Source: Bythopirellula sp. (lineage in GTDB: Bacteria; Planctomycetota; Planctomycetia; Pirellulales; Lacipirellulaceae). Taken from it: 64,000 bases of DNA. The position numbers and the translations under genes were made by a program. Position 1 is the first letter of the stretch. Each line of letters starts with the position of its first letter. Positions 1 through 64,000 of the stretch are shown in pieces. The notes below the pieces were generated by a model. The model was not told the origin of the DNA. It searched no databases and worked only from the letters and a program-made list of their open reading frames with translations. Where the stretch lies: NCBI GenBank assembly GCA_041738415.1, contig JBGSPU010000102.1, positions 474 to 64,473 on the forward strand, in the 5' to 3' direction.

Positions 1-669
1 GTCGTTCGTACTCTAGTACGTAAAGGTGATCGAGTCGTCGATGCAGGGGCGAACTACGGTTGGTACACCACGTTATTCGCGGGGCTCGTAGGACCTCAAG
101 GAGCAGTCTATGCTTTTGAACCGGTTCCCACGACTTTCTCTCGCCTGATGGAGCATATTGAGCTCAATGAGAACGGTGACAGTGTCATGCCCGCACAACT
201 TGCCTTGGGCTCAGAGAAGGGTGAGATCCACATTCACTTGTTCGATGATCTTTCTCATTCAAGGTCGTCATTGTCTCCGTTGGGTCGAAACAGATTTGTG
301 GTCCATAGCGTGACGATGACAGATGTCGATTCATACCTCGGTGAGTTCGGGGTCGACACAATCGATTTTCTTAAATGTGACGTTGAAGGTGCTGAGCTGA
401 TGGTCTTGCATGGAGCACGCGGATTCCTTAATCAAGAGAAAGCGCCCATGATTCTTATCGAGCTCAACGATGAGACCGCAATGGAGTTCGGTTACCAACC
501 GATCGACATCGTAAACTTTTTGGAAGGCAAGGGTTACGACAGATTTTATCGTATCAAAGCAGGGAACAGAGTATCTCGAGTAACGGACGTGACTGTAGCG
601 GCAACTCTAAACCCACTACTTTGCTGCAAGGGCGATCGCATTGAACGGCGTATGGCCGGATGCGAATAG
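1..669 (+). CDS. FkbM family SAM-dependent methyltransferase (5' end outside window)
   Basis: Frame is open from base 1 (VVRTLVRKGDRVVDAGANYGWYT...VYAFEP), upstream of the track's 148 start; also carries IDFLKCDVEGAE, a typical FkbM motif. Confidence 0.85.
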   Translation, partial: VVRTLVRKGDRVVDAGANYGWYTTLFAGLVGPQGAVYAFEPVPTTFSRLMEHIELNENGDSVMPAQLALGSEKGEIHIHLFDDLSHSRSSLSPLGRNRFVVHSVTMTDVDSYLGEFGVDTIDFLKCDVEGAELMVLHGARGFLNQEKAPMILIELNDETAMEFGYQPIDIVNFLEGKGYDRFYRIKAGNRVSRVTDVTVAATLNPLLCCKGDRIERRMAGCE

Positions 670-688
670 TTGGCAACTGTGGCATCAA

Positions 689-3600
689 TCAACTGCCAAT
701 TTGTGTGAAGATATAGTCGATAGCGTGGATTTCGACGGTATCCGTTCCTCCGTTTTCAAAGTGAGCTTGTACGCTGTCAAAGCCAGTCGCAGCGTTTCGA
801 TAGTTTAAGCCAGAAAGCCGGGCAAAGTTTCCAGCTCCATACATAAGATCATTTCCTGACGAATCAAATAGTTCCGCTGAGTCATTTCCTCCGGCCGTTG
901 CATAGGCGTAAACACCGTCGAAACCACTAGCGTAATTGTAATAGGTTCCTGACTGATTGGTCATTGCTCCAAAGGAGGAGAATCCACTAAATAGATCATC
1001 GCCAACAGAGTCGTAGAGGGTGGCGTAGTCGAGACCCCCCGCTGTTGAATAGGCTCTTACGGAATCGAACGACTTTGCATAGTTGTAAAATTCACCCGTA
1101 AGACTTCGCATCAGTCCATAGGTGGGTCCCGCGACAAAGCGGTCGTCTGTAGCTCCGTCGTGCAGAAACGCCTCGTCGAATCCAGCGCTGGCAAATCCGA
1201 ACACTTCGTCGAAGTTGTTGGCATGGTTTTGGTAGGAGCCATTTACAGCCCGCATAACCGCAGTTGTGGGAGTGGCTTCAAACTGGTCATTCCCTGCCGA
1301 GTCAAACAGTTGGGCAGTGTCAAACCCTTGCGATGCATATGAGTTGGTCTGCTTAAATCCTATGGCATTGTTGTAGAACCCATTGCCGGAAAGGATGACT
1401 TTGTCGGCGTGGGCGCGCAAGAGATCATTTCCAGCGGAATCGTAGAGATCAGCTTGATCGATTCCCCCGTTGATGCTGTACGCATAATTTTGAGCAAAGC
1501 CACTGACGCGATTAGAATAAGTCCCTGCGTTGTCCTGCATTAAACTATAGTCAGCTCGACCTGTGAAGGTGTCGTTTCCGCTGGAGTCGTAGAGGGTTGC
1601 ATAATCGAATCCTCCGTGTGAAGCAGTTGCCGAGACTGCATCAAATCCACTGACATAGTTCAGGTAGGCGCCATTCGTACTCAGCATAAATGCGGAGGTG
1701 CTCTTTGCGTAGTAGCGATCATCCGTCGCTCCGTCTGTGAGATAGGCTTCGTCGTTGCCAAGACTCGCATAAGCGTATACCGTGCCAAAGCCATCAGCTT
1801 GGTTATAAAAAGAACCACCTATTGCTTGCATGCTGCTCGTTACTGGCCCGGCGTCGAAGCGATCATTTCCGACTGAATCAAAAAAGAAAGCGACATCATT
1901 TCCTGATGCCGAGAACCCATAAGTGGATTCGAAGCCGGTAGCATTATTGAGAAAGCCAGTTCCTGACATGACAGCACGATCTGCATACGCGCGATAGAGA
2001 TCGTTTCCTGCCGAGTCGTACATATTGGCTCGGTCAACACCCCCGAAACTGGCATACGCGTAGGTTTGGTCGAAATCGTAGGCAGAATTGAGAAATCCTA
2101 TGCCCGACATTGTTACGTGGTCGGAGAAGGCTTCGTAGAGATCTGCACCGCTCGAATCATAGATATAAGCGGTGTCGATGCCCCCACCACCGTGAACCGT
2201 TGAATTCTCGAGACCAGTGGCAACTACTTGGAATCCTACTCCCAATAGAGTGGTCGAAGCGGAATGGACGATCGCCGTCTCGTTGCCACTCGTTCCGGTC
2301 ACCACCATCGTATCCGTTCCGCTACCACCACTTAATGCAATATTTGTGACCGCAATCGCTGCGAAGCTGTGCGTCACTCCATTAACCACAACTTGGTGCG
2401 TACTCCCCGCTGTGAAGGCAAATGTATCGTCACCGGCCGTTCCTGTTACGTTCACCGTGGTGCCTGTCACCGAAACCAAATTGCTCAGCCGATAGTCTAC
2501 ATCGCTGTTAGTCCCCTGCACATAAACAAAGTATTCGTCGCCTGCCGCTGCATAGGCATCCACCCGCGAAGTGCCGTTAACGGCGTTGCCGGAGCTTACC
2601 ATTTGCATGTTTGCGTTGTAGAGCATCAAATTGACTTGCCCACCCTGTGCTGCGAACGCTCCTTCGACCGTAAGGTAGCCAGCCTGGCTGGCCTGTACGC
2701 GATACCAACTCTCGCCTGCCACAGAGAGACCGTTCAACTGAGCGTAGGAAACGGATCCCCAATCAGTGTAAGTGAAGCTGCTTTCCTGGGTTACGTTGAG
2801 CGAGTAATAACCCAAGCCGCCGCTGGAGGAAAAGCCGACTGTGTAGGTCTGTCCAGCGACTACGTCGAAGGAGAAGGTTTGGCCTTGATTGCCGCTAACC
2901 GTACCGGTACTCTCAGAAACCGACCAAGCAGCCCCCAGTTCGTGGGTCATGTTGTTCGCTGCAAAGGTGACGGTTCCGTTGCTGCTTGCAGTGAATTTGA
3001 AGTAATCAACGTCATTGAGTGTGCCTATGACACCACTTTGGCTCACGGTGCTCGTGAGCGTCCCCAGATTGAAGGCGGTTGCGAGGGTGGAACCGTAGTC
3101 ATCGGAGGGCATTAAGGCGTTGATGGCCGCTTCGAGATTGATGCGTTTGAAAGTAAGATTCGTCGCCGCGTCGAGAAATTCGGTCGCAGTCGCCTTCATG
3201 TGGTCGTAGATCGTGTCTTGAGTGATCCCCGTGTAGCCCACGAACTCCATAGCCTGTCGTATCAGGACACTTGCCCCAGCAATATAGGGCGAAGCCATGC
3301 TGGTGCCTGAAAAATTGGCGTAGTCATCGTCGATGCCGTTCTTGTTGCCTTTGTAGTCGGGGACCGTACTGCGAATCGAGGAACCAGGGGCAGCGATCGC
3401 CCGCACATCGCGCTGACTGTATCCTGCAAGATTTCCGCTATCGGTGACCGACATGACAGGCACAACATTAGGGCTGGATGCGGGGTTCCCCAGTCCCGGG
3501 GTATTGTAAGTGGCGTAGTCATTCCCCGCAGAGACGGCAATGAAAATCCCATCCGCTTTCAATTGGGCAAATTCATCGTCCAAACTGGTAATGAGTGGCA

Positions 3601-4339
3601 CGCTCGAGTTATAACCGGGAATTCCTAGTGAAAGATTGACCGCAGTAATGGGGTTCTCGAAGTCATTGCGGTGTTGGTGGACCCATTGCAACGCGCTCTC
3701 GACCCAACTCATGTACCCAGCACCCGAGTCATCGAAAACCCGCAAGGCGACCAGGTCTACGCTGGATGCCACACCACGATCGTTGCCCGCGTCGCCCCCG
3801 ACAATGCCAGCGACATGAGTTCCATGCGAACCGTAGGGTCCGTCATCGTAGGGGTTGGCATCATTCTCAGTAAAATCATAACCACCAACAACGCGATAAT
3901 TTGCTCCCAATCCTCCCCCAAGAGCAAAGTGATTGTAGGCGATTCCACTATCGATGATCGCAACGGTTTGGCCCTTGCCGGTAAAGCCGTAGTTGGCCAA
4001 CACCTGATTGAGACCGGTCGTATTGTGGGCACTGGAGAGAGTCTGTTCGATCTCACCAATCTGCTTGGAAATCGTTTCTGGATCGGTGGGATCAATCCAA
4101 AAATCGGGTCCCGAGACGATGTGGTGTTCGATGGGGGTAGATTCCTCAACGAATCCGTGGTGAACAACTGATTCGTCGAAAGCGTTGTGGACGATCCCTT
4201 CGCCCAAAAAGCCACTGAGTGGGTCGGCAGACATTACCCGACGGTCTTCCAAAGTCTCGAATCGACCCTTCCAATCAAACTGTCTCTTGAGTGGCTTGTG
4301 CATTAGGGTGGTGCCTCCGTCAGCAAATCGTTTCGTCAT
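689..4339 (-). CDS. Secreted S8 (subtilisin-like) serine peptidase with C-terminal beta-repeat region
   Basis: Catalytic triad motifs AIIDSG, HGTHVAG, SGTSMASP; N-terminal FETLEDRRVMS planctomycete extracellular motif; PPC-like DVDYFKF segment; ten ~47-aa repeats. Confidence 0.92.
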   Translation of the reverse strand: MTKRFADGGTTLMHKPLKRQFDWKGRFETLEDRRVMSADPLSGFLGEGIVHNAFDESVVHHGFVEESTPIEHHIVSGPDFWIDPTDPETISKQIGEIEQTLSSAHNTTGLNQVLANYGFTGKGQTVAIIDSGIAYNHFALGGGLGANYRVVGGYDFTENDANPYDDGPYGSHGTHVAGIVGGDAGNDRGVASSVDLVALRVFDDSGAGYMSWVESALQWVHQHRNDFENPITAVNLSLGIPGYNSSVPLITSLDDEFAQLKADGIFIAVSAGNDYATYNTPGLGNPASSPNVVPVMSVTDSGNLAGYSQRDVRAIAAPGSSIRSTVPDYKGNKNGIDDDYANFSGTSMASPYIAGASVLIRQAMEFVGYTGITQDTIYDHMKATATEFLDAATNLTFKRINLEAAINALMPSDDYGSTLATAFNLGTLTSTVSQSGVIGTLNDVDYFKFTASSNGTVTFAANNMTHELGAAWSVSESTGTVSGNQGQTFSFDVVAGQTYTVGFSSSGGLGYYSLNVTQESSFTYTDWGSVSYAQLNGLSVAGESWYRVQASQAGYLTVEGAFAAQGGQVNLMLYNANMQMVSSGNAVNGTSRVDAYAAAGDEYFVYVQGTNSDVDYRLSNLVSVTGTTVNVTGTAGDDTFAFTAGSTHQVVVNGVTHSFAAIAVTNIALSGGSGTDTMVVTGTSGNETAIVHSASTTLLGVGFQVVATGLENSTVHGGGGIDTAYIYDSSGADLYEAFSDHVTMSGIGFLNSAYDFDQTYAYASFGGVDRANMYDSAGNDLYRAYADRAVMSGTGFLNNATGFESTYGFSASGNDVAFFFDSVGNDRFDAGPVTSSMQAIGGSFYNQADGFGTVYAYASLGNDEAYLTDGATDDRYYAKSTSAFMLSTNGAYLNYVSGFDAVSATASHGGFDYATLYDSSGNDTFTGRADYSLMQDNAGTYSNRVSGFAQNYAYSINGGIDQADLYDSAGNDLLRAHADKVILSGNGFYNNAIGFKQTNSYASQGFDTAQLFDSAGNDQFEATPTTAVMRAVNGSYQNHANNFDEVFGFASAGFDEAFLHDGATDDRFVAGPTYGLMRSLTGEFYNYAKSFDSVRAYSTAGGLDYATLYDSVGDDLFSGFSSFGAMTNQSGTYYNYASGFDGVYAYATAGGNDSAELFDSSGNDLMYGAGNFARLSGLNYRNAATGFDSVQAHFENGGTDTVEIHAIDYIFTQIGS
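740..2176 (-). repeat. Ten tandem ~46-49 aa repeats (D-x-A-x-L-Y-D-S-x-G-N-D...GF) in the S8 peptidase
   Basis: Read directly from the translation: DTAYIYDSSGAD, DRANMYDSAGND, DVAFFFDSVGND, DEAYLTDGATDD, DYATLYDSSGND, DQADLYDSAGND, DTAQLFDSAGND, DEAFLHDGATDD, DYATLYDSVGDD, DSAELFDSSGND. Confidence 0.9.
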
Positions 4340-4649
4340 TGATAGCGCAGAACGCCATTCACTGCTAACGAACGAGTTGCATCCAGTTGGATAAGTCAGA
4401 GTTGAAGCCGCCGAGGAGAAACGGCCTGGAAAGGATAAGTAGTTAAAAGCAGGTGAGTGCCGATGGCAATCACACTAAAAGCTTAGTTCACAATCCCAGG
4501 CTAAATTAAAACATTTCTCGATCAGGCAGTCCGACCAGCCAACCGGGACCAGTTCCGAGGTTCCTTCCGCAGAGCGTGTTGCTGGCCATCCACTTGGCCG
4601 CCGAACTCGCTGGTTTTGGGCAACATCGTGTTGCTCCTTTGCATCACCC

Positions 4650-6554
4650 ATGAAGTACTACGAAGACCAGATAAAACCGTTCAGAAGCCTGCCTAAAGCC
4701 CCTACTTTTCCCATGGACGCCTTTCGCCCCTGCCCCTGCGCGGCTCACTGGAGTACTATGGTAGGAATATCACTTGACTTGCCAGCATTGTCCAGCAGTC
4801 AAATCGCGCAACAGTCAAATTCCATGGAACAAACAAACAGTAAATCTGCCGCGTCGTCTGCCGACTCGCCCAATCCCGACTCGCCCAGTTACGCCGAGAC
4901 AATCGAGTCGCCCCTCTCGCTTTTGGAATTGTCCGATGCGTCGTTGCCGAATGTGCGAGTTCCAGTTCGGCGGAACATCGCTCTTGTTGAGGGGAGTGTA
5001 CCCGAATTATCCCAGGAAACCCTGGATTTACTCAGGGATCGGCTGCGAACGGTCTCCCTGTTGCTATGTGGGGGGCTTGCAGCGTATCTGATCTGGGCGT
5101 TGCTAAGCCCGGCTCGCTACTTTGCAAGTCATTCTCAGACAGCTCTCTGGTGCCATGCCGGCGTGACGGTTTTGCTAGCACTGCTAGCACAAAGGTTGTG
5201 TGCCCATTGCAAGTACGTATTCAAGCATTTGCGCTTTATCGAATTGCTAGTCTTTGGGGCCCCGGCACTTTTCTTTTTGTTACTCAACTACGAGCAACTC
5301 GTGCAATGTGCAGAAATGCAGGATGGCCATTCTCATATACCCAATATTAGCGGAGTCTGGCTGCTGTTAGTTTTCGCCTACGCCGTCTTCATCCCCAACA
5401 CATGGCAACGTGCCTTGATCGTGCTGAGCCTGATGGGGCTGGCACCCCTAGTCATGTTGACCATCGTGTATTTCAGTTCTCCAACGTTTGCCGAGTTGAG
5501 CCGGATGGCTCCCTTTCGAGGTATCTTCGTCGAGCAGTGCCTCTCCACGGTTCTGATGGTCGTTGTTGGCACGGTGGGCGTAAAGACCATCGGCAATCTG
5601 CGTCAAGAGGCTTTCACGGCTAAACAACTAGGTCAATATCGACTGAGGCAGATGCTCGGCAGTGGCGGCATGGGAGAAGTCTATCTGGCAGAGCACCACA
5701 TGATGAAACGCCCGTGCGCGATCAAGATCATTCGACCCGATAAAACACGCGATCCCAAGGTGTTGGCCCGTTTTGAACGCGAGGTGCAAGCCACTGCCAA
5801 GCTCTCGCATTGGAATTCGATCGACATCTATGATTATGGTCGTACCGACGACGGCACATTTTACTATGTCATGGAATTCCTGCCGGGCCACAACATTGGT
5901 GAACTGGTCGGTACCTACGGACCGCTACCGCCAGGACGCGTCGTCTACCTGATGCAGCAGGTTTGTGATGCCCTGGCCGAGGCACATTCCCATGGCCTGG
6001 TACATCGCGATATCAAACCGGCGAACATTTTCTGCGCCTACCGTGGCGGGCAGTTCGACGTGGCAAAACTCCTAGACTTCGGACTCGCCAAACCGACGAA
6101 GGAGGCTGGTGACGTCGAACTGACGCAGGAGGGCGCGATTACAGGGTCGCCCCTCTACATGTCACCCGAACAAGCGACCGGCAGCAACGAGGTCGATGAG
6201 CGGAGTGACATTTATTCTTTAGGGGCGGTCATGTATCTGATGGTGACCGGCCACCCGCCGTATGACTATCCGCAGCCGATCAAAGTACTCATCGCCCACG
6301 CCAGCGAGGCGCCTGTTCCACCTCGAGAATGGAACTCTTCCATACCGGTTGAGCTCGATGAAATCATTCTGCGCTGCTTAGAAAAGCAACCCGAGGATCG
6401 CTTTCAGACGGTAGATGCCCTTCGAGATCATTTAGAACAAGTGCCACAGTCAGAGCCTTGGTCGAGTCGTCAAGCGTCTGATTGGTGGAACTGCAACGGC
6501 TGTCCTGAAAGGAAAAAACTTGCTGCCGAATTGGTCGAAATGGCTGCGGTGTAA
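4650..6554 (+). CDS. Membrane-anchored Hanks-type Ser/Thr protein kinase (true start possibly 4758 or later)
   Basis: LGSGGMGEV, AIK, HRDIKPAN, DFG and GSPLYMSPEQ motifs, preceded by several hydrophobic helices. Confidence 0.93.
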   Translation: MKYYEDQIKPFRSLPKAPTFPMDAFRPCPCAAHWSTMVGISLDLPALSSSQIAQQSNSMEQTNSKSAASSADSPNPDSPSYAETIESPLSLLELSDASLPNVRVPVRRNIALVEGSVPELSQETLDLLRDRLRTVSLLLCGGLAAYLIWALLSPARYFASHSQTALWCHAGVTVLLALLAQRLCAHCKYVFKHLRFIELLVFGAPALFFLLLNYEQLVQCAEMQDGHSHIPNISGVWLLLVFAYAVFIPNTWQRALIVLSLMGLAPLVMLTIVYFSSPTFAELSRMAPFRGIFVEQCLSTVLMVVVGTVGVKTIGNLRQEAFTAKQLGQYRLRQMLGSGGMGEVYLAEHHMMKRPCAIKIIRPDKTRDPKVLARFEREVQATAKLSHWNSIDIYDYGRTDDGTFYYVMEFLPGHNIGELVGTYGPLPPGRVVYLMQQVCDALAEAHSHGLVHRDIKPANIFCAYRGGQFDVAKLLDFGLAKPTKEAGDVELTQEGAITGSPLYMSPEQATGSNEVDERSDIYSLGAVMYLMVTGHPPYDYPQPIKVLIAHASEAPVPPREWNSSIPVELDEIILRCLEKQPEDRFQTVDALRDHLEQVPQSEPWSSRQASDWWNCNGCPERKKLAAELVEMAAV

Positions 6555-6669
6555 CACGCGCATCTTGAGTTCGGGCGAGTTCACATTTCGAAAATAGTTA
6601 GTGTGAATCAACTTATCATCTCATGCAGCTTATCACTCACGAGCCATAGCGCCGACCGGCACTGCCTAG

Positions 6670-6928
6670 AAGGATCAGATCGTAGGACTGCGCGGCGCGG
6701 CAGGGGGGCCACGGTTCCTAGATGTCGCTCATGCCCGTTGGGAATTCGTTGATGCTCGACTTTCGCTGCGTCATTATCCCACGATTTGTCTACGCCACGC
6801 GCCAGGCCTTTAACGGCGGCCAATTGGTCAACTCATCCATTCAAGAGCGGCTCGCCCGCTTAGCCCGAGACATGCATCGTTTCTCCGTCGCACTCAGACA
6901 GCACCGCGACGACCTTCAGGGAAGGTGA
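6670..6928 (+). pseudogene. 3' remnant of an NAD(P)H-dependent FMN reductase
   Basis: QIVGL..AAGG / GGHGS*MSLMPVGNSLMLDFRCVIIPRFVYAT resembles the C-terminal half of flavin reductases; in-frame TAG at 6719-6721 and an apparent frameshift just upstream. Confidence 0.65.
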
Positions 6929-6949
6929 ATTCTGATGCGGGTAAGTTGT

Positions 6950-7144
6950 CTAAGACATCTCACCCGGCATACGTGTCATCGCAAAGTAAATCACATAGAA
7001 CCAGGTGAGGACCCCCGCCAGTATTGCCCAGAGTATCGAATGATTTCGTTGCCAGGAACAAACTACGACAATTGCTGAACCAAGTCCGATCCCAGATTGG
7101 GTGACCGTGTGGGTCGCTTCAGTGACCATGTGTGCTAATAGCAT
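6950..7144 (-). CDS. Small two-helix membrane protein (likely start 7129)
   Basis: GIGLGSAIVVVCSWQRNHSILWAILAGVLTWFYVIYF: two hydrophobic segments with an SW-x-RN-x-SILWAI pattern. Confidence 0.65.
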   Translation of the reverse strand: MLLAHMVTEATHTVTQSGIGLGSAIVVVCSWQRNHSILWAILAGVLTWFYVIYFAMTRMPGEMS

Positions 7145-7233
7145 GTTATTTCCTCATCTATCTCATTGCTTTTTGGAGTTGGCATCGACGACTCGCTCTG
7201 CTTTGCTGAGCAGGACTCAACAGCGCGTCGCAG

Positions 7234-8064
7234 CTAAACTGAGCTTTCTACTTCGACAACGTGTTCGTGATCTTGGATGTGTTCGGGGCAATAGCAGCAT
7301 TGGCCGTCGCACTTGGAGCAATAGCGGAACGACGTCTTCGGTGACTCATTGCTATCGAGGCCACAGATGCGGCATTTGTGAACGGGGGGCTTACCGGCCT
7401 TTTCGGTGCTGGCTTGATAGGAGCGGCGACGCTGGGTTTGCTTCACATCTCGCCAATGATCTCGCCCGAAAAACACCAGGTAGTTGAATACAGAGGCAAT
7501 AATCAACAAGCGTTGCATCCAGTCGCCCACGACAAGGCTATATCCCAACCCGAGCCACATCAAGAGGGCGAGCCATTTGATCTGGATCGGCAAAATCAAG
7601 AAAACATTGATGATGAAATTGGGGTACAACCGTGCGAATGCCAGGAAGACCGTGCTGTAGAGGAAACCGTTGCTGGCAATATCTAATGCGCCGAAATGCC
7701 AAGCCACGAACGCAGCGACGATGTTAGCGATGAGCCCAATGAGGAGAAACGCGTTATAGCGGACCATGCCCCACTCGTTTTCGAGTGTTGTTCCGCAAAG
7801 GTAAAAGATCATCCAATAGAAGAAGGCCCAGATCATGGACATTTGCGGGGGAGCAAAGGCAAAGGTGAACAATCGCCAGAGTTCACCCTGAAGGACCATG
7901 CCAGGGTCGAGATTGATTTTGGAGAGTGCATCGCCACCGAAATTGCCACCTACTCTAGCCATCTGCACGAGATACAAGAGTACCTGACCGGCAATCAGAA
8001 TGACCGTAAGGTTGGGTACGGCCCAGGGGCGTAAGCGAGATTCAAGGTATTTGAGGAAGGACAT
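7234..8064 (-). CDS. Polytopic membrane protein (rhomboid-like region) with C-terminal Cys/His cluster
   Basis: Multiple TM segments, GELWRLFTF; C-terminus HKCRICG...YCSKCDGQCCYCPEH; start placed at MSFLKYLE. Confidence 0.75.
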   Translation of the reverse strand: MSFLKYLESRLRPWAVPNLTVILIAGQVLLYLVQMARVGGNFGGDALSKINLDPGMVLQGELWRLFTFAFAPPQMSMIWAFFYWMIFYLCGTTLENEWGMVRYNAFLLIGLIANIVAAFVAWHFGALDIASNGFLYSTVFLAFARLYPNFIINVFLILPIQIKWLALLMWLGLGYSLVVGDWMQRLLIIASVFNYLVFFGRDHWRDVKQTQRRRSYQASTEKAGKPPVHKCRICGLDSNESPKTSFRYCSKCDGQCCYCPEHIQDHEHVVEVESSV

Positions 8065-8210
8065 CAGGAATTTTTTCAAAGAGATAATGCGGTGTGAATT
8101 GTCGCTATGCCTACCTGTTTTACTCGCAATGTGCAAGGGTGGGCTTAATCGAGGTTGTCAGGATTGCGGCCCTGTGCGAGGGGATAAAGTCCGCCTATAA
8201 TCGCTAATCT

Positions 8211-9272
8211 ATGAATGCCATTGAAATTCGCCAACTCCAGAAGTCCTACCGCGTCTACCAGAAAAGTGAAGGTCTGATGGCTTCAGTCCGGGGGCTGTTC
8301 CATCGTGAGCATCGCGAGGTGGCTGCCGTGAAAGCGATCGATCTCGATGTGGCGCAGGGCGAATTCGTGGCTTTTCTGGGGCCCAATGGGGCTGGTAAGA
8401 CGACCACGCTCAAGCTGCTCTCGGGTGTCATCAGCCCCACCGGGGGTGAGGCGCGCGTGCTCGGGTACGTTCCCTGGCTGCGGGAAAATGAATACCGCCG
8501 CCGCTTTGCCTTGGTAATGGGCCAGAAGAATCAGTTATGGTGGGATCTGCCGGCGCAGGAATCATTTACACTGCATGAAAAGATTTATCGCATCGAGCAT
8601 GATGCTTTTGTACGGACTCGTGACGAACTCTGCGATCTCTTGGATGTGGGGCACCTTTTGGGCCGACCGGTGCGTGAGCTATCGCTCGGCGAGCGGATGA
8701 AGATGGAGTTGACCGCGGCACTGCTGCACTCGCCAGACGTTTTGTTTCTCGACGAGCCGACCATTGGGCTCGATGTCATCGCGCAGCACAACATTCAAAA
8801 GTTCCTCAAATTCTATCAGCGGGAGCGAAAGATCACGATCCTGTTGACCAGCCACTACATGAAGGACGTGGCAGCACTCTGCAAACGAGTGGTAATCATC
8901 GCCCAGGGCGAAATCATTTACGATGGTTCCTTGGCAGGAATTATCGACCGGTTTAGCGGGCACAAAATTCTGTCGCTCCTGTTTGCTGATGGTCGGATGC
9001 CGAGCGACTTGGCTCGCTATGGCGACGTTCTGGAAATCGTCGAGCCGAAGGCCCGTTTGCGGGTCGATCGCGGAAGCATATCGCAAGTACTCTCGTCAGT
9101 GCTGGCGAACCATACACTGGAAGACATCAGCGTCGAAGACCCGCCGCTGGAGGAAGTGATTGCGGAGTTGTATTCACACTCGGCGGAAGAGAGTGAACGG
9201 GGCAAGACGGCTGAGGAGATTCGCAATGGCGAAAGGCGAAACGCGCGCACCAGCGAGAGAAGAACGAAGTAA
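8211..9272 (+). CDS. ABC transporter ATP-binding protein (ABC-2 exporter type)
   Basis: Walker [10 protein letters not shown], signature LSLGERMK, Walker B LFLDEPT, H-loop TSHYM. Confidence 0.95.
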
Positions 9273-9317
9273 AAAACGATCACAATTCACTCGGCATCGA
9301 GACGATGCTGGCTAACT

Positions 9318-10133
9318 ATGTTTGCACGTGTGGAAACCTGGTGGACGATTCTGAAGATCTGCGTCGAAGAGCGCTTGGTCTATCGGGGGGACTTTATGCT
9401 GGGGACTCTGATGCGGTTTCTGCCGATCGTGACCCAGATTTTTCTGTGGACGGCAGTTTACGCCTCGGCGGGAAGTGGAGTCATCAAGGGTTACACCCGG
9501 AACGATATTGTGGCGTACTATCTGCTGACGATGCTGGCACGAGCTTTCTCGAGCATGCCGGGCTTGGCATCGGGGATTGCCAGGCAGGTCCGCGAAGGGG
9601 AAATCAAGAAGTTTCTCATTCAACCGATCGATCTGATCAGCTATCTCCTGCTGGCCCGCATTGCTCATAAATCGATTTACTACCTCGTCGCGGCAGTGCC
9701 GTTTGCCTTGGTGTATTATCTCTGCCGGAGTTATTTTCCGGGTTGGCCCACGGGAGAAGTATTTGCCGCTTTTCTACTGTCGTTGGTGTTGGCGTTCCTG
9801 CTGGGATTCTTCCTGGAAACGACGATGGGGATGATTGCCTTTTGGTTCCTGGAAGTCTCATCACTGCTCTTTGTGTACATGCTGTTTACATTTTTCTTCT
9901 CGGGACACATGTTCCCGTTGGAGATTCTGCCGGATCCATGGAGGACGATGGTCGATTTCCTGCCGTTCAAGTACATGGCCTACTTCCCGGCGGCGGTTTT
10001 CCTGGGCAAGGTCCAGGGGACGGAACTTGTCCACGGTCTGATGATCCAGACGGCGTGGGTACTAGGATTTATCGTGCTGTGTCGCGTGACGATGCAAGCG
10101 GGGTTCAATCGATATAGCGGATATGGAGGATGA
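9318..10133 (+). CDS. ABC-2 family permease (DUF990-like)
   Basis: About 6 TM helices, [11 protein letters not shown] motif, directly follows the ATPase. Confidence 0.88.
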
Positions 10134-10209
10134 AATGAAGCGGTGAATAATGAATAATGAATCCTCTCGTTATCTCATCATCCATCACCCAGCAATCATC
10201 ACTTTCACT

Positions 10210-11031
10210 ATGTCTCGTCATCCCTCCTATCTCGGTGTATTTCTTACTTTTGTCCACAATAGCCTAGTGCGGGACATGACTTTTCGCGCAAATTTCATAA
10301 TCGACACCGTCTCGTCGATGTCGTGGATGATCATGAATCTGGGATTTTATACCCTCGTTTTTCAATTTACGCCGAATATTGCCGACTGGGGTAAGTACGA
10401 GTTCTTTGTGTTCATCGCCACAACAATGTTCGTGAACAGCCTGGTCCAAGCTTTTTTCATGCCCAATGCCGAGGAACTAAGCGAACAAGTTCGTACAGGG
10501 GGGCTCGACTTTGCGCTGCTCAAACCCATCGATACCCAGTTTTTGGTCTCCTTGCGACGGATCAGTTGGTCCTCGCTGGGGAATTTTTTTGTCGCCTTGC
10601 TGCTATTGTTCTACGCCGTGCCGAGAATCGAAGGGCTCGAACTTACGCTCTGGCAGGTGCTGTTGTATCCCGTCTACGTGTTGATGGGAGTCTTGATCTT
10701 GTATAGCGTGATGATTGCCCTGGCTGCCACGAGCATCTGGCTGGGGCGCAATCAGTCGCTGTACGATTTTTGGTTTTACATTACAAATTTCTCGCGCTAT
10801 CCGATGGAGATTTATGAAGGGCCGTGGGGGACACCGCTCCGGCAACTTTTCACATTCGTGATTCCGATCCTGGTAGTGATCAACGTGCCGGCACGCCTCA
10901 TGGCCAAGCCACTCGTGTGGGAGCATTCCTGGCTGGCAGCGTTTGGAGTGATTGCTACGGTCGGTAGTTTGCTAGGCAGTCGCTGGATATTTAAAAGAGC
11001 GTTGTGGAGCTATCGGAGTGCAAGTAGCTGA
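10210..11031 (+). CDS. ABC-2 family permease, second subunit (DUF990-like)
   Basis: GGLDFALLKPIDTQF and FSRYPMEIY motifs, hydrophobic; start placed at MSRHPSY. Confidence 0.88.
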   Translation: MSRHPSYLGVFLTFVHNSLVRDMTFRANFIIDTVSSMSWMIMNLGFYTLVFQFTPNIADWGKYEFFVFIATTMFVNSLVQAFFMPNAEELSEQVRTGGLDFALLKPIDTQFLVSLRRISWSSLGNFFVALLLLFYAVPRIEGLELTLWQVLLYPVYVLMGVLILYSVMIALAATSIWLGRNQSLYDFWFYITNFSRYPMEIYEGPWGTPLRQLFTFVIPILVVINVPARLMAKPLVWEHSWLAAFGVIATVGSLLGSRWIFKRALWSYRSASS

Positions 11032-11115
11032 AGGAAATGCAGAATGGCGAGCCACGCTTCGTAAGCGACCTGAATATTGACCATCTGACAACGGATATCG
11101 GATAACTGACCAACT

Positions 11116-11799
11116 ATGGACGACGATTCTCAACCACGATTAGTGATATTGGGGGCGGGCCCGATTGGGTTAGAAGCTACGCTCTATGCCCGCTATCTGG
11201 GGTACAGCGCCGAGGTGTTTGGGCGGGGGGAACTGCCAGCTCTGAGCGTCCATGACGCTGGTGAGCGTATTCTTGATGGTCCGTTCCGCGAGCATGCTTC
11301 CACTTTGGGCGTGGCGGCGCTCGCGGCACAGAATTCCAAGTGGCAGTGCCCGGCAGGTGCGACAATACTCTCGGCCGCAGAGTACTATCGCAGCTATCTA
11401 GCACCTTTGGCGGAGTCGGATTTGATAGCAGACTCACTGCGATTGGGCATGGAAGTGCAGAGTGTGAATCGCAGCGAAATAGGCGCCTGGCGGATAGGTT
11501 GCCGGAGTCATACAGGTTATGAATCGGAGTTCGCGGCAGATGGTTTGATCGATATTACGGGCTCGGGCAGCGATTTCTTTTTTCGTGGAGAAACGGACGA
11601 CGAAGATGATCAGGTGCCTGAGTCACTAAGCTTTCTGAATCCGGTCGCGGATTATTATGTGCTCGGAAGCAAGAGTTCCAAACCTGGCGAGTCTTTTCGA
11701 TTCGCTGAGGGGCTCGCGCAAATTCGCGAGTTGTTCGCCATTCTTGGGGAGCGGGAAGACTTAGACGTGTATGCTACAATGCCGCCTATTGCTGGTTAG
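11116..11799 (+). CDS. Short FAD-dependent oxidoreductase-like protein
   Basis: N-terminal Rossmann motif ILGAGPIGLEA; C-terminal YYVLGSKS...GLAQIRELF; only 227 aa. Confidence 0.65.
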   Translation: MDDDSQPRLVILGAGPIGLEATLYARYLGYSAEVFGRGELPALSVHDAGERILDGPFREHASTLGVAALAAQNSKWQCPAGATILSAAEYYRSYLAPLAESDLIADSLRLGMEVQSVNRSEIGAWRIGCRSHTGYESEFAADGLIDITGSGSDFFFRGETDDEDDQVPESLSFLNPVADYYVLGSKSSKPGESFRFAEGLAQIRELFAILGEREDLDVYATMPPIAG

Positions 11800-11813
11800 T
11801 TCTAAAGGAGGAT

Positions 11814-13994
11814 TTGTTCATGGATTGTTTGCGGAATGCGTTGATCATGCTGTTGGTTATTTCATGTTGGGCGACAAACGAAAGGTCAACTGCAAAGGAG
11901 TCTGCGTTGAACTATCCGGACGCGCGCCGCGAGGATCAGGTGGATACGTTTCATGGAGTGGAAGTCGCGGATCCCTATCGCTGGCTGGAGGAAGACGTTC
12001 GTACTTCCGAGGAAGTGGCCGAGTGGGTGGCTGCTGAGAACCTGATCACCCGCCGATATCTCGAAGCGATCCCCGAGCGGGCGGCCATCGAGGAGAGGCT
12101 CACAAAGCTGTGGAACTTCGAACGTTATAGCATCCCCTCTATGACTGCTGGAAAGTATTTCTTTCTAAAGAACAACGGGCTGCAAAATCAAGCGGTGCTC
12201 TATGGTTCTGACACCGACGACGGTGAGGGTCGCATACTGATCGACCCTAATAACTGGTCGGAGGACGGTACTGTCTCGTTAGGTTTCATGGCGGAGAGTG
12301 ATGATGCTCGGCATTTGGCCTACGGACGCAAAGATGCGGGTTCCGATTGGTCCACCATTTATGTGATGGACATTGCCACGGGGAAGCAACTTGTCGATAA
12401 GCTCGAGTGGACACGCTGGGGTGGCATCCAGTGGAACGCCGAGGGTACCGGGTTTTACTACACCCGCTATCCCGAACCAAATCCCGACGAACAACATCAG
12501 GCACTAGCGATCAACCCGGCGATCTATTTTCATCGGTTGGGAGATCCGCAGGAAAAAGACAAACTCGTCTACAGTCGTCCCAATGAGCCGACCTGGAGCT
12601 TTGAGTTGAAGCGATCCGATGACAACCAGTTCTTGGTACTGATGATTTCGCGGAGTACCGATCCGCAGAATCAAATTTACTTACGTCGTGTGGACGCGCC
12701 GCTTGACGCGCCGTTTCGGCCTCTTATCGAAGATTTTGAGAATCAGTTCTGGTTTCTGGGCAATGTCGAAGAGCAACTCTATTTCCTCACCGATTTTGAG
12801 GCACCGACCAAGCGAGTGGTTGCACTCGACGTGGCCAGCCTGGCAGGGGATCAGACGATCCGCGAGCAATTGACCGAGATTATACCGGCAGCAGTAGCGA
12901 CTCTTGAAGGTGCGACGCTGTTCGCAGATCAGATCGTGGCGACCTATCTCAAGGACGTGGTTTCACAGGTGAAGGCGTATGAGCTCGACGGCACTCCCTT
13001 ACGAGAGATCGGATTGCCTGGGATTGGCTCGGCGAGTGGTTTTTCTGGTCGGCAAAATGATACCGAGACCTTCTTTTCGTTCACCAGCTACATTGTACCG
13101 GCGAGCATTTTCCGACTCGATCTGGAAACGGGCAAGAGTTCGCTGATTAGGCAACCTGAGGTGGAATTTGATCGCTCGCTGTTTGAATCTCGTCAGGCGT
13201 TTTATAAGAGCAAAGATGGGACGCAGGTGCCGATTATTGTTTCTCATCGCAAGGGTATGGAGCACAATGGGGAGCAACCGACACTGCTTTACGGCTATGG
13301 GGGATTTGACATCTCGCTGTCCCCCTATTTTTCGGTGGCGTATGCGACCTGGATGGAGATGGGGGGAGTCGTGGCCGTGCCTAATTTGCGCGGCGGGGGC
13401 GAGTACGGCGAGGCGTGGCATCAAGCTGGTAAGAAACTCAAGAAGCAGAATGTGTTTGACGACTTTATCGCAGCGGCTGAATGGCTGATTGCTGAGAAGT
13501 ACACCTCTACGCCTAAGCTGGCGATCATGGGGGGCAGCAACGGCGGACTGTTGGTCGGGGCGGCACTCACACAGCGACCCGACCTGTTTGGGGCCTGTCT
13601 GCCAGCGGTGGGAGTCCTCGATATGCTTCGCTATCAGAATTTCACTGCAGGGCATTTCTGGCGAGACGAATACGGCACGGTCGACGACGAAAGCGAGTTT
13701 CGCGCCCTGCTGGCTTATTCGCCGTATCACAATGTGAAGCCGGGGACAGAATATCCACCGACGATGATTCTCACTGCCGACACTGACGACCGCGTTGTGC
13801 CGATGCACAGTTTCAAGTTTGGAGCTGCGCTACAAGCAGCACAAGCGGGGCCGGGACCGATCCTCATGCGGATCGAAACTCGTGCTGGCCATGGTGCGGG
13901 AACACCGACGACCAAAAAGATCGAGGAAACCGCTGATTGCTGGGCGTTTCTCTGGAAGAATCTGGGGATGAGCGGAGTAGGACGGAACGAGTAA
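11814..13994 (+). CDS. Prolyl oligopeptidase (S9A), with signal peptide
   Basis: DPYRWLE, GGSNGGLL nucleophile elbow, DTDDRV and GHGAG motifs. Confidence 0.95.
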   Translation: MFMDCLRNALIMLLVISCWATNERSTAKESALNYPDARREDQVDTFHGVEVADPYRWLEEDVRTSEEVAEWVAAENLITRRYLEAIPERAAIEERLTKLWNFERYSIPSMTAGKYFFLKNNGLQNQAVLYGSDTDDGEGRILIDPNNWSEDGTVSLGFMAESDDARHLAYGRKDAGSDWSTIYVMDIATGKQLVDKLEWTRWGGIQWNAEGTGFYYTRYPEPNPDEQHQALAINPAIYFHRLGDPQEKDKLVYSRPNEPTWSFELKRSDDNQFLVLMISRSTDPQNQIYLRRVDAPLDAPFRPLIEDFENQFWFLGNVEEQLYFLTDFEAPTKRVVALDVASLAGDQTIREQLTEIIPAAVATLEGATLFADQIVATYLKDVVSQVKAYELDGTPLREIGLPGIGSASGFSGRQNDTETFFSFTSYIVPASIFRLDLETGKSSLIRQPEVEFDRSLFESRQAFYKSKDGTQVPIIVSHRKGMEHNGEQPTLLYGYGGFDISLSPYFSVAYATWMEMGGVVAVPNLRGGGEYGEAWHQAGKKLKKQNVFDDFIAAAEWLIAEKYTSTPKLAIMGGSNGGLLVGAALTQRPDLFGACLPAVGVLDMLRYQNFTAGHFWRDEYGTVDDESEFRALLAYSPYHNVKPGTEYPPTMILTADTDDRVVPMHSFKFGAALQAAQAGPGPILMRIETRAGHGAGTPTTKKIEETADCWAFLWKNLGMSGVGRNE

Positions 13995-14073
13995 TACGAG
14001 TTATGGCATTTGATTTTCAAACAAGGAAATGTGCCGGAACTCGTGAATCTCACTCCGACCTGCAGTCTTGCTT

Positions 14074-15009
14074 TTATCTCGCCGAGACCATCCTCAGTTC
14101 GCGCGGCAATGGGAATGAAACGTCTTCGGTGCGGAGGGAATGTACCTCTACTGTAGCGTCGAAGCGCTCTTGAAGAAAATCAAGCACGGCTTCGACGACA
14201 ATTTCGGGGGCACTTGCCCCAGCGGTCACCAGAACGGTCTCGACATTCTCGAACCAAGCCATGTCGATGTCTTGGACGCCGTCGATCAGATGGGCCTTGA
14301 GTCCCCGCTCGCGGGAGAGTTCAGCCAGTCGCTGACTATTGGAACTGTTTTGACTCCCCAGCACCAAGGTAAGATCGGCCGTGGTAGCCAACATAGAAAC
14401 CGCCTCTTGGCGATTCTGGGTGGCGTAGCAGATGTCGTCCTTGGGAGGAGAGGTGACTTGGGGAAATCGCTCACGAATTTGCGTGATAATGCGGTTGGCA
14501 TCGTCGACGCTGAGCGTGGTTTGCGTGAGGTAAGCGACCTTGGACTCATCGGCCACGGAAAGCCGATTTACGTCTTCAGGGGTTTCGACCAGCACGATTG
14601 CCTCGGGTGCCTCACCCATGGTGCCGATAACTTCATCATGGCCTTCGTGGCCAATGAGAAAGATCGTATAACCCAGATTAGCGCACTTGATGGCTTCCAG
14701 GTGGACCTTAGTGACTAACGGACAAGTGGCATCGATGGCCCGTAGCTTGCGATCGCGCGCTATCCGGCGGACTTCCGGCGAGACGCCGTGAGCGGAGAAC
14801 AAAAGGGTCGCACCTTCAGGCACATCTGTTAGCGATTCGACGAATACCACTCCCTGTGAGCGGAAGCGGTCGACAACATACTTGTTGTGGACGATTTCGT
14901 GATACACAAAGATCGGACCGGGGAGCGACTCAATGGCCAATTCTAAAGCCTCGATCGCCATATTTACACCCGCACAGAACCCGCGGGGGCTGGCCAACAA
15001 TACCCGCAT
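14074..15009 (-). CDS. ispH: 4-hydroxy-3-methylbut-2-enyl diphosphate reductase
   Basis: MRVLLASPRGFCAGV, IVHN, DATCPLV, ICYATQNRQ, SSNS and TAGASAP motifs. Confidence 0.97.
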   Translation of the reverse strand: MRVLLASPRGFCAGVNMAIEALELAIESLPGPIFVYHEIVHNKYVVDRFRSQGVVFVESLTDVPEGATLLFSAHGVSPEVRRIARDRKLRAIDATCPLVTKVHLEAIKCANLGYTIFLIGHEGHDEVIGTMGEAPEAIVLVETPEDVNRLSVADESKVAYLTQTTLSVDDANRIITQIRERFPQVTSPPKDDICYATQNRQEAVSMLATTADLTLVLGSQNSSNSQRLAELSRERGLKAHLIDGVQDIDMAWFENVETVLVTAGASAPEIVVEAVLDFLQERFDATVEVHSLRTEDVSFPLPRELRMVSAR

Positions 15010-15106
15010 TTTTTCGTTACCTGGCTTGGGAGACACTGGAGTCAGACGCTCTAACCATGATAACCGCAGCTTGGGCAGGTCGACAACTTGCTTCCCAAGG
15101 AATCGC

Positions 15107-15316
15107 TCAGCGGGGCTTGTTCGGGGTCTGGTGCCAGGTTTGTCGAAAGAAGGGGATCTTTTGCTTGTCTGTCGCTCCAAAGCGAGTTTCTAATCGTTTG
15201 AGTGCCCGATTCAGCTTCAAGCTGAATTCAAACAGGGCGTGACCGTCCACGGTTACGGGTGGTAACTCATAACGGGCGTCAACAGGGCTGGGAGCTGGAG
15301 ATTTTGAGTTTGCCAT
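15107..15316 (-). CDS. Small hypothetical protein (69 aa)
   Basis: AGAGG RBS-like sequence before ATG at 15316; MANSKS...ELPPVTVDGHALFEFSLKLNRALKRLETRF; co-oriented between the EF-hand gene and ispH. Confidence 0.5.
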   Translation of the reverse strand: MANSKSPAPSPVDARYELPPVTVDGHALFEFSLKLNRALKRLETRFGATDKQKIPFFRQTWHQTPNKPR

Positions 15317-15546
15317 TTTCTTGCCTCTTCTCGACGGGAATACCGTTCGTGCCGGGAATCTTGACTTGTTCCGCCGATCCATCGTGCCAAAGGCGAACGA
15401 TCCAGCTCGCGTCTGATACTTTCATCATACGCACGACACACCGAAATAGTTCGCGGTTCAGGGGGAAATGGATCACGAAAATTGATCACTTAGAGAGCCA
15501 AGCGGAAATTTGGCGGCATTGTAACGCCCCAGAAGACAAGTATTCT

Positions 15547-16611
15547 TCAGTTCTTGATGTTTTTGGAGGGGTTGTTGGCTGGAAGTTTTATGGATTTTTG
15601 CAGGGAATCGAAGTTTGCCATGGCTTGGGACAGTTCCTCTCGATCCAGCCTGCCGTCGTCATTGGAGTCGACCTCTTTGAAACGGGCAGCCAGAAACCGG
15701 GGGGATTCCCGGCGGGTAAGTTGTCCGTCACTATTGCGGTCGGCGCGACGGAGTAGCTGTCCAACTCGTCTGGAAGCCTGGGGACTGGTGGAATCTCTCA
15801 TTTGCAGCGCGGAAACCTGATCTTGAAAGCTTAGGAACTCTGCCTCGGTGATGTGCTTGTCGCCATCTCTGTCGGCCCGCTGAAACATGTCTGAGAATCG
15901 CTCTTGCGCACCTTCGGGTAAATCAGCAATCTCAATCACTCCGTCCCCGTCGAAATCTAGCCGGCCGAAAAGTGCCTCGGCATTTTCACGAGTCGAGAAG
16001 GCTTGTCCGACTTCGACCTTCCTTCGGAGTCGCTCGACCATTGCAAATTGCGAATCCGAGAGCAGCGATAACTCCAGCTCGACATCAATCTGCTGGCGCT
16101 GGGTGTAGCGCAGCGCTAATTGGGTAAAGCGAGGAGACTGCTGCTGGAGTTGTCTTATGCGAAATTGGTTAGCGTCTTTAGATTGGAGTTGCTGCTGGAT
16201 CTGGTTATAAAACATCTTGAGATTGGCCGAAACTTCGTCGGACTTGATGGTCAGATCAGAGTTCTTGTCCATCCAAGCCAACAGCAATAGCAAGGCATCC
16301 GATCCGGGCAGTTGGGCACTTACTTTCTCAGTTAACGGTTTCTCAGGTCGCTCAGAAGATAGGCCTCGGTGAAACTCCGCAGCGGAAAGTTGACCATCAG
16401 AATCTGAGTCGGCTGTCCTTAGTAGGCGACGATGGAGAAACGCATGCTCGTCAGGAATCTCGGCAGAGTTCAACTGGCCGTCTCCGTCCGTATCTAAACG
16501 AAAAAAAAGGTCGGATTTGTCAGGGGATTGTGCTGCCACAAGGCCAACTAAAAAGACATGACCCAACAGTCCTACCGCCAGTGACCAACTTTGTGAGACG
16601 AATAGATGCAT
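15547..16611 (-). CDS. Exported multi-EF-hand protein
   Basis: Signal-peptide-like N-terminus; about 7 DxDxDG-type loops (DTDGDGQL, DSDSDGQL, DFDGDGVI, DRDGDKHI, DRNSDGQL, DSNDDGRL). Confidence 0.85.
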   Translation of the reverse strand: MHLFVSQSWSLAVGLLGHVFLVGLVAAQSPDKSDLFFRLDTDGDGQLNSAEIPDEHAFLHRRLLRTADSDSDGQLSAAEFHRGLSSERPEKPLTEKVSAQLPGSDALLLLLAWMDKNSDLTIKSDEVSANLKMFYNQIQQQLQSKDANQFRIRQLQQQSPRFTQLALRYTQRQQIDVELELSLLSDSQFAMVERLRRKVEVGQAFSTRENAEALFGRLDFDGDGVIEIADLPEGAQERFSDMFQRADRDGDKHITEAEFLSFQDQVSALQMRDSTSPQASRRVGQLLRRADRNSDGQLTRRESPRFLAARFKEVDSNDDGRLDREELSQAMANFDSLQKSIKLPANNPSKNIKN

Positions 16612-16884
16612 AACTACTCAAGGGCAATACTTGTTTGGATCAAAAAAGATTTTCGGCTGCTATCATACCAAAACCCTGTGACAGGGCCAAAGTTTCGATT
16701 TTTCAGAGTCGCTTGCGGGGAAATATGCGCCTTCATGCAACATGTCCCGGATTCCTCGAAATAAAACCCTCAAAACCTCTCTAGACGCTACTGCCAAGAT
16801 TTGAAACACTTCTCGCCCAGATTAGGGAAATAGGGCAGGGGGCTTGCGGAAATTTTTCACACCTTCCGGCCCAAACGATGGGAG

Positions 16885-17361
16885 ATGATCGGTATGACTT
16901 GTTCTCGATTTTTTGCTAATACGAAGCGTGCTTTAACATTTGCGCTTGTTTTTAGTCAGATGGCGCAGCCTCAACTACTCTACTCTCAATCCACTGGTGC
17001 TCCAGAGGCAGTAGGTGGTACGCCGCAAATGTACCAAGATTCGGAAGTTCGCCAAACCGGCTGGCCTTCGATTCCCCTGCCAAAGATATCCATGCCGAAA
17101 ATTTGGATGCCGGACATGTCTCCCATTACTGGACCCGTGAAATCCGGCTTCCATAAAGTGAGTACCGGCACGAAAAAGGCTTGGGAAGGTACCAAGGAAA
17201 TGTTCACCTTTGGTGGCGAAGAATCCACTCAAACTGTCTCCCGTCAGACTGCACAGCAGAAACCAGGTTTCTGGAGTCGAATGTTCTCCTCTAAGCCAGA
17301 GCCATCTAGTGGCCCGCAAACCGTGGGCGAGTGGATGGCCCAACCTCGCCTCGATCCCTAG
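16885..17361 (+). CDS. Hypothetical exported protein
   Basis: 158-aa ORF with hydrophobic N-terminus and Pro-rich low-complexity segments; no family recognised. Confidence 0.6.
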   Translation: MIGMTCSRFFANTKRALTFALVFSQMAQPQLLYSQSTGAPEAVGGTPQMYQDSEVRQTGWPSIPLPKISMPKIWMPDMSPITGPVKSGFHKVSTGTKKAWEGTKEMFTFGGEESTQTVSRQTAQQKPGFWSRMFSSKPEPSSGPQTVGEWMAQPRLDP

Positions 17362-17409
17362 CCGATGCCGCTGACGGCTTAGCCTAATCCAAGCTTCACG
17401 AGCAGTACC

Positions 17410-17589
17410 ATGGGCAAACCTAATTGGTCAATCGGTGTCTTTTTAGTGGCATCAGCATTTCTCCCCGGATGTCAGTCTTGGCAAGATACCTCGCCTCCAG
17501 GGTTAGGCAACTGGAATAATGAACGACGAACCGTTCAAGAAGCCAAGAACGACCCATTCCCTTCTCCTCAGCAAGTCGGGATCAAGTGA
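17410..17589 (+). CDS. Small lipoprotein (59 aa; not in ORF track)
   Basis: Hand translation MGKPNWSIGVFLVASAFLPGCQSWQDTSPPGLGNWNNERRTVQEAKNDPFPSPQQVGIK; lipobox-like LPG-C. Confidence 0.7.
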   Translation: MGKPNWSIGVFLVASAFLPGCQSWQDTSPPGLGNWNNERRTVQEAKNDPFPSPQQVGIK

Positions 17590-17673
17590 TTGCGAGGAAA
17601 CTTTCTCCCAATCACAGCCTGACTGCATCCACTTAGCGAAGGGTGCTAGACTCGCGGCTCTGGGAGTACGATA

Positions 17674-18816
17674 ATGGAGACTTCTCCAGTTAACTCCGCA
17701 TTTCGCCGACCTATGAAATCTGAATCTCCTTTCTCAAAGCTCCCTTCCCTTGGAGAGCTGTTGAACCATCCGACCGTTGCCCGAGTGGTCAAGCGGGTGA
17801 ACCAGACCACCGTCGCGCAACGAGCAACGGGATTCCTAGAGGAACTGCAAAACAACATCTGGCAACGTGCGGATTGGGGAAATGTACCATCCGTGGGACA
17901 GCTTGCCGAAAGGTTGGCACGTCGCTTACTAGGCCCTGCCGAGTGTTCTACCCCCTGCGTCAACGCGACAGGAATTCTTTTGGGCGACCGTTGGCCCACA
18001 CCACCTTTGGCTGAAGTAGCAGTCGACGAACTCGTGCGAATCACAACCGAATATCTTGCCCATGATCCCACCTTGGCTGAGCGAGCCACGGCAGCCCTCG
18101 TTGAAACCACGAGAGCAGAAAGTTCCTGGGTCTCTCATAGCTTTGCCGTGGCCGAGAAAACTGCCAAAGCCGTTGGTGGCAAAGTCGTCATCGCACGCTT
18201 CGCAGGTCTTCTTAATCCTGGAGACTATAGCCTCGAACATTTCGAGACGATTGCACAGAGATTGGAAGGGGCAGACATGGTTGTCTTCGATGGTGCAGGA
18301 CTCCTGGGAGGACCCTCCTGTGGAATCGTTGTCGGCAAACAAGAAAAAATTGCTGAGTGTGTACGTCACGCACCAGTCGATGAATGTGCGGCCAATGATC
18401 TCACGCTGGCCACACTTTGGGCCACGATGAAAATTTATCAATCTGGCGACCGCGTGATCCACCAGTTGCCACTTTGGCAGCTCTTGACGACACCCCTCGA
18501 AAATCTAGAACAACGCGCCAAACGTTTGGCGACGCTTCTCTCTTCCAGTAATCGTGTTGCCTCAGCAAAACCGATTCTGTGTACCTCGGTCTGGTGTGAA
18601 ACCGAATCGGTTCGCTTGGCAAATAATTCATGGACGATTGTCATCAACCCTGCCGACGAAGCTTTCGAAACTATCGTTCGAGCATTTGCGGAAGCTACTC
18701 CTCGGGTAATCTGCCGCGATCAGCAGAATGAGCAGCAAAACAATGAGTTGTGGCTTGATTTACGCGGTGTTTTTCCCCGTTGGGACCAGCATCTTGTAGC
18801 CGCCTGCGATTCGTAG
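17674..18816 (+). CDS. SelA (selenocysteine synthase)-like protein, PLP lysine apparently lost
   Basis: LPSLGELL, VNATGILL and DGAGLLGGPSCGIVVGK align by eye to SelA VINATG and SGDKLLGGPQAGIIVG. Confidence 0.7.
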   Translation: METSPVNSAFRRPMKSESPFSKLPSLGELLNHPTVARVVKRVNQTTVAQRATGFLEELQNNIWQRADWGNVPSVGQLAERLARRLLGPAECSTPCVNATGILLGDRWPTPPLAEVAVDELVRITTEYLAHDPTLAERATAALVETTRAESSWVSHSFAVAEKTAKAVGGKVVIARFAGLLNPGDYSLEHFETIAQRLEGADMVVFDGAGLLGGPSCGIVVGKQEKIAECVRHAPVDECAANDLTLATLWATMKIYQSGDRVIHQLPLWQLLTTPLENLEQRAKRLATLLSSSNRVASAKPILCTSVWCETESVRLANNSWTIVINPADEAFETIVRAFAEATPRVICRDQQNEQQNNELWLDLRGVFPRWDQHLVAACDS

Positions 18817-18970
18817 TTCGCTCCTTCACCGCAAAGCCTGGTAGTACTCGGAGCGATTCGGTTGTCCCAGGGGCTGGCAAAGTCTGCTCCAGCAATTATT
18901 ATAGGTCTTTCCGATCCTTTGTTCGGAGGTCTTAGTTAAATCTCACCTCATCGAAGCCAGCCTTTTCCTA

Positions 18971-19999
18971 TTGACGTTTGGACATTCTAGCTTGCTGAAA
19001 CCTCGTTCCACATTTGTTTGGCTTATGTTGGTCATAGAGGCATTGGCTTCAGGTACTAGCGTGTACGCCAGGGAAAAACTTCCCGCAGAACAGATTTCAG
19101 CAGGCTTATCAACCACTGAGAATCGAACGCAAGCTAATGCTGAGTTAAATTCAGTGTTGGCTCCCAAATCTTCCGATAAAGTTCCTTCAACTACCATGCA
19201 ACCGACGGGTGCGAGGCCGTCAGAGCCCTCGACCCCCACGAGTGGGACACCCGAACCCTCTCAAGAACAATTCGTTTATCCGGCCGAGCATCACCTTTGG
19301 ACTCATTTTCCGATTGGGTCCTGGCGAAAGATTGAAATCACGACTGAAACCTTTGATGACTCAGGGAAAATCTATGGTCGCAGTGTTACTGCGCAAAAAG
19401 AAACTTTAAAGGCCATGGCAGACGACAGCTATGTGCTGGAAATCGAGGCGACCGTGGAAGTGTCGGGCAAACAGATTGTCGGACCCATCAATACAAGAAT
19501 CCTGAGACTCCTGACGGATCGGCTTGGTGTCGTGTTTTCGACTACCAGACGTGATGATGAAATCATCGTGTTAAATGACCGTCCCATTGAGTGCCAGATA
19601 TGGGATGTGCTTTACGGCGAAGAGGCTCAGAATCTGCGTGATCGCATCTATTTTGCCCCTGAAAAGTTTCCTTATGTGCTTCGTCGTGAGACATTCGAAG
19701 TAATGGAGAACCTACCCGTCGGGACTACTCCCCTGGATGTTTCCAGTGTGATCGCAGAATATGTACCCTTGCTGGTCGACAACCAACTCTTGTCCTGTGT
19801 CTGCGAGAAGTCCACTCGGCTCCGTGACAAAGGGAGCATCCAAAGCATCAAAATGTTGTCACCTAAGGTCCCTGGAGGTGAGGTGCATACCTGGTCCACG
19901 GATTTCAATACTGAGGCAAAGCCGAATCGCTGGAGCGTACTTAAACTACTAGAATACGGAGTGAACTCCACCGCTCTTGAGGCCGTAGAAGGGCATTGA
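18971..19999 (+). CDS. Hypothetical exported protein
   Basis: 342-aa ORF (TTG start) with signal-peptide-like N-terminus, Pro/Ser linker and beta-rich domain. Confidence 0.65.
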   Translation: MTFGHSSLLKPRSTFVWLMLVIEALASGTSVYAREKLPAEQISAGLSTTENRTQANAELNSVLAPKSSDKVPSTTMQPTGARPSEPSTPTSGTPEPSQEQFVYPAEHHLWTHFPIGSWRKIEITTETFDDSGKIYGRSVTAQKETLKAMADDSYVLEIEATVEVSGKQIVGPINTRILRLLTDRLGVVFSTTRRDDEIIVLNDRPIECQIWDVLYGEEAQNLRDRIYFAPEKFPYVLRRETFEVMENLPVGTTPLDVSSVIAEYVPLLVDNQLLSCVCEKSTRLRDKGSIQSIKMLSPKVPGGEVHTWSTDFNTEAKPNRWSVLKLLEYGVNSTALEAVEGH

Positions 20000-20274
20000 A
20001 CGGGCTTCCGGAAGGATCGTACCCGTGGATTTCCCGCCTAATTTGGAGCAATTGTAGATTCAGAAGTCGGCGCATGGCTAAATCTAGCGGCTTTAGAGAA
20101 GGTGCGTCGATCTTGTCCGTAATGGACCTGCCTTGTACTATGACAACAATCTACTTTTGGGCCCAAGCCCACCTGCGGCGATTCGCCTGGACATCTATCT
20201 TACCTTAGTTGCCAGGCAAACCATTTAATCAGACGCAACAGTTTATCTGACGTAACAATGAGAGAGGGATTGTC

Positions 20275-22479
20275 ATGTTTTTTGACGGAGAGCGTTTCGG
20301 GCTGCCACGGCTTTTTCGCAATTTTGTGCTGGCCTTGCTAGCGACTGTCTGCCTGACGACTGCCTTACTGGTTCCCACCGTATTTGCCAGACCCACGGAC
20401 CCTACCCGGGTCGATCGCCACATCGCGATTATGGTTGCCGCGCTAATGGATCGTAGGCATCTCTCTGAGATGCAGATGAACGACGAGATTTCGCATCGCG
20501 CTCTCGATATGTTTTTCAAAAGCCTTGATCGTATGAAGCTTTTCTTTCTCCAGAGCGATGTCGATGAGTTCATGGCCGAACGAGACAATCTTGATGATTA
20601 CGTGAAAGCTGGAGACGTGGGAATCGCCAAGCGGATTTTTGATCGATTCCTCCAGCGTGTGAACGAGCAGGTGGCCGTCGCCCAAGAGTACATTGACGCC
20701 GAACATGACTTTTCGCTTGATGAAACGATGATCCGCGATCCGGAGAAGTGGGACTATGCCAAGACCAAAGCCGAACTCAACGAACGGTGGCGCAAGCGCG
20801 TCAAGTACGATCTGCTCTTGGAGATCGCCGATGAAGTTCCTCACGACGAAGCCGTCGAAAAACTGCACAAGCGCTACCGAGGCATCCAACGCAACTGGGA
20901 GCAACACAGTAATGACGAGCTATTGGAGGATTTCCTCACTGCGATCACCACCAGCTTTGACCCGCACTCCAGTTACATGTCACCCAGTAATTTGGATAAC
21001 TTCACCATTCAGATGCGTTTGGAACTCGATGGCATCGGTGCATCACTCGAATCCAAGTATGGGGAAACGATTGTCCGCCGGATTGTGCCAGGCGGGGCAG
21101 CCGACAAAGATGGCCGCCTGAAAGTGGAAGACATCATCGTTGGGGTCGGTGAAGGCACCGACGGTGATTTCGTCGACATTGTCGACATGAAGATCAATGA
21201 TGTGGTGCAACTGATCCGCGGCAAACCGAATACTATCGTTCGTCTTGAAGTGATGCCCGCAGACAAGTCAGGTCGAAAAATTTATGATATTACCCGAGCT
21301 CGGATTGAACTCAAGGATAGCGAGGCCCGCAGCGAAATCCTTGAGCGACCACTATCACAAACCCCGAGCACAGAGCCATCTGCTCCCGGCGAGATTTCCC
21401 ACATTCTCGACTCGAGTGTTCCAGAAACCGAAACCCCCGAAAAGGTCACTGGTAAAATCTTGGAACAACCGAAGGGACCAAATAGTCCAGCGCGTCGCAT
21501 CGGAGTGATCAGTCTGCCGAGCTTCTACATGGATATGGAAGGCCGTCGGGCTGGCAAGGTGGATTTCAAGAGTACGACTCGCGACGTCCGGAGATTGCTC
21601 GAAGAATTCAACCAGCAGAAGGTTGATCTTGTCGTCATGGATTTGCGTTTTAATGGAGGAGGCTCCCTTCCTGAATCCGTAGAAGCTACTGGCCTGTTTA
21701 TTGACAAAGGTCCCGTGGTGCAGGTGAAGGGTCCCGACGGACGAGTGCAGCCTTATCCTGACGAAGAAGCAGGGGAGGTCTGGTCAGGTCCCTTGGTTGT
21801 GCTCATCAATCGTTTTAGTGCCAGCGCCAGCGAGATTTTTGCCGGTGCCATTCAGGACTATGGTCGCGGCCTTGTGATCGGCGACCATTCGACCCACGGT
21901 AAGGGAACGGTTCAACAATTGTTCGAACTCGGGACGCAAATCTTGCCTCTGCAGGAGGCTCCCAATCTGGGTGCTTTAAAGATGACTATCCAACAGTTTT
22001 ACCGACCCAGTGGAGATAGTACCCAAAATCGAGGGGTTCTCTCTGATGTCGAGATTCCCTATCGCACCAGCTACTGGGAAGGGATCGGCGAGGCAGATTT
22101 GGATTACGCCCTGAAGTTCGACCAGGTCGCTCCGCAGCCGCACGATAATTATCACGCTGTCTCAGCTCCCATGATCCAACAGTTGCAGCAACGATCGGCC
22201 GCCCGCGAGGCTAAAAATGATTTCTTCATCAAAGAACAGAAGAAGATCAAAGAGATCGTCAAACGTCAGCAAGAGCCAACTGTAACTCTCAACAAGGAAA
22301 AGTTCCTGGCTGAGCGTGCCGAAGTGAATTCAGATAAAGATCAAGAAGAAATGTTCGAGAGACTTGAAGACAAAGACAGCCCAGTCTTTCCTATGACGCC
22401 TTACAACGAAGAAGTTATTAACATCGCGCTCGATTATCTTGAGCTATTGCATGAAAATAACGTTGCTGTGGCGAAATAG
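20275..22479 (+). CDS. prc: Carboxy-terminal processing protease (S41, Prc/Tsp type)
   Basis: FDPHSSYM, PDZ (GIGA...GGAADKDGRL), DLRFNGGGSL, SASASEI and GKGTVQ motifs. Confidence 0.93.
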   Translation: MFFDGERFGLPRLFRNFVLALLATVCLTTALLVPTVFARPTDPTRVDRHIAIMVAALMDRRHLSEMQMNDEISHRALDMFFKSLDRMKLFFLQSDVDEFMAERDNLDDYVKAGDVGIAKRIFDRFLQRVNEQVAVAQEYIDAEHDFSLDETMIRDPEKWDYAKTKAELNERWRKRVKYDLLLEIADEVPHDEAVEKLHKRYRGIQRNWEQHSNDELLEDFLTAITTSFDPHSSYMSPSNLDNFTIQMRLELDGIGASLESKYGETIVRRIVPGGAADKDGRLKVEDIIVGVGEGTDGDFVDIVDMKINDVVQLIRGKPNTIVRLEVMPADKSGRKIYDITRARIELKDSEARSEILERPLSQTPSTEPSAPGEISHILDSSVPETETPEKVTGKILEQPKGPNSPARRIGVISLPSFYMDMEGRRAGKVDFKSTTRDVRRLLEEFNQQKVDLVVMDLRFNGGGSLPESVEATGLFIDKGPVVQVKGPDGRVQPYPDEEAGEVWSGPLVVLINRFSASASEIFAGAIQDYGRGLVIGDHSTHGKGTVQQLFELGTQILPLQEAPNLGALKMTIQQFYRPSGDSTQNRGVLSDVEIPYRTSYWEGIGEADLDYALKFDQVAPQPHDNYHAVSAPMIQQLQQRSAAREAKNDFFIKEQKKIKEIVKRQQEPTVTLNKEKFLAERAEVNSDKDQEEMFERLEDKDSPVFPMTPYNEEVINIALDYLELLHENNVAVAK

Positions 22480-22516
22480 CTTCGGACGGTTGGGAACTTG
22501 GGCTCGAACGAGTCTA

Positions 22517-23386
22517 TCAGGCCAGTGGAACGCTTAAGCCATCGTAGGCTAGTTCTACCCCGGCCGGTAGTCTTGCGGAGACTGCGGCATGATCGAGGTC
22601 GTGCGAGAGGTGCGTTAACAGCGTCCTGCGCGGAGCAAGGTTGTTTGCGACCGCCAATGCTTCATCGAGACTGAAATGCGTTGTATGTGGCTTATACCGC
22701 AAGCAATCAAGGATAAGAACCTCCAAACCTCGTAGTTTTTCCATGCTCTCGGGCGGGATCGAATTGGTGTCGGTACAATAGGCAATATCGCCGAAGCGAA
22801 ATCCGAGTACTTTGCAATGCGGCCCGTGCTCTAAACGCATTGGAATGACGTTTGCCCCCAGAATTCTAAAAGGCTCCAAGCCGATTTTCTCCATACGCAA
22901 TTGTGGAACGGCGCCGCTATGCAATCCGCTCGGATCGCGAAACGCATAGTCGAAGGATTTGCGGATGCGGTCTTCCACCTGCGATTCGCAGTATAACGGC
23001 ACGGGACCACCCAGATAGAATTGCATTAAACGCAAATCATCGAGTCCAAAGATGTGGTCGGCATGTTCGTGGGTATAGAGCACTGCTTGAACGATGCCAA
23101 TTTTCTCACGCAGCAATTGGGTGCGCAGGTCTGGCGAGGTATCGATTAGCAGATTTCCCGCTTGGAGGCCTAGCACCAAACTGCACCGGGTCCGCTGGTT
23201 GCGGGGGTCAGAGCTTGTACAGACCTCGCACCCACAGCCAATGGCGGGAACCCCCACGGAAGTACCGGTCCCCAGGAATATCAACTGGCCAAGAATATCA
23301 CGCGTGGTAGGCAAGCGAGTCAAATGCAAGTTCCTATAAATAATGCCAACTAGTTCAGCGGGCCGGTTCGTGGGACAATCGCACAA
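22517..23386 (-). CDS. MBL-fold metallo-hydrolase (PhnP-like); exact start uncertain
   Basis: FLGTGTSVGVP, THEHADHIFGLDDLR, YCTDT and THLSH motifs. Confidence 0.92.
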   Translation of the reverse strand: MCDCPTNRPAELVGIIYRNLHLTRLPTTRDILGQLIFLGTGTSVGVPAIGCGCEVCTSSDPRNQRTRCSLVLGLQAGNLLIDTSPDLRTQLLREKIGIVQAVLYTHEHADHIFGLDDLRLMQFYLGGPVPLYCESQVEDRIRKSFDYAFRDPSGLHSGAVPQLRMEKIGLEPFRILGANVIPMRLEHGPHCKVLGFRFGDIAYCTDTNSIPPESMEKLRGLEVLILDCLRYKPHTTHFSLDEALAVANNLAPRRTLLTHLSHDLDHAAVSARLPAGVELAYDGLSVPLA

Positions 23387-24383
23387 GTTGGCCGAGTAGT
23401 TCCTTCACCTTACCGCGATCGATTGCTTCCGCTGCAATCACGGCTGCTTCTCTTGGCGTGGCAGAGTGGCCAACCACGAGTAACCCCGCCGCAGCGTTCA
23501 AGACCACAATATCGCGTGCCGGACCTGGCTCACCGTCCAACACACTGCGTACCAATTGTACGCTTTCTTCGGGCCCCGTAATTTGCAGAGTATCAAGCCC
23601 TCTGCGAGAAATAGCAAAGTCTTCTGGTTCCCAATCAAACTCTTTTTCTCCAGCGGGGGTTACTTCAGTGACTTGGGTTGCGCCCGAGAGCGTGACTTCT
23701 CCCAGTCCATCGTGTCCACTGACGACAAACGATCGCTCGGTGCCCAACATCCCCAGTGCCGAGGCAATGAGTGGCCTGATTTCAGGGCGTCCCACTCCTA
23801 GCAATTGAAATGCCGCCCCGGCTGGATTTGCCAACGGACCGAGGAGATTGAAAATGGTGCGGATGCCCAACTGCTTGCGAACCGCGGCAACATGCTTCAT
23901 GGCAGGGTGCATCAACGGGGCAAAGCAAAAGCAAATCCCCAGTTCGTTCAAGCAACGTTCCACTTGGGGCACCGTGGCCTCTATATTTACCCCTAATCCC
24001 GCTAGGACATCTGCCGAGCCACTTTTGCTGGTCACACTACGATTACCGTGTTTAGCGACGGGAACGCCTGCTGCGGCGATCACCAGCGCGGCGGTAGTGC
24101 TAATATTGAACGTGGTGCTCCCCCCACCACCTGTGCCGCAGGTGTCTAGCAACTTTTTGTGGCGGCTCAGTATGGGTGTCATGTTGGCTCGCATCGCCGC
24201 CGCAGACCCCGCTACCTCGGCGACCGTTTCTCCCTTATGGGCCAATGCCGTCAGAAATGTCCCTATCTCCAGATCGGTGCAAGCTCCCGTCATGATTTGA
24301 CTGATGGCACTCTTCATCTGGCCAGAAGTGAGATCTTCCCCGGCTATAACCTGGGACCTCATATTGTCGAATGTGTCTGCCAT
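23355..24383 (-). CDS. trpD: Anthranilate phosphoribosyltransferase
   Basis: DTCGTGGGG, FNIST, AKHGNRSVTSKSGSAD and RTIFNLLGPLANP motifs. Confidence 0.97.
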   Translation of the reverse strand: MADTFDNMRSQVIAGEDLTSGQMKSAISQIMTGACTDLEIGTFLTALAHKGETVAEVAGSAAAMRANMTPILSRHKKLLDTCGTGGGGSTTFNISTTAALVIAAAGVPVAKHGNRSVTSKSGSADVLAGLGVNIEATVPQVERCLNELGICFCFAPLMHPAMKHVAAVRKQLGIRTIFNLLGPLANPAGAAFQLLGVGRPEIRPLIASALGMLGTERSFVVSGHDGLGEVTLSGATQVTEVTPAGEKEFDWEPEDFAISRRGLDTLQITGPEESVQLVRSVLDGEPGPARDIVVLNAAAGLLVVGHSATPREAAVIAAEAIDRGKVKELLGQLVRLSHEPAR

Positions 24384-24560
24384 ACTGGTTGTTTCTTGGA
24401 GGAGCGAACCTTACAATGCCCAAAATACATACATATCCAATCGTGGTCGGGATGGAATGATCTCCGCAGGGGGACCAGTTCATCTCATACACCCCGCTCC
24501 CTTATTCTGGCAGGAGTGCCACACTTCTCCTAGGCAAAAAAAGGATCGGCAAGACGCCAA

Positions 24561-25481
24561 ATGGCCAGAAAAGTAATTCTCGATGTGGACCCAGGGGTGG
24601 CCGATGCGATTGCGCTTTGCTTGGCATTGTTTGACTCGCGGTTGGAAGTAGTCGCTGTCACAGCCACGGGGGGAAATGTCGGCCCGAAGCAGGCCACCTT
24701 GAACGTGCAGTCGCTCGTCGAGCAACTCGATCCACAACGCTGGCCCCGAGTGGGGGCTGCCGACCCTGATCAGTTACTCGTGACGGATGGCCGTGAGTTT
24801 TGGGGGGAAGATGGTCTGTGTGGAGCCAACTTTCGCGTCGCCGAACTCCACCATCGTCATTCTGCAGTCAAACTCATCTCGGATGAGATCAAGACATCTC
24901 CTGGAGAAATCACGATTGTGGCGGGCGGCCCCTTGAGCAATATCGCCAAGGTACTCCAACGCGAACCCGATCTGGCGATGCAGGTGGGGCACCTGTTTAT
25001 CGTTGGAGGAACGCTCTCGGGACCAGGAAACGTCACTCCGGTCGCCGAGTTCAATCTTTATTGCGATTCTGAATCTGCTCGTTCAGTCTTTCTCAGCCCT
25101 GTCACTAAGACGTTGCTACCACTAGATATCAGTTCAAAGGTCGTTTTACGCTATGATTTGCTCGATCGCTTGCCTGAAGATAAGACGAACCGTGGCAGGG
25201 TACTCAGAACTTTGCTGCCCAATGCGCTGCGGGCTTCTCACGAGCGGTTGGGAATCGAGGGATTGGTGGCATCCGAAGCGGTCGCCATTGTCGGCATTCT
25301 CCACCCAGAACTATTGACCACCGAACGATTGTACTGTGACGTCGAAGTCAGCGGTGAGCTAACACGTGGGATGACGGTGATCGATCGCCGTCGCAATTCC
25401 CCTCAACAACCTAATATGGATGTCGTAGTCGATATCAACGTCGAGGCGACCATCGACTGCATCCTGCGTGGATTGATGTAG
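24561..25481 (+). CDS. Nucleoside hydrolase family protein with atypical active-site motifs
   Basis: DVDPGVADA, GGPLSNIA, GNVTPVAEFN and GELTRGMTVID motifs. Confidence 0.88.
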   Translation: MARKVILDVDPGVADAIALCLALFDSRLEVVAVTATGGNVGPKQATLNVQSLVEQLDPQRWPRVGAADPDQLLVTDGREFWGEDGLCGANFRVAELHHRHSAVKLISDEIKTSPGEITIVAGGPLSNIAKVLQREPDLAMQVGHLFIVGGTLSGPGNVTPVAEFNLYCDSESARSVFLSPVTKTLLPLDISSKVVLRYDLLDRLPEDKTNRGRVLRTLLPNALRASHERLGIEGLVASEAVAIVGILHPELLTTERLYCDVEVSGELTRGMTVIDRRRNSPQQPNMDVVVDINVEATIDCILRGLM

Positions 25482-25502
25482 CTGCTAACATGCGATGGAT
25501 CT

Positions 25503-26693
25503 CTACCGGGGGTCGGTCGGGTCAGGGACTTTCCACCGCACGATATTGACATAGATAGTCAGCAATTGCCCCGAGCGGAATAACTCCACAGGCACCTTGC
25601 GTCCCACCTCGGTGCGTTTGACAAGATTGATCAAATGTTCGTCATTATCGATAAGCATCCCATCGAAACGAAGAATAATATCGTCCGTTTGAAGGTCCGC
25701 CTCGCTGGCTGGCGAACCGGGTGTTATGTTGGTAACTCGAGCACCCGTCAAACGAGTCAGGCCGACTCGGCGTGCTGTTGCATCGTCAAAACTGCGATCT
25801 AAGGCCACCCCTAAAAACCCACGCTCCACTTCTCCGGCGTCGATCAGTTGACGCATGATGCGAACTGCAATGTTAATGGGAATCGAAAAGCCGATTCCCT
25901 CGTTACCACCCGAATTGCTAGCAATGGCTGTGTTCATCCCGATAACTTCGCCCCGCATATTTACTAGTGGGCCGCCGCTATTACCAGGGTTGATGGCTGC
26001 ATCAGTTTGGAGGAAGTTTTGATACATCACTTCCCCTTCACCAAGATCTAGGTTCGAGCGGCCTTTGGCACTGATGATTCCTCGAGTCACACTTCGCTGG
26101 AGATTGAAGGGGCTTCCGAAGGCCAGCACAACGTCGCCGATTTCCATCTGATCGCTGTTACCAATGCGTGCGGGGACAAGATTGGCTGCTTCGATCAGCA
26201 GTACAGCCACATCGGTCTCGCGATCTTCCCAAATTCGTTGAGGACGGAGTTGTCGGCCGTCAGACAATTCCAAGGAAATCAGACTTGCGTCGGAATGCTT
26301 GATCACATGGCGATTGGTCAGCACATAGTCCGAACCACGATACCGGACTAAAACAGCCGATCCCGCCTCTTCGGCATCGCGCCTGAGGCGATATTGGGGT
26401 CGTGGCGTAGCTTCCACATGGACCACCGAAGGTGAAACTAGCTTGATGACACGCTTATAGATGCCTAATTGAGCATCGAGCGACTCAACATCGCGGTCCA
26501 ACTGGGCAAAGGCTTGTTCACGAGAAAGTACGTTCGGATCGGAGGCTAACTGCTGTGCGGAAAGTGGAGAAAGATCGACTGTTGCCCAACATGCAAACAG
26601 GATGCATGCAAAATTTGCGGCGCATGAGTGCAACGTGCTTCGCAGCATGGTGAGCTTCTCTCTAGGAAGGGTAAGCAAGTTATGGAATCTCAA
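25503..26693 (-). CDS. HtrA/DegP-like trypsin protease with one PDZ domain
   Basis: LTNRHV, DVAV, TDAAINPGNSGGPL and C-terminal RGFLGV PDZ. Confidence 0.94.
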   Translation of the reverse strand: MRFHNLLTLPREKLTMLRSTLHSCAANFACILFACWATVDLSPLSAQQLASDPNVLSREQAFAQLDRDVESLDAQLGIYKRVIKLVSPSVVHVEATPRPQYRLRRDAEEAGSAVLVRYRGSDYVLTNRHVIKHSDASLISLELSDGRQLRPQRIWEDRETDVAVLLIEAANLVPARIGNSDQMEIGDVVLAFGSPFNLQRSVTRGIISAKGRSNLDLGEGEVMYQNFLQTDAAINPGNSGGPLVNMRGEVIGMNTAIASNSGGNEGIGFSIPINIAVRIMRQLIDAGEVERGFLGVALDRSFDDATARRVGLTRLTGARVTNITPGSPASEADLQTDDIILRFDGMLIDNDEHLINLVKRTEVGRKVPVELFRSGQLLTIYVNIVRWKVPDPTDPR

Positions 26694-27103
26694 TCGCTAT
26701 AGCTCAGATCGCTATCAATGAGATTACCCCAATTGTTGCTCACCGAACCACCACCACCCGACTCGGACGCACGTTGACAGTCGATGCAAGTCATGGCGTA
26801 GGGAAGTGCGTTCAAGCGAGCCAGGGGTATTTTGCCTTCACAAACTTCACATTGGCCATAGGTCCCTTCGCGCATCCGCTCCAAAGAATTTTCGATCTGT
26901 GCCAATTCGCGACTTTCGACCTCGGCCAACTGGGAGCTTATTTCATCTTGGGCAGCATCGAGAGCTGCGTCAACAACATCGCCGCCAGTTTGTTCTGGCA
27001 GAGACTTGAGCATACTCAGGTCACCGGCCAATGCCCTCCGTAAGGCATCACGCCGATAAACCAGAAGTTCCCGCAGCTTCAAAATTGAGTCTTTTCTAGC
27101 CAT
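26690..27103 (-). CDS. TraR/DksA family zinc-finger transcription factor
   Basis: Coiled coil with DVVDAA acidic tip; GTYGQCEVC...RLNALPYAMTCIDCQ. Confidence 0.9.
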   Translation of the reverse strand: MARKDSILKLRELLVYRRDALRRALAGDLSMLKSLPEQTGGDVVDAALDAAQDEISSQLAEVESRELAQIENSLERMREGTYGQCEVCEGKIPLARLNALPYAMTCIDCQRASESGGGGSVSNNWGNLIDSDLSYSD

Positions 27104-27830
27104 GTTGTTCACCTTACCGATCAAACCGCGACGACCAATATCCTTTTGCTTTGCCTCTAGGCAAGTTTCAAACAGTTTTCGCGGCTGCCAATTTTCCTCT
27201 GTTCCACTCCGGAAGACGCCGATCCGACCGGCGAAAAACCTGAGTCCCTTTTGCTCCATAGCTCGCCCCCCCACTTAGGGGGAAATTACACGAGATGCAA
27301 CGTAACTATAGTACGCATCCGGCTGAGGTTAGGTCGCTCAGAACCAAAAACCTGATCTCAAACCTCAAAATCGGCCATGCAAATGACATAAGTCCTTAAT
27401 TTGAAAGGGATTAGTGTCGTATTGCCTCTGTTACAAAAACGTTGGATTTAGTGTTCGCTTCCCTTAATAAACTTGGACAAATCGTCTTGCGTCAGGAAAT
27501 ATTGCCTATTTCCCGATTTTTGGACTTCCCGTCTAGTGACTTCTCAGCACTATCGATCATCGGTCATTCTAGGGCGCTGGAACACCAAATTTCTGATGCA
27601 ATCGGCAAAAACTGACCAACTCCACTTTCCCTAACTACTTAGGCTGACTCGCCACTGAAAACAATTGGTTTTCTACATTGAAGGACGTAGCATTTTCGGC
27701 ACATCTTTGCCTGAATAGTTCATTCGTGACCTATTCTTGCGTAAATCATGATTTCTCAGGCAGCCCCCTTGGGGAGTGTATCGTCAGTTCTCAATACTCC
27801 TTTAATTTTGCATTCTCTTGCTAGGCACCT

Positions 27831-30800
27831 ATGACCACTCTGCATACAGAAGAAACGATTGCTTCGCAAAGTCCACCGACGAATCGGATGCGGCTTCAGC
27901 TAGACATCTTCGCGGAGGACCAGTGGGCCCATTCACTTGAAGTGCCCGTGGGCAAATGCACCATCGGCTCAAGCCCAAGTTGCCAAATCCGTCTTTCCGA
28001 GAAGCAGGTGCGCCCGCTGCACTGTCTGCTCCTGCATGGTTCTGAGGGAGTGACTGCCACAAGTTGGGCCCCCGGGATGTTGCTCAATGATCAAGAATTC
28101 TCCTCCGCGCCACTGTATGTGGGAGACGAACTTTCGATCGGCAATCTACGCTTAAAATTGGCAGTCGCAGATCCAGGTGATTCAAGTTCGGAAAAGGACG
28201 CTGAGTATACCTCCAATTTCCAACCAGATCCCGCACAGATTCCTGACCCATCGCCAGATCCACATCCTCCCCAGTCAGCAGATGAATCGACTGAAATATG
28301 CGATGTCCACGAGATCCCAGCGACGAGCGCCGACGAAAACTTGTGTCTAGGAGAAACAAAACTCTCCCAATCAAATCAGCAAGCACGGCAACGTTGTCGG
28401 CGTTTGCTTGAGGGTCTCCGCCATCAACGCGATTTGGCAAAGAATCTGCGCCAAGAAGTAGTAGCCCATACTGACAGGCGGGAAGCTGTCGAGCAGGAGC
28501 GTGATTCCCTCGCTGCCGAGTTGGAACAACTGCGCACTACCTCCTCCGCTGAGAACCGCAGTCTCGCTGAGCAACTGCAAATCTTGCAAGGCGAACGCGA
28601 TTCGCATGTCGCTGAACTGGAACAACTTCGTACGAGTTCCTCCGCTGAGACCCGCAGACTCACTGAGCAACTGCAAACTTTGCAAGGCGAACGCAATTGG
28701 CTTGCCAGCGAGGTGGAGCAAGTCCGTTCTAACAGCGTTGATGAAACTCAGCAACTCAACGAACAAGTCCAATCCCTCCAACAAGAGCGTGATTCTCTGG
28801 CCGGTGACTTGGAACAACTACGCACTAACTCAGCTCAGCAGACCCACAATCTCACCGAACAACTCCAGAATTCGCATGCTGAGCGCGACTCGCTTTTCTG
28901 TGAACTGGAACAACTCCATGCCAACTCCGCCGAACGCGACTCGCAGCAATCCGCCGAATTGGATCGTGTCTTTGGTGAGTTAACAAGTGCGTATGAGAAA
29001 ACCACGCAAGCCGAAGAAGCACTTCGGGAAGCCCAAGCTCGATCCGAGGAATTCCAGCATCGCATCGAAGAATTGATTGCGGAGTGTGAGCGACTAGCAA
29101 ATTCCAGTCAGACACTTCACGAGCAAAAGGAACAACTTGCTCAGACAATTGCCGAGCGAGATTGCGGAATCACCGAACTCGAGCAAGAACTCAGAGTTGC
29201 ACAAGAAGTAGCGCAAGTTGCCGGGGAGAAACTGGCAGAGCAGATGCAGAGCCGGGAGAAACTTTTCAATGAACTGACTGCATTGCACGCCGAGCGAATT
29301 GAAGCGGAGTCTGAGATTGAACGACTCAAGCGAGAATCTGATGAATTGCAACGCACTAGCTCAGACTACCTGCAGCAATTGCACGCGGCCGAGGAATCGC
29401 TGCGAGTTGTTTCCGACCAACTTGAACAGCAGACTGAGGAACTGGAATCGCTTCGCAAGGAACTACCGGGGCTGCAGGCCGAACGCCATGAGTTTTCGGT
29501 CGAAAAGGAAAAGCTGATCCAAGAAACAGACGCGAAGCGGAAACGCATTGAGCTGCTCGAGATCGACGTTAAAAGTTTGAACCGCGAATGGCAGCAGTCT
29601 CTTGCCGAAGTTTCACGCTTAAAAGAAGCGCAACTGGCAGCCGAAACGCGTATCGAATACCTGGAAACGGAACAAGCAAACTTTGATAAAGATGCGTTTG
29701 AAGCACTTTCCACTGAACGCAATGAGCTGGCAAACGAATTACGCGATCTCCAAGAAGATATTGCAGCACGCGACGAGCTCTTGCAAAACGCCTACGAGCG
29801 TCTCGAACAACTTCAAGCGATCGTGTCCCAAAGCGAAGACGACCATGCCGCGCTTGCCGAAGATATTGCCGCACGAATCGGCCAAATCGAGCTCTTGACG
29901 GACGAATTGGATGCTCTGAGAGAAAATGTGGCGCGGCATGGCGAAGAACGCATCCAATACACGGAGCAGCTCACCGATCGTGAGAAAACAATTGAGCAAC
30001 TTCATGTTCAATTCGACGCTTTGAGAACTAGTATCACGCAAGTGGAGCAAGAGCGGAATGAAATCGCTCAACGTCTCGCTTCACAAGAGACACAGTTTGC
30101 CCAAATAACCGCGGAGCTCGAAGCTCAGCGGTCGAAAGCTGAGCGATACGAAGAAGAGCGGCTGCAACATGTCGAGGGTCTCTCCGCCTGCGAGAAGCAG
30201 ATAGAATCGCTAACCAACGAACTCGACAACTTGCGAACTGGCATGATGGAGGTCGAGCAAGAGCGGGACCAACTCGTAGAGCGTTTGGCTTTTCAGGAGA
30301 CCCACAGTGCCGAATTGAGTTCAGAGTTGGAGGCCATGCGTTCCAATGACTCTGGTGTTGAGCAAGAGAACGAGCAGTATGCCCAGTGCATTGCTACTCA
30401 AGTTGACCAGATTGAACATCTAACCTCTCAACTCGAAGCCGCTTTAAAGAGTTTTTCTCTTGTGGAGCAGGAACGCGACCACGTCGCCCAGCGGCTCGCA
30501 GACCGAGAGGCCAATATCGAGCAGTTGACAGCCGATCTTGACCAATCACGAGAATTGTTGGCTGATTGTAGTGAGAAAGCTCAACAATTAAATGTGGTTT
30601 ACCATCAGACTCTTGCGGAACTCGAGCAAGCTCGCGAAACAATTCTGACGAGTCCAGCAAAAGAAGTGAAAGCCCTTACCAGCGAGGTTGAGCAGGAATC
30701 TGAGCTAACTTCGGAGTTCACATCAGAGGACTTTACTGACAAGGATGAACTGGCGACAGAGGCACTTAGTGCGTCAAACGATGTCGATGAAGATCGACCG

Positions 30801-31589
30801 TCAGAGCCGCCTGTTGAATTTCAACCTCCATCGTTCATCGACCAATATAGCCACCTGCTCGATGAGAACGGCTTGGGGCAGGTTGAAGAGAGTCTCGCTC
30901 CGGTAACAGGTCCGGTGGGTCACTCGTCGGAGTCGATGTTTTCAAGCAACACCTTCTCTGGCGAAGGAGAAAGCGGAGATGACGGGGATTTGGAGGCCTA
31001 TATGTCAAATCTCATGCGACGAGTGCGAGGCGACACGTCTAGTGATTCGACACCTTCTCTAGCTACTAACTCCTCTGAGTCGAATGGCAGTCACACTTCT
31101 CAGAAATACGATACAGCCAAGCTTCCTGTACTAAACGAGAAGGGGACGCCTGCTGTTACCACATTCATTGAACCCCTCGGATTGCTTGAACTTGCTGATT
31201 TGAAAGCGAACTCCGGTAAACCCTCGCAAGCGATTGATTTGACGGCCATGCGTGAATTGGCGAACTCTTCCGCTCGCTCGGCTATTGCCAAACACCGCAA
31301 ACGTCGGCACTTCGAAGGGGCTTTGGGCAAGTTTCTGGTGACTTCGATTGCCGCAGGTACTGCAAGTTGCATGATTGCTTCTGCTGAGCACATTTCGCAT
31401 CCGCTCTTTCTCGGTGGCTGCGCTGTGGGCGTGGTGAGTATTTATTGGGGTTTTAAACTGTTGGGAGTCCTGCTTGAACTGATCCGGGACGGTGGAACTA
31501 CAAACGATCCGAGCTTCGCTGAATACTCGGATCAGGTCGACCTGCTCCCAATCGACGGAGCGGTAGAAACTTCTAGCCAAGGGTCGTAG
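27831..31589 (+). CDS. FHA-domain protein with very long coiled coil and C-terminal membrane anchor
   Basis: N-terminal CTIGSSPSCQIRL...HCLL...LND...GDELSIG (FHA-like); E/Q/L-rich heptads; two hydrophobic helices near the C-terminus. Confidence 0.85.
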   Translation: MTTLHTEETIASQSPPTNRMRLQLDIFAEDQWAHSLEVPVGKCTIGSSPSCQIRLSEKQVRPLHCLLLHGSEGVTATSWAPGMLLNDQEFSSAPLYVGDELSIGNLRLKLAVADPGDSSSEKDAEYTSNFQPDPAQIPDPSPDPHPPQSADESTEICDVHEIPATSADENLCLGETKLSQSNQQARQRCRRLLEGLRHQRDLAKNLRQEVVAHTDRREAVEQERDSLAAELEQLRTTSSAENRSLAEQLQILQGERDSHVAELEQLRTSSSAETRRLTEQLQTLQGERNWLASEVEQVRSNSVDETQQLNEQVQSLQQERDSLAGDLEQLRTNSAQQTHNLTEQLQNSHAERDSLFCELEQLHANSAERDSQQSAELDRVFGELTSAYEKTTQAEEALREAQARSEEFQHRIEELIAECERLANSSQTLHEQKEQLAQTIAERDCGITELEQELRVAQEVAQVAGEKLAEQMQSREKLFNELTALHAERIEAESEIERLKRESDELQRTSSDYLQQLHAAEESLRVVSDQLEQQTEELESLRKELPGLQAERHEFSVEKEKLIQETDAKRKRIELLEIDVKSLNREWQQSLAEVSRLKEAQLAAETRIEYLETEQANFDKDAFEALSTERNELANELRDLQEDIAARDELLQNAYERLEQLQAIVSQSEDDHAALAEDIAARIGQIELLTDELDALRENVARHGEERIQYTEQLTDREKTIEQLHVQFDALRTSITQVEQERNEIAQRLASQETQFAQITAELEAQRSKAERYEEERLQHVEGLSACEKQIESLTNELDNLRTGMMEVEQERDQLVERLAFQETHSAELSSELEAMRSNDSGVEQENEQYAQCIATQVDQIEHLTSQLEAALKSFSLVEQERDHVAQRLADREANIEQLTADLDQSRELLADCSEKAQQLNVVYHQTLAELEQARETILTSPAKEVKALTSEVEQESELTSEFTSEDFTDKDELATEALSASNDVDEDRPSEPPVEFQPPSFIDQYSHLLDENGLGQVEESLAPVTGPVGHSSESMFSSNTFSGEGESGDDGDLEAYMSNLMRRVRGDTSSDSTPSLATNSSESNGSHTSQKYDTAKLPVLNEKGTPAVTTFIEPLGLLELADLKANSGKPSQAIDLTAMRELANSSARSAIAKHRKRRHFEGALGKFLVTSIAAGTASCMIASAEHISHPLFLGGCAVGVVSIYWGFKLLGVLLELIRDGGTTNDPSFAEYSDQVDLLPIDGAVETSSQGS
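28497..28935 (+). repeat. Five 96-nt (32-aa) tandem coding repeats, last one partial
   Basis: ER(D/N) unit starts at 28497, 28593, 28689, 28785 and 28881, exactly 96 nt apart. Confidence 0.9.
29943..30570 (+). repeat. Three 210-nt (70-aa) degenerate coding repeats
   Basis: VEQER motif starts at 30042, 30252 and 30462, exactly 210 nt apart. Confidence 0.8.
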
Positions 31590-31624
31590 AGCACTGCAGA
31601 GACCCGTGCGAGAGCGATTCGGGT

Positions 31625-32653
31625 CTAAAACCCACGATCCGCACAGACATCGCCGAAATCGCGAAGGTGGTATTCGATTCCAACGTAATCGAGTATTCGC
31701 GTGAGACCCTTAAGAGCTACCGCCACTCCGTCAGGTCCGCTAAAGCCACCGAACTGGCCCCCTCCCTTTAGATGCGGTTCCAAGTCAAGGAATACGCCGG
31801 GGATACCCCGACGCCGTAGCCGGCGATCGAGCTTGGGAATCTCGGAGGCGAAATCCTTGAGAATCTGATCGTGGCCGCTGTCTCCGATATCGGCAGGGAC
31901 GAAATTCTTTAACTTGTCTTCCTCGACGTGTGTCTGACGCGATTGAAGCTGGGGATCGTGGTAATCCTTGATGTGCATCCAGCCGATACTCGGTTTCATG
32001 GCCAGGTATTGCTCATAGGTTTCCTGTGTGGAGAAGCCCTGGCAAGTGATGTTGCCACCGTCGAAAATGGTGACCAGGGCAGGGTGATTTACGCGACGAT
32101 GCAGTTCGGCCATCAACTGCCCGGTTTGTCCTACGAGATTGGCCTCGATCTCCAGACCAAAAGTCAAATCACTGCGATGACACATTTCTGCGATTTCACC
32201 AAGTTGATCGACGGCCTGCGGCAGATGGTCCCACGGATCGGTCCCTTTGGGATGATAGAAGGAGAATCCCCGGATGAGTTTCGTCTCGAAGGCATGCGCT
32301 GTCGCGCAAGCTTTCGCCACATCACCCGCCAGATATTTTTTGAATGGCACAAACCGATTGTTGGTCCCATCATCAGCGCTAACGAGTTTAACTTTGCCAA
32401 TAGGCGATCCGATCGAAGCCACATTCAGGCCGAAGTCTCCTTCCAAGTGCCGTAACTTGGTAATTTCACTCTTGGTAAGGTTCATTACATTCTTGATGCC
32501 GCTGCCGACATCAATGAAACGAAGGCTGTAGTATTCGAGCCCCAAGGCAGCTAGTGCGGAGTACTGCTCCCAAGCCGTCTTGTAAATGGCGGCTTCGTCG
32601 CCGAAAGCGGAAATGATGACTCGGGGAGCAGCGGGCATGGTTTCTTCCTGCAA
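31625..32653 (-). CDS. Sugar phosphate isomerase/epimerase family TIM-barrel protein
   Basis: ISAFGDE, SIGSPIGK, IRGFSFY, GLEIE, WMHIKDY and DLEPHL metal-binding pattern. Confidence 0.85.
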   Translation of the reverse strand: MQEETMPAAPRVIISAFGDEAAIYKTAWEQYSALAALGLEYYSLRFIDVGSGIKNVMNLTKSEITKLRHLEGDFGLNVASIGSPIGKVKLVSADDGTNNRFVPFKKYLAGDVAKACATAHAFETKLIRGFSFYHPKGTDPWDHLPQAVDQLGEIAEMCHRSDLTFGLEIEANLVGQTGQLMAELHRRVNHPALVTIFDGGNITCQGFSTQETYEQYLAMKPSIGWMHIKDYHDPQLQSRQTHVEEDKLKNFVPADIGDSGHDQILKDFASEIPKLDRRLRRRGIPGVFLDLEPHLKGGGQFGGFSGPDGVAVALKGLTRILDYVGIEYHLRDFGDVCADRGF

Positions 32654-32677
32654 TTCGTTATCTGAGTGATGGTAACT

Positions 32678-32699
32678 CCGGGGGCTTGCAATCCCCCGG
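32678..32699. terminator. GC-rich hairpin (terminator or REP-like palindrome)
   Basis: CCGGGGG-cttgcaat-CCCCCGG, a perfect 7-bp stem just downstream of the queF stop. Confidence 0.45.
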
Positions 32700-32710
32700 C
32701 TTTGAGATTC

Positions 32711-33067
32711 TCACAACACTGAAGCGTGCTCGGCAGTCACGGTCTCCGTGATTCCGCCGCGTGCGCTGAATGCCGCCACGATCTTCAACCATCGGGGAGA
32801 CAATACAACGGTTAAATCGTCGAGAATCACATTGGTAATGTTCTCATAGAATATACCCTCATTGCGATAGCTCTGGAGATACAGCTTCAAGCTTTTCAAC
32901 TCGACACACAATTTATGTGGAATATAGGTAAAGTTAATCGTGGCAAAGTCTGGCTGCCCTGTCTTAGGGCAAAGCGACGTGAATTCAGGACAGACGATTT
33001 CGATGCGGTAATCCCGCTCGGGAAACTGATTCTCGAAGGTTTCCAGCTTCGTGCGGAAGTCACTCAT
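32711..33067 (-). CDS. queF: preQ1 synthase (NADPH-dependent 7-cyano-7-deazaguanine reductase), short type
   Basis: [30 protein letters not shown] and RGGI motifs; AAGGAG RBS before 33067. Confidence 0.95.
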
Positions 33068-33180
33068 AGGGCTCTCCTTTCGGCGATTCTGTGATTGTGT
33101 CATGATAATGCGTGGGCGCAAAGTGGTCCTCTGCGATCCCTCTTGAGATTTGGTACCAGTTGATGTGATTAGGGAAAGAT

Positions 33181-33879
33181 ATGACAGACATCCCCAAAAA
33201 TGCCGTGGTCTTGCTTTCCGGAGGGCTCGACTCGGCCACAACCGCCGCGATTGCACTCAGCGAGGGATTTCACGTCCATGCGCTGAGCATCGACTACGGC
33301 CAGCGTCATCGATTTGAATTGGCTGCGGCCCGCCGTGTGGGTGCCTCATTGAGAATACTGGATCACGAATTCGTATCTATTGATTTGGCCAGTCTGGGTG
33401 GAAGTGCCCTAACTGCGGACATTGCGGTTCCCCAGGGCCGCAGCGGGGATGAAATATCGGATGGTATCCCTGTCACCTATGTACCAGCTCGCAATACGGT
33501 CTTGCTTTCGTTGGCCCTGGGATACGCGGAAGTACTGGAAGCGGCCGATATCTTCGTAGGCGTCAATGCTGTCGATTACAGCGGCTATCCCGATTGTCGA
33601 CCGGAGTATATCGCCGCCTTTGAACGGCTTGCCAATTTAGCTACCAAGGCGGGAGTGGAAGGGACTATGGCCTTTCGCATCCACGCACCGCTCATCCAAA
33701 TGACCAAAGCGGAAATTATTCAGCAAGGCAGAAAACTAGGGGTTGACTATAGTTTAACGCACACCTGCTATGCGCCCAACGAAGCGGGGATTGCCTGTGG
33801 TCAGTGCGACGCCTGCCAGCTTCGCAAACAAGGCTTCGCGAAGGCGGGGCTCACGGATCCGATCGCTTATCAAGATTAA
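33181..33879 (+). CDS. queC: 7-cyano-7-deazaguanine synthase
   Basis: SGGLDS, YGQRH, TYVPARN, YPDCRPE and CGQCDAC motifs. Confidence 0.97.
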
Positions 33880-34017
33880 TTGAGAACACCGAACGTGTTG
33901 CCAGTCCCTCCGTACTCCGATGCAACCTGGTCAAGTTGGTCAACTTAGTCCTGTTGGCCGCTTTTTTTCAGCATGCTGTAGAGTCCGCCGGGCACGCAGG
34001 TTTCGGGATCTAGTCTC

Positions 34018-35648
34018 TCAACCCTGCAGTTGCATAATATCTACGCGTGGCTGTTAGTTTAGTTCTTTGTTTACGGACTCTTTCTTTGCCATCGCAGTCC
34101 TTCGTAAGTTTCACGTTTTGTGAGAGTTAGCCGAGGTTGAAAAAAAATGTGTGGCGAGGCAAAAAGGGTATCAACAAAACGACGACCTCCTTATATTGTG
34201 TGTGATAAGTAAACCCCACCCACAAACAAAGAAAGGTCGTCCTATGAAGCGTAGCCGAAAAGAGGTCGCCAGTAAAGCCTCCGAGATTCCCAATCTCCGC
34301 TTTGAAGATCAGCGACTCACGTCATTTGCCGGACTGGTCGTGTTCCAGAAGTTGTTTCAAGTCCTTCAGCTCAGGAAGCGTTTTTCTCGCTGCCTCGCTC
34401 ATCAGGACGCCGGCAAGGCGTTTTCGCCGGCGAGGCTGTTTCTGCAACTGGTGGTGCATCTGCTGCTGGGATTCCGGGAACTGCGGCATGCCGACTACTA
34501 CCGCGATGACCCGCTGGTCCAACGGATCGTGGGTTTCGACGTGATGCCCGATGTGGCGACGCTGAGCAGAATGCTCCAAGGGGCCGACCCCAAGTCGGTG
34601 GGGAATCTCCAGCAACTCCTGGGGGACCTGGTGCTCGAGCGTTTGGCCCAGAATCCGCTGCCGCGCATTACGCTGGACTTCGATGGCTCGGTGCAGTCCA
34701 CCAAACGCAAGGCCCAAGGGACGGCCGTCGGTTTCAACAAAAAGAAAAAGGGGGCGCGCAGCTACTACCAGTTGTTCTGCACGGTGGCTCAAACGGGCCA
34801 GGTCTTGAACTTTCTGCATCGCTCAGGCAACGTGCATGATTCCAACGGCGCACACGCATTTATCCTGCAATGCGTGTACCAGGTGCGAAAAGCGTTGCCC
34901 GGCGTAATCCTTGAGGTCCGCATGGACAGTGCGTTCTTTAGCGACGAAATCGTTTCCGCACTTTCCGACGACCGGATCGAGTTCTCGATCAGCGTACCCT
35001 TCGAGCGTTTTACGGAACTGAAGGTCATGATCGAAAATCGGCAGCGTTGGCAGACTATTGATGAAGATCGTCAGTACTTCGAAATCCAGTGGAAGCCAAA
35101 ATCCTGGCCCCAACGGTTTCGGTTTTTACTCGTGCGTACTCGGAGCAAGCAGCAACAGAAAGGGCCCGTGCAGCTCGACTTGTTCGAGCCTTACCAAGTG
35201 GGCTACGAATTCAAGGTGATCGTGACCAACAAGCAACTTCAAGCAGCAGGCGTACTCGATTATCACGATGGCCGTGGTTCGCAAGAGGGCGTTTTCGCCG
35301 AACTGAAATCGCACTGTCACATGGACTACGTTCCGGTGCGGACCCAACTGGGGAACGTGACGTACTTGTTGGCGGGCCTGTTCGCATTCAACCTGACACG
35401 GGAACTGCAAATGCAAAATCAAGAGCGACAGCGGACAACCACTCGCAACCGCGCGACACTCTGGAGCTTCGAGAAGGTCGATACCATTCGCAAAACCATC
35501 CTGCAACGAGCCGGTCGCCTGTCGCGACCCTCCGGCAAACTCACCCTCACGTTCTGTTCCGGACGCAAACTCAAGCACAAAATCCTGGAACTCCTCGATT
35601 CCCTCGAAACGGCTGCCTAAGCTAGAATTTATGCAACGTTGGGGTTGA
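34018..35648 (+). mobile_element. IS1380-family insertion sequence
   Basis: Imperfect terminal inverted repeats TCAACCCtgcaGTTGCATAA (34018-34037) and TTATGCAACgttgGGGTTGA (35629-35648), 16/20 matches; no direct target duplication recognised, so exact ends are uncertain by a few bases. Confidence 0.85.
34244..35620 (+). CDS. IS1380-family DDE transposase
   Basis: LTSFAGL, ITLDFDGSV, VRMDSAF, VIVTN and Y-x(2)-RG-x(2)-E motifs; GC-richer than the flanks. Confidence 0.93.
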   Translation: MKRSRKEVASKASEIPNLRFEDQRLTSFAGLVVFQKLFQVLQLRKRFSRCLAHQDAGKAFSPARLFLQLVVHLLLGFRELRHADYYRDDPLVQRIVGFDVMPDVATLSRMLQGADPKSVGNLQQLLGDLVLERLAQNPLPRITLDFDGSVQSTKRKAQGTAVGFNKKKKGARSYYQLFCTVAQTGQVLNFLHRSGNVHDSNGAHAFILQCVYQVRKALPGVILEVRMDSAFFSDEIVSALSDDRIEFSISVPFERFTELKVMIENRQRWQTIDEDRQYFEIQWKPKSWPQRFRFLLVRTRSKQQQKGPVQLDLFEPYQVGYEFKVIVTNKQLQAAGVLDYHDGRGSQEGVFAELKSHCHMDYVPVRTQLGNVTYLLAGLFAFNLTRELQMQNQERQRTTTRNRATLWSFEKVDTIRKTILQRAGRLSRPSGKLTLTFCSGRKLKHKILELLDSLETAA

Positions 35649-35772
35649 AATATCTTCTCCGGCCACTGATTACCGCCGGAAACCGCAAATGTTTGCTTCA
35701 AGGCACTTCCAGTCTTGTTCTGCGGGAACTATGCTTATCACTAATGGGCCATGCAACCACTTGGAGTTTACC

Positions 35773-36888
35773 ATGAATAGACTCTTCACAATGACTTTTT
35801 CTCGGAGAATTCTTTTTGCTTTGTTTTGTTATATAACACTGGAGACTACTTTTTGCAGTGCGATCTCCATTGAAGTTGTAGATCAACGGGGCGATCCAAT
35901 TATTGATGCTGAGATTGCAATCGTGAATAACGAAACTAAGCGTCAGACAACTGTCGAATCTAATGCAAAAGGTCTCGCAGAGGCTTATGTTGAGAAGGAG
36001 CAATCAGTAACAATTCTATGCGCCCACCCAAAGTACAAGGGATATGTACGCGAAACTGTCAAGAGTGAAGACATTCGCATACGCTTGAAATCTGTGAATG
36101 GCATCGGGTCCAAGATTCTAGCAAAGATGCCTGCTGAATTACCAGGCCTGACTGGCCGTTTGACAATACTGATGGACCAAACGGACCAGTTGTACATTTA
36201 CGGCGAGCGAATGGAGATCAATGAGCAATCAGGAAAGCTACTGCCTTGGAGGATAAAGAAGCCACTGCACATTGAGGACTCACGACAGAATCAAGCGGAT
36301 GTTTCAATCATTAATGTGTGTGCCGGACTAGCGTTAATCGACATAAAGCAAGACCCCCGTGAACCAACTATAGAAAACCTGGCCGATGGGACCCATTTCC
36401 TAGTGCAAGATCGCAGAGGGAATCCTGTCGCCAAGGCGGAAGTTGTCTTGCTTCTAGTCCGGAACAATACCTTTACAAAAGGTGTCACAAACGAACTGGG
36501 GGAGGTCAGTCTCTCAGGATTCCCCAATGAACCCGCTGTAATTTACTGCGGGCACGAGGCTTATCGAGCCTTTCGTGAAGTCACTCAAAGTCCATATGGT
36601 AGCCACACCATCAGGTTAGTCCAATCTGATGGAATTGGTTCGGTGGTTTTTGAGAGTAACACGGGTTACATCAACGGATTAGAAGGACGAATTAATCCAA
36701 TTCTCGACAATTTCGGGCGGCTTTACATGTACGCCACTAACATTGCTTTAGAGGGAGGAAAGCAGCAGCCCATAAAATTTGAACTTGGTAGAGTTATTGC
36801 AGCTGAAGATGCACAGGGTACGCGGTGCAACCTCGTGGTATTGGACATTAAAGGTGATTCTTCACTCCTTGAGTATCAATTCCAGTAG
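35773..36888 (+). CDS. Exported protein with two tandem carboxypeptidase-regulatory-like/beta-sandwich modules
   Basis: Signal-peptide-like N-terminus; duplicated unit VVDQRGDPIIDAEI...GIGS...GLTGRL vs VQDRRGNPVAKAEV...GIGS...GLEGRI; GGAG RBS before 35773. Confidence 0.75.
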   Translation: MNRLFTMTFSRRILFALFCYITLETTFCSAISIEVVDQRGDPIIDAEIAIVNNETKRQTTVESNAKGLAEAYVEKEQSVTILCAHPKYKGYVRETVKSEDIRIRLKSVNGIGSKILAKMPAELPGLTGRLTILMDQTDQLYIYGERMEINEQSGKLLPWRIKKPLHIEDSRQNQADVSIINVCAGLALIDIKQDPREPTIENLADGTHFLVQDRRGNPVAKAEVVLLLVRNNTFTKGVTNELGEVSLSGFPNEPAVIYCGHEAYRAFREVTQSPYGSHTIRLVQSDGIGSVVFESNTGYINGLEGRINPILDNFGRLYMYATNIALEGGKQQPIKFELGRVIAAEDAQGTRCNLVVLDIKGDSSLLEYQFQ

Positions 36889-36944
36889 AAAATATTGCCT
36901 CCTCACCAGAATCTGTGGGTGAATTCCGGTTCGGGTAGGGTGGG

Positions 36945-37093
36945 AAAAGGACAGGCATAATTGTACTCGGGCTCGAGCCGCTTCCCTACTTGTTGTCGCC
37001 GTAAATACTTGTGAGATAGTAGCTTCGGAGGATTCTCGGAGTTCCTTGGTTGCTGAATATACATGTCCTTTTGCCCCGTTCTTTTGCCCCGTT
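36945..37093. repeat. Inverted repeat AAAAGGACA/TGTCCTTTT plus 13-bp tandem duplication CTTTTGCCCCGTT
   Basis: Arms at 36945-36953 and 37064-37072 (imperfect extension to about 17 bp); tandem copies at 37068-37080 and 37081-37093. Confidence 0.7.
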
Positions 37094-37182
37094 AGAAAAG
37101 CACTGTCATGGGGACCGAACGATCTTTAACAAACGCTTGAAGTTGTTCGGAAAAGAATTCGCCGCGGGTCGTTGAGATATTT

Positions 37183-37869
37183 ATGAAAATAGCAGAAATT
37201 TACAAATCGGTGCAGGGAGAAGGTCTGCTGACGGGCACGCCGAGTGTGTTTGTCCGCGCGAGCGGTTGCAACCTGCGCTGTTGGTTTTGCGATACTCCGT
37301 TCGCTTCGTGGCAGCCTGAAGGAAATGACTATTCCGTTGATGAAATCGTGGCCGAGATTGAAGAGTGGGACTGCCAACATGTCGTACTCACTGGCGGGGA
37401 ACCGATGCTGTTTGCTGAACTTATCCCGTTGGCAGAGGCGTTGCGTTTGAGCGGTAGGCATCTCACGATTGAGACCGCGGGAACTCTATTTTTGCCTGTC
37501 GAGTGCGACCTGATGTCCATCAGTCCGAAGCTCACTTCAAGCGGGCCGGATCTCATTCAATTTCCTCATTGGCATCGCCGCCATGAGCGGCAGCGATTTC
37601 AGCCCGAGGTGATAGCGCTGTTGCTCGAACGCTACGACTACCAAATAAAATTTGTGATCGACCACGTTGCGGAAATCGACGAAGTGGACGAGTTTCTGAG
37701 CCTTTTCTCCAAGATTCGCAGAGACCGTGTGTTGCTAATGCCCCAGGGGATCTCGCAAGCGGAGCTTTCTGTACGTGCCGACTGGTTGGAGCCGATCTGC
37801 CAGCAGCGAGGCTGGACCTATTGTCCTCGGAAGCAAATCGAGTGGTTTGGCCCCGTGCGAGGGACATAA
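37183..37869 (+). CDS. queE: 7-carboxy-7-deazaguanine synthase (radical SAM)
   Basis: SVQGEG, GCNLRCWFCDT, LTGGEP, IETAGT and SISPKL motifs. Confidence 0.95.
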   Translation: MKIAEIYKSVQGEGLLTGTPSVFVRASGCNLRCWFCDTPFASWQPEGNDYSVDEIVAEIEEWDCQHVVLTGGEPMLFAELIPLAEALRLSGRHLTIETAGTLFLPVECDLMSISPKLTSSGPDLIQFPHWHRRHERQRFQPEVIALLLERYDYQIKFVIDHVAEIDEVDEFLSLFSKIRRDRVLLMPQGISQAELSVRADWLEPICQQRGWTYCPRKQIEWFGPVRGT

Positions 37870-37901
37870 TCTTCCGGAGAGCCGGATCGCTCATGATTAT
37901 T

Positions 37902-38303
37902 TCAGGGAGCATAGGTGGCGAAGCAACGGGGTGTCTCCCATAGTCGCACTTCGACAATCGGCACATCAATCGCCTTCGTCTGCTCAAAAATCAACTTGGC
38001 GATATTTTCAGCAGTAGGGTTTTCGTCCAATAAGTAGAGTGGCTCGCCCATATCTTGGAGCATAGGTACCACGGGATCGCGGCGGCAGAGAATCATGCGG
38101 TGGTCCAGATTCTCATCGATCCAAGTACTCACCGTCTTCTTGATATCGCTAAAATCGAGCACCATGCCCCGAGAGTCTAAATCTTTACCTTCAATGCTGA
38201 TCACAGCACGACCATTGTGGCCGTGTAAATAGCGACATTTTCCCTCATAGTTCAGCAAGCGGTGGCCGTAGCAAAAGTCAATTTCACGGGTGACACGAAA
38301 CAT
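37902..38303 (-). CDS. queD: 6-carboxy-5,6,7,8-tetrahydropterin synthase
   Basis: FCYGHRL, CRYLHGHN, GMVLDF, LDHR, PTAENIA and WETP motifs. Confidence 0.93.
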   Translation of the reverse strand: MFRVTREIDFCYGHRLLNYEGKCRYLHGHNGRAVISIEGKDLDSRGMVLDFSDIKKTVSTWIDENLDHRMILCRRDPVVPMLQDMGEPLYLLDENPTAENIAKLIFEQTKAIDVPIVEVRLWETPRCFATYAP

Positions 38304-38475
38304 GGAAGTAAGCCCTTTTCAGTACTATTCGACGATTGCTCTAGCGTAACAGATCGGCCTCACAGTGCAACCAAGTCTATCGCAGCCGCTCTTGCCATAG
38401 CAGGCGGAGTGGTCGATATTGAGCACAGTCATCTCCCGTTTTTTTCACTCGATTGGCCTTCTGAGACTCGAGCCG

Positions 38476-39567
38476 ATGTCAAACTTTGCCCAACGCCGTA
38501 GCAAGCTTACTAGCCAGCTTCGCAAGGAGGGAACCGACGCTCTGTTGGTTACCAACTTCACAAATGTCACTTATTTGACTGGTTTTACAGGCGACGATAG
38601 TTACTTGCTGCTTACCCCGCGGCAAGCAATTCTCATCAGTGATGAGCGGTATTTAACTCAGCTCGGTGAAGAGTGCCCCGACTTGGAATTAGAGATTCGA
38701 GGGCCAGGCGTTCAGATGCTCCCCTGGTTAGCCAAGATACTTACCAAGGCCAAGCTTAAGCGGCTCTCGGTTGAAGCAGCCTCAATGACGCTCGACTTGC
38801 ATGCGGGGTTGATCAAGGAAGTTCCCAAGTGTGAGCCGGTTTCCTGCACTGGATGGGTTGAAGAATTGCGTCTAATCAAAGATCGCACGGAGATCTCCCG
38901 CACCCGTACAGCCTGTGAGCAGGCGCGGCGCGCGTTCGAGGTGGTTCGGGCTGCACTCCGACCCGAAATGACCGAATCGGAGGTCGCTGCCGAGCTGGAA
39001 TACCAGGCACGCCGCTTTGGCGGGAAATGCCTGAGTTTTCCCGCAATCGTTGCGGTAGGCCATCGCTCGGCACTCCCTCATGCCAGCCCGACAACCCAGC
39101 GATTGAGTGCTGCCGACTTTACGCTCATTGATTGGGGGGTCAATGAGGGCCTTTACATGAGCGACTTGACCCGTGTCTTGGTGACCGGTAAACTCTTGCC
39201 TAAATTACGCAAAATCTACGAAGTGGTGTTGAAGGCACAGTTGGCCGCGATTGCTGCGATCCGACCGGGCGTCACTTGCGAGTCCGTCGACCAGGTCGCC
39301 CGGCGCATCATTGCCAAGGCAGGCTATGGAAAACAATTTGGTCACGGACTTGGACATGGGACGGGGCTAGAGATCCACGAGGCTCCGCGGTTGGCCCAGG
39401 GTCAATCGCGGGAATTGGCGGCGGGCATGATTGTGACCGTTGAGCCGGGTATTTATCTGGAAGGTTGGGGGGGAGTACGAATCGAGGACGATATCCTCGT
39501 CACCCGAGAGGGGCATGAAGTGCTTTCCTCCGTACCAAAACAAATCGATGAATGCGTGGTCGGTTGA
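38476..39567 (+). CDS. Xaa-Pro aminopeptidase (M24B)
   Basis: YLTGFTG, IDWG..YMSDLTR, HGLGHGTGLEIHE, TVEPGIY and GVRIEDD motifs. Confidence 0.95.
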   Translation: MSNFAQRRSKLTSQLRKEGTDALLVTNFTNVTYLTGFTGDDSYLLLTPRQAILISDERYLTQLGEECPDLELEIRGPGVQMLPWLAKILTKAKLKRLSVEAASMTLDLHAGLIKEVPKCEPVSCTGWVEELRLIKDRTEISRTRTACEQARRAFEVVRAALRPEMTESEVAAELEYQARRFGGKCLSFPAIVAVGHRSALPHASPTTQRLSAADFTLIDWGVNEGLYMSDLTRVLVTGKLLPKLRKIYEVVLKAQLAAIAAIRPGVTCESVDQVARRIIAKAGYGKQFGHGLGHGTGLEIHEAPRLAQGQSRELAAGMIVTVEPGIYLEGWGGVRIEDDILVTREGHEVLSSVPKQIDECVVG

Positions 39568-39664
39568 CTCCTCCGGGATCAAGCCTGATCACTCATAAGG
39601 AAATTCGCCGATGGCTGGTCGGTCAGGGAAACGTACCCATAAGAAAGACAGCAGGAGACGCGAC

Positions 39665-40159
39665 ATGAGTAATGAAGGATCTGGCTCGAGCGATGTATTC
39701 GATGTCCGCAAAGTGCGACGGCTTGTCGAATTGATGAACGAGCATGAGTTGGCTGAGATCGATCTACGGCAGGGGGACCAGCGGATTCGGCTCCGTCGAG
39801 GTCAAGAGCCGATGGTGTCAGGGGGGGTCGCCTCGATGCCAGTGGCTTCGGTTCCGGCTCCTGCAGCAAATCCTCCGGCAGCCAACGCTCCGCCAGCGGT
39901 TGTTGCCGAAGAGGCAAACGTCGCCTATGTGACCAGTCCAATGGTTGGTACTTTTTATGTCGCGTCGAGCCCCGAATCTCCGGCGCTGGTGAGTGTGGGA
40001 GATTCAGTTGGATCCGACACCATTGTCTGCATCATCGAGGCCATGAAAGTCTTCAACGAAATCCCCGCCGAGTGCTCAGGCAAGGTACTTGCACGGCTGG
40101 TGGAGAATGGTGATCCCGTGGAATATGGCCAAAAACTGTTTAAAGTTCAACGTGGCTAA
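39665..40159 (+). CDS. accB: Acetyl-CoA carboxylase biotin carboxyl carrier protein
   Basis: SPMVGTFY and EAMKVFNEI biotinylation motif; AGGAG RBS. Confidence 0.97.
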   Translation: MSNEGSGSSDVFDVRKVRRLVELMNEHELAEIDLRQGDQRIRLRRGQEPMVSGGVASMPVASVPAPAANPPAANAPPAVVAEEANVAYVTSPMVGTFYVASSPESPALVSVGDSVGSDTIVCIIEAMKVFNEIPAECSGKVLARLVENGDPVEYGQKLFKVQRG

Positions 40160-40227
40160 TACACTGGGGTTTAATAGGTTTCGTCCCCAATTGAAGTTTG
40201 ATTAAAATTTCGCTCGCGTTCTCCGCC

Positions 40228-41574
40228 ATGTATCAAAGAATACTTATCGCAAATCGGGGAGAAATTGCACTACGAGTGATCCGTGCCTGCAAAGAATTGG
40301 GCATCGAGACGGTCGCCATCTACAGCGAAGGGGATCGGGGTGCCCATTATCTCGAGCTAGCCGATGAAGCCTTTTGTGTTGGTCCTCCTCGGGCTGCCGA
40401 TAGTTACCTGCGGATTGCTAATGTGATCAGCGCTGCCGAGGTGGGTAACGTGCAAGCCATTCATCCCGGCTACGGCTTTCTCTCAGAAAACGCCCATTTC
40501 AACGAAATCTGTCTCAGTTGTAATATCGATTTTATCGGCCCTAATCCCGAGGCCATGGCCAAGCTCGGTGACAAGAATGCAGCCCGTTCGTTGGCGATAC
40601 AGGCGGAAGTCCCCGTCGTTCCTGGGAGCGACGGCATCGTTGAATCGGTGAGCAATGCCTTGCACTTTGCCCATGAGGTAGGATTTCCGGTTTTGATCAA
40701 GGCGGTCGCTGGTGGTGGAGGCCGGGGCATGCGGGTTGCTGCCAATGACCTGGCCCTTAAGACGGCCTTCCATCAAGCCAAGACTGAAGCTCAGGCCGCC
40801 TTCGGCAACGGGGAGGTTTATCTCGAAAAATACATCGAACAACCGCACCATGTGGAAGTGCAGGTCCTGGCTGACCATCACGGCAACGTCGTGCATCTTT
40901 GGGAGCGTGATTGCTCTGTGCAGCGGCGCCACCAAAAGCTGATCGAAGAAAGTCCCAGTACGAGCGTCGATCAAGAAACCCGGAATGCGATGTGCAACGC
41001 GGCTCGGCGACTGATCTCAGAAGCTGATTATACGAACGCAGCTACGGTCGAGTTCATCGTCGACAAGGAGGGCAACTACTATTTCATCGAGGTAAATGCC
41101 CGAATCCAGGTCGAACATCCAGTCACCGAGATGGTCACGGGCATCGACCTGATCAAGCAACAGATCCTGATCGCCTCGGGGGAGAAGCTTTCTGTGAGCC
41201 AGGACGAGATTAAGCAGAACGGTGCTGCGATTGAGTGCCGCATCAACGCAGAAGACCCCCGCAATAATTTCCGTCCCTCCCCGGGGAAAATCGAACGCTT
41301 GATCGTCCCTGGCGGATTTGGTGTAAGGTTTGATTCCCACGCCCACAGCGGCTATGTGGTCCCCCCTTACTACGATTCGATGATTGGCAAGCTGATCGTG
41401 CATCAACCCACCCGCGTCGAAGCGATCCGTACGATGCAGCGTGCCCTCTCCGAATTGCGGGTCGACGGCATACAGACCACGGCTGCCCTGCATCAGGAGA
41501 TTCTTAGCCACGGCGCGTTTGCCGAGGGGAGAATCGATACGACCTTCATCGAGCGGGAATTTACGTTTGATTAG
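40228..41574 (+). CDS. accC: Biotin carboxylase
   Basis: [37 protein letters not shown] and [10 protein letters not shown] motifs. Confidence 0.97.
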
Positions 41575-41741
41575 TGGCGCATCCTCCCCCCCGTACCGGC
41601 AACCAGGATGGCTGCCCCGCGGAGACCATTTTCGAGGCTTCATGCGTAGGCTACAATGGCGGGCGGCAGACCGGGCAGAATGCGGCTGCCACTCGGCAAG
41701 TAGAGAAGTTAAGACACCCCGAATTTTGGGAATGAGAAATA

Positions 41742-43070
41742 ATGAATGATAATACCCTCTCGCGTCCTCCGAAGATGATTCACAACTTTCGTCGAGCGGC
41801 GATTCTGTTTGCTGGCGGTCCTGCTCCTGCAGCCAATGCCGTCATCTCTGCGGCAGCGACGGCCTTTTTACGCAACGAGATCGAAGTAGTCGGAATCAAG
41901 TACGGCTATTCCGCACTCGTGGAATACAGCCCTTCGAGCCCCCTCGTCGAAGGCCGCGATTATCTCATGGTCAATCACAAAATGCTTGGCCGTACGCGTA
42001 ATTCTCATGGAATCATGATCGGCACGGCGCGTACTAATCCAGGCAAGCTGGTTTCGCATCCTTCGCACTTGGCTGATCCAGAAAAAAGTGCCCCGTTGAA
42101 AACAGTCTACGAGGCACTCCGCTCGATCGGTGTTGACGTACTGATCTCGATTGGAGGCGATGATACGCTCAAGACGGCCAACAAATTTAAGATGTTTCAG
42201 GAGCGACTCCCTCTGGATGCTCACCGCATACCAATCGTCCACTTACCCAAAACAATCGACAACGATTACCGCGGGATCGACTTTACATTCGGGTATTTTA
42301 CAGCCGTTGATTTTCTTGCCTCTGAAGTCCGTAATTTGTTGGCGGATGCCGAGGCCAATCGCAGTTACTTCCTCTGCGAATCAATGGGACGCAGCGCGGG
42401 TTGGCTCGCCTACGGAGTGGCAATTGCGGGTGAAGCGAGTCTTGTGGTGAGTGTCGAAGACGTGGTTGGGAAGTACCGCTCGACCGAAGAGATGGTCGAT
42501 CCTGTCTCTGGTGAAAGTAGGAGCCGTCCTGTAATGAATATGGAAGCGGTCATTCCTCGCATTGTCGCGACCATGACTACCCGCGAACGTGAGGGAAAAG
42601 AGTACGGCGTGATCGTCATTGCCGAAGGGCTTGCCGAATATCTGCCCAGCAAGTATCTCGAAGGGGTGGGCCGCGACGAACATGGTCACATTAACATCTC
42701 AGCGATCAATCTACACGACGTCTTCTCTGAGCTGATCTCCAAGGAGTATACTCGGCAAACCGGCAAGAAACGCAAGGTGAACGCCGTACAGCTTGGTTAC
42801 GAAGCCCGTTGTGCCAAGCCGCATGCTTTCGACGTGATGCTCGGCAGTCAATTGGGGGTAGGTGCCTACAGGGCTTTGGTTGAAAAGCGGCTCAACGGCG
42901 TGATGGTCTCGATCTCGGGGCAACTGCAATTGGAATACGTTCCTTTCGAGGATCTGGTCGATCCGGAGACTCTCGTCACGGTTGTCCGCTATATCGAGCG
43001 AGACAGTGATTTCCAGCGGTTGACGCGATTTCTCGAAACGTATGTCGATGACGGCGAAGTGCATCGTTAA
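41742..43070 (+). CDS. pfp: Phosphofructokinase, PPi-dependent type
   Basis: [16 protein letters not shown] (Asp), PKTIDND (Lys), MGRSAGWLA and LGYEARC motifs. Confidence 0.88.
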
Positions 43071-43098
43071 ATCCCCAAATGACAAATTGGATTCCCCA

Positions 43099-43710
43099 AT
43101 GAGCTTTCCCGCTCCGTTTTTCAAGTGGCGACCCCACCCCTGGCATGGTCTCGAAGTAGGTCCTGATCCGCCACGGTTGGTTTATGCCTATATCGAACTC
43201 ACACCCTTCGACCGAGTCAAGTACGAGCTGGACAAGAAGACCGGCTACCTGCGTGTTGATCGTCCCAACAGGACTTCCTCATTCGCTCCGACCCTCTACG
43301 GTTTCATCCCCAAGACCTATTGCGGCGACCGAGTGAAAAGGATGATGCCTGGGGCCAAATCTGGCGACTCCGACCCGCTGGATATCTGCGTCATCAGCGA
43401 GCGACCTATCAACGTAGGCGAGGTGATTCTGAAGGCCCGCGTGATCGGGGGGCTTCCCATGCTCGACAACCACGAGGCAGACGACAAGATCATCGCCATC
43501 TTGGACAACGACGCAATGTGGGAGAAAGTCCAAGACGTGTCTGACTTGCCTGTGATTATGGTCAATCGGTTAAGGCACTATTTCAGCACCTATAAAATGC
43601 TCACGCCGGATGATCCACCTGTAAACGTCAGCGAAGCCTATGGCCGCGAACATGCCGAGAAAGTGATCGAAGCGGCACTGGCGGATTATGTGGAACAGTT
43701 TGGTGAGTGA
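43099..43710 (+). CDS. ppa: Soluble inorganic pyrophosphatase (family I)
   Basis: [30 protein letters not shown] and DDKIIA motifs. Confidence 0.95.
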
Positions 43711-43726
43711 CAGAATGAACTGCCCT

Positions 43727-44320
43727 TTACCCCTCCAGCGTCCCTTTGGTACTCGGCACTCCAGGCATCTTAGGATCGGACTCCACGGCCATCCGCATTG
43801 CACGGGCTGTTGCTTTAAAAATCGCCTCGGCGATGTGATGGCTATTGCGGCCATAGTGCAGGAGTACGTGCAGATTGCACAGTGCATTGGCGGAGACCGC
43901 CTGCCAAAAATCCTCCAAGAGTTCGCTGTCGAAGTCGCCGATCTTAGCTGCCGGCACGGAAGCGCGATACGCCAAGACGCTCCGACCACTGAAATCGACG
44001 GCCACGGTCACCAAAGTTTCTTCCATAGGCAAAGTGAAATGCCCATAGCGGCGAATCCCGACTTTGCTGCCCAATGCCTCTCGCAGGGCCAACCCTAAAC
44101 AGATGCCGCTGTCTTCGACGGTGTGATGCTGATCGACGTGCAAATCTCCCTCGGCCTTGAGAGTCAAATCAAATGCCCCATGCTTGGTGAATAAGTCGAG
44201 CATATGATCTAAAAATCCCACACCGGTCTTAATATCAGCCTGACCGGAGCCGTCGATGCACAGATTGATCTTAATATCAGTTTCGTTCGTTTTACGTTCC
44301 AGACTTCCGCTACGTGACAT
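43727..44320 (-). CDS. hisB: Imidazoleglycerol-phosphate dehydratase
   Basis: [35 protein letters not shown] and PSTKG motifs. Confidence 0.97.
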
Positions 44321-44498
44321 TGCTTTTCACTTATTTCCTACAGTTCGTTGAAGAGCCTCGACCAAACCTGGTCGCAGCTTCGTGTCTTCCATCTTATCAC
44401 GGACCTTCATCCAAGGGGACGGGTTCAAAGAACACGAAATCACCGAGAAAACTGTCAATTTCGTTCTTTTCGGCGCCAACGTTTCTGGCGTGCCTTGA

Positions 44499-45404
44499 TT
44501 ATAACGTCCAGTTTGGTGCTCGTGCCCGAACGAGTTCTGTGAGCCTCATGAGCGTTGGGACGTCGAGTTGCTCGGTGCGGGCTTCTTGCGAGAGTTGCAT
44601 CTCGGCGAGAATCTCGTCTACTTCTGCCTTCGAAAGATGGTATTTGAGAGCCGCTACTACATTGGCGCGCAGAAATTTGCGGCGATGGATAAAAATTGCC
44701 TTCACAAATTGGTGCAAAAATCGCAAATCGGGTACACTATTACGCTTAGCCGAGTCGACCACGATTCGCACGATGGCCGACTCTACTTTGGGCATCGGCC
44801 AGAACACGGTCGGCGGCATTAAGCGTATGATTTCAGCTTCTGCCTGACACTGCATCCACACGCTCAAGGCACCGTAGTCTTTGCTCCAGGGTTGGGCCAC
44901 AATGCGGTCGCCGAGTTCCTTTTGAATGGTGGCTACCATCGTGTGAGGCACATGATCGCAGAGTAAGAGATTGCTCAGCACAGGAGTTGCAATGTTGTAG
45001 GGTAGATTGGCCACTAACTTGAAGCGTCGGTCGGGATCCTCGGCCAATTTCTCTCCCACAGCCTCGAGAACTCGGCTGTCGAAATTGTTCTTGTTCTTAA
45101 GAGCGTCCTGGTGGAGCATCGTCACATGAGGGAAGTCGATGAGATGTTCGCTGGCGAGTTCAAAGAGGTGTCCATCGATTTCCACAGTGACCACCGCCGC
45201 GGCTTTTTCGGCCATCAGTGTAGTCAAGGCTCCTGTGCCAGTGCCTACCTCAAGCACAACGTCTTGCTTGGTAAGCTCAGCGGCATCGATGATTACCCGG
45301 TGAAGATTCAGATCAATGAGAAAATTTTGTCCATGGCGTGTTGCCGGGGAAATACCCATCTCGCGGAAACGACTCATCAGAAAGGTCTTCGTCTGGCGGC
45401 TCAT
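44499..45404 (-). CDS. rsmA: 16S rRNA adenine dimethyltransferase
   Basis: GQNFLID, VLEVGTGTGALT, VANLPYNIATP and FWPMPKVESA motifs. Confidence 0.95.
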   Translation of the reverse strand: MSRQTKTFLMSRFREMGISPATRHGQNFLIDLNLHRVIIDAAELTKQDVVLEVGTGTGALTTLMAEKAAAVVTVEIDGHLFELASEHLIDFPHVTMLHQDALKNKNNFDSRVLEAVGEKLAEDPDRRFKLVANLPYNIATPVLSNLLLCDHVPHTMVATIQKELGDRIVAQPWSKDYGALSVWMQCQAEAEIIRLMPPTVFWPMPKVESAIVRIVVDSAKRNSVPDLRFLHQFVKAIFIHRRKFLRANVVAALKYHLSKAEVDEILAEMQLSQEARTEQLDVPTLMRLTELVRARAPNWTL

Positions 45405-45460
45405 TAGCGTTGTCCGTTGTTCGTTACGAGCAGGTCGAATCGACCCAATTGATGGTAAAA

Positions 45461-46060
45461 CTATTTTTCGTTCCGCCACGAAAGTTGACGTGCGACGTAC
45501 TTAGCCAGCACGTCGGTTTCCAGATTAACGCAGTCTCCCGTCTGCCGGAGGCCTAGCGTAGTCACTTTGAGCGTATGCGGAATCAGAGCGACGCTAAATC
45601 GTTCGCGCTCCACGTCGACTAGAGTCAGACTGACGCCATCCACTGCCACGCTCCCCTTCTCAGCCATCTGGCGTGTCAGATCGCCCGGCGCATGCAGCCA
45701 AAACTTGGACCACTCGGCATCGTCAATCCGCTGGTCGACCGTTCCCACGCCATCGATGTGGCCTGTTACGAGGTGACCCCCGAGTTCGTCTCCCAGACAG
45801 AGCGAGGATTCCAAGTTGACCCGGTCACCCACACTGAGCTTTCCCAGAGTGGTTCGCTGAAGGGTTTCCTCACCGGCTTCGAAAATAAGTGCATCACCAT
45901 CGAGCGCCACCACAGTCAGGCAGCAACCATTGATCGCGATACTATCACCGACCGCCGAACGGGCTGCAGTTAGGGCATCAGCGATCTCCAGCCGCACGCC
46001 TGGTCCCTCTGGCAGTAAGCCTCGTACAGTCGCCAAACTTTCTACTAAGCCAGTAAACAT
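45461..46060 (-). CDS. ribE: Riboflavin synthase (alpha chain)
   Basis: MFTGLVE, GDSIAINGCCLT, GGHLVTGHIDG and KGSVAVDGVSLT motifs. Confidence 0.96.
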   Translation of the reverse strand: MFTGLVESLATVRGLLPEGPGVRLEIADALTAARSAVGDSIAINGCCLTVVALDGDALIFEAGEETLQRTTLGKLSVGDRVNLESSLCLGDELGGHLVTGHIDGVGTVDQRIDDAEWSKFWLHAPGDLTRQMAEKGSVAVDGVSLTLVDVERERFSVALIPHTLKVTTLGLRQTGDCVNLETDVLAKYVARQLSWRNEK

Positions 46061-46062
46061 TC

Positions 46063-46950
46063 TTAGAGGGCCTCGCCGGATACCGGCTTTTTCAGATTCG
46101 TTTTCTCTCGAGTGAGCTTCCAGAGGTATTGTGCTGCGGGTATCGCTACATACAAACCACACACAAACGGAACCACATACCATCGAAAGGTCACTAGGAG
46201 CATGATGGCGAATACCAGCCCGACGACATGAGCAAAGCTGCGCCGCCCCCTCACGAATTGGGTGATGATGTGCGGGTATGGAATCCGCGATACCATCAAC
46301 ACGGCGATCACAATCGCACAGAGCGGGAGCACACGTTGTAACCACCAATCGTAGCCGGCGAAATTCTCGTAATTGATCTCGTTGCGAAGCGTGTAAGAAA
46401 ACATGGCCCAGCTCGCAATCACCGCAGCGGCAGCAGGGGAGGGGAGTCCAGCAAATGTACCGTGATCGTCGTTGTCATCTGTTTCGACATTGAACCGAGC
46501 GAGTCGCAGAGCTGCACAGCAGGCAAACAATGCTGAGATGGTCCACACCGCCTCGCGATGGACGCTGGTAAAATCTGGGCACATTTTTACGAGCAGTATA
46601 GCGGGGGCTACGCCGAACGAGACGACATCACAAAGACTATCAAGTTGACCGCCAAAATCGCTGGTTGTGCGCGTTATGCGCGCGACCTGGCCATCAAATG
46701 TATCGAACAACATTGCCAGAAATATCAAGCCGCCGCAAAGCATCAAATTGTGCGTCGGGTCAATGCTATCAAGCAGATGCCGGTAGGTCTCCAACTTGGG
46801 GGAGGGTATGATGTCGAGCGTGCCAGCCTTGGCAATGCGACTGGCCACAACAATCGCAAAAAAACCGCACACCAGGTTTCCCAAGGTGAACAGCGTCGGC
46901 AGCACATTGATAGCGCGAATGGGTTTCATATCGTTTTCTGGATGGCTCAA
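46063..46950 (-). CDS. pssA: CDP-diacylglycerol--serine O-phosphatidyltransferase
   Basis: FDTFDGQVAR...FGGQLDSLCDVVSFGVAP CDP-alcohol motif; LRLARFN; adjacent to psd. Confidence 0.9.
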   Translation of the reverse strand: MSHPENDMKPIRAINVLPTLFTLGNLVCGFFAIVVASRIAKAGTLDIIPSPKLETYRHLLDSIDPTHNLMLCGGLIFLAMLFDTFDGQVARITRTTSDFGGQLDSLCDVVSFGVAPAILLVKMCPDFTSVHREAVWTISALFACCAALRLARFNVETDDNDDHGTFAGLPSPAAAAVIASWAMFSYTLRNEINYENFAGYDWWLQRVLPLCAIVIAVLMVSRIPYPHIITQFVRGRRSFAHVVGLVFAIMLLVTFRWYVVPFVCGLYVAIPAAQYLWKLTREKTNLKKPVSGEAL

Positions 46951-46955
46951 AAAAC

Positions 46956-47903
46956 CTAAAGGTAACGGGCCAGAATTGAACTGCCGGCATGCACTTTATC
47001 GCCGACGGCCGTGGTCACCTCAACCGCATCCCGAGGCAATATGAGCTCTGTCCGCGATCCAAGCTTAATCATACCAAATTTCTCGCCTCGCTGGACCTCC
47101 CGCCCAGGCCGTAGCGTACAGACAATACGCCGGGCGATTAGCCCTGAGATAGCTCGCACGGCCAACTTTCGGTCAGGAGAGGTGATCTCCTCCAGTCCAA
47201 TCCACATGTATTCATTGCGGAGTGCACTCTCGGGATTCATCGCGTTGAGGAATTCCCCCGGCTTGTAGTGCATTTCGACAACGCGCGCCGTTCGTGGAGC
47301 ACGATTTACGTGTACATTAAAGATCGAGAGAAAAATTCCAATACGTACAGCAGGACCATCAAAAAAATCATAATGGTCGAGTTCCGAGATTTCTGCGATG
47401 GTACCATCCGCCGGAGAGACTATTGCAGCGGATTCCGTGGGAATCTCCCTCATTGGGTCGCGGAAGAAGTACACGATAAGGGCCAGCACGATCGCTGGGA
47501 CGACGGCCAACCATTGCCACATACCCCCGAGCCAAAGAAGGATGCCAACCGCCGCGAGCAACGGCCAGCCCATGATCTGCAGTTCGGCGAGCCCCCAGCG
47601 AACAAAGGGCAATCGCTCGCGCCAGGCGAAGGGGTCGTTAGCCGGCAGCCAATGGGCCGTACATTGATTCTCGCAGTACTTCAAATCACGGGGGTCAAGA
47701 ATCCTATGCGGCGCCCCCGTTTCGTCTCCCTGTCGAAGCAAGGCTATGCGTTGGACATACCCTCGGCGAAAGGTCCGCAGAAACCATCTTCGCCAGTGGC
47801 CCCAGGCAAGCTCCAGTTGATAGCAGAAACCCCCGCCAGGTTGCACACTTTTAATGTTTTCAGGCAAGGGAGGGTAGGGGCTTGGGTTTTCGGAGTCCGC
47901 CAT
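46956..47903 (-). CDS. psd: Phosphatidylserine decarboxylase proenzyme
   Basis: YFFRDP, VSPADG, IFLSIFNVHVNRAP and FGMIKLGSRTEL autocleavage motif. Confidence 0.92.
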   Translation of the reverse strand: MADSENPSPYPPLPENIKSVQPGGGFCYQLELAWGHWRRWFLRTFRRGYVQRIALLRQGDETGAPHRILDPRDLKYCENQCTAHWLPANDPFAWRERLPFVRWGLAELQIMGWPLLAAVGILLWLGGMWQWLAVVPAIVLALIVYFFRDPMREIPTESAAIVSPADGTIAEISELDHYDFFDGPAVRIGIFLSIFNVHVNRAPRTARVVEMHYKPGEFLNAMNPESALRNEYMWIGLEEITSPDRKLAVRAISGLIARRIVCTLRPGREVQRGEKFGMIKLGSRTELILPRDAVEVTTAVGDKVHAGSSILARYL

Positions 47904-48052
47904 AGTAGTACCGAGTTTTTCCGCGCTGGGGGTAATCTTCCCAGAGTACACAGCAGATATCGGTGGGCAAGCGGCAATCATGAAAAAGGCCGGCTGGACT
48001 GGATTATAACATCTGTTATAATGTACGTTATCACTGTTTAAGGAGATCTTCT

Positions 48053-48277
48053 ATGCTCACTGCCAAACTCACTACTGTCGGCAACTCCGTAGGTATAGTC
48101 CTTCCCAAGGAGGTACTGGAAAAACTTCGCATCGGCAAAGGTGATGTCGTGCAATTGCTGGAAACTCCAACAGGTCTGCACTTGACTCCCTACGATGCTG
48201 AGTTCGACAGACAACTTGACGTTGCTGAAGAAATCATGCGAGAAGACCGAGACACTCTTCGGAAGTTAGCTCAGTGA
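48053..48277 (+). CDS. AbrB/MazE-family antitoxin
   Basis: KLTTVGNSVGIVLPKE AbrB fold; GTGA overlap with the downstream toxin. Confidence 0.9.
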   Translation: MLTAKLTTVGNSVGIVLPKEVLEKLRIGKGDVVQLLETPTGLHLTPYDAEFDRQLDVAEEIMREDRDTLRKLAQ

Positions 48278-48675
48278 GAAAAGGCAAGGAACCGCTCTGG
48301 ATCTCTGAAGAACTTGTGCTAGCAATCCACAATCGGCAACTTGCCGAACACGGTGGAATGGCAGGTGTACGAGACGCTGGTATGCTTTCTTCTGCACTTG
48401 CTCGGCCGAGGCATCTATTTGCCTTTGAGGGGGACGAGGTTGACATGGCTCGTCTAGCAGCAAGTTATGCATTCGGCATAGCAAAAAACCATCTTTTCCT
48501 AGACGGGAACAAACGGACGGCTCATGTTGTTTATCGTACGTTTCTTAGTTTGAACAAGGTTCAGTTTTCAGCACCACAGACAGAAAAGTATTTCAAGATG
48601 CTAAAAATTGCCGAAGGGAATATCTCTGAAGAAGAATTCGCCGATTGGATTCGTAATAACAGCGTGGAAAATTGA
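48274..48675 (+). CDS. doc: Death-on-curing (Doc, Fic superfamily) toxin
   Basis: GVRDAGMLSSALARP and HLFLDGNKRTA (Doc HxFxDGNKR). Confidence 0.92.
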   Translation: MRKGKEPLWISEELVLAIHNRQLAEHGGMAGVRDAGMLSSALARPRHLFAFEGDEVDMARLAASYAFGIAKNHLFLDGNKRTAHVVYRTFLSLNKVQFSAPQTEKYFKMLKIAEGNISEEEFADWIRNNSVEN

Positions 48676-48685
48676 GCTAGACATA

Positions 48686-50140
48686 TCACCCCAGCAGCGG
48701 ACAGGTATCAAACCATTCCCGCCCCTGCGCCGTCATCCATTCTCGGCACTCCTCCGGCCCCCAGAAACCCGGGTCGTACATAAACAGGGTTGGCTTGTCC
48801 TTGGCTTCCCAAGCTTCCAAAATCGGATCGCACACCTTCCAGGCAGCTTCCACTTCATCGGCTCGAGCGAACAGACTGGCATCACCTTCGAGTGCATCGA
48901 GCAGCAGCCGCTCGTAAGCCTCAGGCATTGCGCCCCGGAATTCTTTCTGGTAGCTGAAATTCAAGTCAGTTTGGCGAGTGCGCATGCCCGCATCAGGCAC
49001 TTTGGTCTGAAAGTGAAGTTGGATTCCTTCGGCTGGTTGAACCTGAATCACGAGGCGATTTGCTTCGCCCAAATCTCTGGGAGTGTCGGCAAACAGATTT
49101 TGTGGTGGAGCATGGAACTGGATCACGATTTGTGTCGTGCGACACGACATCGCCTTGCCGCTCCGAAGATAAAACGGAACCCCTTGCCAACGCCAGTTAT
49201 CGATTCCCAGTTTCAGAGCAGCAAAGGTCGGAGTGCGACTCGTCGGTTTGACGCCTTCAGAGGCAGTGTAGCCTCGATACTGTCCACGAAATGTATCGCT
49301 GCGGACCTCGTCAGCGTCTAGCGGACGAATGGCGTGCAGCACCTTCACTTTTTCGTTGCGAATGGCGTCCGCTTCATACCGTACGGGGGCTTCCATCGCC
49401 ATTACCATCAACAATTGCAACAGATGGTTTTGGACCATGTCGCGCACTACGCCGGCCGAATCATAATATCCAGCGCGGCTCCCTACTTCGACCTCCTCGG
49501 CAACGGTGATTTGTACATGGTCGATATAGTTGCGATTCCAAATCGGCTCGAAAATCGTGTTGCCAAACCTGAGGACCAATAGATTCTGTACGGTTTCTTT
49601 GCCGAGATAGTGGTCAATGCGATAGACCTGATGCTCGGCAAACACTTCGTGGACAGCGGTATTCAGCTCACGGGCACTCTTTAAATCCCTGCCAAAAGGT
49701 TTCTCGATCACCACACTCCGCGGACCGTTAGCTTCGCAGGCCATGCCCGCTTGGCCCAGGTGTTCGATTGCCTGGTGATAGAATCGAGGAGCCGTGGAGA
49801 GATAATAGATCCGTGTGGTAGTTTCACTTCCTTCGAGTTCCTCCAGGAATTGTGACAGCTTTGTAAAATCCTCTGGCTGTCCTATATCCCCTGGTTGGTA
49901 GTAAATTGTCTCGGCAAACTGCGCCCATTTCTCTTGGTCGAAAGAATCTCCTGAGAATTTCTCGGTCGACGTGGCAAGTTCGGTGCGCCACTCAGCATGG
50001 GAGAACTTCGTTCGTGAGACACCGATGATATTCAGTGGTGAAGCGAGACGCCCCTTGCGAAACAACTGATACAAGGCCGGGATTAACTTGCGACAAGTCA
50101 AATCGCCCGAAGCACCAAAGATGACAATTGTCGCGGCCAT
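48686..50140 (-). CDS. zwf: Glucose-6-phosphate 1-dehydrogenase
   Basis: IFGASGDL, EKPFG, RIDHYLGKETVQN and WQGVPFYLRSGK motifs. Confidence 0.97.
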   Translation of the reverse strand: MAATIVIFGASGDLTCRKLIPALYQLFRKGRLASPLNIIGVSRTKFSHAEWRTELATSTEKFSGDSFDQEKWAQFAETIYYQPGDIGQPEDFTKLSQFLEELEGSETTTRIYYLSTAPRFYHQAIEHLGQAGMACEANGPRSVVIEKPFGRDLKSARELNTAVHEVFAEHQVYRIDHYLGKETVQNLLVLRFGNTIFEPIWNRNYIDHVQITVAEEVEVGSRAGYYDSAGVVRDMVQNHLLQLLMVMAMEAPVRYEADAIRNEKVKVLHAIRPLDADEVRSDTFRGQYRGYTASEGVKPTSRTPTFAALKLGIDNWRWQGVPFYLRSGKAMSCRTTQIVIQFHAPPQNLFADTPRDLGEANRLVIQVQPAEGIQLHFQTKVPDAGMRTRQTDLNFSYQKEFRGAMPEAYERLLLDALEGDASLFARADEVEAAWKVCDPILEAWEAKDKPTLFMYDPGFWGPEECREWMTAQGREWFDTCPLLG

Positions 50141-50328
50141 AAAACAGGACTCCTTGATCTCAAGAGGAATAATTTGCAATCCCGTCAGCAAGATAGTACT
50201 CTGGGTAGAGACTGTAAAGAGGATCACCCTTTCTAACTTGAATAGTGACGGGAGAACAAATTGAAGAATTCACTCAAGCAGCCGTCCGGATCGAAGTGTT
50301 GCCCACAATGGTAGAGACAAAGCGATTC

Positions 50329-51162
50329 ATGAATTGCCCGTTGTGTTATTCGGAATCGAAATGGGCATTTAAAGTGAAGGGCTATAATTTGCTTGATTGT
50401 GTAGAGTGTGGACATCGATTCGTAGAACTACAAGCGGATGAATCTCACGTTGCCACGGTCTACGACGATCCCTATTTCACAGGAGGTGGCGCAGGTTACT
50501 CGGATTACTTGATTGAAGCGAAGATGCTCAGACAACGTGGGGCGATGTACGCGAAAAAACTGCGGCGATACACCTCAATCCCAGGGAAATGTTTGGACGT
50601 TGGGGCAGCCGCAGGTTGTATCTTGCAGGGATTTGTTGATGCAGGTTGGCGAGGGGTCGGGCTAGAGCCAAACGAAAACATGGCCCAGTCGGGACGTGAA
50701 TTATTCGGCTTGGACATTCGGCAAGGATCTCTGGAGTGCTTTCAAACGGATGAGAAATTCGACTTGATTGTGATGATTCAAGTAGTCGCACACCTTTATG
50801 ACCCTCGTAGGGCGTTTGAAAAGGTTGCAGGACTACTGGAAGAAGGGGGGCAATTACTCATCGAAACTTGGAATCGCGACTCTTTGTACGCGAAACTTTT
50901 GGGAAAGTATTGGCACGAATACTCGCCGCCGAGCGTTTTGAATTTCTTTTCATTGCGTGGTTTAACTAAGTTCTTGGAGAATTTCGACTTGGAGAAAATC
51001 GCCCATGGGCGACCTGCCAAAAAGATTAGCGGTACCAACGCAAAATCGCTATTGCGTTATCGCATCGGAGATTGGTTCTTCCTGAATTTTATCCCCGGAC
51101 AGCTACACATTCCCTATCCCTCGGAAGATTTATTTTGGGCCTTGTACCAACGCAATAATTGA
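50329..51162 (+). CDS. Class I SAM-dependent methyltransferase with N-terminal CxxC..CxxC
   Basis: CPLC/CVEC, CLDVGAAAG, GLEPN and FDLIVMIQVVAH motifs. Confidence 0.85.
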   Translation: MNCPLCYSESKWAFKVKGYNLLDCVECGHRFVELQADESHVATVYDDPYFTGGGAGYSDYLIEAKMLRQRGAMYAKKLRRYTSIPGKCLDVGAAAGCILQGFVDAGWRGVGLEPNENMAQSGRELFGLDIRQGSLECFQTDEKFDLIVMIQVVAHLYDPRRAFEKVAGLLEEGGQLLIETWNRDSLYAKLLGKYWHEYSPPSVLNFFSLRGLTKFLENFDLEKIAHGRPAKKISGTNAKSLLRYRIGDWFFLNFIPGQLHIPYPSEDLFWALYQRNN

Positions 51163-51210
51163 AAAGGGCTTCGGGCCAAGTCACTCTGATGTATACTCGC
51201 AAGCACGAAG

Positions 51211-51993
51211 TCAAATCATCATCGCCGTAAACCCGCCATCGACATAGATCGCCGAACCAGTGATGAAACTGCCTGCCGTGGGCGAGAGCAACAAAAGTGC
51301 CGCGCCGATTAATTCCTCAGGCAAGCCAAAACGATTCATCGGAGTGTGTCGCATGATGCTCTCGATCCGCTCGGGACTGAGGATCTTGCGGTTCTGTTCA
51401 GCCGGGAAGAAGCCGGGGCAAAGGCAATTGATTCTCACATTTTGGGGCGCGAATTCCCGTGCTGTGTTTTGGGTGAGATTAAGAATGGCGGCCTTGGTGG
51501 CGGCGTAGATGTAGACACGCGACAAGGGAAGAAAACAGGTAACGCTGCCGATGTTGAGAATGGATCCCCCCCCTTGCTTGACCATTTGAGGAATAAACGT
51601 CTGGCAAGCTAGATGCGTCCCCACAAAGTTCGCGTCAAAAATGCCGTGCAGTTCTTCGTCGGTGATTTCCAGATAAGGAGTTGCAGAATTGACCCCCGTG
51701 CCGTTCACTAACGAATCGACACGGCCATGCTCGCTAACCACAATATCAAGCAGTTTTTGCAGAGACTCGCGTGAGGTGGCATCCACAGCAGTGAACGTTG
51801 CCTTGCCACCGAGTTTCTCAATCGCCTTGACGCGATCTTTGCCACGTTCTTCGCTACGGCCTGCCACGACGACGTGGGCCCCCGCTTGAGCTAATCCATC
51901 GCACAGAGCGCCCCCCAGCACTCCCGTGCCGCCGATCACGACGCAGACTTGCCCGTCGAAGCCAAACTGTTTCTGCAAGTACTCGGAGGTCAT
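51211..51993 (-). CDS. SDR-family oxidoreductase (sugar-acid dehydrogenase-like)
   Basis: IGGTGVLG, NIGS, YAATK catalytic motif, GFFPAEQN and VDGGF. Confidence 0.9.
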   Translation of the reverse strand: MTSEYLQKQFGFDGQVCVVIGGTGVLGGALCDGLAQAGAHVVVAGRSEERGKDRVKAIEKLGGKATFTAVDATSRESLQKLLDIVVSEHGRVDSLVNGTGVNSATPYLEITDEELHGIFDANFVGTHLACQTFIPQMVKQGGGSILNIGSVTCFLPLSRVYIYAATKAAILNLTQNTAREFAPQNVRINCLCPGFFPAEQNRKILSPERIESIMRHTPMNRFGLPEELIGAALLLLSPTAGSFITGSAIYVDGGFTAMMI

Positions 51994-52080
51994 TCAACGC
52001 TCATGATTGGAGGTGGCAAGTGGATTAGGAGGCGAGCCGGATAAGTTAGCTTCCGGAATTGTTCCTATGGGGATTCATCA

Positions 52081-53520
52081 TTATTTTTTCGGTGTCTTCC
52101 TCAATTGAATCCACTCGGCGTGGAAGGTACCCGGTTTGTCGAGTCGTTCAAAGGTGTGCGCACCAAAATAATCTCGCTGGGCCTGGAGCAGATTTGCCGG
52201 CAAGCGTTCGCGGCGGTATCCGTCGTAGTAGGCCAAAGCTGCCGAGAAAGCTGGGGTGGGAATTCCAAACTGGGCGGCAGAAGCCACCACATGCCGCCAG
52301 CCATTTTGGGATCGGTTGACTGCTTCTTGGAAGTAGGGGGCCAGAAGTAGATTCTCCAACTTCGGATCAGCGTCAAAAGCTTCTTTGATACGATCAAGAA
52401 ACACGGCACGAATGATGCAACCACCTCGCCACAACATTGCGCATTCGCCAAAATTTAACGGCCAGTTGTGCTCCTCCGCCGCAGCCTGCAATTGCACAAA
52501 CCCTTGGGCGTAGCTGCAAATCTTTGAGGCGTAGAGGGCATCGCGAATTGGCTCGATGAACTTGGCCTTATCGCCAGGGTACTTCGGTTCTGGACCCGTG
52601 AGTACTTTGCTCGCTCTTACTCGCGATTCCTTCAATGCCGAAAGGGAGCGGGCGTAGACGGCTTCAGTCACGAGGGTGCTCGGCACGCCAAGATCCAGAG
52701 CCAATTGGCTCATCCATTTGCCGGTCCCTTTGGCACCCGCGCGGTCCATGATCTTGTCTACCAAATAGCCACCGCCATCATCTTTCACGCTAAAGATATC
52801 TCGCGTAATCTCAATCAGATAGCTGTTAAGTTCACCTTGGTTCCAATTTTCAAATACGTCGTACAATTCGTCATTGGTGAGACCCAAGGCCTCGGTCAGA
52901 AGGAAGTAGGCTTCACAAATCATCTGCATGTCGCCGTACTCGATACCATTGTGAACCATCTTTACGTAATGGCCGGCACCACGAGGACCAACCCATTCGC
53001 AGCAGGGAATATCATTGTTGGGGCCAACTTTTGCCGAAATAGCCTGGAAAATCGGTTTCAAATGCGGCCAAGCGGCTTCGCTACCACCCGGCATCATGCT
53101 GGGACCCAAGAGTGCCCCTTCTTCACCCCCAGAGACTCCGGTACCACAATAGAGCAATCCTATGCTTTCGACCCGCTTCGTACGGCGTTCTGTGTCGGCG
53201 TAAAAAGTGTTGCCGCCATCGATAAGAATATCCCCCGGCGAGAGCAGTGGGATGAGGCTCTCGATCAGATCGTCGACCGCGGGCCCCGCCTTGACCATCA
53301 TCATCACTTTACGGGGAGCCTTGAGCGATTTGACCAATTCTTCCAGGCTGTGACAGCCAACAAATTGCTTGTCCTTGGCCCGGCCTGTCATGAGATCGTC
53401 AACCTTTGAGGTAGTCCGGTTGAAAACGGCCACGCGATATCCCCGGCTTTCGACGTTGAGCGCCAGATTCTCACCCATCACGGCGAGACCAATAAGTCCG
53501 AAATCACATAGTTCTGCCAT
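52081..53520 (-). CDS. gnd: 6-phosphogluconate dehydrogenase, decarboxylating
   Basis: GLAVMG, VSGGEEGA, VKMVHNGIEYGDMQ, KGTGKW and QAQRDYFGAHTF motifs. Confidence 0.98.
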   Translation of the reverse strand: MAELCDFGLIGLAVMGENLALNVESRGYRVAVFNRTTSKVDDLMTGRAKDKQFVGCHSLEELVKSLKAPRKVMMMVKAGPAVDDLIESLIPLLSPGDILIDGGNTFYADTERRTKRVESIGLLYCGTGVSGGEEGALLGPSMMPGGSEAAWPHLKPIFQAISAKVGPNNDIPCCEWVGPRGAGHYVKMVHNGIEYGDMQMICEAYFLLTEALGLTNDELYDVFENWNQGELNSYLIEITRDIFSVKDDGGGYLVDKIMDRAGAKGTGKWMSQLALDLGVPSTLVTEAVYARSLSALKESRVRASKVLTGPEPKYPGDKAKFIEPIRDALYASKICSYAQGFVQLQAAAEEHNWPLNFGECAMLWRGGCIIRAVFLDRIKEAFDADPKLENLLLAPYFQEAVNRSQNGWRHVVASAAQFGIPTPAFSAALAYYDGYRRERLPANLLQAQRDYFGAHTFERLDKPGTFHAEWIQLRKTPKK

Positions 53521-53580
53521 AGTATTGCTAGGTCCAAACTTGAATATTATTTTGTTGTTTGTTTATGGAATCACGTTTCG

Positions 53581-54450
53581 TTATTTCGCATCCACCGGCC
53601 AAGGCGGTGTAGCGGGGAGGTACTCATTAAACTTATCAACGAGTTGCTGTTGATAGTCGCCGGCAAAAGTACCTGAAAAAAAGCGGTCGATGCCTTCGTC
53701 CAAAAGTCGCTTCCAACTAGCCTCTTCCTGCCCGGGGTTGATGGGAAAGAATAGGCAATTGTTAGCCACGGCTGCCTGATGGTCGCCCGGGGCGTCGCCG
53801 ATCATCAGTGCCTTACCAGGATCGTATTTCCCTGCGACGGAGAGTGTTTCTTTTTTTGTGCCAGATTCCTGACCACAGATCGCTCGCACATAGTCGGCAA
53901 CACCATGCTCCTGCCACTCGGCTTCCAAAGCTGCATTGGGAGTGGCAGAAACAACAAGCATGTCCGACCTCTCCCCCAGGTGTTCCAGGCATTTCTTCAC
54001 ATTGGGAAATGGTGGCACACCCCGCACCATGTCGGCCACCGCCTCATTCACCGCCCGTGACCATTCCAGCGCCTTCATCAGATCGGGGTCCCCCGTGGCT
54101 TCAGTGGCCTTCTCCAACGCGGGGTTTCCCAGCTTAGATTCCTGTTCGATCCAGTTGATCAAACCCGCCGGACGAGGGATCTTCACGCCGCGGGCCTTCA
54201 CCTCGGGGCGCCGCCGTAGCCAATCGAGTTGCTCCACCAAAGCCGGGAAACGATTCACCCCCCGACTTTTAGAGTACAGATTCACAAACTCGGCTGCCTC
54301 ACGGGCATACTTGCTCACGCCTTGCAGGTCGTAGTAGTTGATGAATGCCGGGATGAAGCATTCCTTATGCTTCAATTCCATTGTGTCGAATACGCAACCA
54401 TCGGAATCTATGCCGACGAGGAACTCATGCTTCGGTGTAAAGTCTTTCAT
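53581..54450 (-). CDS. HAD-superfamily phosphatase
   Basis: Motif I DSDGCVFD, motif II VVSAT, motif IV MIGDAPGD. Confidence 0.88.
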   Translation of the reverse strand: MKDFTPKHEFLVGIDSDGCVFDTMELKHKECFIPAFINYYDLQGVSKYAREAAEFVNLYSKSRGVNRFPALVEQLDWLRRRPEVKARGVKIPRPAGLINWIEQESKLGNPALEKATEATGDPDLMKALEWSRAVNEAVADMVRGVPPFPNVKKCLEHLGERSDMLVVSATPNAALEAEWQEHGVADYVRAICGQESGTKKETLSVAGKYDPGKALMIGDAPGDHQAAVANNCLFFPINPGQEEASWKRLLDEGIDRFFSGTFAGDYQQQLVDKFNEYLPATPPWPVDAK

Positions 54451-54492
54451 ACTTGCCTTCGTATCCTGTTCTATCGAGGACGTGCGTCGATG

Positions 54493-55803
54493 TTACGCTG
54501 GAGCCTTACTGCGGTCTGCTTGAGGGACATACCTGCCAAGTTTCTGCTCGGCGTACAACGGCTTCAGCCGTGCCAACCGTTGCCGACCGTTTTCCATCGG
54601 GAGACTTACCATCGAATCCCCCACCAGCGGCTTACAGTACGAGACAAACTCATCGGAGACATCGAGTCCACTGGCCGAAATCCACTTGGCGGGAAAGGTC
54701 CGCTCGCTGTTCGCAACGTCGGGCAAGGGAACCTTATCGTAGGTCACACTATAGGGGGAACCGGGTTTACGCAGAATCGTGGACATGAAGCCACTCTCCC
54801 CCGCAGCGGCTAGTTGCAAGGCCTTCACGCCGACTTCATAGGCTTCGTCCAAATCGACCAAAGAAGCGTAACCGATGGAATTCCGCTGGTCGGTGCCCGA
54901 CACATTGCAGCGGGCAGCACCCTTGGTTGCCAGGCCCTTCGAGTTGAGATAGTTGACGATGAGTTGTGCCACGGTGAGTTGGCTGGCACCGAAAGACGTG
55001 TGGCCAAAGGAATCCTTAACCTCGCCCAAGTCCCCCAAGTCGAGTCCTTCGCTCACAACCAGTATCACTCGCCCATCACGTTTGAGTTGGTCATTTACAT
55101 TGTCGGCAACCTGCTCAAGGGAAATCTTTCGCTCTGCGAGATAAATTTGCAATGGCATCTCGCGATTTGGATCAGCGAGTCGTGCAGCGGCTGGGATAAA
55201 CCCGATCTTACGGCCCATCGCCTGCAACACCAACACAGGATCAGCCGGCGAAGAGCCCGCGTTCTCTTCATTGGCATTCTGTACCATGTGCATCCAATAT
55301 TTGGCACACGAGCCATAACCGGGCGTGTGATCGATGAGTTTGAATTCGCTGTCGCCGACGTCATTGTCGATGGTTTTGGGAACACCGATACCGACCAGAT
55401 CCAGTCCGCGCTCTTGGCCGAGCGCCGCAACCTTGTTGGCCGTGTCCATTGAATCGTTGCCACCGATGTAGAGGAAGTAGCCAATGTCATGGGCCTTGAA
55501 AATGTCGATGACTCGGTCAAAATCTTCATTCTGCCAACTCTTTAATTTATAGCGGCAGGTACCGATCGAACCTGCGGCAGGGGTAAACCGAAGCAGGGCG
55601 ATTTCTTCCGGCGACTGGGCCGAGAGATCGATGAGTTTTTCTTTCAGAACTCCTTCGATTCCGTGATGCCCCCCATAGATTGAACCGATCACGGACGAAT
55701 CTCGGGCCGCTTCAACGATGCCTCTCAGAGTGCTATTAATCACACAACTCGGTCCACCACTTTGGGCGACGAGCATATTTCTTGAACGACCCATATTTTT
55801 CAA
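54493..55803 (-). CDS. Second phosphofructokinase-family protein, PPi-type residues
   Basis: QSGGPSCVIN, GGNDSMDT, PKTIDND, TPGYGS and MGRKIG motifs. Confidence 0.88.
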   Translation of the reverse strand: MKNMGRSRNMLVAQSGGPSCVINSTLRGIVEAARDSSVIGSIYGGHHGIEGVLKEKLIDLSAQSPEEIALLRFTPAAGSIGTCRYKLKSWQNEDFDRVIDIFKAHDIGYFLYIGGNDSMDTANKVAALGQERGLDLVGIGVPKTIDNDVGDSEFKLIDHTPGYGSCAKYWMHMVQNANEENAGSSPADPVLVLQAMGRKIGFIPAAARLADPNREMPLQIYLAERKISLEQVADNVNDQLKRDGRVILVVSEGLDLGDLGEVKDSFGHTSFGASQLTVAQLIVNYLNSKGLATKGAARCNVSGTDQRNSIGYASLVDLDEAYEVGVKALQLAAAGESGFMSTILRKPGSPYSVTYDKVPLPDVANSERTFPAKWISASGLDVSDEFVSYCKPLVGDSMVSLPMENGRQRLARLKPLYAEQKLGRYVPQADRSKAPA

Positions 55804-55978
55804 CTCAGCAATTTCTTCTCAAAAAATCACTTTTAAGCGGAATTCCACTTGAAAGAGACAGCCTGATGCCTGGGGCAACTAGAACTTGAATCTCGCATTG
55901 TAGCGACAGCTATGCGAGCCAACAATCGGCGCGCTTTTGCAAAAAGTGAGCGAAATAATACTGAAAATGCGAAATTCG

Positions 55979-57796
55979 CTACTGATAAATCGGCAGAGCT
56001 AAGACGCGTTGTTCGATTCTTTGCAATTCGGTATTAAAGAGGGCGCCATTATCTTTAGCATATTCTGTGCGGAGTTTGTCCCCCGGCAAGTCTTCGGCTA
56101 AATCGTCGATTTCTGGAAAATAGCGATTGACCGTAAATCCCACGGTAACTTGCTCGACATCGATTTTCCCCGCCAGAATCTGCTCAGCGAAGATTATTCC
56201 CGCCCGATTGGCCGCCATGTCAACGAAACTGAAGCCGGTGCCGCCGTTAGCGTCGAGTACTTCTTTTGCCAACCCGACGCCACGCGCGTTTGCGCCTCCC
56301 AGAGCAACTGCCAGATGTGCTGAGACAAAAAAGTGCTTTGCCAAGTCGGCGCGTCTCCGCATGGTTGGATTGCCGAGCATAAGTCGGCGATCTTCTCTTT
56401 GCTGGTCTGTTTCTACCTGCGAAACCAATCCACTGGTAAGAGGAAAAGAGCTTAGAGTACCCTCGGTATCCATAAAGATTCCCAAGGCAAGAACCATTGC
56501 CTCGGTCGCTTCGTGGGATTTGAACTCACTTGCCACTGCCGCGGCTTCACGGACATAGCGGGCCGTGAGATCGTCGCCAGTCAAATTGTCCACCACCTGA
56601 TCCGCCCCCCCAGCAGCGTTCTTCTCTGCTCGCGCTTTTTCTAGCTTCGCCATCTGAGTGAGGAAGCGCAGCACTTCTTTTACCTCTTGAATCAATCGAG
56701 GAGAATTGGCCGATGCCACTAACTGCTTATACTGTGCCGCGGCAGGGTCGTTGGGGAGTGCCTCGGCCAGCACTTCATAGATTTCGATCATCCTCTGTTT
56801 GGTGGGCAGCGAGATATCGGCAAAGCTTGTGACATCCCCCTGGCGCAACTCATCGGTCAGCAGCGACATCAATAAAGCGTTCACCGGATCAAACTGAATT
56901 CTTCCTCCGAAGGATGCAGGCTGTCGCACGTCGAACACAGGTCGCATGACACTATTGGGCTCGGGACTGTGGGTCGCCCCTAAAAAATGCCCCAGTTCGT
57001 GTACCAAGAGTTCGAGCCGATGAGACTCTCGCACATTGCGGGCTCGCTCTTTGAGCAGTATGTAGGGATACAAGGTACCACGACTGCCTCCCATATGGGT
57101 TCGTCCCATGCTGACCTCATATTGGCTGCTGAATCCGATCACTAGCCGGGCCGGTTTCGTGGAGACCTCGCGTTCGAATTCCCGCATCGACTGATAGAAA
57201 TCATGAATCGCATTGTTCGAGTTCCAAGTCTCGACGGCAACCACCTCCAGTTGTACGCCACAATTCTGCACCAGGATTTGCGATGCCGCCGCAATTCGTT
57301 CCCTTAGTCGGGGTTCCCAAATAGAACGATGCGTAGGTTCATCTTCGTCAACCGCCAATTTGACAGGAATCTTTACCAAACCATGTTTCTCAACGGCAAT
57401 CGACTCTCTTGAGGCCCGATTCGAGGGCTCAAGATCGCTCTTTCCTAAGCCAATTTTCTCAAGTGACAGAGAGTTTCGACTTAGTTCGCGTTTGAAAAAA
57501 TAGGCGCTGTCAGGATGAAGTTCAAAGGTCTGAAATGTCAAATCTTGGCCAAATCGCACATTGAGGCTGCGACTGAAGAACACTGGGCGTGAGTCGCCGG
57601 GGGAGATCGTCAGAGATCGCTTGGGTTCCCCGAGAGGGTGAAATTCAATGGTAACACCCGCCTGAGTTCGATTCGAGAGCACCGCCACCTCTGCGCGGAT
57701 CGGCAGGCTTGCCTGACAAAGAAAGAGAAGGCTAAGGCTTATGACCAGCCGACGCCGGATTGTAGGAATACAAGGAGTGGGCACGGAGATCACCAA
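55979..57796 (-). CDS. Exported zinc metalloprotease-like protein with C-terminal helical domain
   Basis: Signal peptide; HELGHFLGATH (HExxHxxGxxH) followed by SVM Met-turn; C-terminal DLAKHFFVSA...GFSFVDMAANRAG. Confidence 0.75.
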   Translation of the reverse strand: MVISVPTPCIPTIRRRLVISLSLLFLCQASLPIRAEVAVLSNRTQAGVTIEFHPLGEPKRSLTISPGDSRPVFFSRSLNVRFGQDLTFQTFELHPDSAYFFKRELSRNSLSLEKIGLGKSDLEPSNRASRESIAVEKHGLVKIPVKLAVDEDEPTHRSIWEPRLRERIAAASQILVQNCGVQLEVVAVETWNSNNAIHDFYQSMREFEREVSTKPARLVIGFSSQYEVSMGRTHMGGSRGTLYPYILLKERARNVRESHRLELLVHELGHFLGATHSPEPNSVMRPVFDVRQPASFGGRIQFDPVNALLMSLLTDELRQGDVTSFADISLPTKQRMIEIYEVLAEALPNDPAAAQYKQLVASANSPRLIQEVKEVLRFLTQMAKLEKARAEKNAAGGADQVVDNLTGDDLTARYVREAAAVASEFKSHEATEAMVLALGIFMDTEGTLSSFPLTSGLVSQVETDQQREDRRLMLGNPTMRRRADLAKHFFVSAHLAVALGGANARGVGLAKEVLDANGGTGFSFVDMAANRAGIIFAEQILAGKIDVEQVTVGFTVNRYFPEIDDLAEDLPGDKLRTEYAKDNGALFNTELQRIEQRVLALPIYQ

Positions 57797-57867
57797 GCGG
57801 GCAGAGGAAATAAAAGACTGAGACAGCGACTTTCGCTATTCTAACCCGAATCTAAAAAAACGGCGAA

Positions 57868-58212
57868 TTATTTATCCAGAAGTTCGAGTAGTTCTTGCAT
57901 CGCCAGCATGTTTCGCTCTTGCCCGGTGGCGGTGAAAATTGACAGCAGATTCACAAGCATTCTTGCCAGCCATTGCTGGTGCGTCGCCCGAGCAAGCCAT
58001 TCCGAGGAGACGACGATAGGCCGACCAGCAGTCTGCTCGATTCGTTCTTTGGCCTCCTGGACAGTTAACACGCACCCGCCATAGAAAGGATCCACATACA
58101 TCGACTTATGAGACTCACCCACTGCGGAATCCACCTCTGCCATAAAATGGCCCGGCGAATTGATTCCATGAACAACCAGACCCACCAGTTCGGCAACACG
58201 TTTGTAGATGAG
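57868..58212 (-). pseudogene. 3' fragment of a SirB1/transglutaminase-like gene
   Basis: LIYKRVAELVGLVVHGINSPGHF...YVDPFYGG...QWLARMLVNL; the N-terminal half of the family is missing. Confidence 0.7.
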
Positions 58213-58310
58213 AGGCGCCAGCGCCATGGGCGTGTCCGGGATGACCGGACTTGGCTTCCTGAACCGCATCCATCGACAGATTGCGAATGGGTTTGATAGG
58301 CACGACGCAA
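58213..58310 (-). pseudogene. 5' fragment of transketolase (about 32 codons, one frameshift)
   Basis: IKPIRNLSMDAVQEAKSGHPG, then after a one-base shift TPMALAP; matches the transketolase N-terminal IRTLSMDAVQ.A.SGHPG.PMALAP motif. Confidence 0.75.
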
Positions 58311-58359
58311 GATTCCCATGCGAAGTCGTACGCCTCGAACCGTGCTTTTGAGTACGCGG

Positions 58360-58547
58360 TCGGATGGCGGCGACAGATGCCCGCAATGCACGTTGGCCAG
58401 TTTTGAAAGGCCGGCCGCTAACCGGAAGTGCCGCGAGACCGTCTCGCGGTGGACGCCCGACCGCCGTGCATTCGTCCGCTGCGACCAGCCTTGAGCAGAC
58501 AACGTTAGAATCACGTCGATCACTGGCATCTTGAGCTGATTCGCCAT
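58360..58547 (-). pseudogene. 5' remnant of an IS21-family IstA transposase (HTH only)
   Basis: GGAGG RBS, then MANQLKMPVIDVILTLSAQGWSQRTNARRSGVHRETVSRH...SKLA; no DDE domain and no istB. Confidence 0.7.
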
Positions 58548-58860
58548 CCCGAACCTCCCTCCACAGCACCGCCGCTGAAGGTCCAGTAGGACAAATCTTG
58601 ACGGCCAACAAAAAGCCGGTTTAGCTGGCAATGACCAACTTATTGAAGTGGATAATTCAAGCTCAGGCCGAGGAATAGGAAACACCACGCTGCGAACATG
58701 TTACATCAGGTTACCGACACGGTCGTCCGCGTGCGAAATAGCTGGGATTTGTTGCCAGGCGTCAAGGGACTTTGTAAACTAAAAGGCAGCCTGATCGCTG
58801 CAACATCTTGTTGCTGCCGACGAAAAGATCTTTTCACTCGCGAGCAATTCGGTGCATCTA

Positions 58861-59445
58861 ATGAACACTCTCTCAAAACCTGCTCAGTTATCGACGAAGG
58901 CTGCGGTCTTCGTTCTCGTCATTTCGCTGGTCGCGATTGTCCGCGCGGACGACAACACTTCTGTGCTCGATGACGCATCGCTCAAATTGATGCTGGAGAA
59001 CATGGGCCTTGAGATCGGCAAAGAATTCAAGACCGATGCAGGAGTCCCCATTTACGAAATCGTGGAAACAAACGAGAAGGGGACGTGGACCGTCATGCTT
59101 TCCCTTACCGGAGACAAAAGCTACCTGTTTGTGAGCATGTACTTGAGCAAGGTCCCCGAGGACCGAGAGATTCCGCACGAGATCGCGTTGCGGATGCTTG
59201 AGGCGAACGATAATTGGAACCATCCACGAATTGTATTCCGCAAGTGGGACCGGACCTTGCGATTGATCGAGTCGCTTTATAATCGGGATATCAAGCCGAT
59301 TCTATTACGTAAAGTCATGGTTCAAATGATCGACATGGCCAGTCAGACGTGGGATCTGTGGGATCTTACGCGCTGGCCAGTGAAGCCTGGCGAATCGCCT
59401 TCAGCGATTGAGGTTCAAGCCGCAGAAGAAACGACGAAAGAGTGA
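58861..59445 (+). CDS. Exported protein with CesT/YbjN (type III chaperone-like) fold
   Basis: Signal peptide ending VRA|DD; LKLMLENMGLE...MLSLTGDKSYL...RMLEAND...LRLIESLYNRDIKPILLR pattern recalls the YbjN/CesT alpha/beta fold. Confidence 0.6.
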   Translation: MNTLSKPAQLSTKAAVFVLVISLVAIVRADDNTSVLDDASLKLMLENMGLEIGKEFKTDAGVPIYEIVETNEKGTWTVMLSLTGDKSYLFVSMYLSKVPEDREIPHEIALRMLEANDNWNHPRIVFRKWDRTLRLIESLYNRDIKPILLRKVMVQMIDMASQTWDLWDLTRWPVKPGESPSAIEVQAAEETTKE

Positions 59446-59539
59446 GGGCGCGCGGGCTGCGTCCTATGCTTTCTGCAATCGCCTTGTGAGCAAAGTCAAT
59501 TTGGTCGCCGACAATAAACCGAAGAGCGGGAGGGTTTGC

Positions 59540-62500
59540 ATGCGCCTGCTACATCGTCCAACGATTTGTCTGATCGTGTTGGGTCTCGCTTCGCCTTTGT
59601 ACGGACAGGGATCGTCTTTCCCAAACCAGCCACAGACAACGCAACCTTCGGCACCAACTAACTTGGATCGCCAAATCCACATTTCCGATGGCCATGGTCA
59701 ACAGCGTGTGCTCTGGGAACGTCGCACTGGCGCGCAAACCTATATTGCGATTTTCCGGGAAGTGGTAGGCACGATCTTTACGCGCCAAGGGGGCGTCGAT
59801 TCGCTGGTATGGGATCGGCAGGATGGTGGAAAATTCTACGGAAACGTCGAAGTTCAGGCGAACGGGCACGTGGTCAAAGTCACCGATATCGAATGGAATC
59901 AAGAAAAGCTATATCGCGATGATGGTTCTTGGGAGTGGACACTGTCGTCACGGGATACGCTGGATCTTACCGCGGACGCTGACCCAGAGCCACGACCAGT
60001 ATTCACACTCTTCGCTTCCCGGAATGAGGTCAGAATTCTCGATCATTCCGACAACCGGATTTACTGGACAGACGCGACCATTGAATCGAATCGGGTGACC
60101 AGAGACCTGGAAAACAGCGACTATACATTTGTCAATAGCGAGGGCCTGACGGTAACCATTCATCCAGACGGCAGCCGAAGCCTAAAGTCGGCACGGGGCC
60201 AGTCGGAAATCGACGCTGGTGGCCGCATAAAGAATCAATTCAACGCCGAAGGGAAACTTACCCACAGATATCACTACGGTCGAACATCCGATGGCAAAGT
60301 CCAACTCGACCAGTATGAAAACAATACTGGACTCTGGAACCTTAGGAATCCCGATCGCCAGCATAATGAAAAAATGAAGTGGGAGCTTCAGAATCCCTTG
60401 CGTGGTCCGAAGGTCACCCTGGAATCGGATCGTTATTTTGTGAATCGGCAGAATGAACTTGTGGCGCAGTCTCAGCCCTCCTTTATCCAAGTCAGTACGA
60501 CGGATGGAACGGTCGTCACGAGTAAGGTCAAGGATCTGGCGGAATCCAAGCACGGACTCACCCGCGAAACGACCATCGAAGCCAAACAATTCGTCAATGG
60601 CCGGCTGCTCGACTACCTCGCGATGACCGAGATAACCGATGCCAAGGGAAAATCTCAGAGCAAAACCTTGAAGAGTCCGGCGGGCCTATTCCGCAGTCAA
60701 GATGGACGGACTTGGGAACGAGTCGATCAAGATGGAATACGTATTGAGGGCTCTCAACCATGGCTTGGCGACATCACAATCGCGACAGCACCGGGTACTC
60801 TCAAGTTTTCCGACGGCAGGGTACACCACTATAGCTCGGGTGCGTTGATCCGTCACCACGGCTCCGCCCACGAGGATCTGGAATCTAGCGTCGACGCCAT
60901 CGACGAACGGAAAGGACAGCCACGCGTAACCGTTCTGGCGACCAGCGGAATCCATTTCACGAAGTTTCCAGACGGGGCTGAGGTGGTCCGTGGCCGCCGG
61001 GGAGAGACTCTTTCGGCGCGCTATTCGGATGGAACTGTCTATATCTTCGATACGGAGATCACCGCATCGGGAAAACGGCTACTGGCGGGGCTCGCAAAAT
61101 TAAGAAACGATCACGACCTCGTTAACGAATGGAAATGGAAATCCGTTCGCAACGACGCTGGGGCGGAGATTGGCGGCTATTTTCAAGATCGGGATGGAAA
61201 TCTTTCGTTCACCAAACTCGAGTTGAGTGGCTCAGGCCAGCTGGTTGAGCGAACTGAAGGCGAACTTGGAAATCTCACGACAATCACTCACCACCGGGAT
61301 GGCACAACGACCATCAAGCGGGACGACACGGTCAATCGCGACGGTCTGGAAGTTGTGCTGGATCCCATGGGCCGAATCGTTCAGATATTGGACAGTTTCG
61401 GCTGGGTACGCCACGACCTGACCGCTACTGGCGAAAGAGTTATTTCGACCGGCGCAGCACGCATCCAATACGACGATCAGGGCAGGATCGCTCTTTTTGA
61501 TAGCCCTGCTGCCGTGGTGGTTACCGATAAATATCAGCCGACCGCCGAACGCCCATTGCCGTCGGATCGCGAGATTATTCATGCGAGTGGAATTGAGTTC
61601 GAAGGCATCGGCGACTATTGCTTGACTTATACACGCAAGAACGATGGTCATACCGTGACCACATTTCCCGATGGCAGGCTGCGCGAATACGCCATCTTCA
61701 GCGGAGAGTCGCGCCTCGTGAGATCCCAGGAATGGAGCGGCGATCAGATCGCCATCACGCGCGACGATGACGGGCAAGTGCAATCGGCAACCCGGACGAA
61801 AGCCGATGGCGCGACCACCACGGTTCTTTGCACGTCGGAGACGGAAGCCGACGCTCGACCCGATCCACTTGAATCGCCGACGGATATTCGCGTCGCCAAG
61901 GGGGAGATTCTGGCGTTGGAGCGAGACAAGCGGGTTTGGATTCAATTTCAGAATCCTGACGGCCTGCGTGTCGAACTCCTGACCGACGGTGCCGAGTTCC
62001 ATTGGCAACAAGTTGGTGAACAGTGGCACTTGGTCTTTGCCAAGGATCGCAAAGGAAAGGAGTCGCGGTTTGCCTACAGCGCCGATGGCAAACTTCAATC
62101 GGCCACGGGCTCCGACTTTGAACTCGCCAGAGATTCAGCGTCGGGGCTGATCCAGGGCCGCGTTGGTGATTCCAGCGGTGACACGGGTGACAGCGAGCAA
62201 TTTCTGGATTTCCATATTGGGCGCTCGGCGGGAACGTATTGGCTGACTATCGACAAACGATTGGGCCGCGACCAAAAAACGGCGCAAACGATCTTCGACC
62301 TATACCGCGGCAGTCGTATTAACGTTGATATGGATGGGGTAAGCGAGGAGTTCGACCATTTGGCCAGACCGATTTACGAATCTTACGCTGATGGCACCGA
62401 AATCAAGCACGTTTATCTGGACGACGGGGGACACCGAAAAGTTGGTTCTGATGGGAGCATCTGTGATTACCAGTTGGGACCCGATGGCAAGGAACGAGTA

Positions 62501-64000
62501 TTCTACAGAAAGACATCGAGCGGAGACGAATATCGAACCGTCTACAACGACACAACTGGCAGTCGTACAGAAATCGCACCTGGCGGGGTCATTAAGGACT
62601 ACATCATCGACAAGGCTGGGCATGAGCGGATTGTCTATGAAAAGGACGCCGAAGGAAATGAAACTAAACGCACCTTCGATCTCGACGAAGGTCGTTCTGT
62701 TGAACACCTCCCAGATGGAGCCACGACCGGCTTTGATAAAGACGGAAGAGTTCTTTACCACATCGACAAGGCCGGCAACACGTTCAATCACTTCTACAAC
62801 GATGATGGCGCGAAGTGGGTCGAAGGCACGGAGGAGGAAAAAATGGGGGCGAAGCACAACTCGAAGGTTGTGTTCGATACCGCGGGCCGACTGACCCACA
62901 AGCAAGAAGTGGACGGTCAAAAGATGGACTTCTTCTACTTCCGAGATGCCGAAGATGGAAACCTACAGGCAGAGGATTATATTCCCATTGCGTTTGAAGA
63001 TTTAGAACATAAATGGCAACGCGGTGAAAGCATGGCCGATGGTTTTGGCAACATCCAATGGGCGAAAAGGTCGGTCAAGGATCCCAAGGCAAAAGCGGAG
63101 GAGTGGATCGGTGTCGTTGAGTTTACGCCTTGGACGAATCCAAACGACGTCCGTTCGACCATCGACGCCGGCTACAAGCTCATCACACGTGAGGCGCCAG
63201 CGAACCCGCCGGAAGTGGAAGTGCCATCGCTCGTGATCGACCGTGACGACGCCGGTAGAATCACGCGGACGATCAGTGCCGATCGCGTGACGACGACCGA
63301 GTACGAGTGGGATGGAGACGAACTGAAAGGCGTGACGCGGACCATCCAGAATCCTGACAAGCCGTCGCGAACGATCGTGTTTCAACAGGCGGCGGACGGA
63401 ACTTGGACCGCTGGACAGGACGCCTACGACAAGCTGTGGGTGGATTCTCAGCAGGGAACTATCTATCTCAAAAGAGCAACGACGTGTCGACAGTTAATGG
63501 CTGATGGAACTGAGATCGAGACTATCTCGACGATCACGCGAGGCGAGTTTTGGAAACAGAATGCACGATTGTCTCAAGTTGTACGAAATACGCGTGGTCA
63601 AGTTCATTCGGTGAGGGACTCTCAAGGAAACACCACGGTGTTCGGGGCCAACTCCAAAGGCGAAATCATCTCCGCCATACAGGGCTCGTCGGGATTGATC
63701 AAACGCCCGGATGGCGCCTGGACCGATCCACTACAGCCCGGCAAGTTGATCCAGGCTGATTGCACGGTCGATCACTCCGGACGACAAGTCTGGAAAGGAC
63801 AGAATTCGAATCCTATCGTGCGCGAAGTAGCACCAGACGGCACCGTGACCGTAACGCGATTGGACGGGGAGAAAACTGTCTACAGTGCGGATGGGGTGAC
63901 AATCACCCACGTTCCGCGATCCAGCAGTGCGGTCAAACAGATCGTCACCAACGATTTGGATGAAATTCGCGTCGAGCTGCGCAATGGCAGCATTTACCAA
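59540..64000 (+). CDS. Giant secreted YD/RHS-like beta-repeat protein (at least 1487 aa, runs off the window)
   Basis: GGGAGG RBS, ATG at 59540; hand translation has no stop to base 64000 (4461 nt, in frame); signal peptide MRLLHRPTICLIVLGLASPLYG|Q; repeats YDDQGR, YSADGKL, FDKDGR, FDTAGRL, RDDAGRI, RNTRGQVHSVRDSQGNTT. Confidence 0.88.
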   Translation, partial: MRLLHRPTICLIVLGLASPLYGQGSSFPNQPQTTQPSAPTNLDRQIHISDGHGQQRVLWERRTGAQTYIAIFREVVGTIFTRQGGVDSLVWDRQDGGKFYGNVEVQANGHVVKVTDIEWNQEKLYRDDGSWEWTLSSRDTLDLTADADPEPRPVFTLFASRNEVRILDHSDNRIYWTDATIESNRVTRDLENSDYTFVNSEGLTVTIHPDGSRSLKSARGQSEIDAGGRIKNQFNAEGKLTHRYHYGRTSDGKVQLDQYENNTGLWNLRNPDRQHNEKMKWELQNPLRGPKVTLESDRYFVNRQNELVAQSQPSFIQVSTTDGTVVTSKVKDLAESKHGLTRETTIEAKQFVNGRLLDYLAMTEITDAKGKSQSKTLKSPAGLFRSQDGRTWERVDQDGIRIEGSQPWLGDITIATAPGTLKFSDGRVHHYSSGALIRHHGSAHEDLESSVDAIDERKGQPRVTVLATSGIHFTKFPDGAEVVRGRRGETLSARYSDGTVYIFDTEITASGKRLLAGLAKLRNDHDLVNEWKWKSVRNDAGAEIGGYFQDRDGNLSFTKLELSGSGQLVERTEGELGNLTTITHHRDGTTTIKRDDTVNRDGLEVVLDPMGRIVQILDSFGWVRHDLTATGERVISTGAARIQYDDQGRIALFDSPAAVVVTDKYQPTAERPLPSDREIIHASGIEFEGIGDYCLTYTRKNDGHTVTTFPDGRLREYAIFSGESRLVRSQEWSGDQIAITRDDDGQVQSATRTKADGATTTVLCTSETEADARPDPLESPTDIRVAKGEILALERDKRVWIQFQNPDGLRVELLTDGAEFHWQQVGEQWHLVFAKDRKGKESRFAYSADGKLQSATGSDFELARDSASGLIQGRVGDSSGDTGDSEQFLDFHIGRSAGTYWLTIDKRLGRDQKTAQTIFDLYRGSRINVDMDGVSEEFDHLARPIYESYADGTEIKHVYLDDGGHRKVGSDGSICDYQLGPDGKERVFYRKTSSGDEYRTVYNDTTGSRTEIAPGGVIKDYIIDKAGHERIVYEKDAEGNETKRTFDLDEGRSVEHLPDGATTGFDKDGRVLYHIDKAGNTFNHFYNDDGAKWVEGTEEEKMGAKHNSKVVFDTAGRLTHKQEVDGQKMDFFYFRDAEDGNLQAEDYIPIAFEDLEHKWQRGESMADGFGNIQWAKRSVKDPKAKAEEWIGVVEFTPWTNPNDVRSTIDAGYKLITREAPANPPEVEVPSLVIDRDDAGRITRTISADRVTTTEYEWDGDELKGVTRTIQNPDKPSRTIVFQQAADGTWTAGQDAYDKLWVDSQQGTIYLKRATTCRQLMADGTEIETISTITRGEFWKQNARLSQVVRNTRGQVHSVRDSQGNTTVFGANSKGEIISAIQGSSGLIKRPDGAWTDPLQPGKLIQADCTVDHSGRQVWKGQNSNPIVREVAPDGTVTVTRLDGEKTVYSADGVTITHVPRSSSAVKQIVTNDLDEIRVELRNGSIYQ

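Follow-up and report, generated by a model that had tools for sequence, protein, structure and literature searches.

A predicted exported protein with a YbjN/type III chaperone-like fold is encoded beside a large exported beta-rich protein in Bythopirellula sp.

The window analyzed here is a stretch of 64,000 nucleotides from Bythopirellula sp. (contig JBGSPU010000102.1, positions 474 to 64,473). Near its end, a small gene is followed on the same strand by a large one (Table 1). Alignment of the small gene with its two relatives identified the ATG at 58861 as the start common to both. A preliminary description of this DNA had reported 94 bp between the small and the downstream open reading frame, and this spacing on the same strand was confirmed in the sequence. 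The same description called the downstream reading frame giant, which turned out to be an overstatement. Judged by its ortholog (1,567 aa), the large protein has only about 1,565 aa.

Table 1. Coordinates of the features at the two-gene locus (positions in the window).
Feature	Position	Strand	Remarks
Degenerate upstream stretch	57868..58688	-	Truncated transglutaminase-like gene and an overlapping ORF whose transposase-type HTH matches are sub-threshold
Sigma-70-like promoter candidate, TTGCCA-17-TAAACT	58752..58780	+	Consensus scan; for the two-gene unit
Gene for small exported YbjN/CesT-fold protein	58861..59445	+	194 aa; ORF 58852/58861-59445
Signal-peptide coding part	58861..58947	+	MNTLSKPAQLSTKAAVFVLVISLVAIVRA↓DD; residues 1-29; read from sequence
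94-bp spacer	59446..59539	+	Weak terminator-like hairpin 59445-59465; GGGAGG ribosome-binding site
Gene for large exported all-beta protein, 5' 1486 codons	59540..64000	+	Continues beyond the window

The small protein is predicted to be exported by the Sec system. Its N-terminus (MNTLSKPAQLSTK-AAVFVLVISLVAIV-RA↓DD) combines a positive n-region with an h-region of 14 residues, V-R-A occupies positions -3 to -1, and the signal peptide (VRA↓DD) was assigned directly by reading the sequence. A chaperone-fold domain follows at about residues 35-175, and an acidic, disordered tail forms the C-terminus. The mature protein would have a mass of about 19 kDa and a pI of 4.8. Comparison with the ortholog gave dN/dS values of 0.24 for the small and 0.30 for the large gene, indicating purifying selection on both. 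Neither the window nor any flank retrieved from relatives contained a paralog of the small gene.

The DNA upstream of the pair had been read as a scar of broken genes and the pair as part of an acquired island. The scar is borne out in part: of Transglut_core2, the ORF at 57868-58611 on the minus strand retains no more than the C-terminal half (profile positions 72-154 of 155), but the ORF at 58065-58688 on the same strand yielded HTH matches that were all sub-threshold. The island idea found no support in composition, as GC and GC3 are the same in the pair as in the remainder of the window. An exported metzincin-like protease is encoded about 1 kb upstream of the small gene, on the other strand.

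A scan with the small protein retrieved one MAG contig from genomes and 7 loci from metagenomes. An ortholog of the two-gene unit (about 76-80% and 62% amino acid identity) has different upstream genes, and the ortholog pair is present in six independent metagenome contigs (L001-L006). Single contigs from the source hot-spring metagenomes cover the 3' part of the small gene, the spacer and the large gene. On the upstream side, homology to the flanks of the relatives stops at 58742 (L001) and at about 58799-58813 (L008-type flank); the pair and about 120 bp of upstream DNA are kept as a unit in the related lineage. The promoter candidate falls within the stretch that is still homologous to L001. 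Since the scan found one promoter where 0.8 were expected, the candidate is weak evidence taken alone. GGGAGG stands 6-7 nt before the ATG at 59540. The spacer folds in an ordinary manner (z-score +0.63), and neither its sequence nor the terminator-like hairpin is conserved in L001.

The mature domain of the small protein can be assigned confidently, from its structural model, to the class-I type III secretion system (T3SS) chaperone/YbjN fold. AlphaFold2 (AF2) modeled the protein with a mean pLDDT of 87, rising to about 97 over residues 40-170. The leader region was modeled as a helix (11-25) and a low-confidence linker, followed by the elements H38-47, E52-57, E63-71, E74-82, E88-97, H106-118, E123-127, E132-140 and H146-162. 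This is the alpha-beta-beta-beta(-beta)-alpha-beta-beta-alpha fold, of about 130-150 residues, of the TypeIII_Chap clan (CL0097)/YbjN-like superfamily. In a Foldseek search of the PDB, the best 46 matches were all T3SS class-I chaperones or YbjN-family proteins (target-normalized TM 0.51-0.69), including ExsC (3KXY, E 1.5e-4), CesT (5Z38 and 5WEZ), DR_1245, SicP and YbjN. Sequence searches of Pfam, NCBIfam and the PDB with the small protein of the window gave no match, and the family profile found nothing significant among PDB sequences. As the window protein itself matches neither PF10722 nor PF05932, while homologs do, the sequence-profile link to those families is transitive only. The CesT/YbjN-like character proposed earlier for the mature part is thus backed by AlphaFold2, Foldseek and the Pfam matches of family members.

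Word-indexed homolog searches with the small protein or the family profile returned only orthologs, and it was an exhaustive HMMER search that revealed a family without annotation that numbers at least 146 clusters (50% identity). An N-terminal hydrophobic leader (hydrophobic 10-mer) was present in 130 of 147 family sequences, which agrees with the signal peptide already described for the 194-aa protein. Most of the leaderless sequences begin inside or beside the domain and resemble truncated gene calls. Among 66 members scanned against Pfam, eight matched CesT (best E 5e-5), five YbjN (PF10722, best E 6e-8) and two TY-Chap1 (PF22551); one member carries the NCBI label "YbjN domain-containing protein [Pirellulales]". 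The family shares the motifs LKxMLENMGYEP, NRDITP..LR and T..LW.P.KW. P0149/P0003, the nearest non-orthologous relative of the small protein, consists of two domains fused in tandem, which fits a dimeric working unit. Taken together, fold and export signal of the small protein mark out an exported branch of the YbjN/CesT superfamily that had not been described. In a 2026 review of the clan, the terms "signal peptide" and "periplasm" are both absent (PMC13466201).

The large protein also begins with a signal-peptide-like segment, and its ortholog likewise carries a leader. It had been described as a YD protein, but its YD character is weak. TIGR01643 (YD_repeat_2x) gave one match, at 19.3 bits against the NCBIfam cut-off of 15.8, and D-x-x-G-[RKNQ]-phi hairpin motifs are enriched (9 against 0.76 expected by chance). 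However, the nine to twelve YD-like motifs are sparse and irregularly spaced, and neither RHS_repeat (PF05593) nor the RHS core (PF03527) of Pfam was matched by the large protein or by the full-length 1,567-aa ortholog. Pfam recognized no C-terminal toxin domain in this ortholog, the C-terminus being more of the same beta-rich sequence. Comparison with PDB sequences revealed no Rhs, Tc or teneurin shell, and a word-indexed homolog search found nothing beyond the ortholog. AF2 modeling of residues 24-1223 from a 2-sequence alignment reached a pLDDT of 31.

The preliminary description led to the expectation that homologs of the small protein would stand beside YD genes. This was not the case: a YD/Rhs neighbor was found at none of 13 distant family loci. 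About half of these loci have no near same-strand neighbor at all, the next genes being convergent at L019-L022 and L012 and the gap exceeding 450 bp at L018 and L023. The two observations together indicate that a dedicated two-gene system is not a trait of the family. TPR-containing neighbors were found at five of the 13 distant loci (four clear, one faint), and at the rest neighbors were varied or missing. The tandem fusion P0149/P0003 is followed after 38 bp by an exported 1,515-aa TPR protein, and at L011 an exported 696-aa TPR protein follows after 25 bp; L017, L012 and the P0025 locus have TPR-containing neighbors as well. Other neighbors were a xylose-isomerase-like TIM barrel, a sulfatase or a PQQ beta-propeller. 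An association of the family with TPR proteins is only suggestive. The large protein of the window was compared with the 1,515-aa TPR neighbor of the closest paralog and is unrelated to it.

Among known systems, the YbjN family (PF10722; E. coli YbjN 6VU7, Erwinia AmyR 5FR7, Deinococcus DR_1245 4H5B) is similar in fold and size and, like the small protein, has no link to T3SS; five members of the new family match its profile. To our knowledge, the characterized YbjN-family proteins are cytoplasmic. The new family differs by a Sec-type leader in about 90% of its members and by its own motifs, and the small protein of the window falls below Pfam/NCBIfam detection. Class-I T3SS chaperones (CesT, ExsC, SicP, SycE, SchA; CL0097) provide the best structural matches and are likewise small and acidic, with genes adjoining that of a much larger exported protein. 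In contrast to the present pair, in which both proteins have Sec leaders, these chaperones work in the cytoplasm, on effectors lacking Sec signals. T3SS chaperones are also uniformly acidic, whereas the core pI in the family ranges from 4.5 to 10. The possibility that the small protein is a functional class-I T3SS chaperone was rejected in view of the Sec leader on the protein and its family and of the annotated window genes, which are housekeeping or unrelated genes, with no T3SS genes seen among them. A single Yop-YscD_cpl match, to a domain that is the cytoplasmic part of an inner-membrane T3SS component, belongs to a protein of 1,252 aa that is unrelated and encoded at a distance of 27 kb.

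Rhs/YD toxins with Eag (DUF1795) or DUF4123 proteins share with our locus a small accessory gene adjoining that of a large protein in which YD-like motifs occur. The accessory proteins of those systems, Eag and DUF4123, are cytoplasmic and differ in fold from the one found here, and an Rhs core, a toxin domain, PAAR and a T6SS context are missing from the locus. The TY-chaperone superfamily of Aravind and colleagues (TY-Chap1-3) unites T3SS and YbjN peptide-binding chaperones in one fold concept (PMC9503650), which also covers the family of the small protein, including the two members that match PF22551. TY-Chap1-3 were reported from cytoplasmic ADP-ribose conflict systems (PMC9503650), whereas genes of such systems are absent here.

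Our best explanation, which we favor tentatively and would not call probable, is that the small protein is an exported holdase or adaptor for the large repeat protein, acting in the periplasm or outside the cell. Because both proteins have Sec leaders, any interaction between them would be extracytoplasmic. By analogy with its cytoplasmic relatives, the small protein would be a dimeric peptide-binding holdase or adaptor. It would bind a large exported repeat protein along an extended segment, and so keep it soluble and competent for assembly, or dock it. The client in the lineage of the window would be the adjoining beta-rich protein; in other lineages, this place may be taken by the large TPR proteins, likewise exported, that are frequent neighbors of family members. 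In the periplasm, the small protein could plausibly serve large exported repeat proteins as a peptide-binding partner. Of the earlier proposal of an exported chaperone-fold partner for an exported YD protein, the fold, the export and the pairing of the two genes, which is kept in the ortholog, hold, but the partner is neither an Rhs protein nor giant.

It is a serious possibility, if something less than an even one, that the proximity of the two genes is incidental or specific to the lineage. The small protein would then be a general periplasmic YbjN-like protein with a stress, regulatory or ligand-binding function not specifically connected with the large protein, and shallow divergence alone would account for the persistence of the pair in the ortholog. 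The complete lack of YD-like neighbors at the distant loci and the heterogeneity of the neighbors that do occur speak for this reading, as do the unconserved spacer with its weak terminator-like hairpin and the fact that cytoplasmic YbjN has no established client and pleiotropic effects (PMC13466201). Against it, in at least two lineages the pair outlasted a rearranged upstream flank, without the genes farther upstream being kept, the same-strand gaps are short (94 and 42 bp), and the recurrence of TPR-containing proteins at five of 13 loci suggests non-random neighbors. We regard it as improbable that the N-terminal half is PepSY-like and that the protein is not a chaperone-type binder but an exported module for protease regulation or inhibition. 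Sub-threshold PepSY_2 matches in 12 of 66 family members (best E 2e-5), a faint precomputed PepSY_2 match for P0025, a protein with matches to M48 peptidase (weak) and TPR (faint) encoded after one family member, and the metzincin-like protease near the small gene would fit such a module. However, the full 140-residue domain superposes on T3SS chaperones and YbjN, including the alpha2-beta-beta-alpha3 part that is absent from PepSY, a module of just one helix and a four-stranded sheet, and the 50 best PDB matches listed by Foldseek include no PepSY structure. The window protein has no PepSY match, the thresholds of PF03413 and PF13670 were not reached in the relatives scanned, and the protease is cut off from the pair by broken genes and is non-syntenic in relatives.

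A polymorphic-toxin (Rhs) system, with the large protein as toxin carrier and the small one as an Eag/DUF4123-like chaperone or immunity protein, is very improbable. The YD_repeat_2x match just over the cut-off, the enriched hairpin motifs and the JGI name of the ortholog, "YD repeat-containing protein", are outweighed by the unmatched RHS_repeat, RHS core and C-terminal toxin domain, by sparse motifs that form no tight YD array, and by the comparison with PDB sequences, in which no Rhs, Tc or teneurin shell was matched. PAAR, VgrG and T6SS genes were not found nearby among the annotated window genes. Moreover, both proteins have Sec leaders, and the small gene lies upstream, while immunity genes are normally 3' of the toxin. 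The small protein is not a T3SS component, and the large protein is not an Rhs toxin.

The preferred reading of the small protein as an exported holdase or adaptor can be extended, as a rather unlikely generalization, to an unrecognized class of extracytoplasmic, ATP-independent chaperones or adaptors for very large exported repeat proteins, formed by the exported YbjN/CesT-fold proteins. Such a class would hold extended client segments during periplasmic transit or surface assembly, with beta-hairpin/YD-like clients here and TPR giants elsewhere, and would occur in Planctomycetota and some other bacteria that lack T3SS.

In the literature searched, the T3SS-chaperone/YbjN fold is a cytoplasmic peptide-binding module, and YbjN is called understudied. 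A family of at least 146 clusters that sends this fold outside the cytoplasm would widen the view of where it acts. If the pairing is incidental, a new exported YbjN-like family has still been annotated, and the neighbor has been corrected as not being an Rhs toxin. The 19-kDa protein and its 1,565-aa neighbor offer a tractable two-gene model for the handling of very large exported repeat proteins, of which planctomycetes have many.

Open-reading-frame listing and direct reading agree with the preliminary description that a 194-aa protein with a signal peptide lies 94 bp upstream of the large ORF on the same strand. Its ATG is the start common to both relatives in the alignment. Directly read, the N-terminus of the small protein is MNTLSKPAQLSTK-AAVFVLVISLVAIV-RA|DD: an n-region with positive charge precedes a hydrophobic core of 14 residues, and the cleavage motif is V-x-A. 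At the start of the large protein stands MRLLHRPTICLIVLGLASPLYG|QG; the leader of its ortholog ends ...STPLFA|QG. With these leaders and cleavage motifs both proteins look Sec-exported, judged by sequence and family-wide conservation.

Positions of the features discussed (window coordinates, unless a contig with another family locus, L008 to L023, or the family member P0025 is named)
Feature	Position	Strand	Details
Small-protein ORF	58861-59445	+	194 codons (ORF listing and direct reading)
Spacer between the genes			94 bp (ORF listing and direct reading)
Large-protein ORF	ATG 59540	+	GGGAGG before ATG; 1486 codons, then window end
Subtilase	689-4339	-	1,216 aa; Peptidase_S8, long C-terminal region without Pfam match
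Yop-YscD_cpl protein	27831-31589	+	1,252 aa; sole match, near N-terminus, to this cytoplasmic domain of an inner-membrane T3SS component
Housekeeping sugar-phosphate cluster, directly upstream	48686-55803		G6PD, methyltransferase, SDR, 6-phosphogluconate dehydrogenase, HAD hydrolase, PFK-family kinase
Metzincin-type protein	55979-57796	-	605 aa; N-terminal hydrophobic leader, HExxH region; Peptidase_M10 and Reprolysin (E 3e-6 to 1e-4); long C-terminal extension without Pfam match
Transglutaminase-like gene half and overlapping ORF	57868-58688	-	247 and 207 codons
P0149 gene	L016:8001-8978		325 aa; DDE_5 transposase fragment just upstream
L016	L016:8001-13563		same-strand downstream partner within 100 bp: exported 1,515-aa TPR protein
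L011	L011:9935-12655		same-strand downstream partner within 100 bp: exported 696-aa TPR protein
P0025 locus			same-strand downstream partner within 100 bp: 632 aa, weak M48 and faint TPR matches
L017	L017:3-1051		same strand, within 100 bp downstream: 317-aa unknown; TPR protein upstream
L013			same strand, about 110 bp downstream: 190-codon open frame without Pfam matches
L009			next same-strand ORF, overlapping the family gene: xylose-isomerase-like protein
L012	L012:211-1639		convergent neighbour: TPR protein
L019/L020, L021, L022			convergent neighbours
L018, L023			gaps over 450 bp
IS5-family transposase C-terminal end	L008:10508-10644	-	replaces small-gene remainder, opposite strand; contig end

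The small protein itself matched nothing in Pfam, NCBIfam or the PDB sequences. AlphaFold2, supplied with an alignment of 66 family members, modelled it as alpha-beta4-alpha-beta2-alpha with a mean pLDDT of 87 (about 97 over residues 40-170). The best 46 Foldseek PDB matches of this model were all class-I T3SS chaperones or YbjN-family proteins, including ExsC, CesT, DR_1245, SchA, SicP, STM2138, VecA, YbjN, SpcU, SycE and AmyR (probability 1.0, target-normalised TM 0.51-0.69). Together with the Pfam matches of family members, this bears out the CesT/YbjN-like fold recognised at the outset.

Exhaustive HMMER searching of 1.84 billion cluster representatives yielded a family of 146 representatives (E <= 1e-3), mostly 170-210 aa long and matching query residues about 35-175. 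In the alignment a variable hydrophobic leader and linker at the N-terminus give way to a conserved domain, marked by LKxMLENMGYEP, NRDITP..LR and T..LW.P.KW. Pfam scanning of its 66 members gave matches to CesT (8), YbjN (5, best 6e-8), TY-Chap1 (2) and PepSY_2 (12), mostly sub-threshold, and NCBI names one member 'YbjN domain-containing protein [Pirellulales bacterium]'. Of 147 family sequences, 130 carry a hydrophobic 10-mer (Kyte-Doolittle >= 2.0) before the domain and close to the N-terminus; most of those without it begin inside or beside the domain and resemble truncated gene calls. Lipobox-like motifs occur in 13 sequences. Export is a predicted trait of the family.

The neighbour had been described as a giant YD repeat protein. 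'Giant' overstates its size because the ortholog is only 1,567 aa long. JGI names this ortholog 'YD repeat-containing protein', and the only family signal in the window's large protein is a single TIGR01643 YD_repeat_2x match (19.3 bits, cut-off 15.8). Neither protein has a Pfam match to RHS_repeat or RHS core, and the ortholog has no PDB sequence match; a word-indexed homologue search with it found none beyond itself. The hairpin motif D-x-x-G-[RKNQ]-phi occurs 9 times in the large protein (0.76 expected from shuffles), and a repeat HMM detected no more than about 12 units, spaced irregularly at 35-130 residues. A low-confidence AlphaFold2 model from a two-sequence alignment (pLDDT 31) points to no more than a nearly all-beta hairpin make-up. 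Up to its C-terminus the ortholog keeps the same kind of sequence, and it has neither a toxin domain nor an anchor there. The large protein is an exported, beta-rich protein with degenerate YD-like hairpins; the lack of RHS and toxin matches and the sparse, irregular motifs make an Rhs toxin very unlikely.

The two genes form a conserved unit. In a relative, six contigs assembled independently of each other show the two genes in the same order and on the same strand, a short gap apart, with small proteins about 76-80% and large proteins 62% identical. Nucleotide homology begins at 58742, some 120 bp ahead of the start codon, with no match beyond; upstream of it the relative carries a sigma-70 gene and one for an enoyl-CoA hydratase, and the window a PFK gene, the metzincin-like protease and the broken transglutaminase-like gene. 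Purifying selection acts on both the small gene (dN/dS 0.24) and the large one (0.30). In the source hot-spring metagenomes, single contigs span the 3' part of the small gene, the spacer and the large gene.

Two alternative upstream flanks meet the small gene at about 58813 in these metagenomes (runs X1-X4): the window's own, and one identical to L008, a Pirellulales MAG contig with miaB and glnE upstream. Within the small gene, contig breaks in the assemblies fall at 59018-59047, and the alleles at 59059-59226 are a mosaic of the two flank types; the window's upstream-to-downstream join runs through a strain-variable node. Homology of the L008 relative (94% nucleotide identity) to the window stops after small-gene codon 169, where the transposase end follows (assigned by tblastn to annotated IS5 transposases, best E 3e-4).

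In the spacer lies a weak terminator-like hairpin whose T tract is poor and which the ortholog locus does not share; the region has 4 terminator-like sites (1.3 expected), and the spacer's folding energy is unremarkable (z = +0.63). A run search found no RNA runs containing the pair's sequence. An acquired island, as previously proposed, is not borne out by composition: the two genes have GC (0.515 and 0.543) and GC3 values inside the range of the window (0.528 +/- 0.010). The region is rearranged, not compositionally foreign. The proposed scar of broken genes is real in part. The transglutaminase-like ORF has only the C-terminal half of Transglut_core2 (profile positions 72-154 of 155) after an unrelated N-terminal stretch, and the overlapping ORF gives only sub-threshold HTH_23, HTH_29 and HTH_38 matches of the transposase-N-terminus kind; the segment resembles a gene that an old insertion has disrupted.

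None of the 13 distinct distant family loci with readable neighbourhoods has a YD-like or Rhs neighbour, which argues against a dedicated YD partnership; at L007 and L024 the contig stops just 3' of the family gene. Of the earlier idea of a chaperone, adaptor or immunity partner of a YD protein, fold and export stand; the YD/Rhs partnership is not supported. Of the 13 loci, five have a TPR-containing protein as immediate neighbour, clearly in four cases and faintly in one; three of these proteins lie directly downstream on the same strand, and the two large ones whose N-termini were read have signal peptides. As a raw count, this is only a lead to a looser family pattern. The P0025 locus also has an ECF sigma factor and a Ser/Thr kinase divergently upstream, and a TPR and CHAT protein of at least 1,537 aa downstream.

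Proteins of the T3SS-chaperone/YbjN fold are dimeric and bind extended client segments, as in CesT-Tir, SicP-SptP and ExsC-ExsE. Because of this established behaviour, we tentatively infer by analogy that the small protein may bind peptides as a holdase or adaptor in the periplasm or outside the cell; its most likely client here would be the adjacent large beta-rich protein and, elsewhere, perhaps large TPR proteins. A dimeric working unit fits with the closest non-orthologous relative (P0149; also P0003), a tandem fusion of two domain copies that is possibly a single-chain pseudo-dimer. Just as plausible is an incidental adjacency, with a periplasmic, client-independent role for the family. 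The sub-threshold PepSY_2 matches, which fall on the N-terminal helix and strands (LKxMLENMGYEP...), where PepSY locally resembles the first half of the TY-chaperone fold in sequence, could suggest a PepSY-like protein; with the Foldseek matches as they are, this is quite unlikely. An Rhs/immunity pair, suggested by the YD name of the ortholog, is more improbable still in view of the domain content of the large protein.

A 2026 review of T3SS chaperones spans clan CL0097 and describes YbjN as the sub-family with the widest distribution and yet as understudied; the terms 'signal peptide' and 'periplasm' are both absent from it (PMC13466201). In the TY-chaperone paper, all the systems described are cytoplasmic conflict systems (PMC9503650). 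Within the literature searched, the exported branch of the YbjN/CesT superfamily is undescribed; with the small protein this known superfamily gains a new, exported variant, encoded beside a beta-rich protein that is not Rhs.
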